A DNA stretch of 62,983 bases, the filler included. It is 10 parts of 10 records of this genome, joined end to end, with 100 filler letters (N's around TTAATTAATTAA, not from the genome) between each part and the next. Parts side by side here need not be neighbours in the genome. Positions count along the whole stretch, not along the records: positions 21,704 to 40,046 come from SRR15195285_276; 9 more parts are not named here. The stretch is one strand, 5' to 3'. The position numbers were made by a program, and so were the translations under genes. A model generated the notes under the pieces. It did not search any database. It was given only the letters and a program-made list of their open reading frames with translations, and was not told the origin of the DNA. Positions 1 through 62,983 of this stretch are shown here, piece after piece; positions within the stretch are counted from its first letter, which is position 1, and each line of letters begins with the position of its first letter.

Positions 1-185
1 CGCGCAGACTGACAGCTGGAATTCGGGAATGCAAACAGGGCCCCGCGCGAGTACCATCGATATCTGCGTGCGCCTAATATATGTCATATCTCTCCGTGGT
101 GTCGTCGAGACAGCCACGCGAGCCAGGCCGCAGCCACACTAGCCACCACAGCCATATGACTCACAGCCGCGGCCGCCGTGCGAGT

Positions 186-3100
186 ATGACGCTGGCCGGC
201 GTGCTCGTGCTGTCCTGCGCGGTGCTGAGCTTCCGCGGCGTTGAGGCCCGCCGCCGCTCAGCCAACGCGCCACGGCCGATCGGAGGCTGGCGACAGGCCG
301 AGGTGGTGGAAGGCCGGCCGAGCACCGTCAACTGTACGTGGGCGAACTTTTCGCAGAAAATCGATCACTTCGGTGACGCGCCCGGAACGTTTTCGCAGCG
401 CTACTGCATATATGACAAGTGGTGGCGCAACGCCGCACGTAGCGGATTCAAGGCGGACGCCGACGCACCCGGGCCGATACTGTTTTACACTGGGAACGAG
501 AGTCCGGTCGAGGAGTACATTAACAACACGGGACTCATGTGGGAGCTCGGCGAACAGATGGGCGCATTGCTGGTGTTTGCTGAGCACCGCTACGAGCCGC
601 TGAGCCACCCTGCCTTGTGCGGCAATGGCACACAAAAATGCTTCGCCTACTGCACGACAGCGCAGGCGAATGCAGACTGGGCTGCCCTGATCACGGAGCT
701 GCGCACAAAGCACACAGTTCGTGCCCCCGCAGTGGCATTTGGCGGCTCCTACGGTGGGATGCTCGCTGGCTGGTTCCGTATGAAGTACCCAGACATAATT
801 GACGGCGCGATAGCTGCCTCAGCCCCGATTTGGCAGCTTGCAGAGACCGTCGAGCGCGACACACTGGACATGCAGGCTGTTGCTATTACCCGTGGTACGA
901 ACTAACGCAACCAGACTTCATTTGAACAGAAATCTTCTCTATTGAACTGGAGTTTTGCATATGACACGCCAAATAGCTGACCAGCTGAAATGGTGTGCTT
1001 CGGACAGGCGTCTCGTCCGCTGGTGGAGCCACAGACCAATGTGCCGATAATCTGCGCGCTGCATGGCCGCTGTTGACTGAGGTCGGCCGGACTGCCCGCG
1101 GACTCTTTTTGCTCAGCGAGAGCGTTCAATCTTGTGCCGCCCTCCAGAGCCCTGAGGACCTGCCAGACTGGGCGCAGGGCGTCTTCTTCTTCATGGCTGA
1201 GGGCAACTATCCATTTCCAAGTACTTGTAAGCAACGCACAGTGCTACGATAGATTCAGATCTTGTCGGACATGGTTCCATTGCACTGTGACGACACGAGT
1301 TTGAGTTTTGCATGCCTGCGCGTGCTGTACTGTGCTGTGCTGTGCTATGCTGTTTAGACATCACCTACAGCTTGCTGCCTGGACATCCGACACCATTACC
1401 GGCTTGGCCGATGCGCGTTGCTTGTGAAGTGAGACAAGACAGGACGATGCCAGGATGCATTTGACCACGTGCTGCCTCTCTGACACCGAACCAGTTCCTA
1501 TCCTGCGCGCAACGTCTTCTGCACTCTTGTATGCCACCAATCATTTGCTGTCTGCACTCACACACGGATCGCTGTGGAATCTTACTGGTATGGCTGCAGG
1601 GCCTATCGAAGGACTTTGGGATCCGCACGAAAGGCTCCGTCCGAGACGTTAACTACACGGTCACACTTGGCGATATCGAAGTTGCGGTGGACTGGGCGAA
1701 CACTACTGGAAACGGCGAAAATTTGACAGCATCTCAGATTCGTGAGTAGTGGCACGCATCCACCCACATGCTAGACAGCAAACATTGTCAAATTACGCTG
1801 AGCGAGGCTTCCCTAGTCCAAGAATTTTGCATTGATCATTGATCATTGCAATGTAGGTGAGTCTGGTGTGCTGCAGCTGGCAGCCGCGGTAGCACAAGCG
1901 TACGTTCCTTTTTGATAATACACACATGCTCCTGCACAGTCCTCCGTACAATCGATATCTGTGCTGACAGTGGTTGATGTGGTTGCGATGCTATCGAATT
2001 TAGCGCTGGAGTCTGGCACAATCTCACGAAGGACAAGGACTGTTTCGATATAGAAGGCAGCATGGATAGCAAAGATACGGCAAGCGACTCGGTTACAACA
2101 ACGGCGCAGGCGCGCCAACACCGATCGCACATTCTCGCTGATGCGCGCGTGGCCACGGCAGAGCGTCGTGCAGACCTGGCAGAGCGGCGTGCGGAAAAGG
2201 CGGAAGCAGAGCTGGCTGCTTTGCTCCAGGCCAAAGCTGCCACAGTGGAGTTGAAGACTGCGATAATCACGGACACCGTGGCTAAAAGTGATGTGGTTAG
2301 AGGTATCAACCGTCAGCTGCTAGACCAGGCAGATGTCTCGACCACTGGAGCAACATCTACCGCCTCCAAGTCGGCCGCTTCCGTAGTCGGTTCCTGTCCT
2401 GCCTGCCCGCCATGTGATGACTGCCCTCCGTGCCCAGTCTCCTACTGCGACTGGGAAGATGAAGAGCCGTGCACATTCCCTGGACAACTCTCCAAGACCT
2501 TCTCTTGGGAAGGTACGCAGAGTAACTTAGCTATGTAGCTTCGTCTCTTCTTCGCTTGTCCAGTCGTCACTGACCGGCTGACTGATCAACAGATCGGCTA
2601 ATCGAGTTACTGGGGCTGTTCGTACAGGAATAGGCTGCAACGAAGCGTTGTCACAAATTGACATCAAAGGTGTTGGGCGCGATATCTTTTGGCCACCCGA
2701 GGTCCCGACACGCGACTACACCGTCGAGAGTATCGTGGGGCCACGTCACCTAAGCTCTTATGGCTGCGCGGAGGAGTACGCTGACATGGGACTTCGCGGC
2801 GCACCTATGGTCGGACTCTATGCCATTTCATGAGACAGTAGCCATGTTTTTGCCCAACCGTGTTTCCTTGCTCTGCCCGAGTATGAATCTATTCAAAGTG
2901 TATGTGTGCAACCACGCTATCTGAATCCCGTATTGGCGTATCTCCTTCTTGTCGCACGTGGTGATGGTCTAAACGCAGGTCTCCGATGCGTGGAGTGGGT
3001 GGATGACGGCCTACTACGGCGGACGCAACGTGTCCCATCACACCAATATCGTTTGGTCGAATGGGATGCTCGACCCATGGTCAGGACAGGGCGTGTACCC

Positions 3101-3393
3101 ACCGGGCGGGGGCACGCTCAAGGCAGGCAAAGGCGCGACAGTGCAAAATATCTCAGCTGATGGCTCTCAAATTGCAGTCAGTAACTAAGCCTTGTACCTT
3201 CGTCTCGTCTCTGTTTGTTAGTCGTCACTGACTGGATGGCTGGCCGCAGTTGATCCTTGACCTGGGGGCCCATCATTTGGATCTGATGTTCAGTGACGAG
3301 CGCAACCCACCATGTTTCACTGAGGCCCGAAAGATCGAGACCGAGATGCTATGGAAGTGGTGTCAGGAGGCATACGATGCCCATGCACCGTAG
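186..3393 (+). CDS. Serine peptidase S28 (lysosomal Pro-X carboxypeptidase/DPP2-like), multi-exon, signal peptide
   Basis: Motifs F.QKIDHF, FYTGNE, AEHRY, GGSYGG (catalytic Ser), NGMLDPW (Asp) and GAHHLDL (His). GT-AG introns at about 895-1007, 1227-1357, 1429-1599 and several later positions join the ORF fragments in frame. Stop TAG at 3391-3393. Confidence 0.92.
1323..1352. repeat. Imperfect (TGTGC)n microsatellite inside an intron
   Basis: tgctgtactgtgctgtgctgtgctatgctg lies directly upstream of the AG acceptor at 1356-1357. Confidence 0.7.
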
Positions 3394-3461
3394 GTCGGGC
3401 AACAATCTTAAGAAGAGCACCACGCGCGTTTGCACTGTAGGTGGTAGGGAGAGAGCAGTTT

Positions 3462-4508
3462 TTACTGAATGAACCGCAGCCAGTCCACAAACACCTCACC
3501 GTCGAGATTCAAGAAAATTGTCTCCCCGCTAAAGCTCGAACGCGCAGCCGTGAGATTCAATAGTGTCCAGTTCGCTGAGTGCACGCCGCTTGGCGTAGCC
3601 ACGATCGTCACAGCCTCGCTCGAAAATGCTGGCGCGTTCATCGTCACTGAGAGCTTGCGAGGGCCATCGGGTGGGCTGAATGGGTCAGTCAGTTTTGGAC
3701 TCCTGAACTTGATCTGCAGTACGCAGCCTGAGCTGCTTTGCGAAGAGCAGTCGGCATGCACATTGTCATACCGAGCCCAAGCCTTGCTGGAGAAGGGATA
3801 GTGTGCCGCGGGGCTGTTGCCGTCTGCACCCCCAATCCAGCTGGACCCGGTGCGCCATAGTCCATGCATGCGGTTGTAGCCTTCGGCTTGCAGCTTGCGC
3901 CCGCCTCGCATCGACTTAAGGTTCAGCACTGTCCTGTCCCAGAGAAAGTCATCTGTCAGCCCGATGTTCTCGGCATCGATCTCACGGAAGCCCAGTGCGT
4001 GCACAGGCGAGTCCGGGGCAGGCTTGTAGTCAGTGCACGACCGGTTCCAGGGATGGTCGATGCTCTCCTGTGAACGCATGAACAATGGGTCCTTGTCGCT
4101 CGCGTGCAGATCCCAGCCGTTGCCAGCCATAGATTCGTTGTTGGGGCAGCTGAAATGTGGATCTGTACATGGAGTGCCCTTCAGATCGTGACCATTTACG
4201 CCAAAGTAGGTATTGTAGTCTAGCACCTTCATAATCTTGTCATCCACCAACAAAGGTGGGAAGTCCGGTGGAGCTCCGTTTTCAAACCCGTAACCGTAGT
4301 AGGGTGCAAGGCCACAGTTTGCTGCGGTGCCGTTTCCTGCCAGCGTCTGGCTCGAATTGAACCTGATCACGTTGTCAAGCACTCCAGCAGGTGACGGTGG
4401 TGGAGGAGGCTGTCCAGCTGGCGGCGGTGGTGGGGTGGAGCCATTTATGAAGTCTGCACCTGTACTGGTCAGGTTGGCGAAGATATTGTTGGCGAAGACC
4501 ATGTTGGC
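3462..4508 (-). CDS. 3' exon of a right-handed beta-helix protein (GH141-like tail) with a C-terminal CBM6-like module; 5' part lost at contig end
   Basis: NNIF..., YNTYF and GWDLHAS.KDPLF...DYKPAPDSPVHALGFREID..NIGL match the usual beta-helix C-terminal cap. LQAEGY...WARYDNV...FVDWLRF resembles CBM6. A ctgcag acceptor precedes 4508. Confidence 0.65.
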   Translation of the reverse strand, partial: ANMVFANNIFANLTSTGADFINGSTPPPPPAGQPPPPPSPAGVLDNVIRFNSSQTLAGNGTAANCGLAPYYGYGFENGAPPDFPPLLVDDKIMKVLDYNTYFGVNGHDLKGTPCTDPHFSCPNNESMAGNGWDLHASDKDPLFMRSQESIDHPWNRSCTDYKPAPDSPVHALGFREIDAENIGLTDDFLWDRTVLNLKSMRGGRKLQAEGYNRMHGLWRTGSSWIGGADGNSPAAHYPFSSKAWARYDNVHADCSSQSSSGCVLQIKFRSPKLTDPFSPPDGPRKLSVTMNAPAFSSEAVTIVATPSGVHSANWTLLNLTAARSSFSGETIFLNLDGEVFVDWLRFIQ

Positions 4509-4534
4509 CTGCAGTCGTAGGTAGGCTCAAATGA

Positions 4535-4560
4535 CAGCAGCAGCAGCAGCAGCAGCAGCA
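4535..4560. repeat. (CAG)n tract at contig end
   Basis: Perfect CAG run up to the N spacer. Confidence 0.9.
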
Positions 4561-4660
4561 NNNNNNNNNNNNNNNNNNNNNNNNNNNNNNNNNNNNNNNN
4601 NNNNTTAATTAATTAANNNNNNNNNNNNNNNNNNNNNNNNNNNNNNNNNNNNNNNNNNNN
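4561..4660. other. Artificial contig spacer
   Basis: N44-TTAATTAATTAA-N44, giving stops in all six frames. Confidence 0.99.
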
Positions 4661-7643
4661 CACGGGCAAGCTCGACTTGGCGATGGACGTTCTGCAGCTT
4701 GTCATTGGCCAAGGTGAGTCTCCAGGTAGTGAGGCCCTCAGTGCGCTAATAATTGCACAGGCAAAGGTCTCAATCAAGAAATCGTTCAAGCTGCTGCAGT
4801 ACGGGTTGGAAGTGCCAGCTGCATCGATGCCATCTGCAGACGCAGTCGTGGCGTTTGCGCAGCACTGTGAAGCTGCCTCCATCGACATGCAAGCAGTGGA
4901 GAAAGTGGAGATGATTCTCACATCTATGCACGAGCGGGGATTCACAGTTACGAAGCAAGTTAAGACTGCGGTCCGAGCTCTGCGGCAATCGGCCGCAGCT
5001 GAGCTGGCCGAAGCCGAAGAGGCAGCGGCCGCTGTCGAGGCTAAAAAAGCGAAAGAGCGGGCACAGGCAGAAGAGCAGGCTCTAGCACTAACCAGGACAG
5101 AATCCTTTCCGCAGGACGATTCTACAGATTCGGACTTTGATTCTGAGAATGAGTGGAGCTCTGATGAGAACGAGGCGGGCTGGCTGAAGGAGGCTGAGAA
5201 GAGCCATACCGAAGCAGGATCGGTATCTAAAGCTGCCTCACCAGCGCCGCAGGTGATCGGTGAAACGGTGCAGCAGTTGTTTCGTGTTGTCGCGCCCGGC
5301 GGCGTTACCATGCGCGAAGGTTTTGCATTGGGCTCGAAAAACACTGAAACGCTGAGTTGCGGTGCTCTAGTTGAAGCGGTGGAAATGCGCGAAGGCGATT
5401 CTGGAATCGAAGCCGTGCGGTGCGCGCAAGGGTGGGCGAATACCGAAACTTCTGAGGGGTTGTCGCTGCTCGCCCGAGTAGATAGCGCAGAGAGCCCGTG
5501 GAGCATCGCCTCAGATGAGGCACCACTGCCAGTGGAGGATCTACAGGAAAGCAATGATCGCGGCGATCAGGACAGTCAGAGCGATTCGTTGGACTCACTA
5601 CACCTGGATAATGGCAGTGATGGAGAAGAGACGGCCACAACTGAGAGTACGCGCAGCCACAGCAGTGCAAGTACATCGTCCTCCAGATCTGGTTCGTCTC
5701 GCTCGTCTCGCACATCGAGCTCTTCACGCTCTTCGCGCTCCTCATCGTCGCGAGGTGGCAGCAGTAGCACATCGACCAGCACTGCGCTGACCACGACAGA
5801 TCAAGTGGAATCCTCCTCAGATGAGGACTGGGAATTGAACGAGTCTGGATTCCGCCACGTCAAGTGTATTGGCGCTGAGAGGATGGTCGATGAGAATCGC
5901 CAACCGTATGCAGTATACAGGTTTAGTGTCCAAGACGTTGCCCACGATGGAGTCACTAAAGGCAAGGCGTGGCGGATAGCGCGTCGGTTTGCAGCGTTCT
6001 TAGAGTTGCGGGAGACCCTGAAGTCACCTGATGTTTTGCCGGACGAGACTGCGCGCAACACAATCTTGCAGCTGCCATTTCCAAGCAAGTCTCACTCATT
6101 TGCTGACAAGCTTGACCCACGATTGCTGGATCAGCGAGCGGCAGGACTTCATCGATACATGCAAGGCGTACTGCGCTGGGCTGCACGCGGCGCCGTGGTG
6201 TCATTTCTGTACGACGATGGCTCTGACAATGCAGTGCTCGATATGGCAACGTCACACAACTTCATGACAGGTAGCGAGAGCGCCGGAATGCGATGGAGTC
6301 GACCACTGGTAGCAGGAAACCGGTCGCCTGCCGAAAAAAACAGCTTCTTCATCCGTGGCGTTGGACGTGGGACCCAGGACATGGTGCTTTCGGTGCTCAC
6401 ACCGCCTGGCTCAATAGTCACTGATCCTGGAACTGGCAAAGTGAGGTTCGCCGACTCGCCAAACACAGTGCAGCTGATTTCAAAGTCGGCACGAGGCCAC
6501 TTTCGCTCCTGTGTCTGCGACATGGACCATCGTTACGTGCAGCCTCCGAGTGAGCTGGCATACATCAAACGATCAAAAGATACGAATCCAACACGCAAGA
6601 GCCGCAAGAAGGAACAGAAACTGAACGGTGACCAAGGCTACAAGCTGCTGGTGTTCAGGCCGATGTGTGCCCTCGGCAGCTTACGCGATATGATCTTCCG
6701 ATCGCCAAGCCCGCTCGACCACCACAGTTTGAAGTACCGTGGGGTCGGCACGTGAGTAATTGCCTGTGCGCCTGCTTCGCCGTACCGGTTTCACTGATCG
6801 CCGAGCAGCTCGAGCACCTCGTGTTACATTGCTCCATCTGATAGCACAACGTCGTCTGTGGTACACCGGTGCTGCTGTGCGTTTCACTGCAGGCCGCTCC
6901 CTGAGCGACGAGTCTCGATGTATGGCCGACAGATCATCGAAGGCATGCTCTTTCTCACGAAGGTAGGGTTTGATGTCTCCGGGTGCCATGCGGGGAACAT
7001 CATGATGCGCAACGCCGACTGGTGTACCATCACAGAGTTTGAGAACGCTGCTCTGGGCTTGAAACCGCTCGGTGCGAAAGCGATGCTTCCAGCAGAAACC
7101 CGCTACAGCGACCTCACCACTCACCGGGCAGCCCACTTGCCATTTGCCCGCTGGCCACTTGCTCGTACAAGTGCTGACAAAATCATATGGCCGCTGTCGA
7201 ATGCCGCAGGAGCTAACGCCAATATCTCTTCGTCGAACAACCGGCCGGAGGTTGCTGCCTTCGGCATGGTTCTGTACGAAATGGCGTCCGGATACCAGCC
7301 CGCTGATATCGCGAGGGTGACTATCCCTCCCTGTGCCCTCACCGTGCAGGATGCTTTGCAATCTATCTTTCACCCAAAGGCCGCTGCTAGAGGTGCGACT
7401 GCAGCAGCGATGGCGGGCTTCAGTGGCGGTGGAGAGCAAATTGCTGCCGCGACACTTGGGCTTACGCTTGGGCAGGTGCTTAGCCTCGATCTTTTCGCAC
7501 AGTCCGATGGGCTGACGCCCTCTGGAAACTTCGACACGAACAAGGCGGCGCGGCTACGCAGGCGCTTAAAGAGAAGCATGCTTGCAGACGACAGGGGAGT
7601 ATCGGCTGCAGGCGACAACCAGCTGCTGGCGCTGGAGGCATAG
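4661..7643 (+). CDS. PX-domain protein kinase-like protein (PXK/Slob family pseudokinase) with long N-terminal extension; probably 5' truncated
   Basis: PX domain at about 5856-6210 (YAVYRF...RRFAAFLELR...LPFPSK...QRAAGLHRYM). PXK-like GSLRDMIF...KY...YGRQIIEGMLFL...HAGNIMM lacks the canonical HRD/DFG motifs. Intron 6752-6892 (GTGAGT...CAG) joins the two ORFs in frame. Confidence 0.8.
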
Positions 7644-7764
7644 CCAGTCGGGTGATATAATCAAGACAACTTGCCATGTCAGCACTCCATAACTGCTGGC
7701 TGCAACCTAGCGCAACAATATTATGAACAGTTCTCAACTGCTGTCCTAGCAAACAACGGAGCAC

Positions 7765-10337
7765 TCATCTAGCCTCTTCTTGCTCGAAGGGCGAATCCTT
7801 CGGTTCCTTCTCGAATGGCGTTTCATCAGCACCCATTTCTTCATCTAGCGGGTTGGCGAACGCAGCCTTCTGCAACCAAGATCAAGAGCAGTTGACAACG
7901 CGCACGAGATTAAGGCTGAGACTGGTTTTCTGAGCGCAGGGGAAAATAAAAGGCGCATCTCACCGCTTCCTCTGCTGCCTTCGCGGCAGCGGCTTCCTCT
8001 GCTGCCTTCGCGGCCGCTGCGTCCCGCTGCTCCTTCTCTTGCCTCTGCTGCTCCATTTCGTTCAGCGTTTGGATTTCTTTCAACTCGGCGTCCGTCTGCT
8101 CCATGAAGTCGTGGAACATCTGCAGGTTGAAGTCGCCAGTGTGCTTGTGATCCACGAGCTCAGCCAGTCTCTTAAACTCGTCATTTGAAATTATCACGTC
8201 GCGCTTTGCGAGACCGTGCTTCAACTCGAGGAAGTCCAACGTGCCACCGCCGTCTTCGTCCAGCTCGTTGAAGATGTCGGTAACCAGGGTTTTAATTGTC
8301 GGAGGGTCGGCACCAGGCGGAGCAGTCTCCCAGTACAATTCCATCGCCGGATCCATCAAGGCTTTTTTCACTTTCGCGCGCAGCTTGACTGCGTCCAGGG
8401 CTGATCTCCAATGATCGCCTTGCAGGTCATCGTCTGTCGCCTGCATGAAGTTCATCCACTCTTGCAAATCCAACGTCTTGTCCTGATTCGGGTCGATCAG
8501 CCGGCACACCTGCTTGAATTCATCCTTCTTAATGAAAATCCCAAACTCTGGCAGCCCGTTCTTCAGTTCTTGATAATCTAGGGTGCCGCCGCCATCCGTA
8601 TCAATCGTGTTGAAAGCAAACTTAGCAACTTCACCAGCCGTAATTTCGTCAGGGTCCCTACCTTGCTCGTGAGCGATCTTGATGCCGTAATGCATCATCG
8701 CCTGTCGCATCTCATTGCGCACGTTGATGATCTTTTGGCGCTCATGTGACACCTCGGCAATGAGGTCATCATCTCGCTCGAGAACGTTGGCCAGAAGGCA
8801 CTTGTATTTCGAGGCCATTGGCGCGAGAAAGAAGCTGATCAGAGCTGTGGGTGCAATCAGCAAAATGTTCCAAAGTACCATCGTCGGCCGGTTCGCTCCA
8901 GTAAGAGGGATGACAATGATCATGACACGCGCGAAGTAAAAGCTGAAATAAAAGCAGTTCAAAAGCAAGAACAATTCCTGCATGATGTCGAGCCGTTTCT
9001 TTTTGGCTGCAGGCAGAATCTCCTCTGCCCACTGCATCTGGGCACTGTGGCCGTGCTTTTTCTGACCCATGCCAGGCAGCTTTGTTCCGCCATGCTTGTG
9101 TGCATGTTCTTCTTCGTGGACTGCGACCTCTTCCTTCACCTGTGCTTCGGCACGGTCTAGCTTCTGCATGCCAGCCGCTTCCTTGCGTTTAATAGCAATG
9201 TTGTGCATGGCATCGACAACCTCCGGAAATTCTCCTCTCAACTCTTCCAACGATGCTGCGTTCAGCGTACAAACGGTGCAGACGTTCTTCGCTATCATGC
9301 TTTTTGACCGCGGGTCGCCAAGCAGCAACGACATCTCACCCAAGAAATTACCAGGGCCGAGTGTGGCCAGCACCGCTTGGGAGCTTTCGTCGACGATGTT
9401 CACGTTTCCCTCTACAATGAAGAACATCGAGTCACCTGGGTCACCTTCCTTGGCAAGCGCCGTGTTTGGGCTGTAGAAATCTACGTCAAGTTTCGTCGAG
9501 CACGCGGCGGCAAAGTCATCCCCGGCATCGGAGAAGACAGCCAGCTTGGGGATCTGCATCCGAACTTCGAGCTGGGCGTCCAGGTGTCTCAAGAACAGTG
9601 TCGCGGCAGCTGGCCGATCACAGCCCTGGTGGCGCAGCAGCGTATGAATCCCATTCTTGACGAAGTAAACTATATAGGCGTTGGCCAGTACCAACGACCA
9701 GCCGAAAAGCCCTGTCGCCAAAATTTGAACACCGGCGACTTCAGGCGTCAGCTCTTGCCCACCCGCACCATCTCCGCCGCCGCCGCCCAACTGCCGCCGC
9801 CGCCCAGTGGTACTGCCGTCTGCGCTACCGTCGTCGAGGTCGCCGTAGTATGACAAGAACCAGATATGAGCAAAACCGGCGTAGATGAGCATCATCGCGA
9901 TCACAATGGACCAAGTCAGCGGTCGGACTTCCAGCGAATGCGCCAGCGCGTCGTGCAGTTTGCTTCGCAAGTATTTCGTGTAGTCGAACTCAGCTGGGAG
10001 TGTAAAGTTGCGCAGGAAAATGCGCTGCATGATTTTCCACTCCAGGTCCTCGTATCCCACGTCCCAATACGGCACCAGAGTCATCCAGAACGGGAACCAG
10101 CTCCCCTTGTCATCCTCTCCCAGCTTCTCCTCGATAGCGTCAGCCACCTGGTCTGGGCGCATGCCCTCGGTCTCGTCCCCGTCGGCGTCTGCGTCGTCAT
10201 TGTCTGTCTCGCGGATATCGTCCGAGGCGATAAACCGTTCCGCCGCCGCTCCGAGACCCATCTGGCCTTTGAGAACCCGGGTCTCCACCCGGTGGCACAG
10301 TTTCTTGGTATCTGTGCTCGCTACACGGTCCCAGGTG
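7765..10337 (-). CDS. MLO-like multi-pass membrane protein with inserted cNMP-binding domain and four EF-hand-like motifs; 5' truncated
   Basis: FLRNF...EFDYTKYL...LEVRPLTW resembles MLO loop 2/TM4. CNBD at about 9218-9553 (EGDPGDSMFFIVEG...FLGEMSLL...PRS). TM6/TM7-like segments follow. EF loops are DTDGGGTLDYQE, DPNQDKTLDLQE, DEDGGGTLDFLE and a degenerate DHKHTGDF. Terminal intron at 7870-7963. Confidence 0.72.
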
Positions 10338-10437
10338 NNNNNNNNNNNNNNNNNNNNNNNNNNNNNNNNNNNNNNNNNNNNTTAATTAATTAANNNNNNN
10401 NNNNNNNNNNNNNNNNNNNNNNNNNNNNNNNNNNNNN
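10338..10437. other. Artificial contig spacer
   Basis: N44-TTAATTAATTAA-N44. Confidence 0.99.
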
Positions 10438-10464
10438 CAGCAGCAGCAGCAGCAGCAGCAGCAG
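10438..10464. repeat. (CAG)n tract at contig start
   Basis: Perfect CAG run. Confidence 0.9.
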
Positions 10465-10659
10465 AGGCAGCACTCGCGTGGTCGAGAAGGATGGGGGCCA
10501 AGACGTGATCGTGGTGCTTGAGCGCGCGGCTATGGTGGCATGGGCGGCACACGCGGTTGGGGGGTGCAGGTGTACGGGTAAGAGACCTACAGCACATTTG
10601 TTCAAAACCAATGCATTCCCATCATGCATATCCGTTGTGGCGCCTCTAGATCAGAGGAA

Positions 10660-13600
10660 TCACATTACGCCTATCGCTGTCGCCGCTTCAGACATCTGTT
10701 TCAAAGAACGCTCGAACTTTTTGCGCCACTTGCCTGCTTTCTTAGGTTTCATGCCCACATTGGTTAAGAAATTTTCCAAGACCTCTCCAGCCAGCTCCCA
10801 GGCTTCAGACGCATCCTCCAGGCTGAGGCCGTGTATTTGCTCGAACGATTGGCGCTTTTTCAACACCGGCTCGAGCGCTGGGGGGTATTCTCCGGGATTT
10901 TCTTTGCAGTACTTCTTCGATTTGAGTGAAACCCTATTGACCTTGTAGATTCGCACCATCATGTTCTCGGAAGTGTACGCCTCTTCATAGTACCTGCAGT
11001 CGTGAGCCGTTGAAGCAGTGCGGATTCTCAGATTACAGCTGGTAGGCGAATTCAACAGACTGCCGAAATCTTAGAGGCGTTGCTGAAAGACTGAGAGTGC
11101 AGTGTATGGGGTGCTAATGCTCACGGCTTCTTCGACTTTTTGTCGACATCCAGTTTCACGGGCTCGCCGTCAGCTTTACCCAACTGGACGTCGAGGCGAT
11201 GATTGATAATTGTATACAGCAATGATTCGCGCATCTTTTTTGAGGGGCGGCCATAGTGGTCTTGACCCCAATCAGCTGGGTTGATGTCTTTGTATACAGA
11301 TCCACCGATTCGTGCCATGTGAGGACTTTTCGCAATATCGTCACCCATCATACCGGCGTGAGAAGTACTCCAGGCGAGCACGTAGTCAGCCATGTGCCGA
11401 ACGATCTTATGGGACTCAGACTGGGTCGACGTGAGGCATTTGCCAAGCAGGGCGATGTGCTCATGGTTCCAAGTATTGCCGTCCGCGATTGTTGTCCTGT
11501 TACCGACGCCTGTGATTTGATAGCCATAGTCCCACCATGCCATGACACGAGCGTCTTCCGGAGTGTTGTCACGAAGCCACCAGTATGCCTCGCGGAAGTC
11601 ATCAATTATCATCTCACTGCCGTCGCGGTTCCGTCCACGCATCATAATCTGTGGCTCTGACATCTGAGGCGCCATCATCTGGCATGTATCCCAGTACTCT
11701 AGCCCCCCTGGGAGCTTGTCGGGGAACCATGCTTTCTTGAATGGCTTGCCATAACCTGTGTTGTTGATCGCAAGGTTCATGCTCTTGACAACCTTACGGA
11801 CAGACTTCATCCCCTGCTTCTGGTGAACTTCATCCAGGCAGCTCAAGACCATGCCGCCAACCAGCACGACGGCGATGATCATGCGCACCAGGCGCACAAT
11901 TTTGAAGTTGTAGATGTACTTGAGCAATCCGTATAGTTTTAGCGGCACGAACGCGACAACAGTCTTTACCTTACTCCACAAACCATCCTCTTTCTCCGCA
12001 GACGGTGCCCCTTCAGCATCGGACTCAGCTAAGAAAATATCAGGCACCCACTGCGAGAGGGCCCAGTCGACCGTCATGCCGATCAACGCTCCCATACATA
12101 TGGACGCGCCAAGCGAGAGCACGAGCACAAGCCGAATCATCTTACGGGTGAAATACATTGCGACTGCCGACTGGAGCAACACAAAGATCTTTGCGTTCGT
12201 GCGTGATGACATCATCAGTGGTATGATTCCAAACATTGCGTAGTGGTGTATCACAGGGAAATACTGCTGGAAGACCGAAGGAGGAGTAGCCTGGTGTTCT
12301 GCAACCGAGTCGACCAGAGGATTCCCTGTCTGAGTGTGTGCTACAAATAGGCCGCGGATTCGCGCAGACAGCGGCCCAATGTATCCATCGGGAATGTTCT
12401 TAAGAGCCACGGCGAAGAGTGCCACGGCCACAGTAACTACAAACGCGTAGTACTGGAAAAGCTTGAACCCTCGCAACGCAAACACTTTCCGCCCAATATT
12501 CAACGCCTCGCACAGCTGCAGCCCAACGAATACAAGCAAGGCTGCCACTTGTTCCAGCGACTGGAACGGCTGCCACCCCACAATCGGGATCTGCACCGCA
12601 CCATACGTGCCAATGATGAAAAAAAGCGAGTAGGATCGGTGCAGATTTGCATCATAACGACCAAGCAGTACGAGTACGGCAGCATGTGCGGCAATGACGT
12701 TCAGCACAAAAATGTAACCGCCCCAGGTCGCCACCATGTAAAAGTACGCCAAACCAGTAAGCGGACCAAACACTTTCCAAGAGCCGTCGTCGCGCAGACT
12801 CCTGCACCAGAGCCAGAAGGTCAAAACAATTGCTGACACTGCAATGGACTCGTTGTCGTATCCACCAGCGACAGAGCGCATTAGATGGGCTGGCATGATG
12901 GCCATAACCGCAGCAGAAGCCACACCAGCATTGCGCGATTTCGTTGCTTCGGTGGCAAGGGCGGCCGTGAGGACGCAGGCAACAGCTCCGAAGGCAGCCG
13001 GCAGCAGCACGCACACATCGTTGAGGAGCACCCCGTCGAAACCATTCGGAATGCCCACTGCACTGGTCAGCGAGGCCATAACTGGTCCATCCAGCGCTTT
13101 CATGGTCTCATGAATCGCCACAGCGGTGACTTGCATTCCTGGGTAGATCGTCGCGCCCACGGGGCGGCCGATCGGGTACCAAGACATGTAGTCGTACCAG
13201 GTACTGAACTTGGACCAGCCGTGCTCCGAAAGATACTCGGTTGCGCGGTAGTTGAACCAGGGGTCAAACTCGTGAATCACGCGGCCGTAGTTTTTGACGG
13301 CGTGGAGTCGGATGTCGACAGCTGCGTAGCATATCGCCGCCATGGCGGCCAGCTGGATGAGCAACATCGCGGCCGAACCAAGGAAGCGTCCCACTTTTAC
13401 CACCACGTGCGGCTCCACGCGCCCACTGAACTGCACCGCGACGCGCTCAGCAAGGATGGGCTTGATCAGCGTTTTGATCACCTCCGTGTGCTTGTCATGC
13501 TTGGCGTAAGCTTGATAGTCGAGATCGGAGTCGAAATCGCCAACAATCGCGATGTCAAACTTTGCGGGGTCGACACCAGCGTCGGGGCCAACACGGTAAG

Positions 13601-14045
13601 CCCGAATCTGTGAAATCTCGTTAGGCAGCGCAGACAGCCCGTCAATAATCGCCTGGCGCTGCTCCGCAGTGGCAGTCGCCTTGAGCTTCAGTAGCACACA
13701 GTGCGTCAGCGCCGGCGGCGCAGCACGGGCGGGAAGCTTCGCAGCGTCGTTCGGTGTGAACTGCACGGCCGCCCGCTTCGCGAGCACTGGCTTGATTTGC
13801 TCCGCGATCACGCCGAGGTGCGCCGGGTGCTTCGCGTACGCGCTGTACGCTTCCTTCGAGTCGAACTCACCCACGATGCCGATGTGGCAGCCGCTGGGAT
13901 CCAGCCCCAGGTCCACGCCCGCCCGGTACGTCCGGATCTCTGGGATCTGCTCCGGCAGCGCCCGCAGCGCCGCCACAATGGCGTCCTTCTGCTCCGCCGT
14001 CGTGCTCTCTTGCAGCTTCAGCACCACCACGTGCGTGAACGCCAT
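10660..14045 (-). CDS. STT3: Oligosaccharyltransferase catalytic subunit STT3 with two N-terminal Dabb (stress-responsive alpha/beta barrel) domains
   Basis: IHEFDPWFNYR, GGYDNE, SVAEHQ, WWDYGYQI, DGNTWN and DIAK. Intron 10994-11124 gives KKP|YYEEAYTSENMMVRIYKV. Likely start is ATG 14045 (MAFTHVVVLK). The 3' end may have a further exon. Confidence 0.95.
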
Positions 14046-14281
14046 CGCCGCCGCCAGCACCAGCACCGCCAGCACCGCACGACCAGCACGAGCAGCCCCC
14101 GAGAGGGACGGCGGGACTGGCCAGCTCTTCGATGAGCACCGCGGTACCGCCCACCCGCCGAACCGCCGCCGAGCACCCACGATCCAGCACCGCGAGTCTC
14201 CCTGTCGACTTCGAGGCGAAGCCGTTGTGTGATAGTGTGAATTATGTATTCACTTCATCTGTTCAGTTCAGTCCGTCTTCT

Positions 14282-14381
14282 NNNNNNNNNNNNNNNNNNN
14301 NNNNNNNNNNNNNNNNNNNNNNNNNTTAATTAATTAANNNNNNNNNNNNNNNNNNNNNNNNNNNNNNNNNNNNNNNNNNNN
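14282..14381. other. Artificial contig spacer
   Basis: N44-TTAATTAATTAA-N44. Confidence 0.99.
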
Positions 14382-14430
14382 TCCGCACCCCCATACTATT
14401 GACTGGGGCGAAAAGAGCGGAGTTGTTGAG

Positions 14431-16188
14431 ATGGCGAGTGTGGAGGAGGCGGTGGAGACGGAGGTGTCGGTGGCGAGTGCGATCGAGCGGCAGATTGCGA
14501 CGGTGGCGAATGAGGCGAAGAACATGCAGAAGTGGTTCGACCTGGAGCCAGCGACGAGGGACGGGACGGCGCAGCGCAGCCCGCCCGGCGGACCGACGTA
14601 CCTATACTCTAGAGACTACGCCGACACCTATCGCTAGCTCTCTTTGTGTGTGGGGGGGGTGTGTGTGGGGGGTGTTGTTTTGCATTGGGATGCTGGACTG
14701 TTTGGACTGCTGCTCAGCGTGAAGATGCCTCGGGGCAGGTATGAGTCGCTGGGACTGCGCCCGCTCATCAACTGCAAGGGGACGTACGTATACCCCCTGG
14801 GCTCAACTTCTCTCGCTTGAGCCCTGTAAATCCATAAGGCCAGAGCGCACAGCTCGCGTCTCTCTCAGAAAGGCCCGCGCGCCACTGGTCGCTTTGGTGG
14901 ACTTCTGCGCCGACTGCCAGCTGAAGGGTTGGTCGTTCACCGGAGCAGGTACACGATCATCTCTGGCTCGCTGATGCTGCCCGAGGTTCGAGAAGCGATG
15001 GTCAAGGCGTCGCAGCAGTACGTGCAGATGGAGGAGCTGCAGTTCGCCGCAGGGCAGCGCATCAGTCACTTGATGCAGGCTGAGTGGGCGCTCGTCACAT
15101 GCGGCTGCTCGGCCGCGCTGCTGCAGCTGACGGCGGCCTGCATGTCTGGCACCGACCCCGAGCTCATGTGCCTGCTGCCTGACACGTCCCACCCAGCCAT
15201 CAAGAACGAGGTCCTGGTCCAGCGCGACCAGCGCGATGACTACGACGCAGCCGTGCGCATGACCGGCGCCAAGATCATCGAGTACAGCTCGCTCCGTGAG
15301 CTCGAAGCCAAGATCGGCCCGAAGACGGCACTGCTCCTGGCACTCGGTGACGCCGACTCCGGCGGACTCGGCATCGGCGCAACCCACGAGGAGATCACGC
15401 CCGCGCAGCTCGTCGAGGTCGGCCATGCGCACGGCGTTCCTGTGATCGTTGATGCGGCGGCGGAGCGCCCGGATGTCCCAAATCCGTACCTCGCTCAGGG
15501 CGTCGACGCTGTGTGCTACTCCGGAGGCAAGTGTATGCGTGGTCCACAGACAGCAGGCATGACCCTAGGCAAGAAAAGCCTGTTGCAGGCAGCCTATCTC
15601 AACGGGGCGCCGCACCACACACTTGGCCGGCCAGTCAAGGCAGGCAAGGAGGAGATCATGGGGCTGGTGGCTGCTGTCGAGCAGTGGGTGCTCGTTCGTG
15701 ACCACGCGGCTGAATGGGCTGAGTGGGAGCGCCGGCTCGACGTGATCGAGTCCGCTGTGATGGACGCTGTGGCTGATCTCCCGGCGGATGCCGTCACCTC
15801 GCGCCGCACCGTGCAGTCTGAGGTGGGGTCCATGCACATCCATACTTTGTCTGCAGAAACATCACTGAGCGGAGCCTCTGGAGAGGGCGCCCTTGCCGGC
15901 CACGGGCGTGGTCCTCCGAACAAGAGCAATGTGGCGCCGTTGCTGAGTCTGGAATGGGAGGGTGGTCCCGGCCTAGCTCGATCTGTGCCCACTCCGCCTG
16001 AGATTGTCGCGGCGTGTACAGAAGGTACACCCAGGATTGAAATTGTCCCACTGGAACCCGGCGTTGAGGGAGGAGTCGGAGGCATCCGCATCTGCCCCTC
16101 CATGATGCAGCCAGGGGACGACGAGAAGGTCGCCAAGAGACTGGCGGCACTCCTGGCTCCCGCGACGCCCACCACGGCCAAGCTCTGA
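14431..16188 (+). CDS. SelA/DgaE-family PLP-dependent enzyme, 3 exons (14431-14597, 14718-14783, 14949-16188), C-terminal AKL
   Basis: Spliced YESLGLRPLINCKGTYTIISGS, VTCGCSAAL, VIVDAAAE, PLP-lysine motif YSGGKCMRGPQ, and GRPVKAGKEEIMGL. Confidence 0.85.
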
Positions 16189-16683
16189 TATGTCCATTTC
16201 CCATGCGAAGCCGCGCGTGCATTGCGGTATGGCAGTAGCGATTCTAGCAGTTGCAGCTGGGCAGGCGATCGGTCTGTGATTATGTGCCTGCCAATGCTGT
16301 TACGCACGTGAGTATATTGATTAAAATTGTGTGCGTCTTGGCAGCCGAGTTTCGTATTCGCACCCAGGTGACAGGCTCGATGAATTATCTGTTGGTATCT
16401 TAAGACTTGCCCTCGTCGCTGCACGTGGTGTCTTACTTGCCGCGAAGTTGCAATCGCGCCACGGGGTGGCCAATCTGCTCGGCGGGTTCCGGCTGTCAGC
16501 TGCCCTTGGTGCTCGACATGCCTTGCGTGCGCCTCGCCTGAAGCTATGATAGACGATAGGCCAGCATGTGGAACAGCGGACGTGCCAGAAGCGTCACCGA
16601 CATGGTAACGTGCCAGCTTCCACTCCACGGCCTTGTGAACTTCGTACTCCGTCTGGAGCTTGTGTTCTGATGCCTAGCTCGCT

Positions 16684-17428
16684 CTACGGGCGGGCGTACC
16701 CGGTACTCCGACCGACTACTCCGATTGTGGCAGGCTTATACACACCCTTGCGTCGAGCAGATTTTGGCTTAGGTGCCATCCCTCCTGGCAAAGGTGGTGA
16801 CTCACGCGGATACATGCACATGCGCCATGGCACGAGTGTCCGCAGACACCACTCCACGTTATACAAACTCTCCCGCATCGTTGTGTAGTAGTCGTCTTCG
16901 TGGAGGTAAACAGTTTCCTTCAGTTTGTCGAGCAACTCCTGCCAGCGATGCTGCATGATTTGGGAGCCCGCAGTCTTCTCCAGTTCAGCATCACCCGAAC
17001 CCAGAAGCTGCAAGCTCCTCCGCACGGTCGGCAACTCTCCTTCCTCCAGCTCCTCTGCCAAGAAGCGGCGTGCAGCCTCAGCGGCCTCAGGGAGCGTGCT
17101 AAGTCTCCGGTAGTCAACCTCTGGCGCCACAGGCGGTGGCGGCGTTGCAACGCGCGCATTTCTTGCGGATGCTCTGCATATGCACGCAAGCGAGATGTGA
17201 TCTAGTCAGCTGCAGGCGAGCCCAGCTAGATCATTCTCGAGTGCAGTGCAGGTGACGAACCGGAGCATGGTTGGCTACATGATTGTGCATCGCATTGCAC
17301 GCGCCGGCGGCCACGCACCGAGATTGAAGAATGCTGCCAGCGAAGGGCCGCTTCGCGCCCGCGCACTGCACAGACAGCGCCAGCAGCCCTAGCACCACCC
17401 ACAGCTTCGCGCTTGCCCCGCCCCGCAT
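16684..17428 (-). CDS. Hypothetical protein with signal peptide; exon 1 17428-17319, exon 2 from 17173; 3' end uncertain
   Basis: Hydrophobic N-terminus MRGGASAKLWVVLGLLALSVQCAGA. A GTGCGT donor, CTGAC branch and CAG acceptor join it in frame to ORF 16684-17130. Confidence 0.5.
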
Positions 17429-18088
17429 CCACTTCCCACCACAGTGTATGTATCCAAGCGGTATACACGGCGCTATATGGCGGATCGAGCGGATCTTCCG
17501 TCAGTGCAAAGTGAACAGTGAACACCGCCTGCACTGCAGATATCCAAGCCGCCGTATATCGAGTAGCTATGCGACGCTGTCTAGCGTCGAGAGTGTCGCG
17601 GCGCTCTGCCGTGTGCCGATTTTGGGCAGTGAACGCCCGCCCGACGCCAACCGCCAAGCGCAGCCCTTAGAGATGTGCAACGAACCCCACTGCAAGACGT
17701 GTGGGTGCGCAGATGCCGCGCGGCCGGCGGATGGCGATTCAACACATGCTCTAATTCGACTAATGCACACCATGATGCACACCCGGGGACACTGCGCTGA
17801 TGGCGTGTCCGGGTGCACTTGAATCGGTCGCGGACCGAATTTCCCCTACCAGCGAGAGGAATCCTACAGTATAGTGCGGCACGTTGGTCGAGAATCGATG
17901 GGGAATGAACTGGTGTACACACGTACCAGTACAGTACCGTAGTAGATCTACACGGAGTCGGCGGCGGACTGCTCACGAATGTGTGAACCCGGGTCGAGTT
18001 CACGAATTGTCACCCTACAGTGGGACGACGAGTCAACGAGTCTCCGCAATGTTTGTTGCTTCGAAACAGGGGTGATTCTGATTGGCGA

Positions 18089-18188
18089 NNNNNNNNNNNN
18101 NNNNNNNNNNNNNNNNNNNNNNNNNNNNNNNNTTAATTAATTAANNNNNNNNNNNNNNNNNNNNNNNNNNNNNNNNNNNNNNNNNNNN
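18089..18188. other. Artificial contig spacer
   Basis: N44-TTAATTAATTAA-N44. Confidence 0.99.
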
Positions 18189-18388
18189 ATTTCAACCTGG
18201 GTACATGCATTCGAATACCGGATCGGTCCATCGCGCGGATCGTTGCTGGGGCGCTCTGCATGCACTGCATGGCCGCCGGCGCCCGCCGCGCCGGCGGGTC
18301 CTCCCGGTCCTGTGCGTCGTCGACGACGTCCGTCCGTCTCGGCGTGTGCCGCGGGGCGCGTAATAGAGGCGGCGGCACCGACGCGGCC

Positions 18389-21059
18389 ATGACGACGCCA
18401 GCGCTGCTGCTCCTCGCCGCAAGGCTAAACACTGTCGGCTCACTCGCCACACCGTCCGCGTCTCGTCACACACCTGTGGAGCAGGCGAGAGATGATGGCG
18501 GCCTCTCGGCGAGCCGCGCGCTACCATCGATCTTGTTTGTAATGGGAGACGATGCCGGCTGGAATGACTTCGGCTTTACACGTGGCTTGCTGGCTCCGGA
18601 GAGCGAGCTGACGGGACCGCAGGCCAAGACTCCCCATCTCGACGCGCTTGCGCACGCAGGCGTGCGGCTGAAGCGTGCTTATGCATACCGGTACTGTTCT
18701 CCCTCGCGCGGTAGCTTTTTGAGTGGCCGGCTACCTTTTCATGCTCACGAAGCCAATCCTGGAATCACGGTTCACGGGTGTCTCAATCTAAACTACACCC
18801 TCTTGCCGGCAAAGCTAAAAGAAGCAGGTTATATTAGTCACCAGGTTGGCAAGTGAGTGTGATCTGCGGGTCAGCTTGGTTGACTATATGCGCGTGTAGG
18901 CTGATTTTCTCTGCGCCCGCTGCTGCATCGGCTCCAGGTGGCACGAGGGCATGGAGTCGATGGCATGCGTGCCCGTGCACCGCGGTTTCAATTCCTCGCT
19001 TGGGTACCTCTCTGGTGCTGAAGATCATGTCGACCAATCCGTGGCAGCGTCGACATGTCATGGCACTGGCCGCGAATGCACGGACAATGCCACTGGCGGC
19101 GGATGCATCGACATGTGGCGAGATGACCGCCCTGCCCACGGAGAGAACGGCACGTACAACGACTACGTGTTTACAGCAGAGGCAGAGAGGATCATTGCTG
19201 CACACCCGAAATCTAAGCCGCTGTTCATTTATCAAGCCTTCCAAAATGTCCACGGTCCGTACGAGGTGCCGCAGAAATATCGCGACCTCTTCCCACCGGA
19301 CGAGTCTTGCTCGGTGCCAGGTGGCTCGCATGACTGCTGCACGTGGACAGAGCGCTCTCTACATGACTGCAAGGTTTCTTCGAAGGAAGGCGTGTGCAAA
19401 TGCCCGAACGATCAGCTCTCTTTTCAGCCCCCATCGGGCTTCCACTGCCCACCGGTGAGCGTGAGCGTTCGTTTCGCTGGCGGGGCGATAGAGCACAGCC
19501 ATACTAGCATCTGCATCCGCTTCTGCAGCGCGTCTCACAGTTTGCTTCTCGCGACCTCTTCTCGTGAAATCAGACAGACAGTAGTGCCGTGCTCGTCAAT
19601 ACTTAATCTCTCACTCTTCTGTGTGTTCGGATGTTACGTGAACAGGGTGGCCAGTGCACACGAAACTATATGCTCGCGATGCTGGCAGCGCTGGACGACT
19701 CAGTAGGTCGGGTAGTGGCCGCATGGAAGGCTGCAGGCCTGTACGACAACTCTGTCATCGTGTTCCAGTCTGATAAGTGAGTCTAAGCCTTAATGCAGGC
19801 AGATTTGTTAGAGGATGGAGGCAAAGTAGGATCCATAAGTTATTGTCACCTCGTTCGTGCTTTCACTCTGATCCTCTGGAATAATGTTGCGCACGCCTGG
19901 AAACGCAGTGGCGGTGCTGTCGCAGACGGGACGGGCCCACCGGCACCCGCGCCCCCTGGCAGCGGCATGGGCCAGCAAGGCAGCATGAACAATTATCCAA
20001 TGCGTGGAGGCAAGGGAGGGTATTTCGAGGGTGGCATCAGTACGTGACCACGCGTACTGTCTCAGTGCGTATGGTGCAGATACACAATAGTACTTGGTGG
20101 TGTGGCCACTCAGGAGTTTGCTCAGGAGTGCCTGTGGTGCAGGAGTCGCTAGCTTTGTGCACTCCCCTCTCTTACCGGAATCGGTGGTTGGCACGACTCT
20201 GGACGCCATCATCTCCGTCGCTGATTGGTGGGCGACATTCGTGACGCTAGCGGGTCTAGAGCCGGTCGACAGAGGTTTCGTGCCGGATTCGAAATTTGCC
20301 CTCCCTGCGCCGTGGGGATGCTACGAACACGGGAAATGCACGTTCGAATTGGTATGATGATCGCGTTCTTGAAGGTTGTGCTGCTGTTCCGCCATGCGCG
20401 GTATCGTTCAGCTGTAGTGATGGTCTGTACGGCTATGCAACGCATGCAGGATTCAATCGACATGTGGCCTCTGCTTATTGGCGCGAACAAGACGGCGCCA
20501 CGCACGGAGCTTATGGTCGGCATCATGGCGGGCGGCGCCCTGATTGTTGAGAATCTCAAGTACATCGAGGGCAAGCAAGGACCAGACTGGTGGTACGGTC
20601 CTCACTCGCCCAACTGCACAAGCGACACGTAAGCAATTCTCCCCCCTGTTGCTATCCTGCTAGACTCGTTGTTTGATTGCGGTATACGGGGATGGGAGAG
20701 CCACGCCGTTGGGTCAGTTGCTGACTGCCGACGCTGTCGGTTTCCTTGTGTGCCTATTCGAATACCATCTTCTTTGCAGGGGCACGCATCTGTTCAACTG
20801 TGAAGACGGATGCTTGTTCGATCTCGACCAAGACTGGACCGAGCACGTCAATCTGAAGGCTGATCAGCCGGCGGACTTCAAGCGTTTGCAGGCGCGTTTT
20901 GCGGAGCTGAAGCAGTCGGTGCACCCTGCGGATGATGGCGTGGTTCGAGAGGGCGGCTTCGAGTGGGCGCCGCCAGCAAAAACTGCTGCATGTACGCAGA
21001 TGTGGGCGAACGGTGGGTTCTGGGGCCCTAGCTCGACACCCTCCGGTGCAGGAGAATGA
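18389..21059 (+). CDS. Arylsulfatase B-like S1 sulfatase, multi-exon
   Basis: ILFVMGDDAGWND, TPHLDALA, formylglycine motif CSPSRGSFLSGR, GK|WHEG, HRGF, PLFIYQAFQNVHGP, FQSDN|GG, NYPMRGGK...EGG, DWWATF and CLFDL..D..EH.NL. Several GT-AG introns. Confidence 0.92.
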
Positions 21060-21603
21060 AGGGTGGCGTCGCAGCAGAGTGTTCTAGTGTCTAAGCGCGT
21101 CATCATAGTCGCTGGTAGCGAGATACTGTTGTACCGCAGAAGCTTTGTCTTGAACGCTACCACAAAAACAGTCAGACAAACACACTGACGCAGTCGTTGC
21201 TACCTTGACGCTCAAAAGCGGCCGTCCACCAAAACCAGCGATACAGCTTACATTCAACAGCATGGCGGGCAAGAGCCTTCAGTCCGTCGTTTCCAGCTCG
21301 TTTTCGATGATCCTGCTCATCTGGCCATGTTGAGACAGCCTGAGGTGCCGGATTCCGCGCGTTTTGAGGCGATGGAGGAGCTCCTATGCAAGCAAGCGCT
21401 TGCTGCACGTACGCGACACACAGTTTCCCCAGCTAGACCATAGCTGATGGCAGCTAGTCAAGCTGTCTGAGCGGTGTCAAGAGTTACCTGTCCTTCGCTT
21501 CCAAGCTCGTCCACGATAATTCAGACACCAGGCTGACGGCTGACTCAAACCACACGCAAACCGGCCACCGCTCGAGTGACTTAGGCACGCTTTGCGCATG
21601 CAC

Positions 21604-21703
21604 NNNNNNNNNNNNNNNNNNNNNNNNNNNNNNNNNNNNNNNNNNNNTTAATTAATTAANNNNNNNNNNNNNNNNNNNNNNNNNNNNNNNNNNNNNNNNN
21701 NNN
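21604..21703. other. Artificial contig spacer
   Basis: N44-TTAATTAATTAA-N44. Confidence 0.99.
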
Positions 21704-21919
21704 CTGTGGATTGAACCCTGAGCCAGCCTGTGAGGGAGTGGTCGCCCCGTTCTTGCCCCCCAGCATACAATTGACTGCGGGAGGGACAGCGCTGAGCTGA
21801 GCTGAGGTGGGGGCCGGGTGGGGGGGTTGCGGAGGAGAGTGTTCGCGTCACCCACCGTCAGACGGTGGAGAGGGGCATAGGCACACCTTCCGGCTCCGCT
21901 AGCTCTGCTTGCCTTGTGC

Positions 21920-22012
21920 ACCCCCCCCCCCCTCACACACCCCCTACCCACCCCACCACCACCACCGCCGCCGCCGCCACCACCATCACACGCACACACA
22001 CGCACACACACG
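21920..22012. repeat. C/CA-rich low-complexity tract upstream of the giant ORF
   Basis: poly-C, (CCA)n, (CCG)n and (CA)n runs. Confidence 0.7.
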
Positions 22013-22093
22013 CCCGCCTGGTTATAGTAGTCCTGCCCTGGCACAGGCACTTCGCAGGGGCGGCGGCGCGTGCGGACCGGCGGTGTGTGTGCC

Positions 22094-25000
22094 ATGGAGC
22101 CGGAGCCGGAGGAGCCGGAACGCCAGGAGGTGGTCGACCTGATTGCCGACGCGCGGCTCGTCGAGAGCGCGGTTGGTGCGGTGCGCAGCCGTCGGCGAGT
22201 TTCGGCCGAAGTGACCGCACAGATCGCCGCTGGGCTCTCCGGTGGTGCCACTGGACGGATCCGAGTGAGCGGCCACCTGCCCGCGACGCTCGAAGTCTAC
22301 GGCCGAATCCTCGACCAGGCTGCAGCCGGCGACTACTACACGGCCCGGCAAACCGCGATCCTCGAAGAGCTCGAGCTGCTGATCTGCGCGTTCGCGGGGC
22401 CCGCGGGATCTACCGACGGGCGCCCGCGCAGCCTGCCCGCGCCGTTCGATGTGGAGAGCCGCAAGCTGGGGCCGAAACGTGGCCTCCTCAGCCACGGCGG
22501 ATCGCGCCGTCGCTTTACGTTTCACGTCGTGTCACCGTTTGCCACGCCAGATGTACTGCCGTCCGGCGTGCAGATGGCGATCGTGGGCTCGCTACCAGAG
22601 CTGGGAGAGGGCAAGCGCCGTCTCGACCCGAAGTACGGCGTGCATCGGATGTGCGCGGCTGGGATCCCGCTTGAACCTGCGAGGCTCCAGCCCAGCAGCC
22701 AGCCCCACTCGCAGACCCGCGTCTTGGAAGCCGTCATAACCTTGCCCGAGGAGCCTGCCCCTGGTGACATTGACTGGAAGCGGATCAGAGCATTAGAGAT
22801 GGCGATTCAGCAGGAGGACCCAAAAGACTTGCTGGCTCAGATGAGGTGCGCGCATAGATGCGCGCAAAAGTACATGGGGTTGGGTGACGACGCCAACGCG
22901 CTGCTGTGCTGCGCCCAAGGCCTGAGGCTGAGGGACAAGGTCGAGGCCCAAACGCGCGACACCAGCGGTTTCTTGGGTCTTGGCCTCGGTGCCAGGGCTG
23001 CGAAGTACACAGCGACCGAGGTAAGGGAGACGGTATGGCAGCTTCAGCACCTTCAACAAGAGTGCAGCGAGACTTGGTTCCGGTTTACTGTGGCAATTCA
23101 ATTTCAAAACCAGTTCATTCTATACAAACCGCAGCGCTCGGACTGGTACAAAGTCACGAGGACTCAGCGGGACTTCCGATTTCTGGATTTCGCACCGGGC
23201 GATTCGTTTCCCCTCAGCCAGCTACAACAGCCGCACATCTTTGAGGCTAGTCAATTGGCAGACGAAGGACAGCTGGAGCATCCGCAGCTTCGGATGCTCA
23301 CATTTGCGTTTTGGTGGCTCGTGGAGTCAAATTCGAACGATGGCAACTTGGCTGGCGCTTTCAAGCGCATCCAGTGCGGTGCAACATATCAGAGGGAGCT
23401 CGGAGCGACGACCCAAATCGACACTTCGGCTGTGCGGGAGACACTGCTACAGCAGGCAAGGGACCTACTGCGCCAGGACACGTCACCCGATAGTCTGACA
23501 CGGCTGCAGAACGGTGTCATGCTTCTATGGCTTGTGGCTGGCCTCGTCGTTGACTCAAACAAAGAGCTTTCAAACAAGGAGATGCGCTTGCTGTGCGAAT
23601 GCCTTGCGCCAGCAGATCTGGATTGGGTCAAGAGCTTTGCCGCTGGCGAGAGGAGGTTTTGTGAGAGGCTACACCAGTGGATTGTGAAGGTTGCGAAGTA
23701 CATGGCACAGCGCGGCGTGGTCACATTCTTACGAGTACTGCCCATGTTGAACACGCTCGACTCGAAAGCGCAATTCCGCACGGAGCTCACTGTGCACGAT
23801 CCGTCTCTGCAATCACACATGATGCCGAGGGCTGAGACGGCAGACACAGAGGCATATCAGGCTGAACTCTTGTTTTTAAGTGATCATGGTCTGTGGGCGA
23901 TCGATGCCGCCATTCCAAAATCCAATCCGCGTACGTCGCTGGCTGGGTGGGCTCCTCTGTTGATGAGTGATGCCACAGCAGTGCTTGCTTTGCTTTCTCA
24001 GGCGGCACGCCTGCCAACGTCTGGACCTGGACGTGATCTCGTGCTGACTACGATGGAAGCAATCCTGAGAGATCGGCAAGACCTTATCCCAGCGTTTTAC
24101 GATGCTGCGGCCCTGCGCGCCCTCGTAGACATTTTGCAGCGCAGCGGTCAACTGGGAGTGGTGGAACAGCAGGTGGATGCAATCATGGCCTATGGGCTCA
24201 ACAACTTACCGGGTGAACCTAAGATGGCTCACATTCGAGAGATCGCTGGAATTCTGGCTGCTTGCCCAGCTTTGATCGGTAGGCAGTGTGCCCACAACCT
24301 GCTGTCAAACCACGAGCTAGACACAGTCGACTTCTCAGGTGCTCCGCTGGAGCTGCTGGGGGTCGTACTTGCACGAACAGACGACAGCAGCCCGGACGAA
24401 TTCAATCGTGCGTTGAGAACGCACCTTACACGTCGATACACAAGCCGCACGATCTCTGATATGGGGCGATGTGCGCGGCATGGAACGGCCCTTATAGCAG
24501 CCGTCCCGCGGTTCCAAGCCACTATCGTCGCTGAATATGAGGAACGACTGAACCGGTTGGAGACACGCAGCAAATTCCGAATCCTTTGTGAAATTGACTT
24601 AGAGGTTTTAGCTCGACCTTTGGCTGCGGTTATCAAGGGCATCGCTCAACGGGAAACAGAGCGCGCCGGAAGTGCGTCCACAGCCGCTCAGCTTGAGGCT
24701 TTCAGCGAGATCAAGCAAGTGGTGTCCGTCTGGCTTCCAGCCATGGACGGTGCTGCAAATTTGCTCTTCGCCATTGCGATGGCTGGGAGGCTGAGCAAGC
24801 ATGGATTTGCGGTGCTCAATCCACGCCCAGGAGTCCTGCCCTTGGCAGACCTACTCGGGCCGTTTGTGATGGATTTCGCAGCATGGTATCATCAAAACAG
24901 TGTGGGCAATGCCGTGTTTCAGTCGGCAGACGCTCGCGAGGCTCACGCATCTATGCAGCTGCTGAAAAAAGTCGCGACTGCAGAGCTGGAGTCTTTGCGG

Positions 25001-28000
25001 CAGAGGACAGTAACTATGGGTAGAGTGCGGCAGCTTTTTTCGAGAGAATATCGTGATCGGGCAAAGGCGTTGCTCTCTCCACCACTGTGCATTGGATACG
25101 ACGATTCACTTGAACGCGAGGTGCAAGCGTCTGTGCAGGAGCTACAAGTGTTCCGTGATACTTTTGATCACTTTAACGATTTTCTGGGCAGTCGTGACGT
25201 ATCACAGTATCTTGCGAATGCGGTTAAGCGAGATTTAGAAAGCTTTAGAAAGCTGAAGCGGAATTGGGATACCCTCCAGATACGCAACTTGCAGGCACAG
25301 GAGTCTCTGCGGCTAGCCGAGCGATACAGACATTTGAAGATTGACAGCACCATTAGAAAACTTCAGCATTTACAGCGCTCCAAACGTCTTTTCCCAGTAC
25401 TTAAAAAGTCTGCCCTGGATGCGTTCATGAAGCCGCGCAGAAGCCTTCAAGAAGTCAGTGCTTACGTCGCAGCAGTCGCGGACGCCCACACTGCGCAGCG
25501 CGGTAGAAATACTAAGCTAGAGATGGCAGACCTATTTGAGTGGTGCTTTGAAGGTATTTTCACGATGTGGAACAATATGCGGCAGGGCTGGTTTGATCTG
25601 ACTGTGACCCTTGATCAGCTGGAGTTGTGCCTTGGCGAGCACGCCCTTACGGACGTCAAAAGCGTGGCATCGGAGGAGTGGCTGCGCGATGAACTAGGAA
25701 TCCTGGCGCAGCCGCTGCCTTCGACCGTGCCTTCAATGGATGCGAGTGGCCAAGTCTATGACACAACGAGTCTGACCGATGCTCTGGATGGATTTCTTGG
25801 ACTTCAAAGTGATCGCGACTTCGTTGTACAGCTGCGGACTCTAGTGAAGATGATGTCAACTGGGACCAAGAAGCTGCAAAACGATGAGAAGGTTAAGGCG
25901 CTGGGAGAACTCGCGGGATCGCTTGATCTTGAGTGGAACTCGACTCGATTAAGAAATACTGCGACTCTCCGCAAGCAGGCCCAATTGCTGATTAACGGCA
26001 TCAATGGAAGACAACGCCAATTTCTTGGCGCCATGTGCACAGAAACGAACATCGAAGTAATCAAGCGCATCCGGCATGACATGCGTCGAGGTGAGGACGG
26101 CGAAACGAAGTGGAAGTTTTTGCACGATGACCAAATCTACACTCTCATTACACAGCAGGTGAATGATGCTGGGCATGACTTTGATGCGCAAGAGCAAGAA
26201 GTGGTCAACGATTTGGGAGACATTCGAGGACTCCTGAAAGTCCTAGTATTCCAGCCTCATCACTCGCTTGATCAATTCTTGCAGTCAATGGACGAGGTGC
26301 AGCTGACAGTTGCAGATCGACTCGAGAGGACGATGTCGTTGATGCAGCACGCTGGCAGAATGATCAAAACAGTACAGCACATTACGACAACGCTCGGCAT
26401 GCGCACTGGAGAAAGGGACGCTAAAGCTCTAGGCGAAGTCCTAGATACAGGTGTTTGGACTTGCCACGAGCCACAGAATGTAAAAGGAGAGCCCGAGCAG
26501 CTCGTCGCATCGACAATATCACTTCGCTACACGCGGAGCAAAGTCATCCACGAGGATGGCTCGAATACACCAGCTGAGACCACCACATTTACTCTGGCCG
26601 AGGCACAGGATTTACGAGACAGGCTCTTTTTAGAGACGGATGATGAACACGACAGCTCTGGTGGTGTCAAAGTGTATCACGAAATGCTGGAGGCTGTACG
26701 AGATTACGCCCTTTCGTTGCTCAAGCTGCACATGGCCGGATTTGTCCACTCGGCGACTGACCGTGGCTACGAAAAGCAAGTTTCTATGGCTGGTGGATCA
26801 CCCGAGGATGTTGTACAGCGGCGTAAGGGTATTGAATGTACTCTGCGCTGGTGGAATGTGGGGATCAAGAGCCTACGAGACAGGTTTCCGAGTCTGAATT
26901 ACTTTACTGTTTCTCAGATCATGCAACTGGAGCGTGACATTGCTGATGTAGGCGGTGGACAGGTGCAGAGCATTGCAAACATACAGTCGGCAGTGGCATT
27001 CATGTCGCGACAAGTTGAGTGGGCGTCGCTGAGAACCTGGCCAGTGCTACTAGCACGTAACTGGGACCCAGACAAAGACTACACGCAAGACACCAGCTTC
27101 TGTGAGGTACAAGCTCGCGTGTTCTTCGATGCGCGTGGCTTTCATGAAAACGATGCTGAGGTACTTTTTACGTGCTTGCGAAATGTCAACGTAATGACTA
27201 CCGGGGGTGCTCAAAACCATCCGGTAATGTGGGCCACGGTGATAAACAACGCCTCAGAAGACCAGCTTCTCAAGATGGTGCGCTTTGCAAACAGGAATTG
27301 CCAGGCTAACGACCCGGCACTGATGGCATCCATGGCTGAGATATGCCAGCAAATATACGAGCATGGCATCGCTCTCGACCGAATGCTACTGCAGGGCTTT
27401 GCCCTTGTTGAGGGCGTGGGTACCTTGCTGCGAGACCTGGACGGCTGTCCTCTGCTTTGTAGGCCACTGCAATCAAAGTTTTCTGGCACCCAGCGTCAGT
27501 CTGGAGTACCGAACGTGGTAACGTGCCGTAGTACCTCTGAGGTGCTACCCACGCTGCTTACCCTCTACGCACCGATGTCCCGCCTTCCGCTAGCTTTCGA
27601 GGTTGAGTTCTGCGGTCTGCGGACAACCTGGGAACGTGTTGAGTTGCTGCTCAAGCGTTGTGTCGATCGGGGCGCGGAAGGGTCCAATTCGCATTTGTTT
27701 TGTCTCGTCGATGCCGACCAGCTCAAACGTGCGGATCAGCTTGAGCTTGTGAATTTTCTGGAGCGGCTTTATCACAACCGACTTCCGTTTCGGATTGTGC
27801 TGCTATGCACCAAACGCGACAACATATACGCAGAAACCTTTCACAAATACGTAGTTGATTGTCCTCCGTTGTCTGTCGCCCTTCAACAGGACTACTGGAA
27901 GCTTGCCACACACCCAAGCTGGGAGAATCAGCAGTCATCCATTCATATCAAGGTGTACACTTCTAAGAAAGTCGGCCTTGGGAAGAGCTACCGGGTTCGC

Positions 28001-31000
28001 AAAGACATCGAGGCCGCCATGCAACGAAATGGTGGGCACACAAGCCTGGCTGACAGCATGCGCGTATTCGTCCCAGTTTTTCAGGATACGGACGCAGATC
28101 AGCTCTATACGTACTTGAAACAAGGTACTGAGTCTGAGGATGGACCTGCGCGTGCGTTTCACATCAATGTTGCGTCGTCAGCAGATCGACCGTTGGATAT
28201 TCTCTTGTTTCGCTTGCTCGTCCTCGATGACCTTGAGACGTCAGCAGGGAAACACTTCAGATTACAACCAAAGCATGCAGTACTGATCGAGCTTGCCTCT
28301 GACAGTGGGAAAGGTGCGGACGAAAAGGAGCCACTTGTCGATCGGTTGACTTTCTGCTCCCGGTTGCCGAAGCACGAGGTTGTCTTGGGTCCGGGAATAC
28401 TAGACACAAGTCTAGATGAAGTTCAGCGCGTTTGCAAATATCTTCACGCTTGGCAAAACGAGCTACTCAAGGCGACGCGAGGCGACCCCTCCCTATTCAA
28501 AGCATGCGATGAGATGGCTGCGGGTAGTATTATGCCACCAGAGGAGTGCCGCCAGCTGCTCGAAGAACACACTCCAAGAGCGACCAAGAACTCGGAACGG
28601 ACTGTGCTTGATGAGTCCATGATTCTAACTCTCAATTTCGTTCAGTTCTTGAACAAATGGCTTGTTATGCTGGAGTCAGAAGGGGAGTTTCTACAACACC
28701 AGTACAGCATGCTTGGCCCTGAGAGCCTGCTAGCTATGAACAAGCCAGACCTGCGGCACAAGCTTGTAGAGTCTTTGATCGGCACGGCTCGCGAGTTTTC
28801 GTCGCGCAGCATATCACCCTTCTCTGTGCTGGAAGAGCAGCTTGAGCTTTTGGACTTGCGCCGGACCATGACCTCTCAGTCAAGAGCTTTCGGACTGATG
28901 GCTGAATGGGCTAAGCGCCCCCTTATTTTGCCATGCAAGCCGTCAAGCTTCAAGCTCGTAGCTATGAACCCTGATGAGATTGACCCAGAAGTCGTAGCCT
29001 ACTGGTCTGAAGGATTCGCACACGGAATGGGATGGAAGTTTGAAAACTACAAGAACATCAGCCAAAAGCAAGCAAAGGAACTACTCTGTGAGATCATGCA
29101 CGTCAAGGAGGCGGAGATTGGCAACATTGACGATTCGTTTGTGCTGACAATCGACAATATCATGAAGATGCTGGCGGTGTGGTTCCGTGTCGGTAGTAAG
29201 ATCCCCGTGGTCATTATGGGTGAAACTGGCTGTGGCAAGACGTTCAGTATCAGCTACTTGGCAGCCTTCCTCAACATTGCTTTCCACAAGCTCGACGTGC
29301 ATGGGGGAATCTCAGATGAGGATGTTGTAGATTTTATGCTTACGAAGGTTTTGCCCGATTGTTTGATGAGCCCAGACCAACCCGTTTGGTGCTTTCTAGA
29401 CGAAATAAACACCTGTGACTCGCTCGGCCTGTTTAAGGAAATGATTTGCGACAAGTCGATGAAAGGGTCCGTTCTTCCGGACAATCTTGTCATTCTAGCA
29501 GCATGCAATCCATATCGCTATCAGCCGAAGGAAAGCAAGCCATCTGCTGGCTTGCAGTTGGCTGGCAGCACACCTGTCGGGGAGCGCCTGGTGTATGTGG
29601 TCAGACAGCTTCCAGAGACACTCTATGAGTTCATCTGGGATTACGGAACGCTCAACCGGGAAGAGGAGAAGCGTTACATAGAGTCCATGCTAAAGAAATC
29701 CTTTTCTGATACCAACAGAGCAGCGGTAGCTGGCCGTGTCTTGAAGTTGAGCCCAGAAGACGAGAGGCGTTTTGTCAGGCTTTTTGCTGAGATGGTCGGC
29801 CAAAGCCACGATTTCATTCGGAAGGCACACGGCGATGAGGTGAGCGTGGTGAGCTTGCGAGACGTGGCACGGTGCATCAAACTCTTTCAGTGGTTCTTTG
29901 ACACTCTTGACAAAATTCGACAGGTCCAGCGCGAGGATGCGGAGGACGATGGTGAAGACGGTGCAGCGACCCCCACAACGCCGACAGAAGCAGGATCCGG
30001 CGAGACACAAGGTTCGGCGCATTCGAAGACTGACGCGGTAGAGAGCATGGTCTTGGCGGTCGCGCACTGCTACCACTTTCGACTGAACGAAGAGGGCCAC
30101 TATACGCGCCAGCAGTTTCGCAGCGAAATGGAGCAACGACTTCAGGGAAGCCGACTATCGAGCGAACAGGCAGATTGGAAAGATCCTGGCTGGTTTGAGA
30201 TGGTTCTCAAAAAGCAGATGCAGTGGTTCATCGATGCAATGAAACCATTGCCCGCTGGTGTGGCCGACAACGCAGCACTACAAGAGAATGTGTTCATGAT
30301 GATCGTTTGCATTCTCAACAAGATCGCTATAATGGTCGTAGGGAAGCCTGGCTCGTCAAAGACGCTTGCTACGCAGCTGATCCGGGACGCATTCTCGCTT
30401 GCACAAAAGAGCGACAAGTTTGAACGCGTCGGCTTCCCGTGTCTAGAGCTGTTTCCGTACCAATGTAGCCAGCACTCTACAGCACACGATATCGAAGACA
30501 AATTTGACAAGGCAATTAAAGTGGAATCGGGAGCCGGCGTTCGCAAACTGTCGTGTGTGGTGCTGGACGAAGTGGGCTTAGCAGAAGATGCAAAGGCCAT
30601 GCCCCTGAAGGTGCTGCATAAACTACTCGAGAAACCCAAGTGTGCGTTCGTGGGGTTGAGCAATTGGCAGTTGGATCCTGCGAAGATGAATCGTGCTGTG
30701 TACCTGCTGCGTCCGGATACCGAAAGCCGCGATGATTTGCAGCAAACAGCTCTGGAGCTGGTAAAAGGAGCACAGCAAGCAGGCACCCGTGCCAACACTG
30801 CACTAATAGAGGAGCTAGAAAAAATCACCAACGCGTACATTCAGATGGTCGAGACTGAGAGAGCCACCAAAATGTACAAAGAACGAGAGGGTGGCCATTT
30901 CACTGGCCTGCGTGACTTTTACTCTTTCATCAAGCTGATCGACAAGAGTATCCGTCAGAACGGTGGGGAACTGAATCCTGAAATTCTCTTGCATGCGATG

Positions 31001-34000
31001 TTCCGTTCGTTTGGCGGGTTCAGACAGCAAGATCTCCTTAATATCCTGGCACAGCCATTTTGGGACTTCTGCCAGGGACTTTTGACAGAGTACGATGGTC
31101 CTGAGGACATTGTTAGATACCGCACTGAGAACATTGTGAACTTGTTGCGATCCAACGTCGACGACGTGGCGAAGGAAGAAGTCGGTGGTGACGTCGGGGC
31201 ACGTCATCTCATGATTTTGTCTCAGCACGTCACCTCCGCCCTGTCGATATTGGAGGACGAGGGCATTGTGGTGCGTCAAGGCGACTTGAGGAAGGGCGAC
31301 AAGAGGAAAAGTGCCAAGGTGCTTTGTGGATCTCCGTTTCGAGATGATCAGACCAGCCTTGGCATGTTCAGTCGTGTGACACAGGTCAAGACTTGCATGG
31401 AGGCTGGCAGGACGGTTGTGTTGCTTCATCAAGACGGGATTTACGAAAGTTTGTACGATATGTTGAACCAAAACTACACAGACGGCGTCTCCGGAGGCAA
31501 ATTTTGTCGACTTGCGATCGGCTCGCGCTCACGGCAATGCGAGGTACATCCTAATTTTCGATGCATAGTTATTGTAGATTCCAAGCAAGCGTGGACAAAG
31601 CTGCCATCTCCGCTGCTCAACCGGTTCGAAAAGATGTGTGTAAGCGTTGGCGATCTGCTCAACGCAGAATTCCGTGAGTACGAGAGAGAGCTGTGGAATC
31701 TCTGTCGTGAGTTTGCACAGACGGGTGCCGTGCGTGCACTTGAATGCACCCTCAGCGACCTAAGCGATAGCGACGCATGTCAGTATTTGCGTAGTGTGTT
31801 CGTTGGATTCAACGAGGAGCTACTGCCTTCGATCTTGTTGCAGATCTGGCGTTCGTCGACTGGGGAATCCCGTGAGGAAATCATCGCACAGACACAGTGC
31901 AAACTATTGCATCTTGCTACTCCAGAGGCAGTGGTCAAGTATGCAACGCGACGAGGACTACTGGGGCACAGCGCGCCTGAGGTTGGTGACCAGCTATGGG
32001 GAGAGGTGCATCCACGGTGCGTATACTTCGAAGACCAGATCCACTCGAGCTTGCGCGAAATGATTGACGCATTGCCGGAGGACAAAGTCTCGGGAATGGT
32101 TCTGACATTCTCGAGCTTCGCGACAGATCTTGGGCGCCACTTTGAAGACGCGTCCTTCAAAACACCGATGATTCTGGACCTGCCAGAGTTCCAGACAGAG
32201 GACCAATGCCGCTTGGGCCTAGAGAAGTTTTTCGATCCTGATCCTGCTGATCGGGCCCGCTACGACACACTTATCCTCCGGTGTGAATTGAGGGACGAAG
32301 TATCATTGAAACAAATTGACCGCGCGAAGCAGTTGTGCCAGGAGTTACGAGAGGAACACGATGCACGTGGGAGAGTCGTCCTTGTTGTTTACTTGGAAAA
32401 AGATGGGAACGTAGACGGCGTTCGGCTGTCTTACACATTTCACCAGGATTCGTGGTTTTACACAGTAATTGACGCAGTCGAGAGTGCGCATGTACAGCAA
32501 CACCCCGCTGTCCGCGACGTCCTAGACACCCAACACTTGGTAGAAGTCCTGCAACGTCAAGACAATCTGGTCGTGCGACAGATAATCAAGCAGTCATTTA
32601 GAAAATGCTTGTCGAGGCTTCAATATTCTGCCAAGGTTGACGTTCATATCCAGATCAAGCAAATGGAAACGCTGATCGAAGACGAGAGTGACTTTCTTCG
32701 CCCTGTCCTTGAAGTTCTCTCGGACAGCTGGAACAGCCACGACATGGACAACAGTGCACGCGATCCGTGGTTTAGCTCCATTGGCCTGATCGATATTGCC
32801 AAAGCGGGTACGTACCGTGGCGCACTGTTCGAAGCAGTTGAGCAGACGGTCACGGCGTCCTTCACACGCTTGCTGGCTGGGATTGACCGGGGTGGAAATC
32901 TAGCGGTTTATGTTTCCGGTGCTGCACACGTGAAGCATCTTTGGTTGGCGATCTTCGGTGACAGGTCGTTGTGGTCACTCCCGCCCGCGAACAGTAGCTC
33001 AATTTATGCAGTCGAAACAGGTTCGCAGAACCATAAGTTCAAGGCATCATTTCCTTTTTTCTCCAACATTTCGGGTTTTATCGAGCGCTTTTACGACACA
33101 GGGATCGTTGCACAGCTTGTGCATAATACAGACGGAGGCAAGCGTGACGAGTGGGCTGAAATGTGGCGACTGCTATGTGAAAGGAAAGAGATGCAAGCGT
33201 TTAACGAAGCCATGCAAGAACAATCCCTTCAAGATCTTCAGGATTCGCGGAAGCTATATCTCAGAGACGCCGTAGATCTACACAGCGAACGGTTTTGCGC
33301 CCACAGCAATGGCTGGGAAGGATATTCGGAGCTTGCGCAAGCATTTGTACTGCGAGCAATCATGGACGAAAAAAAGGGGAGCAGCGACAGCTGCTTCGCC
33401 GCCGAGAGCTGCATTTCTGACATTCACATGGCGATTGCACGGTGTGAGGCCATCGCACGTCCATGCTTGTGCGTTTTGGAGAAGCTCCGTGGGGCAGCTA
33501 CCGAGGTGCGTCGCTCGATGGGCATGTACCTTGAGGAAGAGGGGGACAAGGGACTAATTCACCTAGTCGTGGATTCGGTTGTTCAGAACACTCTCGTAGA
33601 GCTGAAACGAATTGTTGATACACAATCTTCGACGGAGTTCTCCACAATTATCGAACAGGTTCGATCACCAATGCTTGAAATCTGGGAGTGGATTCGTGCT
33701 AAGACCAATAGAGCCACCGATCGAGATTTCTCTTCAATTGACAAGATCCGAGGCGATGTGACAAAACCGATTCGACTTGGTGATGTCGTGAAGCCCACAA
33801 TGGAAGGCGCCGTTAATGTTCGCTCGGAGGAGTGGGTCTCTGACACGGAGTGGCATCAGAGGCACGCGGTGGTTCTACAGAATGGCAAGGACACGTGTCT
33901 CCACATTTTCCCCGACAGCATCAGCTTTGACTCTATGTCAATCGCTGTTCCGGTGACATCAGTGCATTGTACCATCAGTCCAGAGGAGCAAAAGACTTAC

Positions 34001-37000
34001 GAGGTTCATCATGTCGACCTGGGCACCAGCACGCAGGCGTCGGCCCCAGATCCAGGTCTTCTAGCGCTAGCTGAGCCAGAGCCAGAGTCGGATGCAGTGA
34101 CTACGGAGTCTCGCGCCAAGGCTGCCCGAGAGAGTCCGCGCTGGGTCCGCAGCAATGAGACTTCCGAGTGCATGCTGTGCGCGCAAACGTTCGGTTTGTT
34201 CAACGGCAAACATCACTGCAGAGCATGCGGCTGGGCCATTTGCGATGGCTGCTCTAAGTCTCTCATATTGGACAGATGGTTGTCGCAAGACAAACCCCAC
34301 CGCATCCACGAGACCCGATCAACAGAGCCGCTGCGAGTGTGTAAGGTGTGCTTCGTAAACGTACCGCTAGAAGCTGAGGCGGAGCGCCAACTCGCAATAG
34401 ATGGTCGTCAATTCTCAGATCAAGAACAACTAATTCTTCGTGTTGGCGGCACCGAGCATGTGTTGCCCAGCTCGTCGACTGTCAACCAGGTCAAAGAGTT
34501 GCTTCGGGAACAAACGGGACGCGACTGGTGGGAAATCCATTTCGATGGGCAGCAAATCTGGGACAAGGACGAAGTGCTTGCAAGCCGTGCGATGGCTGAC
34601 TCTGAAGTCGGCCATTGGCATCGCCGAAGGTTCGAGAACATGACCACTGCAGGTGATGTAACTGTTTGCATAGACTGGCAAAAGATGAAGGCGCACTCAT
34701 CCACGAAAGACTTGGTCGTGGCCATGAACTCGGACCCAAGTGAGCGTGGAAAGTCTGGCTTTAGCATTGCGTGTACTGCCGGGAAGAACGTACTTCGTAT
34801 CGAAACTTCTTCGTCGCTGAAAGATAGCGACGCTACAGATGACAGCCCACCTGATATCCTGCTAGACATCGGAGCGGCCCCGGCAAGTGGTCAGCAGGAC
34901 TCATCGCCCACCGTGGAGAATTGGATGCAGGCGCTGCAATCGACTTCACTAGTTTCGGACGACGAAGAAGCTGTCGATTGTGCCAGTGCGCATAGGGATT
35001 GGAACAAGCTGCTGCTAATACAAGAATACGTCAAGCGCGTGGCACAAATGCTGCAAGCCACAGAGACCGCCGCCACGACATTGTGGAGAGAACTTAAACA
35101 ACCTCGGTTCACGTTCGGAAGTTTGGACATGCTTCGCGCGGTTGTTCGCGTTGTCAGCGGCACAGATTCACTAGCACCAGGTATTTCCACACAGGTGGCT
35201 CGTGAAATTGTGCAAGAGTTCTGTGAGCACTATGTCATTCGATATGCCTTCCGAGAGCCCCCGTGCGTGTCGATCGTGCAATTTGCGATACATGCTTGCG
35301 ATCTATGTCGTATGAAAGGTCAAGGAAACGGCCAGAATCCATGGCTTGCGCTGCGGGAGAAAACAGATTCACAGCGTTTCGATTTGATACCTGATCAAGA
35401 TGCACAATGTTGCTTCCAGTGCAGTCGTGCATTCGACATGTACTCAGAGCGAAAACATCGCTGCCGTTTGTGCTCGGAGTTCTTTTGCGAACCGTGCAGC
35501 AGTCATGAGCACGTTTTGGACGAGAGCAGTGCGACAGCTGAGCGAGTCTGCGACAGGTGCTACGCTGTCACAGCTGCTCTCGACACCATCAACAGCACGA
35601 TGCCACGAGCTCGCAGCCGCAACGATGGCTTGCTGCGCACACGCTCTGCGATTGAATACCAGTTTGTAGAATGCTACGAAAACGAGGAGATTGAGTGGGG
35701 CCCGCTCGTCACGCCATCAGAAGAATTGTTCCGTGCACCCACGGCTCCGGAACGGCGAAAAAGAGCCCAGTATACTTCGGAGGATCGCAGCAACACGCCA
35801 GCAAACTTTTCGCCAGAAAGAAATCCGGAGCTGACCTGGCAATCCAGAGGGAAGACAGACGGAAGTGACGAGCAAGGCTGGGAGTATGCATTTAGCTTTC
35901 GGTCTGCGAAGTCCGGTTGGGGTCCTGTCATGAAGACACAAATGCCAAAATCTTGGGTCCGGAGGCGGAAGCTGTACGCACCTTCAGCTGGCCGACTTCC
36001 GTCCGCCCCTGCCGAGTTCAGCGAGGATTATTCACCGTCGACAGTGAACTACCTGGGTGATCAGGTCACCAAGAAATTCAAGCGCGCTATGACACAGGTG
36101 AAAGTCGAGGTTGAAAGTATGATGGCGGAGAAAAACACTAGCCTCGAGAGGCAGGGACTAAGTAACATGAATCTGTCAGCTACGCATGCTGCCCGGGACA
36201 CTGCATCCGGTGGCGCTGATGATGCCGATGATGCCACAGGCAGCTTCTCTCTGCTAGGGCCACTGACAAGCCGTGCACGACACGCTCTTATTCGAGAAGT
36301 ACTCTCTCTGATTGACTATGCGTCACCTCACTGCTCGGTGAGACAGTTGGTCGACCGCGGCATCTACGAAGCCTTCCTTAGAACGGGGCACACCATTGAC
36401 AACCCAACGACTTTACGAGTGGTCGAAGCTTTCGAAGATATGACAGACCTCTCGCCTGAAGAGATGGTTGCTTGGATGGATGAAGCAGCCAAGACGACTC
36501 AGCGGATGAGAACGGCGATGTGGGCACGCAGCACTGCACGGTGTCGTGCCATCGTGGCGGCGGCTGCGGAGGACGCTGTCAACTTGGGACGTATGGACCC
36601 GTTGTCTTTTCCTGTAAAATCGCAGATCTTTCAGCGACTTCTGGCGCAAGGCCTACCAGGGCCTCAGCAGCCCAGAGCGCTGCAGGTCCTGTTTGCAAAA
36701 CACGTTGTCGCGCGAAAGGGTACACAAGAAGCTTTCGAACTCCTCTTGGACAAATCACAACATGCCGAACATCCTACGCTCATGTGCCCTGCTCTGGCAG
36801 ACGACCTTGAGTCGCTGTCCAAAAGGGCGAACACATCTGAAGACGAGGCCGAATATAAGCCCAGTTTTGATCCGTTGCTCGGCATTTCAGACCAAGCAAC
36901 CTACCAACGAACCTATGTAGAAGTCATGGAACCAATCGTATTGGAAGGAGCCCTAACTAAAGCGAGTGCTGAAAGCGCACGAGAAAAGCTCATTGGTACT

Positions 37001-40000
37001 CTCAGTCGAAACACAGGAACGAGACAAAATGCGAACCTCCACACCGAGCTGGTGATGTGTACGTTCCACAACGTCTTCCTGCGGACATCTCGCGGTATCA
37101 CCCCGAAAATTGAGGAGGTGGTTGCTCGGGCAAAGCTGTCCGCTGAAACTGCGCGGTTGTTGCGATTCCTCGCGACAAGCGGCGGTGATGGAGTCTTGGC
37201 CAGTCTGGGTGTGCTGCCGCAGCTAAGGGCGGAGACAACGTTGTCGGACATCTTGATGCTGCGGCCAATATTTCATCTTGCAGCCGTGTGTACATCGGAA
37301 GTGAGTGGTGGCTTTCAGTTGGCGGAGATGTTATCAAATCCAGCAAGCTTCATTGACAAATTTCTTCCCGCGATGCCGGAGGATGAGTTGACAGCGATGT
37401 ATGCACTGCTCGGTGATGTTGCCATTTACTTGTGCCCAAATGGCCACAGATATACGGTCGCTAACTGCACGAGAACGGACGAGTCAGCTATCTGTGGAGA
37501 ACCTGGTTGTGGCGCAGCCATTGGCAACGCCAAAGGCAAGAAGTCACACACTCTGGCCGAGGGCAACACCTTGTTCGGATATACCAATCCAAACCGTGTC
37601 AACCAGGGCGCAAAGAGTCATGACCTCCAGCTCTTCGATGTCCACGGCAACCGCGTCGTTGGTGGGCGGGACCTGTCCAAACCGGAACTGATTAAAGGGT
37701 ACGGATTTAGTGACCCCAGTGCCGACGCAGAGAAACTTCCCACCACAGCTGCCCGCGAGCTGACCCCTTCGAGCACACGTGTGCTGCGCTACATTGTGCA
37801 TGGCCTTCTCCTTGTCTCACATGCTCTCAATTTTGGAGAAGTATCATCCAAAGGCGTTGAGCAGCTGCTCGGGGACAAGGTGAACCCCAAAGGCGAGCCA
37901 CGGGCTTGCAGAAAGTTCTTGGTGAACCACATGCGAAATGACTTTGATGTCCTGCTGAGAGTTTTAACATGCAGTGCAGAGGACCTGAGCGTTCGCCTTC
38001 ATCTGTACGTGGACAAGTTTCGATCAGAAATGAAGGCTGCGCAGGGCACGGGGGGAGGTGGCAGCGATGAAGATCGCCGCAATGCGTTCGAATCGTGGTT
38101 CCAAGCAGCTGTGTTAGAACCGGTCAATGCCTCTATAAAAGCAGATGTGAGTCGGGTCAAGTCTCGCTCGAACTCCCAGTCGAAGCCGAATGAGCTACAG
38201 ATTGAAATCGAGGAAGAACGTGACGTTGACCAGCTGCCCAGTGATTATCGCAACCAGCAGACGCCCTTGCTACTTCGATTCCGCAAACGCCCATCCTATC
38301 AGGCAATGGTTGAAAGCTTCAGCATGGAGGCTTCGGCCGCACAGGGAAAGCATCCTCTTCTCAAGTTGTTCACAGAGCATGAGCCCCATCTCCAAGCTCA
38401 TCGGCATATGTTGGCTGTCTGTCGTTGGTTGCGATTGATCAAGCGGCATTACAGCAAGAAGATCGACCGAGTAGAGGCGGAAGCGACGACTGTCCGCGAG
38501 GCGTTGGAGAAAATCGATACAGAGAACCGTTCTGAATGGGACAACGCGTGGACTGCATTCCGGGACGCATGGAAGGAGATTCGCCCACATGTGACGCGCT
38601 ACCAGTGTCACGAGGAAGAACGTGGACTGCTTCCGCCGATGGATGAAGAGAGTAAGCTGGCCATGTCAATGCCACACGACAAAGAGGACCACCCGTCGCT
38701 GTACCCGTTTATTTTACTCAGCTGGTTTGTACAGACGCACAATGATTTTTTGGACGATGCCACTGCGGCGGCACGTGACAAGGAGCAGGTGCAGGAAGAA
38801 ACAGCTGCGGAGCAGAATAAAAAGGAGTGGCAACAGTTGGAAGATCGCGACTTCTTGGCTTTTTCGCCAGACGAGCTTGAGAAACTAGTCGCTGACTGTG
38901 CTCAACAGCCAGATCAGTATGGTCGCGGTAAGGAGCTTAGTTTCGAGTACAACGCTATCGAAGACTGGATTACAGAGACGCTTCTCACCTCTAAGAGTAC
39001 ACTGGCGCCAGTGAGCACCCTTGGAAAGAATACCTGTGACACATTTGAATTCATTGGGGAGATCATGCATGTTGAAGCTGACAATACAATTGGCGGGATC
39101 GAGCAGCTGCCTTTAGAAAATCGCCTGATTCTGGAAATTCTGGAGGAACAGTCGACTCTGCAAAAAGCTGCACGACTCCAGCAACGCGTCAGGGAGTGTA
39201 TTGGTTTTCTGCAGAGCACTCAAGGTGATGGCATGGTGACCCTCAGTCACTATTGCCAGTACACTCTGCGTCTGCGCGAGGACGAGATCGTTGACCTGTA
39301 CGCAGCGGATGGCACTGCTGGCTGTGTGATGCGCTCTGTGCGGCTGTGCCACCTTAAAGCACTTGACGAACTGCTGGATCAACGACTTCATGGCGATGGC
39401 TTGGCGAGCATAGCCCCGAAGTACAAGCAGCGCATGGCGGACGATGTCTCACGAGAGGTGGGCGCGTTTGCTACCAATCTGACTTTAGTGCAGCTGAAAA
39501 TGCTTTTGGCAGGCTGGAGGAGATTCATGAGACAATTCATGAGTGATTTTCAGGAGGCCTACCCCGAGGACACGTCGTTGAAAGACTTTCTGGAATACAC
39601 ACCGTGTGACGATGTGGGGGATCAGCTGCTCGCGGACGAGGATTGGTTCCAACGCTTCCCAACGAGTGTGCTGCTCGCTCACTGCGCCGAATCATTCAGT
39701 GCCATCAATGGGATGCATCAGGAGCGCTCGCAGGCTCGCGAGGCGCCAGCTCAGCATGCGCCAGCTCAGCATGCTGAGTTGGAGCCGGAGCCCGAACCTG
39801 ACCTTGAGCTTGAGTTTGAACCTGAGCCTGAACCTGAACCACACGCAGAGCCGGAAACTGGCGCGCCAGATGCAAGAAACGAGGATCTGTGCAGAAAGCT
39901 GAAAGAAGCCCAAGATACTTTGAGTGCGTTGAAAACACTGGGCCTCGATGCGATTGAACTGAAACCAGTCCAGGCTGAAGTTGACATCTTAGCAGCACAG

Positions 40001-40046
40001 CTAGCAAGCGCAGAGGCTGCGGACTCAGCAGAATCTGCTGCGCCTG
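22094..40046 (+). CDS. RNF213/mysterin-like giant AAA+ ATPase and RZ-finger E3 ligase (~6000 aa, single exon, no stop before contig end)
   Basis: CBM20-like start (FTFHVVS...IVGSLPELG, about 22513-22610). LNYFT motif, YTSKKVGLGKS (~27955), Walker A MGETGCGKT (~29216) with FLDEINT, AACNPYR, VSLRDV, Walker A GKPGSSKT (~30340) with VLDEVGLAE, LKVLH, SNW.LDPAKMNRA, GLRDFYS, YESLYDMLNQNY and PLLNRFEK. RZ finger YLCPNGH...C...C...C...IG...H at about 37427-37560. Confidence 0.93.
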
Positions 40047-40146
40047 NNNNNNNNNNNNNNNNNNNNNNNNNNNNNNNNNNNNNNNNNNNNTTAATTAATT
40101 AANNNNNNNNNNNNNNNNNNNNNNNNNNNNNNNNNNNNNNNNNNNN
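40047..40146. other. Artificial contig spacer
   Basis: N44-TTAATTAATTAA-N44. Confidence 0.99.
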
Positions 40147-40149
40147 CCA

Positions 40150-40176
40150 ATGGGAACATGGGAACATGGGAACATG
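40150..40176. repeat. Short tandem repeat (ATGGGAAC)x3
   Basis: atgggaac atgggaac atgggaac atg at contig start. Confidence 0.7.
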
Positions 40177-40465
40177 AGTTGACGAGGTCGCTTGGTCGGG
40201 AACACCAATTGGGAAACAAAAGCACTGCTGTAGGCGAAGGGATGTTGAAGCGCCGGTATGAACGGATAAGTGTTGCTCTCGTCTCAACGCTCAACAGCAG
40301 TGAGCAGAACAGCGACGGCCAACAGCGCCGGCTGCGACGGCACGGCGCCCTCGAGATGCGCAGCCACCCCGCGCTACCTCTCCCGCCTGCGCTCTAGAGG
40401 CAGAGCCACAGAGGTACAGGTCCGGGGCAGGTTGACGGAGCCACAGAGGCGGCAGCGGGAAGAGA

Positions 40466-43417
40466 GTGGGAGTGTGTGGGATGTCCGGGTACCGGCGCTC
40501 GGCGAGAGCGTATGGGGTGGGCAACGCGCAGCGCGAGCCGGCGCGGACTGTTGCGGACATCGGCGGTGGGATCGATGAGCAGGTGCTGCAGGCGCTGGAG
40601 CAGCTCGAGGGGATGATCGCGGAGGAGCGAGAGGCGCGCCTCGAGCTTCAGAGCCAGATGGAGCAGGTGGTTTTGCCCAAGTTGGATGAGTATGGAGATG
40701 GGCTCCACGCCCTGATGGATATGCTAGAGGACATCCCGACAAACGAGATCGTTGAGGGAGCGGTCGATGAGCTGCGCCAAGCATGCGAAGAGGCACTGGA
40801 AGCTCAGGCGGAAGAGATGACGCAGCTGCGCACTGATGTCGCGGCGGAGCTCGGTGCGCTGGTGAAGACCAGCGACTTTGAGCAGCGACTTGAGACAACG
40901 GTTGCGGGGCAGCTGCGGACGCAGGCTGAGCAGCACGCGGGCACATCCGCAGACCTGTCCGAGCGTGTAAAGGACCTAGATGCTCGCATAGAAGAGCACA
41001 CGGCTGCCTTAGAGGGTAAAATTCAAGAGGCTTCCGAAGGCTCAGCCCAGCGCTTGCAGATCTTGGACGCCAAACATGAGTCCCTTGAGCAGACCCTCGG
41101 CATACGGTTTGACTCGCGGCTGATCCGGGTTGAGGAGGTCGTCAGTAGCGTCGAGAGCCGCGTCAACAGCGAGCTCACGGGATTCGAAGAGAAGCTTGAG
41201 CTTGAGTTTGCACGGCTCGAAACGCTAGAAGGTTCGATGTCGAAGAAGGTTAGCGACAGCTCTGCGCAGTTGCTCCGGGTGCTTGACAAAAGTATGACGA
41301 CGCTCGACTCACAGTTGCACAGCCAAGCAGAAGTGACCACAACCCGCTTTGACCAACTGCAGAGACAATACGACGTCGGCGGCCAGATGAATGAACTACG
41401 TGACCGCATCGCGCAGAGCGAGAAGAAGACGGAGACTCTGCTCGAGCCAATCGCGTCACGAACACGCGCCCTCGAGCACAAGTCGCACGGTCTAGAGTCT
41501 TTGCTTCAGGAGAAGGGCGGGCGCTGGGACAGTTCCCAGGCGAAGGTGCAGCAGATCGAGCTTGAGCTGGAGCGGTACCGGAAGCGCACCGATGACGGCA
41601 TCGTGACACTGCGGAACCGACAAGATCAAGGGGTCAAAGAGACGCGGGATCTTCGTTCCGTCATCGAAACGAGCAAGGTGGAGCTGCGCAGAGACATAGA
41701 GCAGTGTCCGAAAGCAGAGGACATGCAGAAGGTACGAGAAGCGATCGACGAGGTGAAGGAAAGCGCCAGAGACACACAGAAACGCTTACAGGACGACATA
41801 CGCGATCGGGCGGCCAAGTGCGGTGTAGACCTGCAAGCAGCTCAACGTGACTTGAGTTCTACAATCGTGCGCTGTGAAACCACTCTGGAGTCGAAGATCG
41901 GCACGCAGTTGGAAGCTATTTCACGGCTAGAGACGAAGCAGGACGAAGCAGCTGCGAATACAACAGCTGCAATCAAGGCAGAGTTGCAAGCATTCGAGGA
42001 AACCAACACAGCCCGCATAGAGAAGGCGGTGAGGGTGGCAGAGGATAATCTGGAGGTGTCTGTGGGCGGAATTCGGGGCCGTGTCGAGCGGTTGGAGCTG
42101 TTGCATCACGACACGGCGGAGGGGAATCGGCGGGTTGAGGACCGCTGCTCAACACTGGAAGCTACGATTAATCAGAGAGTGAGTGAAGCAGAGGCGAAAG
42201 CTCGAACATCAGACACGATGATTCTAGACGGGGTTGGGCGTTTCAGTGAGCAGGCGACGATTCAGATGAACGCCCTAGAGCGAAAGGTTGACTCCGCCAT
42301 GGAGGGTTTGAAGTCGCAGCTCGCGGCATCGACGGACCGGTTGCGAGATGACCTGGGCACTCAGGTCGAGCGACTCGATGCTGCCGACTCGACAGCGCGG
42401 AGTGAGCTAATGGGTGCAAAGGACGACCTGCAGATGCAAATCATGCGCGAAACTGGCGATATCAAGGAAATGTCGAAAGCGGAGCTCAAGCGTCAGGACG
42501 AGAAGATTACCACTGCCATCGATGAACTCACTGCGAGCATGGCGCATCAGAACACAACGCTGCGCAACGAGGTCGACGCGAGGGTTTCCGACCAAGACAA
42601 ACAGATATCGTTCGAGCTGGCGAACGTGAAGCAGGATGCGAAGGAGACTAATGAACGCATGCAAGAGAGAGTGACTGGGCTCGAAGAGCAGCTGACCACG
42701 AGCATGACTGAGGGCGTAGCAGAGATGAGGGCGGACATTGCGTCGAAGAGCGCCGCGATGGATGCGCGGTTGGGACACGGGCTAAAGGAGTGCGAAGATG
42801 CGATCGAGAGAAAAGCCGAGGTAGGGTTTGTCAAGACGCTCGAGATGCTGCTGCGGCAAGATATGGAGGAGACCAACGACGGGCTGAAACACCTTAACGA
42901 TGAACTAGGTGAGCATGAAAAACACATGGAAGCTTTGGCGGAGCGATTAGAAAAGGACGAGGGGGAGACGAGTGAGCTGGCGACAGATCTTGGATTCTTA
43001 GAGGCCACGATGTCGACGATAGAGATGGAGCAAGCGGACCTTCGGGAGGCTGTCAGCAACCAAATTGTGGAGGAGGTGGCGGCGTGTAAGGCGGACAGCG
43101 AAGACAAGGCGGAAGTGCTGCGCCGTGAGGTGCAGGAGAGCGTGGCCAGCTTTAAGACCGAACTGGACGAGACAGTCGTGAAGCAGATGAGCAGCCGGAT
43201 TGCGCAGTCTGAGAAGGCGGTCACAACCAGAGTGACGACGATGGAGGAGCGCGTGAACGATGCCGCGTCCAAGACGGAGCTGAAAACGCAGCTCGGCCTC
43301 ATGAACATTAACTTGGAGGAGGTATCACAGGGAGTCCAAGCGCTTGACGAGATGGTGAACGACGACGCAGAGATTAATGCTCTGACGGACAGATTAGAAA
43401 GGATCGATGGTGCGTAG
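40466..43417 (+). CDS. Long coiled-coil protein; true start uncertain, probably an upstream exon
   Basis: 983-aa ORF with E/Q/R/L-rich heptads throughout and no catalytic motif recognised. Confidence 0.8.
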   Translation: MGVCGMSGYRRSARAYGVGNAQREPARTVADIGGGIDEQVLQALEQLEGMIAEEREARLELQSQMEQVVLPKLDEYGDGLHALMDMLEDIPTNEIVEGAVDELRQACEEALEAQAEEMTQLRTDVAAELGALVKTSDFEQRLETTVAGQLRTQAEQHAGTSADLSERVKDLDARIEEHTAALEGKIQEASEGSAQRLQILDAKHESLEQTLGIRFDSRLIRVEEVVSSVESRVNSELTGFEEKLELEFARLETLEGSMSKKVSDSSAQLLRVLDKSMTTLDSQLHSQAEVTTTRFDQLQRQYDVGGQMNELRDRIAQSEKKTETLLEPIASRTRALEHKSHGLESLLQEKGGRWDSSQAKVQQIELELERYRKRTDDGIVTLRNRQDQGVKETRDLRSVIETSKVELRRDIEQCPKAEDMQKVREAIDEVKESARDTQKRLQDDIRDRAAKCGVDLQAAQRDLSSTIVRCETTLESKIGTQLEAISRLETKQDEAAANTTAAIKAELQAFEETNTARIEKAVRVAEDNLEVSVGGIRGRVERLELLHHDTAEGNRRVEDRCSTLEATINQRVSEAEAKARTSDTMILDGVGRFSEQATIQMNALERKVDSAMEGLKSQLAASTDRLRDDLGTQVERLDAADSTARSELMGAKDDLQMQIMRETGDIKEMSKAELKRQDEKITTAIDELTASMAHQNTTLRNEVDARVSDQDKQISFELANVKQDAKETNERMQERVTGLEEQLTTSMTEGVAEMRADIASKSAAMDARLGHGLKECEDAIERKAEVGFVKTLEMLLRQDMEETNDGLKHLNDELGEHEKHMEALAERLEKDEGETSELATDLGFLEATMSTIEMEQADLREAVSNQIVEEVAACKADSEDKAEVLRREVQESVASFKTELDETVVKQMSSRIAQSEKAVTTRVTTMEERVNDAASKTELKTQLGLMNINLEEVSQGVQALDEMVNDDAEINALTDRLERIDGA

Positions 43418-43735
43418 TTTATTCGTCGTTGCACCGCCAGCCCGGCCGCGCCTCGCCGCGCTCAAATTCTCACTTATGTGGGATGCGAGGGCGTGCGCTG
43501 ACCGCTTGCGTGTCGCTGTCCTGCAGAGACGGTGGCTGATCTCTCGGTCGAGTTCATGATGTTTTCGTGCACGAACGACCTGAACGCGGAAGCTTGATCG
43601 CCGCAGAAGATGGGCAACGTGCTGCAGTGACAGTTGCCGCGCGGTGTGTCACCTGCTCGCGCGCGTGTCGGTGGTTGCCCAGCCAATGTGCCCAGCCAAT
43701 GTACGCGACTGGGTTTTGTCACGTGGGCGTCGGCA

Positions 43736-44467
43736 TCAAACCTTCCAAGCTGCCTTCTTGACGCGGCGCAGCACTACCTCGATGGGCGTAATCGCAGAGC
43801 ATGCCACCTTCCCGCCCTGATACTCGAAACACGGATCGCCCGCTTCGACCAGTAGCAGTGCCTTCGCTGCGTCCTTTAGGGCGCTGTTAGCAGGGAACTT
43901 GGCGTCAAGAGCCTGCTGCGCAGTCCGATAGACGTAGTAGCCACCGTGGTGCCCAGGGCGCGCGGGCTGTTCCACTAGCTGCCCAAGCTGATACTCCGTC
44001 GTACCGTCGTATATAGAGAAGAACCGACCGCCTTTGCGCGCTACTAACTTGTAGCACAGCACGCTCGGCGGTCGTGGCGGCAGAGCTGGCAGCGTGCCCA
44101 TCTCGCGAGGGAACCCCTTGCACAGCGAGCACTGCAAGCAATTCGTGCTAAGGACGTCCATGAGGCGCAGCGCTGCGCCACGCGGGCAGAGCAGCCAGGC
44201 GCGCCGTTTGGCGTAGTCAATGTGGACCGAGCACATGCCCAGGCCCTCCAGCCCAAGTGCTGCCTGCACGTGCAGCTCGAGCTCGCGGTGCGCTGTGACC
44301 GTGTCCGGCAGCCGCACGACCTCCACCACCGCCCAGTTCGTGACGAAGTCCAGGAACTCGCGCGCCTGTGCGAAGGTCTCCTCCATGTCGGCCCGCAGCC
44401 CCGAGAAGCCTGCCGCGATGCGCTCCACGCGCTGCGCGAGCTCGGCGGCGTCGCCCATCCCATCCAT
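43736..44467 (-). CDS. Hypothetical protein: possible RRM-like segment plus a conserved-looking C-terminal domain
   Basis: Protein-like ORF with C-terminal YKLVA...FFSIYDGTTEYQLG...ARPGHHGGYYVY...FPANSAL...GKVACS. Confidence 0.65.
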   Translation of the reverse strand: MDGMGDAAELAQRVERIAAGFSGLRADMEETFAQAREFLDFVTNWAVVEVVRLPDTVTAHRELELHVQAALGLEGLGMCSVHIDYAKRRAWLLCPRGAALRLMDVLSTNCLQCSLCKGFPREMGTLPALPPRPPSVLCYKLVARKGGRFFSIYDGTTEYQLGQLVEQPARPGHHGGYYVYRTAQQALDAKFPANSALKDAAKALLLVEAGDPCFEYQGGKVACSAITPIEVVLRRVKKAAWKV

Positions 44468-44589
44468 ATCGGGGATATCACAGGCTGGGTTGCACACCGG
44501 CCCTGGGGAGCAGGGTGGATAAGAGATGGATAAGAGCGATCAATACGACAATTTTACAGTGCATTAAGTACGAGTTTGAATGCGGAGTA

Positions 44590-44689
44590 NNNNNNNNNNN
44601 NNNNNNNNNNNNNNNNNNNNNNNNNNNNNNNNNTTAATTAATTAANNNNNNNNNNNNNNNNNNNNNNNNNNNNNNNNNNNNNNNNNNNN
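44590..44689. other. Artificial contig spacer
   Basis: N44-TTAATTAATTAA-N44. Confidence 0.99.
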
Positions 44690-44898
44690 CCACAGTAGTC
44701 ATCGTAGAGGAATTGTCTCTAGTAATGAAAGTTCTCTTATACGGAATACCTACCAGGTACCTTAGGTAGTACCAGTAGGAATCCTATCCGAATAGCCTGT
44801 TCGTGAGGAACTGACCGTTTGCAGTGTTCCAAATGTTCCGCCATACAGCACTGTAGGCGGCAGTGTTGGGCTCTCTCTCTCTAACGCGCGCGGTTGAG

Positions 44899-45996
44899 AT
44901 GGGGATTTGCGGCAGCAAACCGCCAACCAGCGGCGGCGGGAGCGGCGGTGGCGCTGCGGCTGGCGGCGGCGGCGGCGGTGGCGCGGCGGGAGCGGCAGCG
45001 GTGGCTGTTGCGCGGCCGGCGGTCAACGACGCCACGAAGCTGACCCGTGAGGAGAAGCAGGAGTTGATGAAGAAGACGATCATCGTCGATCGCGAGGGAG
45101 AAACGATCGTTCGACGACCCGGGGACATCGCTGGCTGGGACATGAATCTGGAAAGCTGCAGCAACTGCACGATCCTGATCTTCGACCGCATTGGCGCGCT
45201 GACCGGCGACGAGTGCGAGGGATGCACAGTTGTCATCGGGCCGTGTAGCACGTCCGTCTTCTTGCGCAAGTTTAAGCGCTGTCGCATCATTGTGGCATGC
45301 CAGCAGTTCCGTGCACGGGAGCTGGAGGACTGCACGGTTCTTATGTACTCCCAGTCACGCCCCGTGATTGAGAGCTCGCGCAGCCTTCGCATTGGGTGCC
45401 ACACTCTCTCGTACCCACAGCTGCCGGAGCAGATGGCACACGCAGGCCTATCGCCTCTGTGCAACCCATGGTCGGCAATACACGATTTCACACCGAGTAC
45501 GCTTAGTTATTCCCTGCTGAGCGAGGCAGAGCAGGAGACTGTTACTACAGAACTGCGCGCGTTGCCAGCCTGCGCAGAGGTCGGGGCGGACTTCGCGCGG
45601 GACATGATTCCAGTCACATTCGGCTCTCGTCAAGGTCGACCGCCTCATCTTGCACACGGAGTCTTCATCGCCGATCCAGATCCAGCTGCGTTGGTCGCTA
45701 AGCTGGTTGACTTGTCGAACACTGAAGGCGTTAAAGTCATTCGGACAGACGTCCAGCCAGGCAGCAGTGAACTTCTGGGTTTCCTGAAGGGGTTCGCGGG
45801 TGGAGCAGCGCTTCCAACGGCGGTAGCGAAGGCTGCGAAAACTGCAGCACCGCTGGTGTGCGTGGAAGTGGCTGGACAGAGCGCAGCGTCGCTAGTATCA
45901 ACGATGCAGGGTTGGGGAGGGTTGGCAGTCGCAGACAGTGGGCAAGCAGAGGTCTTGTTTCCGAACTACCAAGACCAGGGCGGGAGACTAAAGTGA
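44899..45996 (+). CDS. RP2: XRP2/RP2 (TBCC-domain ARL3 GAP)
   Basis: N-terminal acylation motif MGICGSK. GETIVRRPGDI.G, GPCSTSVFLR, arginine finger ACQQFRAR, PVIESS and NPWSAIHDFTP. Confidence 0.88.
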   Translation: MGICGSKPPTSGGGSGGGAAAGGGGGGGAAGAAAVAVARPAVNDATKLTREEKQELMKKTIIVDREGETIVRRPGDIAGWDMNLESCSNCTILIFDRIGALTGDECEGCTVVIGPCSTSVFLRKFKRCRIIVACQQFRARELEDCTVLMYSQSRPVIESSRSLRIGCHTLSYPQLPEQMAHAGLSPLCNPWSAIHDFTPSTLSYSLLSEAEQETVTTELRALPACAEVGADFARDMIPVTFGSRQGRPPHLAHGVFIADPDPAALVAKLVDLSNTEGVKVIRTDVQPGSSELLGFLKGFAGGAALPTAVAKAAKTAAPLVCVEVAGQSAASLVSTMQGWGGLAVADSGQAEVLFPNYQDQGGRLK

Positions 45997-46158
45997 GCTA
46001 TCGAAAACGATCTTTTCGCAACCATATCGATTGCTGCTGACACGCTGCTGGCTGACCACGCGAGCGGTTCTCACCAGACTCTAGGGAACTCACAGACCAT
46101 CTCTTACCCAACCGAGTTTTGTGGCTAACATCCACGGACTAGCACTTGCGGCATAGCA

Positions 46159-48544
46159 CTATGGACACTCGGTCCCTTTGCAGTCCTTGACAGCCGCTAG
46201 CATCGACGAAAGAGCATTCTTCTCCGCTGCCGACAGGCTGGTGTACAGGTCCTTTGTTTGCCACGGATCGAGAGCACAGTCGTAGTAGCTTGCGCCTTTT
46301 GCTCCTGGCTCTGGGCTGGACGGCCCGTTGCCTGCGCCAGTGTACTCCACGTACATAGCATCGACCACCTTGCCCTGCAATGGATGATGTTTCATTCGAA
46401 GACCCGAGTAGTCTCTGTAATTGTTGGCGCCCACTTCAGGGCCAGTCACTTCTGTCTCATCATCCGTGTACTTTGCAAAAACCGCTTCGCCTAAGGACGG
46501 GACGTCTGCACGAATCACCATATGTCAGGGTCGGGCAGAGTAGCACTGAACAGAAGACTTTTGTCAATCGGGTGGACGCGACAGCTGTTGCCAGTTGTTC
46601 TGGACTTACAGACATCATGCCTCGTGTCGTCTTCAAGCGTCGTGACTCCTGATGACAGCTTGCATCGATGCTGGCCGGTGTGACCACCTCCGCCGGGATG
46701 TGGAGTGTACTCGACGCAATCGCATCCCTTAGTCGCCAGGCAGAGCGCTTCACACGCTGCAAGCGTCTGGTTTGTCCCAATTCCATTCAGCTTCTGGCCT
46801 GGCCCGCACTTTTTGCCGGGATGCGGACAGAACTGTCCTTTCTTCGCAGCGCAGGCGAATGGTGTTGGCGGCGCAGGTGGCGGTGACGGTCCGCTTGGGG
46901 CTCTAACCCCACAGCTATGCCCTTCTCCATGGCCAGCTTCACATGACTGATAACCTTCCTGCAGCGTGTAGGTTCGAATTGTCTTTGCATTGCCTAGCAT
47001 CAGTGGAACCAAGCTCTTGCCATCAATCGGAGGTGCTGTCGGAGACGGCGTTGCTCCAGCCAGCTGTGCCCATGTCGGGGCGAAGTCGTAATTTGCAGAC
47101 ATGCTGTCAATTGTTGAATGGGGTGCGATGCCCGGGCCAGACACAATGAAAGGCACGTTGATGTCCGTCTGGTAGATTTCTCGTTTGCCAGGTGGCATAC
47201 GATGTTGACCCAGGTGGTAACCGTCTGTGCAGCCGACGTAGCGTTCAGTATACCCTCTATGCAGGTGTGGGCAGGCGCCATATCCATGTGTAGAAGGGCT
47301 GGGGCTACGTACTATCACATGTAAAGAAGAAATAAGTGTTGTCCTCCACATTGAGAGCTGTCACTTCGTCAAGCAGGTGGCCGATCATTTCGTCGATCGC
47401 TAGCAGTGCCTCTGCTCGTGACTCGTAGATGCTGTCCATTTGACTGGCGTTGACGACCGGCAAATGGGCGAGGTTCCCCGGCAAGAGCTGCTGCAATGCA
47501 TCCGGCAGATTGAACGCTGGATCCTGTGGTTGCTTCAAGCCCGCGAGTGTGCCTTTGTGGCGCGGAGCTGGGGTGTAAGGTGCGTGCGGAGCGTGGGGCG
47601 TGAGGAACATGAAGAATGGCTTGGTCTTGTCATGTGTCTGACGCATCCAGGCGAGGCTGATGTTGGCAATTATGTCGGTCTGGTAGTTGTCCTTGGGATA
47701 CACCTTCGTTACGCCGTTGATATTCACCGCCGTGCCAAAGAAATCCACTGTTTGAAACCCGTAGAAGCTGGACCAGCCCGGTGGCACGTAACGTGCCCAC
47801 TTGTTTGGGCCGTTTGCGTGGTACCCGTTCATGTACTTGCCGGCAAGCATGGTGTCGTAGCCCGCATGCTGCAGCCACACGTTGACAGTCCGCGCTTCCG
47901 CGAGTGGATGAAAGGTGGACGTGTTGAGACGACTATTGTCGGTCAGGCCATGGTTGTGAGGGAAGGTACCGGTCAGGATGGCTGCTCTGCTGGGCGAACA
48001 CAAAGGGTCTGACGGGCAGCCAATTTTGTTCAGCCGCCTGCCAGTAAACAGTGCTGCAGAGTCACAGCAGCAAGTAGTACGGATTGCAAGAGACGTACAT
48101 GCCAGGTAATAGTTTGTGAACAGAGCACCCTTGGCGCGAACGCGAGTGTTCAGGTTGGTCATGTGAGCAACTCCAACTGCAGGGTCGTAGCCATTGAGCA
48201 ACGCGTCCTGGTCGTCCTGTCAACACCGCGGCAAGGGTCAGGCAGTGGCAGCCGTTGTGTTGCTGCAGGTGAAATGCTTGTAGTCTAGCGTGGCTCGAAA
48301 CATCCCAGAGGCGGCATGCTCTCGACAGTCCAGCCGGAGCTGTCAGATGAAAGGCCCCCCCGGGCTGCAGATTCAGTCATCAGCGCTGGAGTACGATAAA
48401 TGTCGGTACTGACATGTTCTAAGGTAGGGGGTTGGTGCGCAGTTTTTGAAAGCGTACCGTCAGTACAAAGAGAATATTCGGTTTAGCCAAAGCTGACGTA
48501 GCAATCGCCATCGAGGCTACAGCGGCGACCAAGTGGAGCGCCAT
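46159..48544 (-). CDS. N-acetylglucosamine-6-sulfatase/SULF-like S1 sulfatase with signal peptide and PAN/Apple-like insert, multi-exon
   Basis: MALHLVAAVASMAIATSALAKPNILFVLT|DDQD, CSPSRAAILTG, GKYMNGY, PFFMFL.PHAPHAP.TPAPRH, YHLGQHR...GKR..Y..DI.VPF...GPGI and DPWQ..L. Confidence 0.92.
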
Positions 48545-48936
48545 ATGTCTCCCGCTACGTATGTAGGGACTACCGCCGGGCTCTCACTCGTTCGTTTGCC
48601 GGCGCGCGCGATTGCGGCTGCTGCGCGCGCGCGGGCCGCGCGGCGGCCGCGGTCGTCGGTGGCACATGCGTATTTGTATATGGCCGCTTAGCTCCGTGGC
48701 CGCTTAGCTCCGGTACGCCGCGCCGCGTACACGTACCGTAAATACGTCGCCGATAGAGTACCGATAATTATACTAGTACTACTATTCGAAGGACCCTATT
48801 CGAATAGTATGTACCTGCATGGTATACGTAGTGGCTAGTGCATGCTAGCTTATTGTACGCGTACGCGTGCCGCGCCCGGCGCCGGCGGCGCCGCGCGCGG
48901 CACGCACTCCTGGGCCGCTGGCAACGAAAGTATAGT
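48545..48936. promoter_or_regulatory. Putative bidirectional promoter between the sulfatase and the GHL15/GH168-like gene
   Basis: 392 nt between divergent ATGs. GC-rich arms flank an AT-richer core. Direct repeat TGGCCGCTTAGCTCCG x2 and inverted repeat TACTATTCGAA/TTCGAATAGTA. Confidence 0.55.
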
Positions 48937-50211
48937 ATGCGCTGCGTCACTGCGTTTGCACTGGGCTCCCTGCTGAGTCTGGCTTCCGCGCTGCCACCAT
49001 TCTCGTGGGAGAAGTTACCGCTCTACGTCCACTGCGCTAATCAGACTGGCCCACTCAGTCCTACATTCCGTGCGCGCGCAGCAAAGACGACGTTCGTCAC
49101 GCTGGAAAAATGGCACTGCCTGGACTGTGCCCCTAAGAACCATGGCGCCGAGGGAAAGATGGAGGCGGAGGGCAAGCGGCTCAAGGCGCTGAACCCAAAG
49201 CTCGAGGTCGTCATGTACTTCGCTGCAGACCTCGCCCGAACGTGGTATGATGTTGGAGTGTGGTTCGATGAGCATCCTGAGCTCGAACTGAGCTGCAATG
49301 GCAAGCCAGTGATTGAGCAGGGGTTCCATGCCTTTGACTATTCGCAACCTGCAGCGGTGGACCGATGGGTCGAAACGTACACGGATGCAGTTGCTACAGG
49401 CTATATCGACGGAGCGTTCGTGGACGGCCTAGCGACGGACGCTGGCTGGCGTGCTCGCTGGCTGAAGGGCTGCAATGCCTCGCACCAGACGGCGTTCCTC
49501 AAAGGTGTCGCAGCTGCACAGCAGCAGCTCGGACAGAAGCTTGGCCCTGATCGACTGGTGTTTGCAAATATGGGACCAATGCGTCCTGGGAACAACGCTC
49601 AGATGATTGAGTTCTTCAAACCCGGTGTGTGCGTGGCCTGGCTGTGCTATCCGAACGGCCTTTGCTCTAGGACATAGAGTGCCGGCCCGCGCATCGATCT
49701 GAGCGCCTGACCACTATCTGTGTTTTGCCTACAGACTCCAAGAACATTGAGATGTTATCGAGCCTTGCCCCTCACTATGTCGAGGTGCATTCATACAATA
49801 AGACAGTCGCCGGTTTCAACGCCACTCTCGCCGGGTTTCTGATTGGTGCCCAGGCGAATGCCTTCTGGAATCTGGGGCCGGGGGCGTGGCAGTGTGATGA
49901 TTGGGACGTGCGTGCGCTGCATCGTTCTTGACTGCAGGGGCAGCCAGTGTTGCCGATTAACTGATGCTCATTGTTCGTCTTGGTTTGATGGTTATGCAAC
50001 AATGTGGTGTGTGGTGGGAGGTCAGGTATGGCACGTCGAATACGACAAAGCCCTCGGCGCGCCCGTGTCCAATGCGACAGTAGATGGAGGCAAGTACAAT
50101 CGGAAGTTTTCCAGTGGCACTACAGTCGACCTGGACGTCTCAGGTGGAGAGGGACAGGAGCTCTCTTGCATTCGCTGGAGTGATGGCTACACCACAGGCA
50201 ATGCTTGCTGA
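48937..50211 (+). CDS. Secreted GHL15 (PF14885)/GH168-like glycoside hydrolase, 3 exons
   Basis: Signal peptide MRCVTAFALGSLLSLASA. PPFSWEKLPLYVH, FVTLEKWH, LKALNP...MYF, IDGAFVD, QMIEFF, LAGFLIGA and EYDKALGAP...YNRKF.SGT.V. Introns at about 49625-49734 and 49908-50026. Confidence 0.72.
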
Positions 50212-50488
50212 GACAAGCGGCAAGATCAACGACAACGCGTCCACGCCGTTCCATGGCATGGCGCGTTCAATGATGTACAATCATGTAGTCTCGGCCGTTT
50301 GTTTGCCAGGTATTTCGGTGGCATTCTAGATGATCATAGTATGGCATTTCTATGTACTTTCGTAAGGACTGATGGTTTCCGCAGTACACTATTCGGTGCG
50401 GCAATGTACTGGAATCTCGTATGAATTATCAGCAAAGTGAAGGCACGCAGTGTCAAATCGGCAATCTTGAATGCAGTCTAAAATTCCG

Positions 50489-50555
50489 CATACTGCGCAT
50501 CCTGCATACTGCGCATACTGAGTGACTCTGGCTACTGAGTGACTCCGGCCACTCA
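50489..50555. repeat. Short direct repeats (CATACTGCG-like and ACTGAGTGACTC x2)
   Basis: Visible tandem units near contig end. Confidence 0.5.
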
Positions 50556-50599
50556 TTTCTCCCACTCTCCCCCTTGTCCCCGAGTCCTGAGACAAGGCA

Positions 50600-50699
50600 N
50601 NNNNNNNNNNNNNNNNNNNNNNNNNNNNNNNNNNNNNNNNNNNTTAATTAATTAANNNNNNNNNNNNNNNNNNNNNNNNNNNNNNNNNNNNNNNNNNNN
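50600..50699. other. Artificial contig spacer
   Basis: N44-TTAATTAATTAA-N44. Confidence 0.99.
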
Positions 50700-50743
50700 C
50701 AGAGCTGCTAGCACTAGCTGAGCAAGATGAAGGGTTAGAAGGC

Positions 50744-51373
50744 ATGGACACACCATTGAGAAAAGATTCATCATTTGAGGAAGAGGAGGAGCTGGCTATG
50801 ATAGATGAGAGATCAGCATTGCTTGCCTCGGGAGCGGCGCGCCGTGCAGCACTGGCTTGCCTTGACGTCGGGGCTGTCGCGTCGATACGCGCCAGCTACA
50901 GCCATGGGGACACTACTGCTACACCAATGGACGAATGCAGCGCTGCAGTATCCGGGCGCCTCTCGGACACCCCGGAACACTCCGGATGCGCATGGGACTG
51001 GCAACCGAGAGACTTCCATCGAGAAAGAGGCGAATTGCAGTCACAGATCATAGCCAAACAGATCATAGCCAACACACCGCGCAAAGACTTGCTCCCACTG
51101 CTGAAGAGAGTGCTGAGTGCCGAAGATTTTGATGCCGTGCTGCGAGTGCAACAATGTCACCATGAACGACATATGCGACTGCAGATGGGGCGCCGGGCCG
51201 AGCGGGAGTGCCCGGCATTGCAGACACATGCATGTTCGAATCTTGGCAGCGGCGATGGTGTGCACGTGACGCGCAGCGGCAGCCAAGGTGGAATATCTAT
51301 GCGCGGGGCGCAGCGCCCTCGGTTAGGAGTAGCGGGTGCGTTCGGCGGACCTGTTGTAAGGCTCTTCAGATAA
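50744..51373 (+). CDS. Hypothetical protein (possibly a 3' fragment; may have a small last exon near 51421-51456)
   Basis: 209-aa ORF with ATG, a GTAAGG donor near its end, and no recognisable domain. Confidence 0.4.
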   Translation: MDTPLRKDSSFEEEEELAMIDERSALLASGAARRAALACLDVGAVASIRASYSHGDTTATPMDECSAAVSGRLSDTPEHSGCAWDWQPRDFHRERGELQSQIIAKQIIANTPRKDLLPLLKRVLSAEDFDAVLRVQQCHHERHMRLQMGRRAERECPALQTHACSNLGSGDGVHVTRSGSQGGISMRGAQRPRLGVAGAFGGPVVRLFR

Positions 51374-51478
51374 GCAACGTGACTTTAATTGAGACGCTTT
51401 CGATTACTTGCTGCATGTAGCGGTCATCCAGCATGGACCTACTGCCGGTATGGTAAGCGAAGAGCAGAATTGCGCACA

Positions 51479-54400
51479 TCAGATGTTTTGTTGCTGATCC
51501 TTCTTCTCGGTAGCCCGCCGTGCCTTTTCGAGCAAACGCGGCGTATCAGAGCTTGCCTGCACGTAACCAGATGCTTCCCCACGCCGCACACGTGCCCACG
51601 CAATCGCCATTCGGCCCTCGTCGTCGTCGTCAGGGCTCGGGTTGCCGCTGTCACGAAGCAAATCCTCATCATCGACCATCCGTGCTGCCAAGTGGCTATC
51701 ACTGCCGGAAGCAAGGATCTCTGACTCGTCGCTAATTGGGCTGATGGGCGAGGCGAGTCCATCCATGGCATCCGCCTTCGCCCGCTCGAGTTCTTGCTCA
51801 AGCGTGGAAAAGCTAGAGCTCTGCTCCATTCCGAAAGCGGATGACATGCCATCTGCAGACTGAGAATCGTCGTGGCGCGCCTCAGCGATCTGAGCTTCGG
51901 CATTTCCCAAGCGTTTTCGCAGCTCAGCCAGGGCTTGCTGCTCCTCATCATCGAGCTCTTCGATGTAATCTTCCTCGTCCTCCTCTTCCTCAGTGTCTTC
52001 CACGCCTAGGACCTGCTCATCCTCGCCTTGGTCGGTAGCTGTCAATGTTCCAGCACCCCGCGCGCCTGGCGTAGTGGCTCGAGTACGCACAGGACTACCT
52101 TTGGAACTGCTGTTGCTGACGGGAGACCGGGGAGAGAGGCTGCTGCCGCGCGTTTGGCCCGACCGAGATTGAGCACGAGTGTTGGCACTCGCCGATCTTC
52201 CCACCCTAATCGGCCCAGGAGACTTCGCGCTGCGAATGCTAAGTGACTCACCACCTACGTTTCTCGTTGTGCTGACGGCACTTGCCTTCTTCCGCCGCAC
52301 ACTCTGAGCCTTGGCCTTTGGTCGTGCTGATGCTGACTTGTTGCCGCTTGCGGTCGCGCTCAGTCGTTGCACAGCCTTCTGCTCAGCCTGCAACTGCCTC
52401 GGCGTAACGCTCGGACTCGGGCCAGGGGTGGATTTGGTCATGACCCGAGCCTTCGCCGGTGTGCCGTTGCCCTGAAGTCCGAGAGGCTTCGCTCCGTGGC
52501 TCATGATGCGTACTTCCATCCGTCCACTGTATCCCTGTGGATCCTGGCCCTGACGACCAATCAGAGCAGCATCAGATGGCTTTGGTGTCCACGGATCACC
52601 TTCTACCGGTTGCTGACCTGGCCGCCTCGGGACGTTGGCGACATGTCCCCGTTCCTTGCGCGCACTGCGACGCTTCTTCTCGCTCAACTTCTCGGCGCGA
52701 TTTTGTGCGTCAGCGAGACTTTGCTGCAAACCAGACAAGCTAGCTTCTGCCCTCCACGTGCTCTGCATTGCATCGAGCTCTTCTCGGTGCGAATCTTCCA
52801 AACCTTTTACTTTTGTAACCGTCTCCAATCGCAGTTGATGCATCATCACTTCGAGGGCAGCCTCATTTTCGCGCTGCATATCTGCAATCTTTGTTTCACT
52901 ATCCCGAACAACTTCAGCGAGAGCAACTTTGTCTGCTGCCTCCAGAGCCGCGTGCCGCTCACGCCACTTAATCTCTAGAGTACATGCCGCCCCACCTAGA
53001 GCAACAGAATCGGTTATCCGTGCGATTTCTGCAGATCGTCGTGCCGCCGCACTCTCGGCCTGTAGCACCTGCACTGCTGCCGCGTGGTTATCTGCTGACG
53101 CCACTTGCGCAGCTTCCATAGCGTCCACCGACCGACGGTTCGATGCTTGCACCTCCGCCAACCTGCTTGCACTCGCCTGCATAGTTTCTATATGCGTGGC
53201 TTCAATTCTGGCAAGTTCCTCTCTATGTGTCTGCACAAGGGCATCTTTCTCTTCTTTGAAAGCCGACTTGTTGATCTCCAACTGCTCTTCCAGCTCTGCA
53301 ATCTTCGCCATCTTGTCTTCTACCTCAGCCAAATGTCGATTGGCACGGCCTTCTGCTTGCTCGAGGGCAGTCTTCAGCACTTTGTGCTCGTCAACGGCGT
53401 CCTGTTGTTTTGTGGCTACGCTGTTTTTCTCCTCGACCTCCTGTGCGTGCGCGGAACGGAAGTGATTCGCCTCTGCTTCTGCTCGTCGCACGCGAGCCTC
53501 CATCTTCGTGATCTCTCCCTCGTGTTTTGCAGCCGCGGTCGCACTTGCAGACTCCATAGCGGCAATAGACCGCTTCATGGCAGCCTGGACATCAGCAAGC
53601 CAAGCTGCTTTCTGCTCTTCTGACTTGCTCTTGGCTGCCGTGTGAGTGTCTTTGAGGCTTTGCAGTTCCTCTACGTGTTCATCTCTGCATGTGCGCAGGG
53701 CAGACTCGGCCTCTGCCTGCTGAGCTGCAAATTCAGAACGCAAATTTTCTACTTGCTCTGAGTGTTTGGCTGCAGTTGCTTCAAGCTCTCTAGCTGCGCT
53801 CGACCCGGCATCCGCCAGCTCTTTCTGGTGTGCTTGCTGCATCGACTGACTCATCTGTTTTGCCTCCGTGTCAATTTCTGCCGCCCGGGTGTACAACTTC
53901 ATCTCATTGTCAGCGGCCGCTTCCATACAGCGTGCGTGCTCCGCCAAGAATGATACGCGAACATCCTTCGTGCTCCGCTTGGCGTGTGCCACCCGAAAAT
54001 TGGTTTGAATCCTTGCAGCAGCGATAGCTTGTGCGAGCTTCAGTTCAGCTCTTGCTTGCGCACGCTCCAGTTCAACTTCGATCTCTATCCGCCTTTGCAT
54101 TGCAACCTCACTCTCGGCTTTTGCCTCGCGCATTTCTTGTACGGTCGCTTCCAATTGCTCAGCGTGAGTTGTTGCTGTAGAACGAACCTGCGATGTTAAC
54201 TTCTCACGCAGTGCTGCCATTTCCTTCTCGGCCTGCTGACTTGCAGCCTCTATCTTTTGTGCAGCAGCATCTCGTACCTGCTGGATTGTCGCCTCTGTCA
54301 TCTCTTCATACGCAGCCATATCGGCCGCCTGTTGGGCTGCTGCCGCTGCAGCGATCCCTGCAGCCGCTGCTACATTCGAGTCCTGCAGGTCCTCCAGCTC

Positions 54401-57400
54401 AGCTGCATGCTGTCCGCGCGCGTCTTGTAGCTCGGTGTGAGCTCTGACCACTTCCAACCGCTGCGCTTCACAGTCTCTCCGAATTGCATCAAGTGTTGCT
54501 TCATGCTGCTCAGTAGCAGCACGTGCTGAAGATTTTGCTGCATCCAATGCAGCCGCATGCGCCAGCTTGACCTGCTCCATCGCCTCAGCAGTCTGCTTGG
54601 CTGTTTGCTCCTCGGCAGCACTGTGGTGCGCCTGCATCTCTTCCAAATGTCTCGCATTCTGCATAGTCATTGCATGAAGCTCCTGTTCGCAGGTCATTTT
54701 GGTTGATGTTATCTCTGACTGCAAGGACTGCTTCTCCAGACGATGCACGTTCGTGAGCTGCTCAATCTCCGAAGCAGACTGTGCACGTAAAGCAGCCATC
54801 TCGGTCTGGTGGTGTTTAGCCATCTCGGTCGCAATGTTGTGTGCTTCTGCTAGTGCACTTGCCGTCTCTTCTGTGACTGTTGAGAGACTAGTTTTGAGTT
54901 CTATTGCTTCCTCAGTGCTAGCCGAATGACTCTTGCGAAGCTCTACTGCCTCCATCTCGAGTTCTTGTCGACGCCTGGTCTCCAGTTCGATGACTTCCTT
55001 CGCTGATTCCAACTCTCCATCCAGCGCAGCTAACTTGCGCGCGTACTCGTTAGCATCAGTCCGAATTTCCAAGGTCAGTTGGGAACGTAATGACTCTAGG
55101 TCAGTATTACTGCGTTCACGCAAATCTTCCATTTCGGTGGTCAACTTCGTTCTCGATTGATTCATCGTTGCCTTCATGGAATTGGTCAGCGTTGACATCT
55201 CCAGCACATGCCTGGCTTCCGCTGTTGCACTGGCGTGCTCGAGTTCTGCTTCATGTGAATTGGACAGTTCGGCGAGCTCACGCGCGCTCGTGTTGCGCAC
55301 CTCTTGGCATTCCTCGCGCAGCCGCAGCACCTCCTGCCGAACAGTCTCGGTGGTCTGCCTCAACACCTTTATTTCAGCTGCGTGCTGCTCTTCCTTGACA
55401 GCCGCTTGTTGTCGAGCAGATTCAACGGCAGCAAGGTGGAGTCCCTGTGCATGTTCTAACCGTCTTGCCGCTTCCTCAGCTGCCTCAAACTGTTCAGCGC
55501 CATTGCGTGCCTGCATCTGTTGCAGCTCGCGCGCTGTAGTCGTCATAGTGTCGTGCTTGTCCTTCTCCGCATTGGTCTTAGCGGTGTCCAGCTCCAAGCG
55601 TAGCCTACGGATCTCTGCTTTGTGGTTCCGTTCCAGTTCCCCAATCTCCGTAGTACTCGTCGTTCTGAGCGCTAGAATCTCAACACTGTGATGTTTAGCC
55701 ATTTCCTCAGTCGTGCGCTGAGCATCTGCGACAGCTTCTGTGGCGGCGTATGCAAGCTCAACTGACATAGCAGCCTCGTGCGAGAGATGATCGCGGTCCA
55801 CCAACGCGAGCTGTTCTAAGCTGTCCTTGTCAGACTCAGTCTGTAATCTGAGGCTTGTCTCCGTCTCGATCACCTCCTGTGCCATTCTGAGTTCTTCCTT
55901 TATGCCAGCGATCTCTTTCGCGTATTCTGCTGCCTTGGTACGAAGCTCAAGTGAAAGCTCAGATCGGACGGCCTCAACTTCGTCTACTCTGCGATTATGC
56001 AGCTCATCGATTTTAGCAGCCATGTCGGTCCGCGATTGCTGGCTGGCCGCCTCCAACTCGCTTCGTAGCTCTGTCAGCTCCACCTGACGCTTGCCGTCAG
56101 CAGCTGCAAGTGCGTGCCTTAAGGCTGCTTCGTGTGACGATGTTAGATCAGTATGCGCTTGACGAGACTCCTCCAGCTCAGCACGAAGCCGGGTTGCTTC
56201 CGTTCTGGCAAGCTCTAAGTCTCCCTGGATTTGTCTAATTGTCAAAGCCTGATCGTTTGCAGCCGCTGCCGCAGCAGTCCGTGTCATTTCAAGCTCTCGC
56301 TCTGCGTTCGCCTGATGACTTCTAAGCTCTTGCTCTGCCAACTCCTTTGCTTGCTCAACTGAAGCATGCAGAGCACGCTGTTCAGTTGAAAGTTCAACAG
56401 CGTGCTTCGCGGCGGACGCCGCGACAGCGCCAACAACAGCTGCATCTTGAGTCTCGGCAGACTCTTTGGCCACGCGTGCAAGCTGTGCTCTTTGGGCAAT
56501 CAGGTCCTGATCACTCTGTTGGAGCTCCGCCTTCAACTTCTCTATCTCACCCTCAGCGCCGTGTAGTAACTGCTGCGTAGCGGCCAGCTTCTCTTGCGCG
56601 TGGGTTGCGTCAGCAGTCGCTGCCGCTCGTTGCCTGCTCTCTGCCACCAGCTGTGCTTCCACCGCTTTGATTCTCTCAGCTGCGCGGGTTTTCTCCATCC
56701 GCGCGAGCATCTCTGTGCGCTGGCGCATCAGCTCAGCTTGTCGTGAGTCAAGGTCGCTGCGTGCACCCTCACTCTTCTGCGATGCACATTTCACACAGAA
56801 GGGTGCCGTGCTAGCTGTAAGGCCTGGAGTGGCTCCAGCGGCTTGGCCCTCGCTTGTCTGCTCCCGTGTGTGTGTCAAGTTGACTTCTTCTGCCAACTGC
56901 CCCTTGATGAGTTCAAGCTCGGCGTTTCGATGTTCCATCGCTGATGCATGAGTGGCTGCAGTGCTTGCCAGCTGTGCACGCAGTTCTTCCACTTGTGCAG
57001 CTAGCTCCAGCGCAAGCGCCTCCTTCGCCTCCCGTTCCTGCTCAGCAGCAGACAGAGCACGCGCGTGTCTCTCCGCGCTTTGGTCTGCATCGCGTCCCGA
57101 TGCTGATTCTGAAGCCTCTAGCCGTGCCTGCAGCACACTCTGCTGCTGCAGCAGTTTTTCAGCTTCGCTGGCTGCGCGAGTTTTCTCAGCCATCAACTGC
57201 TCTGCGAGCTCCGCTGCACGAGCTTCCTCCGCCTCCAAATCGCGTTGCACAGCGGCCAGATCATGGTCAGGTCTCGGGCTTGGGCCAAGATCCACCATCG
57301 CCTGTAGCTCCGTGATGAGAGCCTGCTGCGCATCAAGCTCCAGCTGCAGAGTCAGCTTCAGTTGCTTCTCTACAGCCAAACCCTTCTGCACTTCTGCTAG

Positions 57401-58414
57401 CTCGCGCCTGTGCCTCTCTTCGGCGCGCTCCAGTTCCGCCGCTGCTGACGCCCGCTCCTCTTTGCTCCGCGCCTCCAGTGCAGCCTCTAACTCCGCTGGA
57501 TCGACCATTCTACCGGCGGAAGACCGTGGCGGCGGAGTTACTGCCGCAGTCAGAACCTCGGCCTCATCACTTTGCTGCAGTGCCAACACGCTAACCGCAG
57601 CGGGCGAAGCCGGCAGAACAGCGCGAGCACTTCCGTGCATCGTTCCGCCCTCCTTGAACCGAAGAGTCAAGGGTCGACCAGCGGCCTTGATTTGCTGCAA
57701 AGCGCGTTGGTACCCTTGCCCGCGCACACTCTCACCCTGCACCGTGAGCAAGATCAGGCCGGCGTGTAGCTCTGGGTGCTGCTGCTGCGCCTGCCCGCCC
57801 TCGTTGATGGCTAAGATCTCGATTTCTCCGTTGTGTCTGTTTGGGGTGAACTTGATCCCCAGCGCCGCCGGGTCGCGGAAGGTGGCCTCGACCTCCTGAG
57901 CTCGCTGCTCGATCATCTCATCCTGATCATCATCCACCTCTGCCATCGCCGCCGCCATCAGTTCTGCCGCTGACGCAGAGGCGGCTCGCTGATCTGGCTG
58001 CAGCGAGGCGCGCCGGAGCCTATCGATGGTTTTCACATCATTGGTTCCCTTCGACAAGATATGCTGCTGCAGGGCGGCTGCCGCTGCTTGGCCGGTCGGT
58101 TCCGGTGGCTGCGCAGGCCGCGGCGATTGCCGCGGTGACTGCAGCGGAGAGGCGTCGACGAACACGATTTCCAGTGGACGCCCGCTGCGCTTGATCAGCT
58201 CCAGCACGCTCCTGTAGCTCATACCTGCGATCGAGCTGCCGCCAATGGCGGAGACCTGCATGCGTCCCGGCCGCAGCACGTGGCTGTGCCGCTCCGCCTG
58301 CGTGCCCGCATTGGTCCCGACGAGGTGCACCCCGCCCGTCTCCGCATTCTCAACCAGCTTGAGCCCCAGCGACCCCGCCTCACTGAACACCACCGCCGTC
58401 CTCCCCGGCTCCAT
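51479..58414 (-). CDS. Giant single-exon coiled-coil protein with two N-terminal PDZ-like domains and an IQ-like motif
   Basis: Two repeats of F...G.LG.K....G...........G.QA..H..L..G.......G.S.....Y...L..IK..GRPL...F. Long A/E-rich heptads, AAARIQTNFRVAHAKR, and an S/P/R-rich then acidic tail. Confidence 0.85.
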   Translation of the reverse strand: MEPGRTAVVFSEAGSLGLKLVENAETGGVHLVGTNAGTQAERHSHVLRPGRMQVSAIGGSSIAGMSYRSVLELIKRSGRPLEIVFVDASPLQSPRQSPRPAQPPEPTGQAAAAALQQHILSKGTNDVKTIDRLRRASLQPDQRAASASAAELMAAAMAEVDDDQDEMIEQRAQEVEATFRDPAALGIKFTPNRHNGEIEILAINEGGQAQQQHPELHAGLILLTVQGESVRGQGYQRALQQIKAAGRPLTLRFKEGGTMHGSARAVLPASPAAVSVLALQQSDEAEVLTAAVTPPPRSSAGRMVDPAELEAALEARSKEERASAAAELERAEERHRRELAEVQKGLAVEKQLKLTLQLELDAQQALITELQAMVDLGPSPRPDHDLAAVQRDLEAEEARAAELAEQLMAEKTRAASEAEKLLQQQSVLQARLEASESASGRDADQSAERHARALSAAEQEREAKEALALELAAQVEELRAQLASTAATHASAMEHRNAELELIKGQLAEEVNLTHTREQTSEGQAAGATPGLTASTAPFCVKCASQKSEGARSDLDSRQAELMRQRTEMLARMEKTRAAERIKAVEAQLVAESRQRAAATADATHAQEKLAATQQLLHGAEGEIEKLKAELQQSDQDLIAQRAQLARVAKESAETQDAAVVGAVAASAAKHAVELSTEQRALHASVEQAKELAEQELRSHQANAERELEMTRTAAAAAANDQALTIRQIQGDLELARTEATRLRAELEESRQAHTDLTSSHEAALRHALAAADGKRQVELTELRSELEAASQQSRTDMAAKIDELHNRRVDEVEAVRSELSLELRTKAAEYAKEIAGIKEELRMAQEVIETETSLRLQTESDKDSLEQLALVDRDHLSHEAAMSVELAYAATEAVADAQRTTEEMAKHHSVEILALRTTSTTEIGELERNHKAEIRRLRLELDTAKTNAEKDKHDTMTTTARELQQMQARNGAEQFEAAEEAARRLEHAQGLHLAAVESARQQAAVKEEQHAAEIKVLRQTTETVRQEVLRLREECQEVRNTSARELAELSNSHEAELEHASATAEARHVLEMSTLTNSMKATMNQSRTKLTTEMEDLRERSNTDLESLRSQLTLEIRTDANEYARKLAALDGELESAKEVIELETRRRQELEMEAVELRKSHSASTEEAIELKTSLSTVTEETASALAEAHNIATEMAKHHQTEMAALRAQSASEIEQLTNVHRLEKQSLQSEITSTKMTCEQELHAMTMQNARHLEEMQAHHSAAEEQTAKQTAEAMEQVKLAHAAALDAAKSSARAATEQHEATLDAIRRDCEAQRLEVVRAHTELQDARGQHAAELEDLQDSNVAAAAGIAAAAAAQQAADMAAYEEMTEATIQQVRDAAAQKIEAASQQAEKEMAALREKLTSQVRSTATTHAEQLEATVQEMREAKAESEVAMQRRIEIEVELERAQARAELKLAQAIAAARIQTNFRVAHAKRSTKDVRVSFLAEHARCMEAAADNEMKLYTRAAEIDTEAKQMSQSMQQAHQKELADAGSSAARELEATAAKHSEQVENLRSEFAAQQAEAESALRTCRDEHVEELQSLKDTHTAAKSKSEEQKAAWLADVQAAMKRSIAAMESASATAAAKHEGEITKMEARVRRAEAEANHFRSAHAQEVEEKNSVATKQQDAVDEHKVLKTALEQAEGRANRHLAEVEDKMAKIAELEEQLEINKSAFKEEKDALVQTHREELARIEATHIETMQASASRLAEVQASNRRSVDAMEAAQVASADNHAAAVQVLQAESAAARRSAEIARITDSVALGGAACTLEIKWRERHAALEAADKVALAEVVRDSETKIADMQRENEAALEVMMHQLRLETVTKVKGLEDSHREELDAMQSTWRAEASLSGLQQSLADAQNRAEKLSEKKRRSARKERGHVANVPRRPGQQPVEGDPWTPKPSDAALIGRQGQDPQGYSGRMEVRIMSHGAKPLGLQGNGTPAKARVMTKSTPGPSPSVTPRQLQAEQKAVQRLSATASGNKSASARPKAKAQSVRRKKASAVSTTRNVGGESLSIRSAKSPGPIRVGRSASANTRAQSRSGQTRGSSLSPRSPVSNSSSKGSPVRTRATTPGARGAGTLTATDQGEDEQVLGVEDTEEEEDEEDYIEELDDEEQQALAELRKRLGNAEAQIAEARHDDSQSADGMSSAFGMEQSSSFSTLEQELERAKADAMDGLASPISPISDESEILASGSDSHLAARMVDDEDLLRDSGNPSPDDDDEGRMAIAWARVRRGEASGYVQASSDTPRLLEKARRATEKKDQQQNI

Positions 58415-58855
58415 CCCTCCTCCCTCAACGCCCTCCTCCCAGCATCCCAACCAACTCCCGTCCCCACACAAGCAAACAACCCACTACACCCCCACCCCAC
58501 GCCCACACCACCCCCCCCACCCCCATCCGCCCCCCGCAAATGCCGGCCTTCCCTTCCTAAAAATCTCTCAGGCGGACACACACACACACGCACGCACAGA
58601 GGCTTCTTAACAAGGCTGCTGCAGCGTGCAGGTCGGACGGAGGGTGCGTCGTTGGAATGTTCCGATTCTCGCCGTTCCGCGTTCGAGGCGCCGTTGGCCA
58701 TCCGCGGCGGTACAGTACAATCCCTCCAAGCGCCGGGATGTATTAAAATTCAAGAGGCAAGCAATGAATCAGAATCACAATCACAATCAGATACCGGTAC
58801 CAGTACATTGCTCGAATGACACCTTGACAATTAATCAAAATGAAAAGAACAAAGT

Positions 58856-58955
58856 NNNNNNNNNNNNNNNNNNNNNNNNNNNNNNNNNNNNNNNNNNNNT
58901 TAATTAATTAANNNNNNNNNNNNNNNNNNNNNNNNNNNNNNNNNNNNNNNNNNNN
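58856..58955. other. Artificial contig spacer
   Basis: N44-TTAATTAATTAA-N44. Confidence 0.99.
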
Positions 58956-59408
58956 TCTCCGGGCACTGCGAGGACGTCTCTGGTATCCCGTCTCGAGACT
59001 CTCTTCTTCTGCCTCCGTGTTAGCGCAAGCCCTTCTCGGGGGTTCCGCAGGAGCGGATAGACTGGGTCGCAGAGTGGCTGGGGTCCATTGACCGTTTCTG
59101 ATCATTGGCACAGAGTACGGTTGAGATTTATCGAGAGTGCTACACAATTCCACAATATTCAAGACCAGCCCTGCTGCAGATATCGGCTACTCCATTGGGA
59201 CGCCGAACGTCTTGGCGACCCGATTGGCCAGTCTGCCCTGAGCCCTCATTAGTATTGAGATCAAATAGTGGATTACTGATTTATCCAATCCAATTCGTTC
59301 GTTTATACTCGGTAGCAACTCATTCAGTGGCTACCTTACCACCGGCATCGCAATTCCGAAGTTTGAATATGAAACAACGACGTTTCACCGTTTCGACTTT
59401 TTAAGGAA

Positions 59409-62400
59409 CTACGGGAACTGTTCTCCCCGCCCTCGTAGCCTTGCGAGCTCGCGCTTGAACTTTTTTACCTTTGGTTTTGCCTTCTTGTCACCCGTCGCAA
59501 GTGCCTCCACCACCTTGAGCATCTCGGAGACCTCTTCTTCATCGCCTTCAATCAGCATCGTTAGGTCTTCGCCGTATCCGATTTCCTCGAGTGCCACATG
59601 GCAATCCGCCAACTTGATCGCATCAAGCCAAGCTTTTGTTGATGCAAACGACAGTGATGTGTCTGCTGCGTGGCGAGGACCGGTATCATCTGGTTGTGAC
59701 GTATGTGTCATCTGCTTGCGGTGTGTGTCTATCTCTCTCTGTCGTCGCACTGACTCTGGCACAGGCTCCTTCTCATGCCACAGTTTGTACAACTCCCATG
59801 CGTCTCTCAGCTCTTGTGGAGTGACATCACCCGTGTTCACCGTTTCCAGAAATGCTGGCCAGCTCAGCTTTGCCGGCAGTGTTTCAACGACGCCATGCAA
59901 CTCAGCCCGCAGGCCCGAAGCAGACTCGGGTGGAGAAGGCATCACCGGGAGCTCTTGTGCTTTTGCAGCCGACTCCACGCTATTGTGAGTCGTTGTTGAC
60001 TTCAACGGTCTGAGCACTTGGCGAAGCCGCTTGGACTGATCGGTCAGTGTAGTAGACGGGCCAGTCTTAGAACTAGAATCGGCAACAGCATTGAGCTGCT
60101 GCTGGCCGGGTTGTTTCGCCTGATCGTTAGCTTTCTGCCGGTGGACGATCGGCTGCTTCTGCCGATCGTTCAGAACTGTTGCCCGAATGCCGTTATCTGC
60201 GCTGTGGTGGTCTGATGAGCTGAGAGGCGGGTTCAGGTTGCGGATTTCATACTGCCCCGCCCGCTGTGTAACGTCAAGCACACCTTCATGTGGCTGTCCC
60301 TCAGCGCACTCTTTGCTTCCTGTCCCCACCTTCGCCAGCGTTGTCGCTGCCTCCGCCTCCGCCTCTGACTGTACAACCGCGCCGTCGTCAGGTGGCAGTG
60401 GCTTCTGGGTTGCTCTGTGCTCCACATCATCTTCTTTTGAGTTTGGCGCAACTTCTGTACTCGGCGTGGTAGATGCAACCTCTTCCTTTAGGGATCCTGA
60501 GGTTGAGCGAACCCCCAACTTCAGGCCTATTGACTCCATGTAGTCTGGTGAGCCCAGGACAAACCCCTTATTCAGTGCGTGCTCGTGGTTGTAGATAATA
60601 TCAGCCACAGCATGGTGTCCACCGACAGTAGCCATTTCCGACGCGTTGAACGTCGAGCGCACGAACCAGGATGACACCCACCAGACATACCACCTCAAAC
60701 CATGCCGACTAGTCGTCAGAGCGGGATCCGCGCCATGCAAGAGCAGTAAACGCGTTAGGTCACCGAAGCCACCTCTCGCCGCTACCATCAATGCACTCAC
60801 ACCGTCTACATCCTGCAGGTTAATGTCGTCCTCGGCTCCGTGCTGGAGAAGGAGCTCTGTGATCTCATACTGGTTTTTCTGCGCGGCATGCATCAGTACT
60901 ACACCTACTCCGCAACCAACACCGCCGAGTTAACTGAGCCCAAGCGTAGAGTGAGGCCTTTGAAACAGAACGGCGCCACTCCGATCATCTAAAGGGTGCA
61001 TCTGAGGTGAAGCTGGTACGTACCACCGTGTTCGGTCGTTAGATGCACATCTGCGCCTGCTTCGAGAAGCAACCGCACCGCATCCATCCGACCCTCTTGT
61101 GATGCAATCATTAGGGCTGTCCATCCTTCTCTATGGGGGATGTCAATTTCTGCACCGGCTGCGAGTAGTGTCCGCACACAGTGCTCATGCCCCCACGTCG
61201 CTGCATCTACCAGTGCGGTTCCACCGTCCTTACGCCGATGATTGACGTCCGCTCCGTGCTCCAACAGTAGCTTCAAAACGTCGTTGGCACCCTACTCAGC
61301 GTTCAGCAATGGAAAGGTCGTCAAGCGTTAGTTGACATTGCAGTCTACTATAGAGAACCACAGCGTAGTGCTTGCAATACACTGCTGTTCAAATAGCTCC
61401 GATGCACTGCTGGGCTTACCACTCCAGCAGCGATCGCCAGAGGGGCAGAACCTGCACGGTTTGGAAGATCAACTGTTGCACCACCCACATCCATCAAGAG
61501 TTGTACCACCTCCGCATCACCACTGTGCGCTGCTCCAATCAGCGCACTGACACCCGCGTACCTAGAACGATACAATCACTCTCATTTAAGTCTAGACGTA
61601 CGCTAGGACGAACGTCTAGATTTTTGTTCTTCTGTTCTGAGATGGACGGAAGCATCCCCACGCACGAAAGCTTATCGGCTTCTGCTCCGTTATCAAGGAG
61701 TAGCGCCACCACCTTGGCGTGACCGCCTCCAGCCGCGGCCATCAGTGCAGTCTGACCGTACGTGTCGTCAATCGCGTCGACACCTCCCGTAAACTTATGG
61801 GCCAGTTTCTATCGCCGTTCGCGCGTACGCTCGTTTCAGTGCCGGCGCTTGCTACAGGAAATGACAAGATGGACTGCATGTGTATGTGTCCTACAGTCGA
61901 ACTCAGACTGCTTGCTAGCGGACTCACGAGGAACGCAACGACAGAAGGGTAATCACCGCGCCCGGCCGCCTCCCGCATTCGAGAGTCGGGACTGATGAGA
62001 GCGCGATCAGAGCCTGGAACAATGGGAAGCTCGTCAATTACCTCACCATACCTGTTCCAAACGAAGAGGTCGTGTCGTGTGTATGTAGAACTCATCATCG
62101 AACACGTAAACAGGTTCAGTGGCTCTTATGCAACTTACTTATTTCGAAGATTTTGCAGCAGCTCCCACTCCCGACCTTCAAACTCGGCAAGAAGGTCTGG
62201 GACGTCCGAGATCTTGCTGGGGTCGTGTTCACGAAACACTGCACGCACCTACCCCAAGACAGAAGCATCGTTGCAGCGACAAGATTGCATCAATATGTAT
62301 ACACAGGTCAGGCAGTACGGACTAATCAGCTACGGCATAGATACAAGTCGATTCGGCCAATCATTTCCCGCACCTGCTGTTCAACCACTGGAATACCCTG

Positions 62401-62874
62401 GTGAATGAGGTTCGCAACGCTGTCATGCCCCATCCGCAGCGCAATCTGCGCTGCAGATTCACCAAGCCATCCTCTCAGCTCTAGCTTTGTGAAGAGCCAT
62501 CCTGGTGCCCATACTTCTGCAAGTTTCACCACAGTGGCAGCTCCCCAGTACTCGTAAGTCCTAGCACCTGGCAGTGCCCCCCCTATCATGAGGATACGTG
62601 CAACCTCCTCGTGACCATTTTGTGCAGCCCACATCAATGGGGTCCATGCACGCGGAGGGTAGGAACGCAACCCCGCGACCGCACCGCGGTCCAAGAGAAG
62701 CTGCACGACCTCCGCGTTTCCCGCCTCCGCCGCATACATTAGCACACTCTCTCCTCTATCGTTCTGTGAATTTGGGTCTGCACCATGCTGAATCAACAGC
62801 CGCGATATGTGCGTATGGTTGTTGTTGGTACTGAAGCTCAGAGCAGTGTTACCGTCAGACCTCTGAATATTTAC
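59409..62874 (-). CDS. Multi-exon ankyrin-repeat protein with C-terminal SAM-like domain; 5' truncated
   Basis: Many G.TAL/PLM.AA..G..E.V.LLL..GA repeats across exons. The C-terminal AWLDAIKLADCHVALEEIGY.EDL...KVKKFKREL resembles a SAM domain. Confidence 0.85.
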
Positions 62875-62957
62875 CTGCAGTGCGCAAGCACATTACTTGT
62901 CTCAACGGTACTATGTCTCACCTGCTCTTCAGGCTGTACGCATGTACGCGTTTTGGC

Positions 62958-62983
62958 CAGCAGCAGCAGCAGCAGCAGCAGCA
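62958..62983. repeat. (CAG)n tract at window/contig end
   Basis: Perfect CAG run. Confidence 0.9.

What the first reader, a model, noticed from the sequence alone, without database searches (positions are those of the whole stretch)
22094..40046. RNF213/mysterin-like cell-autonomous immunity machine in a non-animal-looking protist
Seen: a ~6000-aa ORF with the RNF213 layout in order: CBM20-like N-terminus, helical stalk, AAA core with two intact Walker A/B pairs, E3 module and RZ finger. Known: mammalian RNF213 ubiquitylates bacterial LPS and pathogen-containing compartments through its RZ finger. Inference: this protist has an ATP-driven ubiquitin-tagging system, possibly used against ingested bacteria, escaped prey or viruses.
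Basis: partly seen in the sequence, partly recalled or inferred. Interest (0 to 1): 0.88.

Follow-up and report, generated by a model that had tools for sequence, protein, structure and literature searches.

The report
RING-less RNF213 relative carrying FYVE fingers
A marine single-celled eukaryote encodes, in one uninterrupted 18-kb reading frame, a genuine relative of the human immune ubiquitin ligase RNF213 that keeps the ATP motor and the catalytic RZ zinc finger but has two membrane-lipid-type FYVE fingers where animals have the RING finger.

Summary
The giant ORF is real (window 22094-40046, +). It is cut by the end of its contig, because the window is a chain of contigs joined by N/TTAATTAATTAA linkers. 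A 100% identical public protein (P0002) runs on to 6192 aa and ends in a UBA domain.

Confirmed RNF213 features:
- Solved RNF213 structures match at E=1e-130, collinearly.
- Both Walker A/B pairs are intact and align with the human ones.
- The RZ finger keeps all four metal ligands and the Cys/His pair.
- No midasin or dynein chain matched.

Not confirmed:
- There is no RING, U-box or IBR.
- The "CBM20-like" N-terminus is only a 30-residue motif and remains inconclusive.

New here: about 650 extra residues sit where the RING/U-box lies in relatives. They hold two FYVE fingers, a probable ubiquitin-like fold and a probable DysF (peroxin/ferlin)-like segment. The database searches found this module in only three full-length proteins, a diverged fourth (P0005) and three fragments.

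The gene is not animal contamination. In an AAA-core tree it falls with protist and green-alga sequences, and near-identical DNA occurs in seawater metagenomes.

RNF213-like genes in protists are already in databases and in earlier scan notes, so this is a new variant of a known kind. A defence role is inference only.

The parts
22094..40046 (+). Giant intronless ORF (5984 aa within the window), 3'-truncated by the contig end. The full protein P0002 is 6192 aa counted from GTG 22070.
22508..22615 (+). Motif RFTFHVV...IVGSLPELGEG (aa 147-182), resembling the first strands of the CBM20 domain of protist relatives. Not significant.
27437..32419 (+). Dynein-like AAA core (aa ~1790-3450), collinear with human and mouse RNF213.
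   Evidence: E=1e-130; main stretch 353.6 bits
27965..27988 (+). P-loop KKVGLGKS (aa 1966-1973), aligned to human ...RAGVGKS. Read as AAA2 because it lies upstream of the two Walker-bearing modules.
29219..29242 (+). Walker A GETGCGKT (aa 2384-2391), first active AAA module.
29390..29410 (+). Walker B CFLDEIN (aa 2441-2447).
30341..30364 (+). Walker A GKPGSSKT (aa 2758-2765). K2764 aligns to human K2775.
30557..30577 (+). Walker B VVLDEVG (aa 2830-2836).
32156..33085 (+). Conserved region after the AAA ring (aa 3363-3672). It is homologous to protist P0011, and through P0011 to human RNF213 residues about 3534-3898.
33767..36019 (+). Clade-specific module (aa ~3900-4650) lying in the variable gap where relatives carry a RING or U-box.
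34139..34360 (+). FYVE finger 1 (aa 4024-4097). All 8 Cys are present. The basic motif reads GKHHCR, and there is an 11-residue insert relative to Vps27.
34421..34594 (+). Probable ubiquitin-like fold (aa ~4118-4175).
   Evidence: Ubiquitin D/FAT10, E 0.13-0.16; strand-strand-helix-strand pattern, pLDDT about 58-63
35387..35569 (+). FYVE finger 2 (aa ~4440-4500). All 8 Cys are present and the motif reads RKHRCR. It occupies the slot of the U-box of relatives.
35657..35989 (+). Probable DysF (peroxin/ferlin)-like segment (aa ~4530-4640; GWEYAFSF...SWVRRRKL).
   Evidence: 0.93, 210 of 256 features, PF06398 clusters; dysferlin 4cah, E=5.1
37412..37570 (+). RZ finger (aa 5115-5167) with C5122, H5126, C5133, C5142, C5147 and H5160.
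37223..39724 (+). E3-shell and C-terminal domain region (aa 5052-5885), conserved across the family.
40047..40146 (.). Contig-joining linker (N run, TTAATTAATTAA, N run). It is not biological sequence.

Best explanation
The gene encodes a RING-less member of the RNF213 (mysterin) family of giant AAA+/RZ-finger ubiquitin ligases, from a marine non-animal eukaryote.

Shown:
- A dynein-like AAA core with a conserved P-loop in the upstream module and intact Walker A and B motifs in the next two.
- Conserved E3 flanks and C-terminal domain.
- An RZ finger with all four metal ligands plus the Cys (C5133) and a His (H5160) matching the proposed human nucleophile and general base.
- Two FYVE fingers.
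- A C-terminal UBA domain, present in the full-length database copy.

Inferred: ATP binding and hydrolysis in the ring controls the enzyme. Ubiquitin is taken from an E2 onto C5133 and passed to substrate, as proposed for human RNF213, where the RING is dispensable. The FYVE fingers, and possibly the DysF-like segment, bring the enzyme to PI3P-bearing or damaged endomembranes such as phagosomes, endosomes and autophagic membranes. The UBA binds ubiquitin already deposited, which would favour cooperative coating.

Whether the purpose is defence, handling of prey in phagosomes, or endolysosomal quality control is open.
For: Family membership:
- phmmer against solved structures gave E=1.3e-130 to human RNF213 over five collinear stretches. 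At E<=0.01 only RNF213 (9 sequences) and FYVE proteins (13) matched.
- The Walker motifs align residue for residue.
- RZ finger: Pfam E=3.6e-10, alignment to human residues, and residue roles from passages of PMC11549300.
- C-terminal homology is strong through a relative. Ours aa 5052-5867 matches P0011 at E=1.7e-54, and P0011 matches human RNF213 at E=1.6e-49.

Accessory domains:
- FYVE: Pfam E=4.4e-28 with 2 stretches. Vps27, EEA1 and RUFY1 FYVE domains match at E 1e-7 to 1e-9, with all Cys pairs aligned.
- UBA: Pfam E=1.3e-9.

The module is not an assembly chimera:
- The same order is kept in P0003 (80% identity), P0004 (58%) and, without FYVE1, P0005 (28%).
- A 6064-nt metagenome contig spans 31592-37655 with 53 differences.

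Other support:
- The human RING is dispensable for bacterial ubiquitylation while the RZ finger is required (PMC11549300, passages).
- RNA-library contigs from 3 runs of 2 studies lie on the gene with no joints.
Against: - No biochemical or cellular test exists.
- Both FYVE fingers depart from the motif seen in the solved PI3P-binding domains aligned. FYVE1 reads GKHHCR in place of R(R/K)HHCR. FYVE2 reads RKHRCR and lacks the Trp that relatives P0004 and P0122 have. PI3P binding is therefore uncertain.
- The DysF and ubiquitin-like assignments rest on sub-threshold hits (E=5.1; E=0.13) and on a language-model lead whose recognition value (1517) is below the tool's reliability mark of 2300.
- Both AF2 models failed (mean pLDDT 36.1 and 41.9), so no fold comparison was possible.
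- The alignment of H5160 to human H4537 needs a 4-residue insertion and is my reading, not a tool alignment.
- RNA-library contigs can contain DNA, and no silent stretch was laid as a control, so expression is only hinted.
Confidence: 0.6

Rival explanations
1. Same family, but the two 'FYVE' fingers no longer bind PI3P. As cross-brace zinc fingers sitting in or near the RING/U-box slot, they would act as structural elements or as a substitute docking site for an E2 or another partner. Targeting would then be done elsewhere, for example by the N-terminus.
For: - Motif deviations: GKHHCR in FYVE1; RKHRCR with no Trp in FYVE2.
- FYVE2 lies after the conserved W(N/E)KLL helix, where U-box-bearing relatives have their U-box.
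- P0005 has lost FYVE1 and has a degenerate FYVE2 yet keeps the rest of the module.
Against: - Pfam scores are well above the FYVE cut-off (97.6 bits against 27.8) and no RING or U-box model hit.
- Relatives P0004 and P0122 keep canonical RKHHCR/RRHHCR and W..D motifs, so PI3P binding is likely ancestral.
- The interior hhalign confidence is close to 0, so the slot equivalence is positional only.
Confidence: 0.2
2. A catalytically silent scaffold: an RNF213-like AAA+ protein that has lost ligase function along with the RING.
For: - There is no RING, U-box or IBR.
- Earlier scan notes describe Naegleria paralogues lacking both fingers (unchecked here).
Against: - All RZ metal ligands and the Cys equivalent to human C4516 are kept.
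- Both Walker pairs are intact.
- The RZ finger is kept in all four clade members by motif search.
- In the human enzyme the RZ finger, not the RING, carries the activity.
Confidence: 0.07
3. Artefact: an assembly chimera that glued FYVE-protein DNA into an RNF213-like gene, or a contig from a contaminating animal.
For: - The window is a patchwork of short contigs.
- The public twin's label looks like a short-read assembler node name.
- One metagenome contig shows an odd joint from 34087 to 22096.
Against: - Independent contigs carry the same architecture: P0003 on a 21,342-bp contig, and P0004.
- A metagenome contig of 6064 nt crosses the whole module and the RZ finger collinearly.
- The nearest animal sequences reach only about 33% identity and sit across a 100*-supported split.
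- The reading frame is open throughout.
Confidence: 0.02
4. Not RNF213-like at all: a midasin- or dynein-type AAA protein with chance zinc fingers.
For: Pfam names the P-loop hits AAA_5 (dynein-related) and AAA_7.
Against: No midasin or dynein chain reached E<=0.01, while RNF213 reached 1e-130 with collinear N-terminal, AAA, RZ and C-terminal stretches.
Confidence: 0.01

Closest known systems
Mammalian RNF213 / mysterin (PDB 6TAX, 7OIK, 8S24, 9JW1)
   Same: - Collinear AAA core.
- A conserved P-loop upstream of two modules with Walker A and B motifs.
- E3 flanking regions and C-terminal domain.
- RZ finger with the same ligand spacing and the Cys at the position of human C4516.
   Different: - No RING.
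- About 650 extra residues holding two FYVE fingers, a probable ubiquitin-like fold and a probable DysF-like segment.
- A C-terminal UBA domain.
- CBM20 not demonstrable.
- About 1000 residues longer.
- Intronless.
- Sequence identity in the AAA core was not computed against vertebrates. Against invertebrate relatives it is about 32-33%.
Protist RNF213-like proteins already in databases, e.g. Thecamonas trahens AMSG_01915 (P0046), Physarum (P0012), chlorarachniophyte proteins (P0020, P0023), and the Naegleria genes of earlier scan notes
   Same: - Same family, with RZ finger and AAA core.
- Several are also RING-less by Pfam (P0046 and P0011).
- Naegleria notes e1-670194 and e1-632861 describe similar genes.
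   Different: - P0046 has a Pfam-significant CBM_20 and a RanBP2 finger.
- P0020, P0023, P0054 and P0088 carry a U-box about 525 residues before the RZ finger.
- Of the best 120 family hits, only the 3 FYVE-annotated ones (P0002-P0004) carry the module; P0005 also does, without FYVE1.
ZNFX1
   Same: It shares the RZ-type zinc finger. The Pfam family PF20173 was defined from RNF213 and ZNFX1 (PMC11549300 passage).
   Different: ZNFX1 is an SF1 helicase (abstract of 10.1101/2025.10.14.682297). No ZNFX1 chain matched our RZ region at E<=1.
TECPR1 (DysF domains sensing exposed sphingomyelin on damaged endomembranes)
   Same: Possible DysF-type segment joined to a conjugation machine. TECPR1's DysF recognises sphingomyelin on damaged membranes (abstracts of PMC10476172 and PMC10476171, search listing).
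   Different: There is no sequence-significant link. TECPR1 works with ATG5-ATG12 on ATG8, not ubiquitin. The likeness is functional analogy only.
FYVE proteins of the endosomal and autophagy system (EEA1, Hrs/Vps27, RUFY1, WDFY3)
   Same: Both fingers match these solved FYVE domains at E 1e-6 to 1e-9, with all zinc-binding Cys pairs aligned.
   Different: The basic PI3P-pocket motif is altered in both fingers. FYVE1 has an insert. The fingers are embedded in a 6000-aa ligase.

Membership tests
RNF213 family | Dynein-like AAA core collinear with RNF213 and closer to it than to midasin or dynein | tested here: met
   E=1.3e-130, main stretch 353.6 bits over query residues 826-1940 of the piece. 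No midasin or dynein at E<=0.01.
RNF213 family | Two AAA modules with intact Walker A and Walker B | tested here: met
   GETGCGKT/CFLDE and GKPGSSKT/VVLDE align to the human motifs. K2764 aligns to human K2775 (allele listed in PMC11549300).
RNF213 family | RZ finger with four metal ligands plus a Cys nucleophile and a His | tested here: met
   (PF20173, E=3.6e-10). alignment: C5122, H5126, C5133, C5142 and C5147 match human C4505, H4509, C4516, C4525 and C4528 (roles). H5160 matches H4537 by my reading, with a 4-residue insertion.
RNF213 family | RING finger in the E3 module | tested here: not met
   No RING, U-box or IBR model hit at E<=0.1 over aa 2509-5992 or at E<=10 over aa 3900-4800. 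There was no C3HC4 pattern, and the only Cys/His clusters are the two FYVE fingers and the RZ finger. The RING is dispensable in the human enzyme and is also absent by Pfam in protist members P0046 and P0011. I therefore file the protein in the family but not as an orthologue-grade 'RNF213'.
RNF213 family | N-terminal CBM20 domain | tested here: inconclusive
   Pfam gave none at E<=10. BLAST gave E=0.14 and 0.058 to the CBM20 of P0046 and P0017. A profile of 8 family CBM20s gave E=4.0 over aa 150-182. The Atlas ranked it 29th at 0.75. AF2 pLDDT over the strands was 23-36.
RNF213 family | Conserved E3 flanks and C-terminal domain | tested here: met
   The direct match is weak (10 bits, i-E 0.42). 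The transitive match is strong: ours to P0011 at E=1.7e-54 and 5.3e-24, and P0011 to human at E=1.6e-49 and 2.2e-14.
RNF213 family | Ubiquitylation of LPS or pathogen surfaces; ATP-dependent coat formation | not testable with these tools
   Biochemical and cellular property; no computation bears on it.
FYVE zinc finger (PF01363) | Eight zinc-binding Cys in four pairs; score above the Pfam cut-off | tested here: met
   97.6 bits against a cut-off of 27.8, 2 stretches. The alignments show all four Cys pairs in both fingers.
FYVE zinc finger (PF01363) | PI3P-pocket motif R(R/K)HHCR, as seen in the aligned solved domains, and the N-terminal W..D motif (names recalled) | tested here: inconclusive
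   FYVE1 reads GKHHCR and W-V-R-S. FYVE2 reads RKHRCR and I-P-D-Q-D. Relatives P0004 and P0122 are canonical.
DysF / peroxin-ferlin domain | Sequence or fold match to DysF domains | tested here: inconclusive
   Atlas features scored 0.93 with 210 of 256 shared, and 21 of 30 hits were PF06398-bearing clusters, but recognition was 1517, below 2300. The PDB profile hit to dysferlin 4cah had E=5.1. Pfam gave no hit. HMMER over 1.84 billion proteins found only a clade fragment and one spurious repeat protein.
UBA domain | Pfam match above the cut-off | tested here: met
   PF00627, E=1.3e-9, 38.1 bits against a cut-off of 22.4, at the C-terminus of P0002. It lies beyond the window's contig end.

The most novel reading that the evidence does not exclude
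In the RNF213 family the RING position is a swappable cassette: RING in vertebrates, U-box in chlorarachniophyte-type homologues, nothing detectable in several protists. In this marine clade it was replaced by a lipid-reading module made of two FYVE fingers, a ubiquitin-like fold and a DysF-like segment.

The enzyme would thus carry its own address for PI3P-positive or ruptured phagosomes and ubiquitylate their contents or membrane through the RZ finger. That would be a pre-animal, self-targeting form of the ubiquitin coat that mammalian cells build on invading bacteria, and it would place RZ-type non-protein ubiquitylation in the common toolkit of phagotrophic eukaryotes.
Probability: 0.25. 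Interest if true: 0.8.

Novelty: new variant of a known kind. Interest (0 to 1): 0.55.

Why it matters
RNF213 is studied almost only in mammals, where it is the main moyamoya susceptibility gene and builds ubiquitin coats on bacteria and parasite vacuoles. How it finds its targets is unsettled (PMC11549300, passages read).

A natural variant that drops the RING, keeps the RZ finger and ATPase sites, and adds recognisable membrane-lipid readers supports the view that the RZ finger is the core ligase of the family. It also suggests the targeting parts are interchangeable.

It offers a testable model for recruitment: FYVE/PI3P, and possibly DysF/damaged membrane. It also extends the family's accessory repertoire.

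The limit is that protist RNF213-like genes are already present, unnamed, in public databases and in earlier notes of this scan. I found no paper on them. None of the 7 listed of 8 papers holding 'RNF213' and 'protist', and none of the 12 listed of 29 holding 'RNF213' and 'FYVE', concerns a protist homologue by title or abstract start. In the two multi-term searches that ranked by term count, none of the 25 listed papers each held 'RNF213' at all.

Tried and rejected
1. AF2 of the module (aa 3890-4660, 4-sequence alignment) gave mean pLDDT 36.1. AF2 of the N-terminus (aa 135-430, 2 sequences) gave 41.9. Both are too poor for fold search, which I therefore did not run.

2. CBM20 tests all fell below significance.

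3. HMMER of the DysF-like segment against 1.84 billion representatives found 2 hits. One is a fragment of the same clade (P0122) and one is an unrelated repeat protein (P0123). So there is no bridge to known DysF proteins.

4. I looked for a stand-alone or fused copy of the module elsewhere. In the near-length search, 3 of 3618 candidates passed, all from the clade. In the shorter-length search, 7 of 8000 scored candidates passed: two clade fragments and five generic FYVE proteins. One of these, P0127, proved to match by its FYVE domain only.

5. I found no TerD hit in Pfam at E<=10 or in the PDB profile search at E<=10, so the idea is unsupported. Gene neighbours could not be examined because the contig holds only this gene.

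6. Whole-genome search: no genome is held for this window.

7. hhalign between our clade and the U-box clade was confident only at the two flanks. The interior, including FYVE2 over the U-box, has confidence 0-4 of 9.

8. Parts of the gene had no RNA-library contig cover (X17: 12 of 30 bins empty; X18: 19 of 30). That proves nothing.

9. I did not place the organism taxonomically beyond 'non-animal eukaryote', and I did not pursue the origin of the database label.

Full report
**What is in the window.** The window is not one piece of genome. TTAATTAATTAA flanked by runs of 44 N occurs 9 times (0 expected), cutting it into 10 contigs. The finding's contig is 21704-40046. On its + strand there is one open frame from GTG 22070 (first ATG 22094, in a CCATGG context) to the last base before the linker. 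The frame therefore does not end at 40046; it is cut by the contig end.

A public protein, P0002, matches all 5991 translated residues after the start codon and continues to 6192 aa. The break falls inside a roughly 60-residue repeat (…AEAADSAESAAPDAGKEKLRRKL…), which probably stopped the assembler. Residue numbers below are those of P0002 (nt = 22070 + 3·(aa−1)).

**Family.** I ran phmmer with aa 1509-5992 against all solved structures. It returned human and mouse RNF213 at E=1.3e-130 in five collinear stretches. The only other matches at E<=0.01 were 13 FYVE proteins, with no midasin and no dynein. The N-terminal 2000 aa also hit only RNF213, at aa 1790-1968.

The alignment pairs our motifs with human ones as follows:

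| Ours | Human | Note |
|---|---|---|
| GETGCGKT (2384) | GETGCGKT | Walker A |
| CFLDE (2441) | FFDE | Walker B |
| GKPGSSKT (2758) | GKPGSSKS | Walker A |
| VVLDEVGLAED (2830) | VVLDEVGLAED | Walker B |
| GLGKS (1969) | GVGKS | P-loop of the upstream module |

Counting along the printed alignment, and using an offset I checked against C4505, puts our K2764 opposite human K2775. That is the Walker A lysine mutated in the alleles listed in PMC11549300. So "two intact Walker A/B pairs" is correct.

**RZ finger.** Pfam PF20173 matches at E=3.6e-10. In the alignment to human RNF213, YLCPNGHRYTVANCTRTDESAICGEPGCGAAIG pairs with YTCPNGHPCSVGECGRPMEQSICID--CHAPIG. C5122, H5126, C5142 and C5147 therefore match the four metal ligands C4505, H4509, C4525 and C4528. 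C5133 matches C4516, the proposed ubiquitin-accepting cysteine. Residue roles come from passages of PMC11549300. H5160 is a plausible counterpart of H4537, but only if four extra residues are allowed; that is my reading.

**E3 flanks and C-terminal domain.** The direct match to human RNF213 is weak (10 bits). The link through a protist member is strong. Ours aa 3363-3672 and 5052-5867 match P0011 at E=5e-24 and 2e-54. P0011 matches human RNF213 residues about 3534-3898 and 4273-5113 at E=2e-14 and 2e-49.

**What is missing.** There is no RING. No RING, U-box or IBR model hits, and there is no C3HC4 pattern. A direct look at aa 3600-5300 shows only three Cys/His clusters: two FYVE fingers and the RZ finger.

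This is not disqualifying for function. In the human enzyme, deletion of the RING leaves bacterial ubiquitylation intact, while RZ mutants abolish it (PMC11549300). Protist members P0046 (Thecamonas) and P0011 also lack a Pfam-detectable RING.

**CBM20.** Thecamonas P0046 has a Pfam-significant CBM_20 at aa 17-108. Eight RZ-bearing relatives share it. Ours shares only the opening strands, "TFHVV…GSLPELGE":
- BLAST E=0.14 and 0.058.
- Family profile E=4.
- No Pfam hit.
- Atlas rank 29 at 0.75.
- The AF2 model shows strands interrupted by a better-predicted helical insert, but the strands have pLDDT 23-36.

The verdict is inconclusive. It may be a degenerate, split CBM20.

All other family members align with ours up to about aa 3670 and again from about aa 5040. 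The stretch between is variable and about 650 residues longer in ours. Using the human anchors (3614-3686 and 4443-4536) and the RING residue H4014, the RING neighbourhood projects onto our aa ~3970-4630. This is inference from offsets.

That stretch holds these elements:
- **FYVE1 (4024-4097) and FYVE2 (~4440-4500).** Pfam gives E=4.4e-28 with 2 stretches. Both match Vps27, EEA1 and RUFY1 FYVE domains at E 1e-7 to 1e-9 with all four Cys pairs.
- **A probable ubiquitin-like fold at ~4120-4170.** The profile hits Ubiquitin D/FAT10 at E 0.13-0.16. AF2 shows a strand-strand-helix-strand pattern at pLDDT about 58-63.
- **Beta-rich segments of unknown fold** at ~3905-3965 and ~4195-4250.
- **A Trp/Arg-rich segment at ~4530-4640** (GWEYAFSF…SWVRRRKL). 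The language-model search places it with "Peroxin/Ferlin domain" clusters at 0.93, with 210 of 256 features shared and 21 of 30 hits, but with a low recognition value. The PDB profile search touches dysferlin's DysF domain at the same place at E=5.1. I call it DysF-like, probable but unproven.

**The RING slot.** In four U-box-bearing relatives, the U-box sits about 525 residues before the RZ cysteine. In human RNF213, H4014 lies 491 residues before C4505. hhalign aligns a conserved helix just upstream: WNKLLL in ours at about aa 4310, WEKLLF in P0023. FYVE2 follows this helix where the U-box follows it in P0023. The interior confidence is near zero, so this is a positional argument only.

**Is the module real?** Yes.
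- P0003 (80% identity over the module, on a 21,342-bp contig) and P0004 (58%) keep every element in order.
- P0005 (28%) lacks FYVE1 but keeps the rest.
- A 6064-nt contig from a marine metagenome run spans 31592-37655 collinearly with 53 differences.

The module is also rare. A search of 5.8 billion clustered proteins with the module found only P0002-P0004 in the near-length class (3 of 3618 candidates). Among shorter proteins it found only two clade fragments plus generic FYVE proteins. HMMER over 1.84 billion representatives added one more clade fragment, P0122, whose FYVE2 is canonical (RRHHCR, W..D).

**C-terminus.** After the conserved C-terminal domain come Glu/Pro-rich repeats, two copies of a helical repeat, and a UBA domain (PF00627, E=1.3e-9). 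The UBA lies outside the window. P0003 aligns over it at 61% identity.

**Organism and contamination.**
- The other contigs carry ordinary eukaryotic genes in long uninterrupted frames: STT3, tubulin cofactor C, and PX, cNMP-binding and EF-hand domains.
- In a FastTree of the AAA core, our protein groups with P0003, P0004 and P0005 (100*), then with P0006/P0007, Cymbomonas and Physarum. I selected 54 of the 120 listed homologues; the 66 dropped were mostly unnamed sequences of the ~3.9-kb invertebrate-like group. Our clade sits on the opposite side of a 100* split from the cnidarian, echinoderm, amphioxus and mollusc sequences.
- Caveats on the tree: FastTree, midpoint root, no vertebrate RNF213, and several long branches.
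- Near-identical DNA is held by 19 listed runs from 13 studies. The 8 runs holding at least half of the sampled words are labelled marine or seawater metagenome. Only X1, X12, X17 and X18 were laid.

Animal contamination is rejected.

**Expression.** Contigs of three metatranscriptomic libraries (2 studies) lie on the gene at 95-100% identity. X12 covers 28 of 30 bins, X17 18 and X18 11. No joints were seen, which fits an intronless transcript. Such libraries can contain DNA and I laid no silent control, so this is a hint, not proof.

**How it most likely works.**

Shown: the parts list above.

Inferred from the mammalian enzyme (PMC11549300): nucleotide state in the two active AAA modules gates the enzyme, and ubiquitin passes from an E2 to C5133 and then to substrate.

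Inferred from domain identity: the FYVE fingers direct the enzyme to PI3P-rich membranes such as phagosomes, endosomes and autophagic membranes. A DysF-like segment could add sensitivity to damaged membranes, as TECPR1's DysF does for exposed sphingomyelin (abstracts only). The UBA would bind deposited ubiquitin and favour cooperative coating.

Weak points: both FYVE motifs deviate from those of the aligned solved domains (GKHHCR; RKHRCR without the Trp), although relatives are canonical. Whether the role is defence, prey handling or organelle quality control cannot be told from sequence.

**Novelty.** RNF213-like giants with RZ fingers are widespread outside animals. Named hits include Thecamonas, Physarum, Cymbomonas, chlorarachniophytes and a glomeromycete fungus. 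By the precomputed annotations, 30 of the best 120 hits carry PF20173, 5 a U-box and 3 a FYVE (my count). Earlier notes of this scan describe Naegleria examples, including RING-less ones (I did not re-test them). My paper searches found nothing on protist homologues or on a FYVE-bearing RNF213 (judged from listings and abstract starts only). Supplements were not consulted.

The finding is therefore a solid new variant of a known kind. The family assignment is right, the layout claim is partly wrong, and the interesting point is the replacement of the RING region by lipid-reader domains.

Noticed in passing
window 4561-4660, 10338-10437, 14282-14381, 18089-18188, 21604-21703, 40047-40146, 44590-44689, 50600-50699, 58856-58955: Nine identical artificial linkers (44 N, TTAATTAATTAA, 44 N) join ten separate contigs. 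Gene order and neighbourhood across them mean nothing.
   Followed up: yes
window 11121-14045 (-): A 974-aa ORF fuses two Dabb (stress-responsive A/B barrel) domains (E=3e-41) to the N-terminus of an STT3 oligosaccharyltransferase (E=5e-56). This is an unusual fusion.
   Followed up: no
window 51479-58414 (-): A 2311-aa uninterrupted ORF whose only Pfam hit is a weak PDZ (E=1.9e-5). Otherwise unexplained.
   Followed up: no
window 40481-43417 (+): A 978-aa ORF on the next contig, with strong purine skew. It has only sub-threshold repeat-type hits (apolipoprotein-like, baculovirus PEP C-terminus), probably a coiled-coil or repeat protein.
   Followed up: no
window 7910-10261 (-): A 783-aa ORF combining a cyclic-nucleotide-binding domain with EF-hands.
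   Followed up: no
window 34087 and 22096 (run X1, table 5c): One low-depth metagenome contig joins position 34087 back to 22096 with 8 unrelated letters between. It is probably a chimeric contig, not a rearrangement.
   Followed up: no
P0124 (213 aa) and P0125 (256 aa): Two short fragments are 78-80% identical to the module, so they resemble P0003 rather than the window's protein. P0124 carries the same data-set prefix as P0002 but at very low coverage, which suggests a second related strain or paralogue in that data set.
   Followed up: no
P0013-P0119 group: Most of the best 120 AAA-core hits (about 3.7-4.9 kb; cnidarian, echinoderm, amphioxus and mollusc, plus many unnamed) show no RZ finger by precomputed Pfam or by my motif search. 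They form a large RZ-less branch of the family in invertebrates.
   Followed up: partly
window 39743-39840 and P0002 aa ~5915-6060: Glu/Pro-rich short tandem repeats and a duplicated ~60-aa helical repeat lie between the C-terminal domain and the UBA. The window's contig ends inside the duplication.
   Followed up: partly
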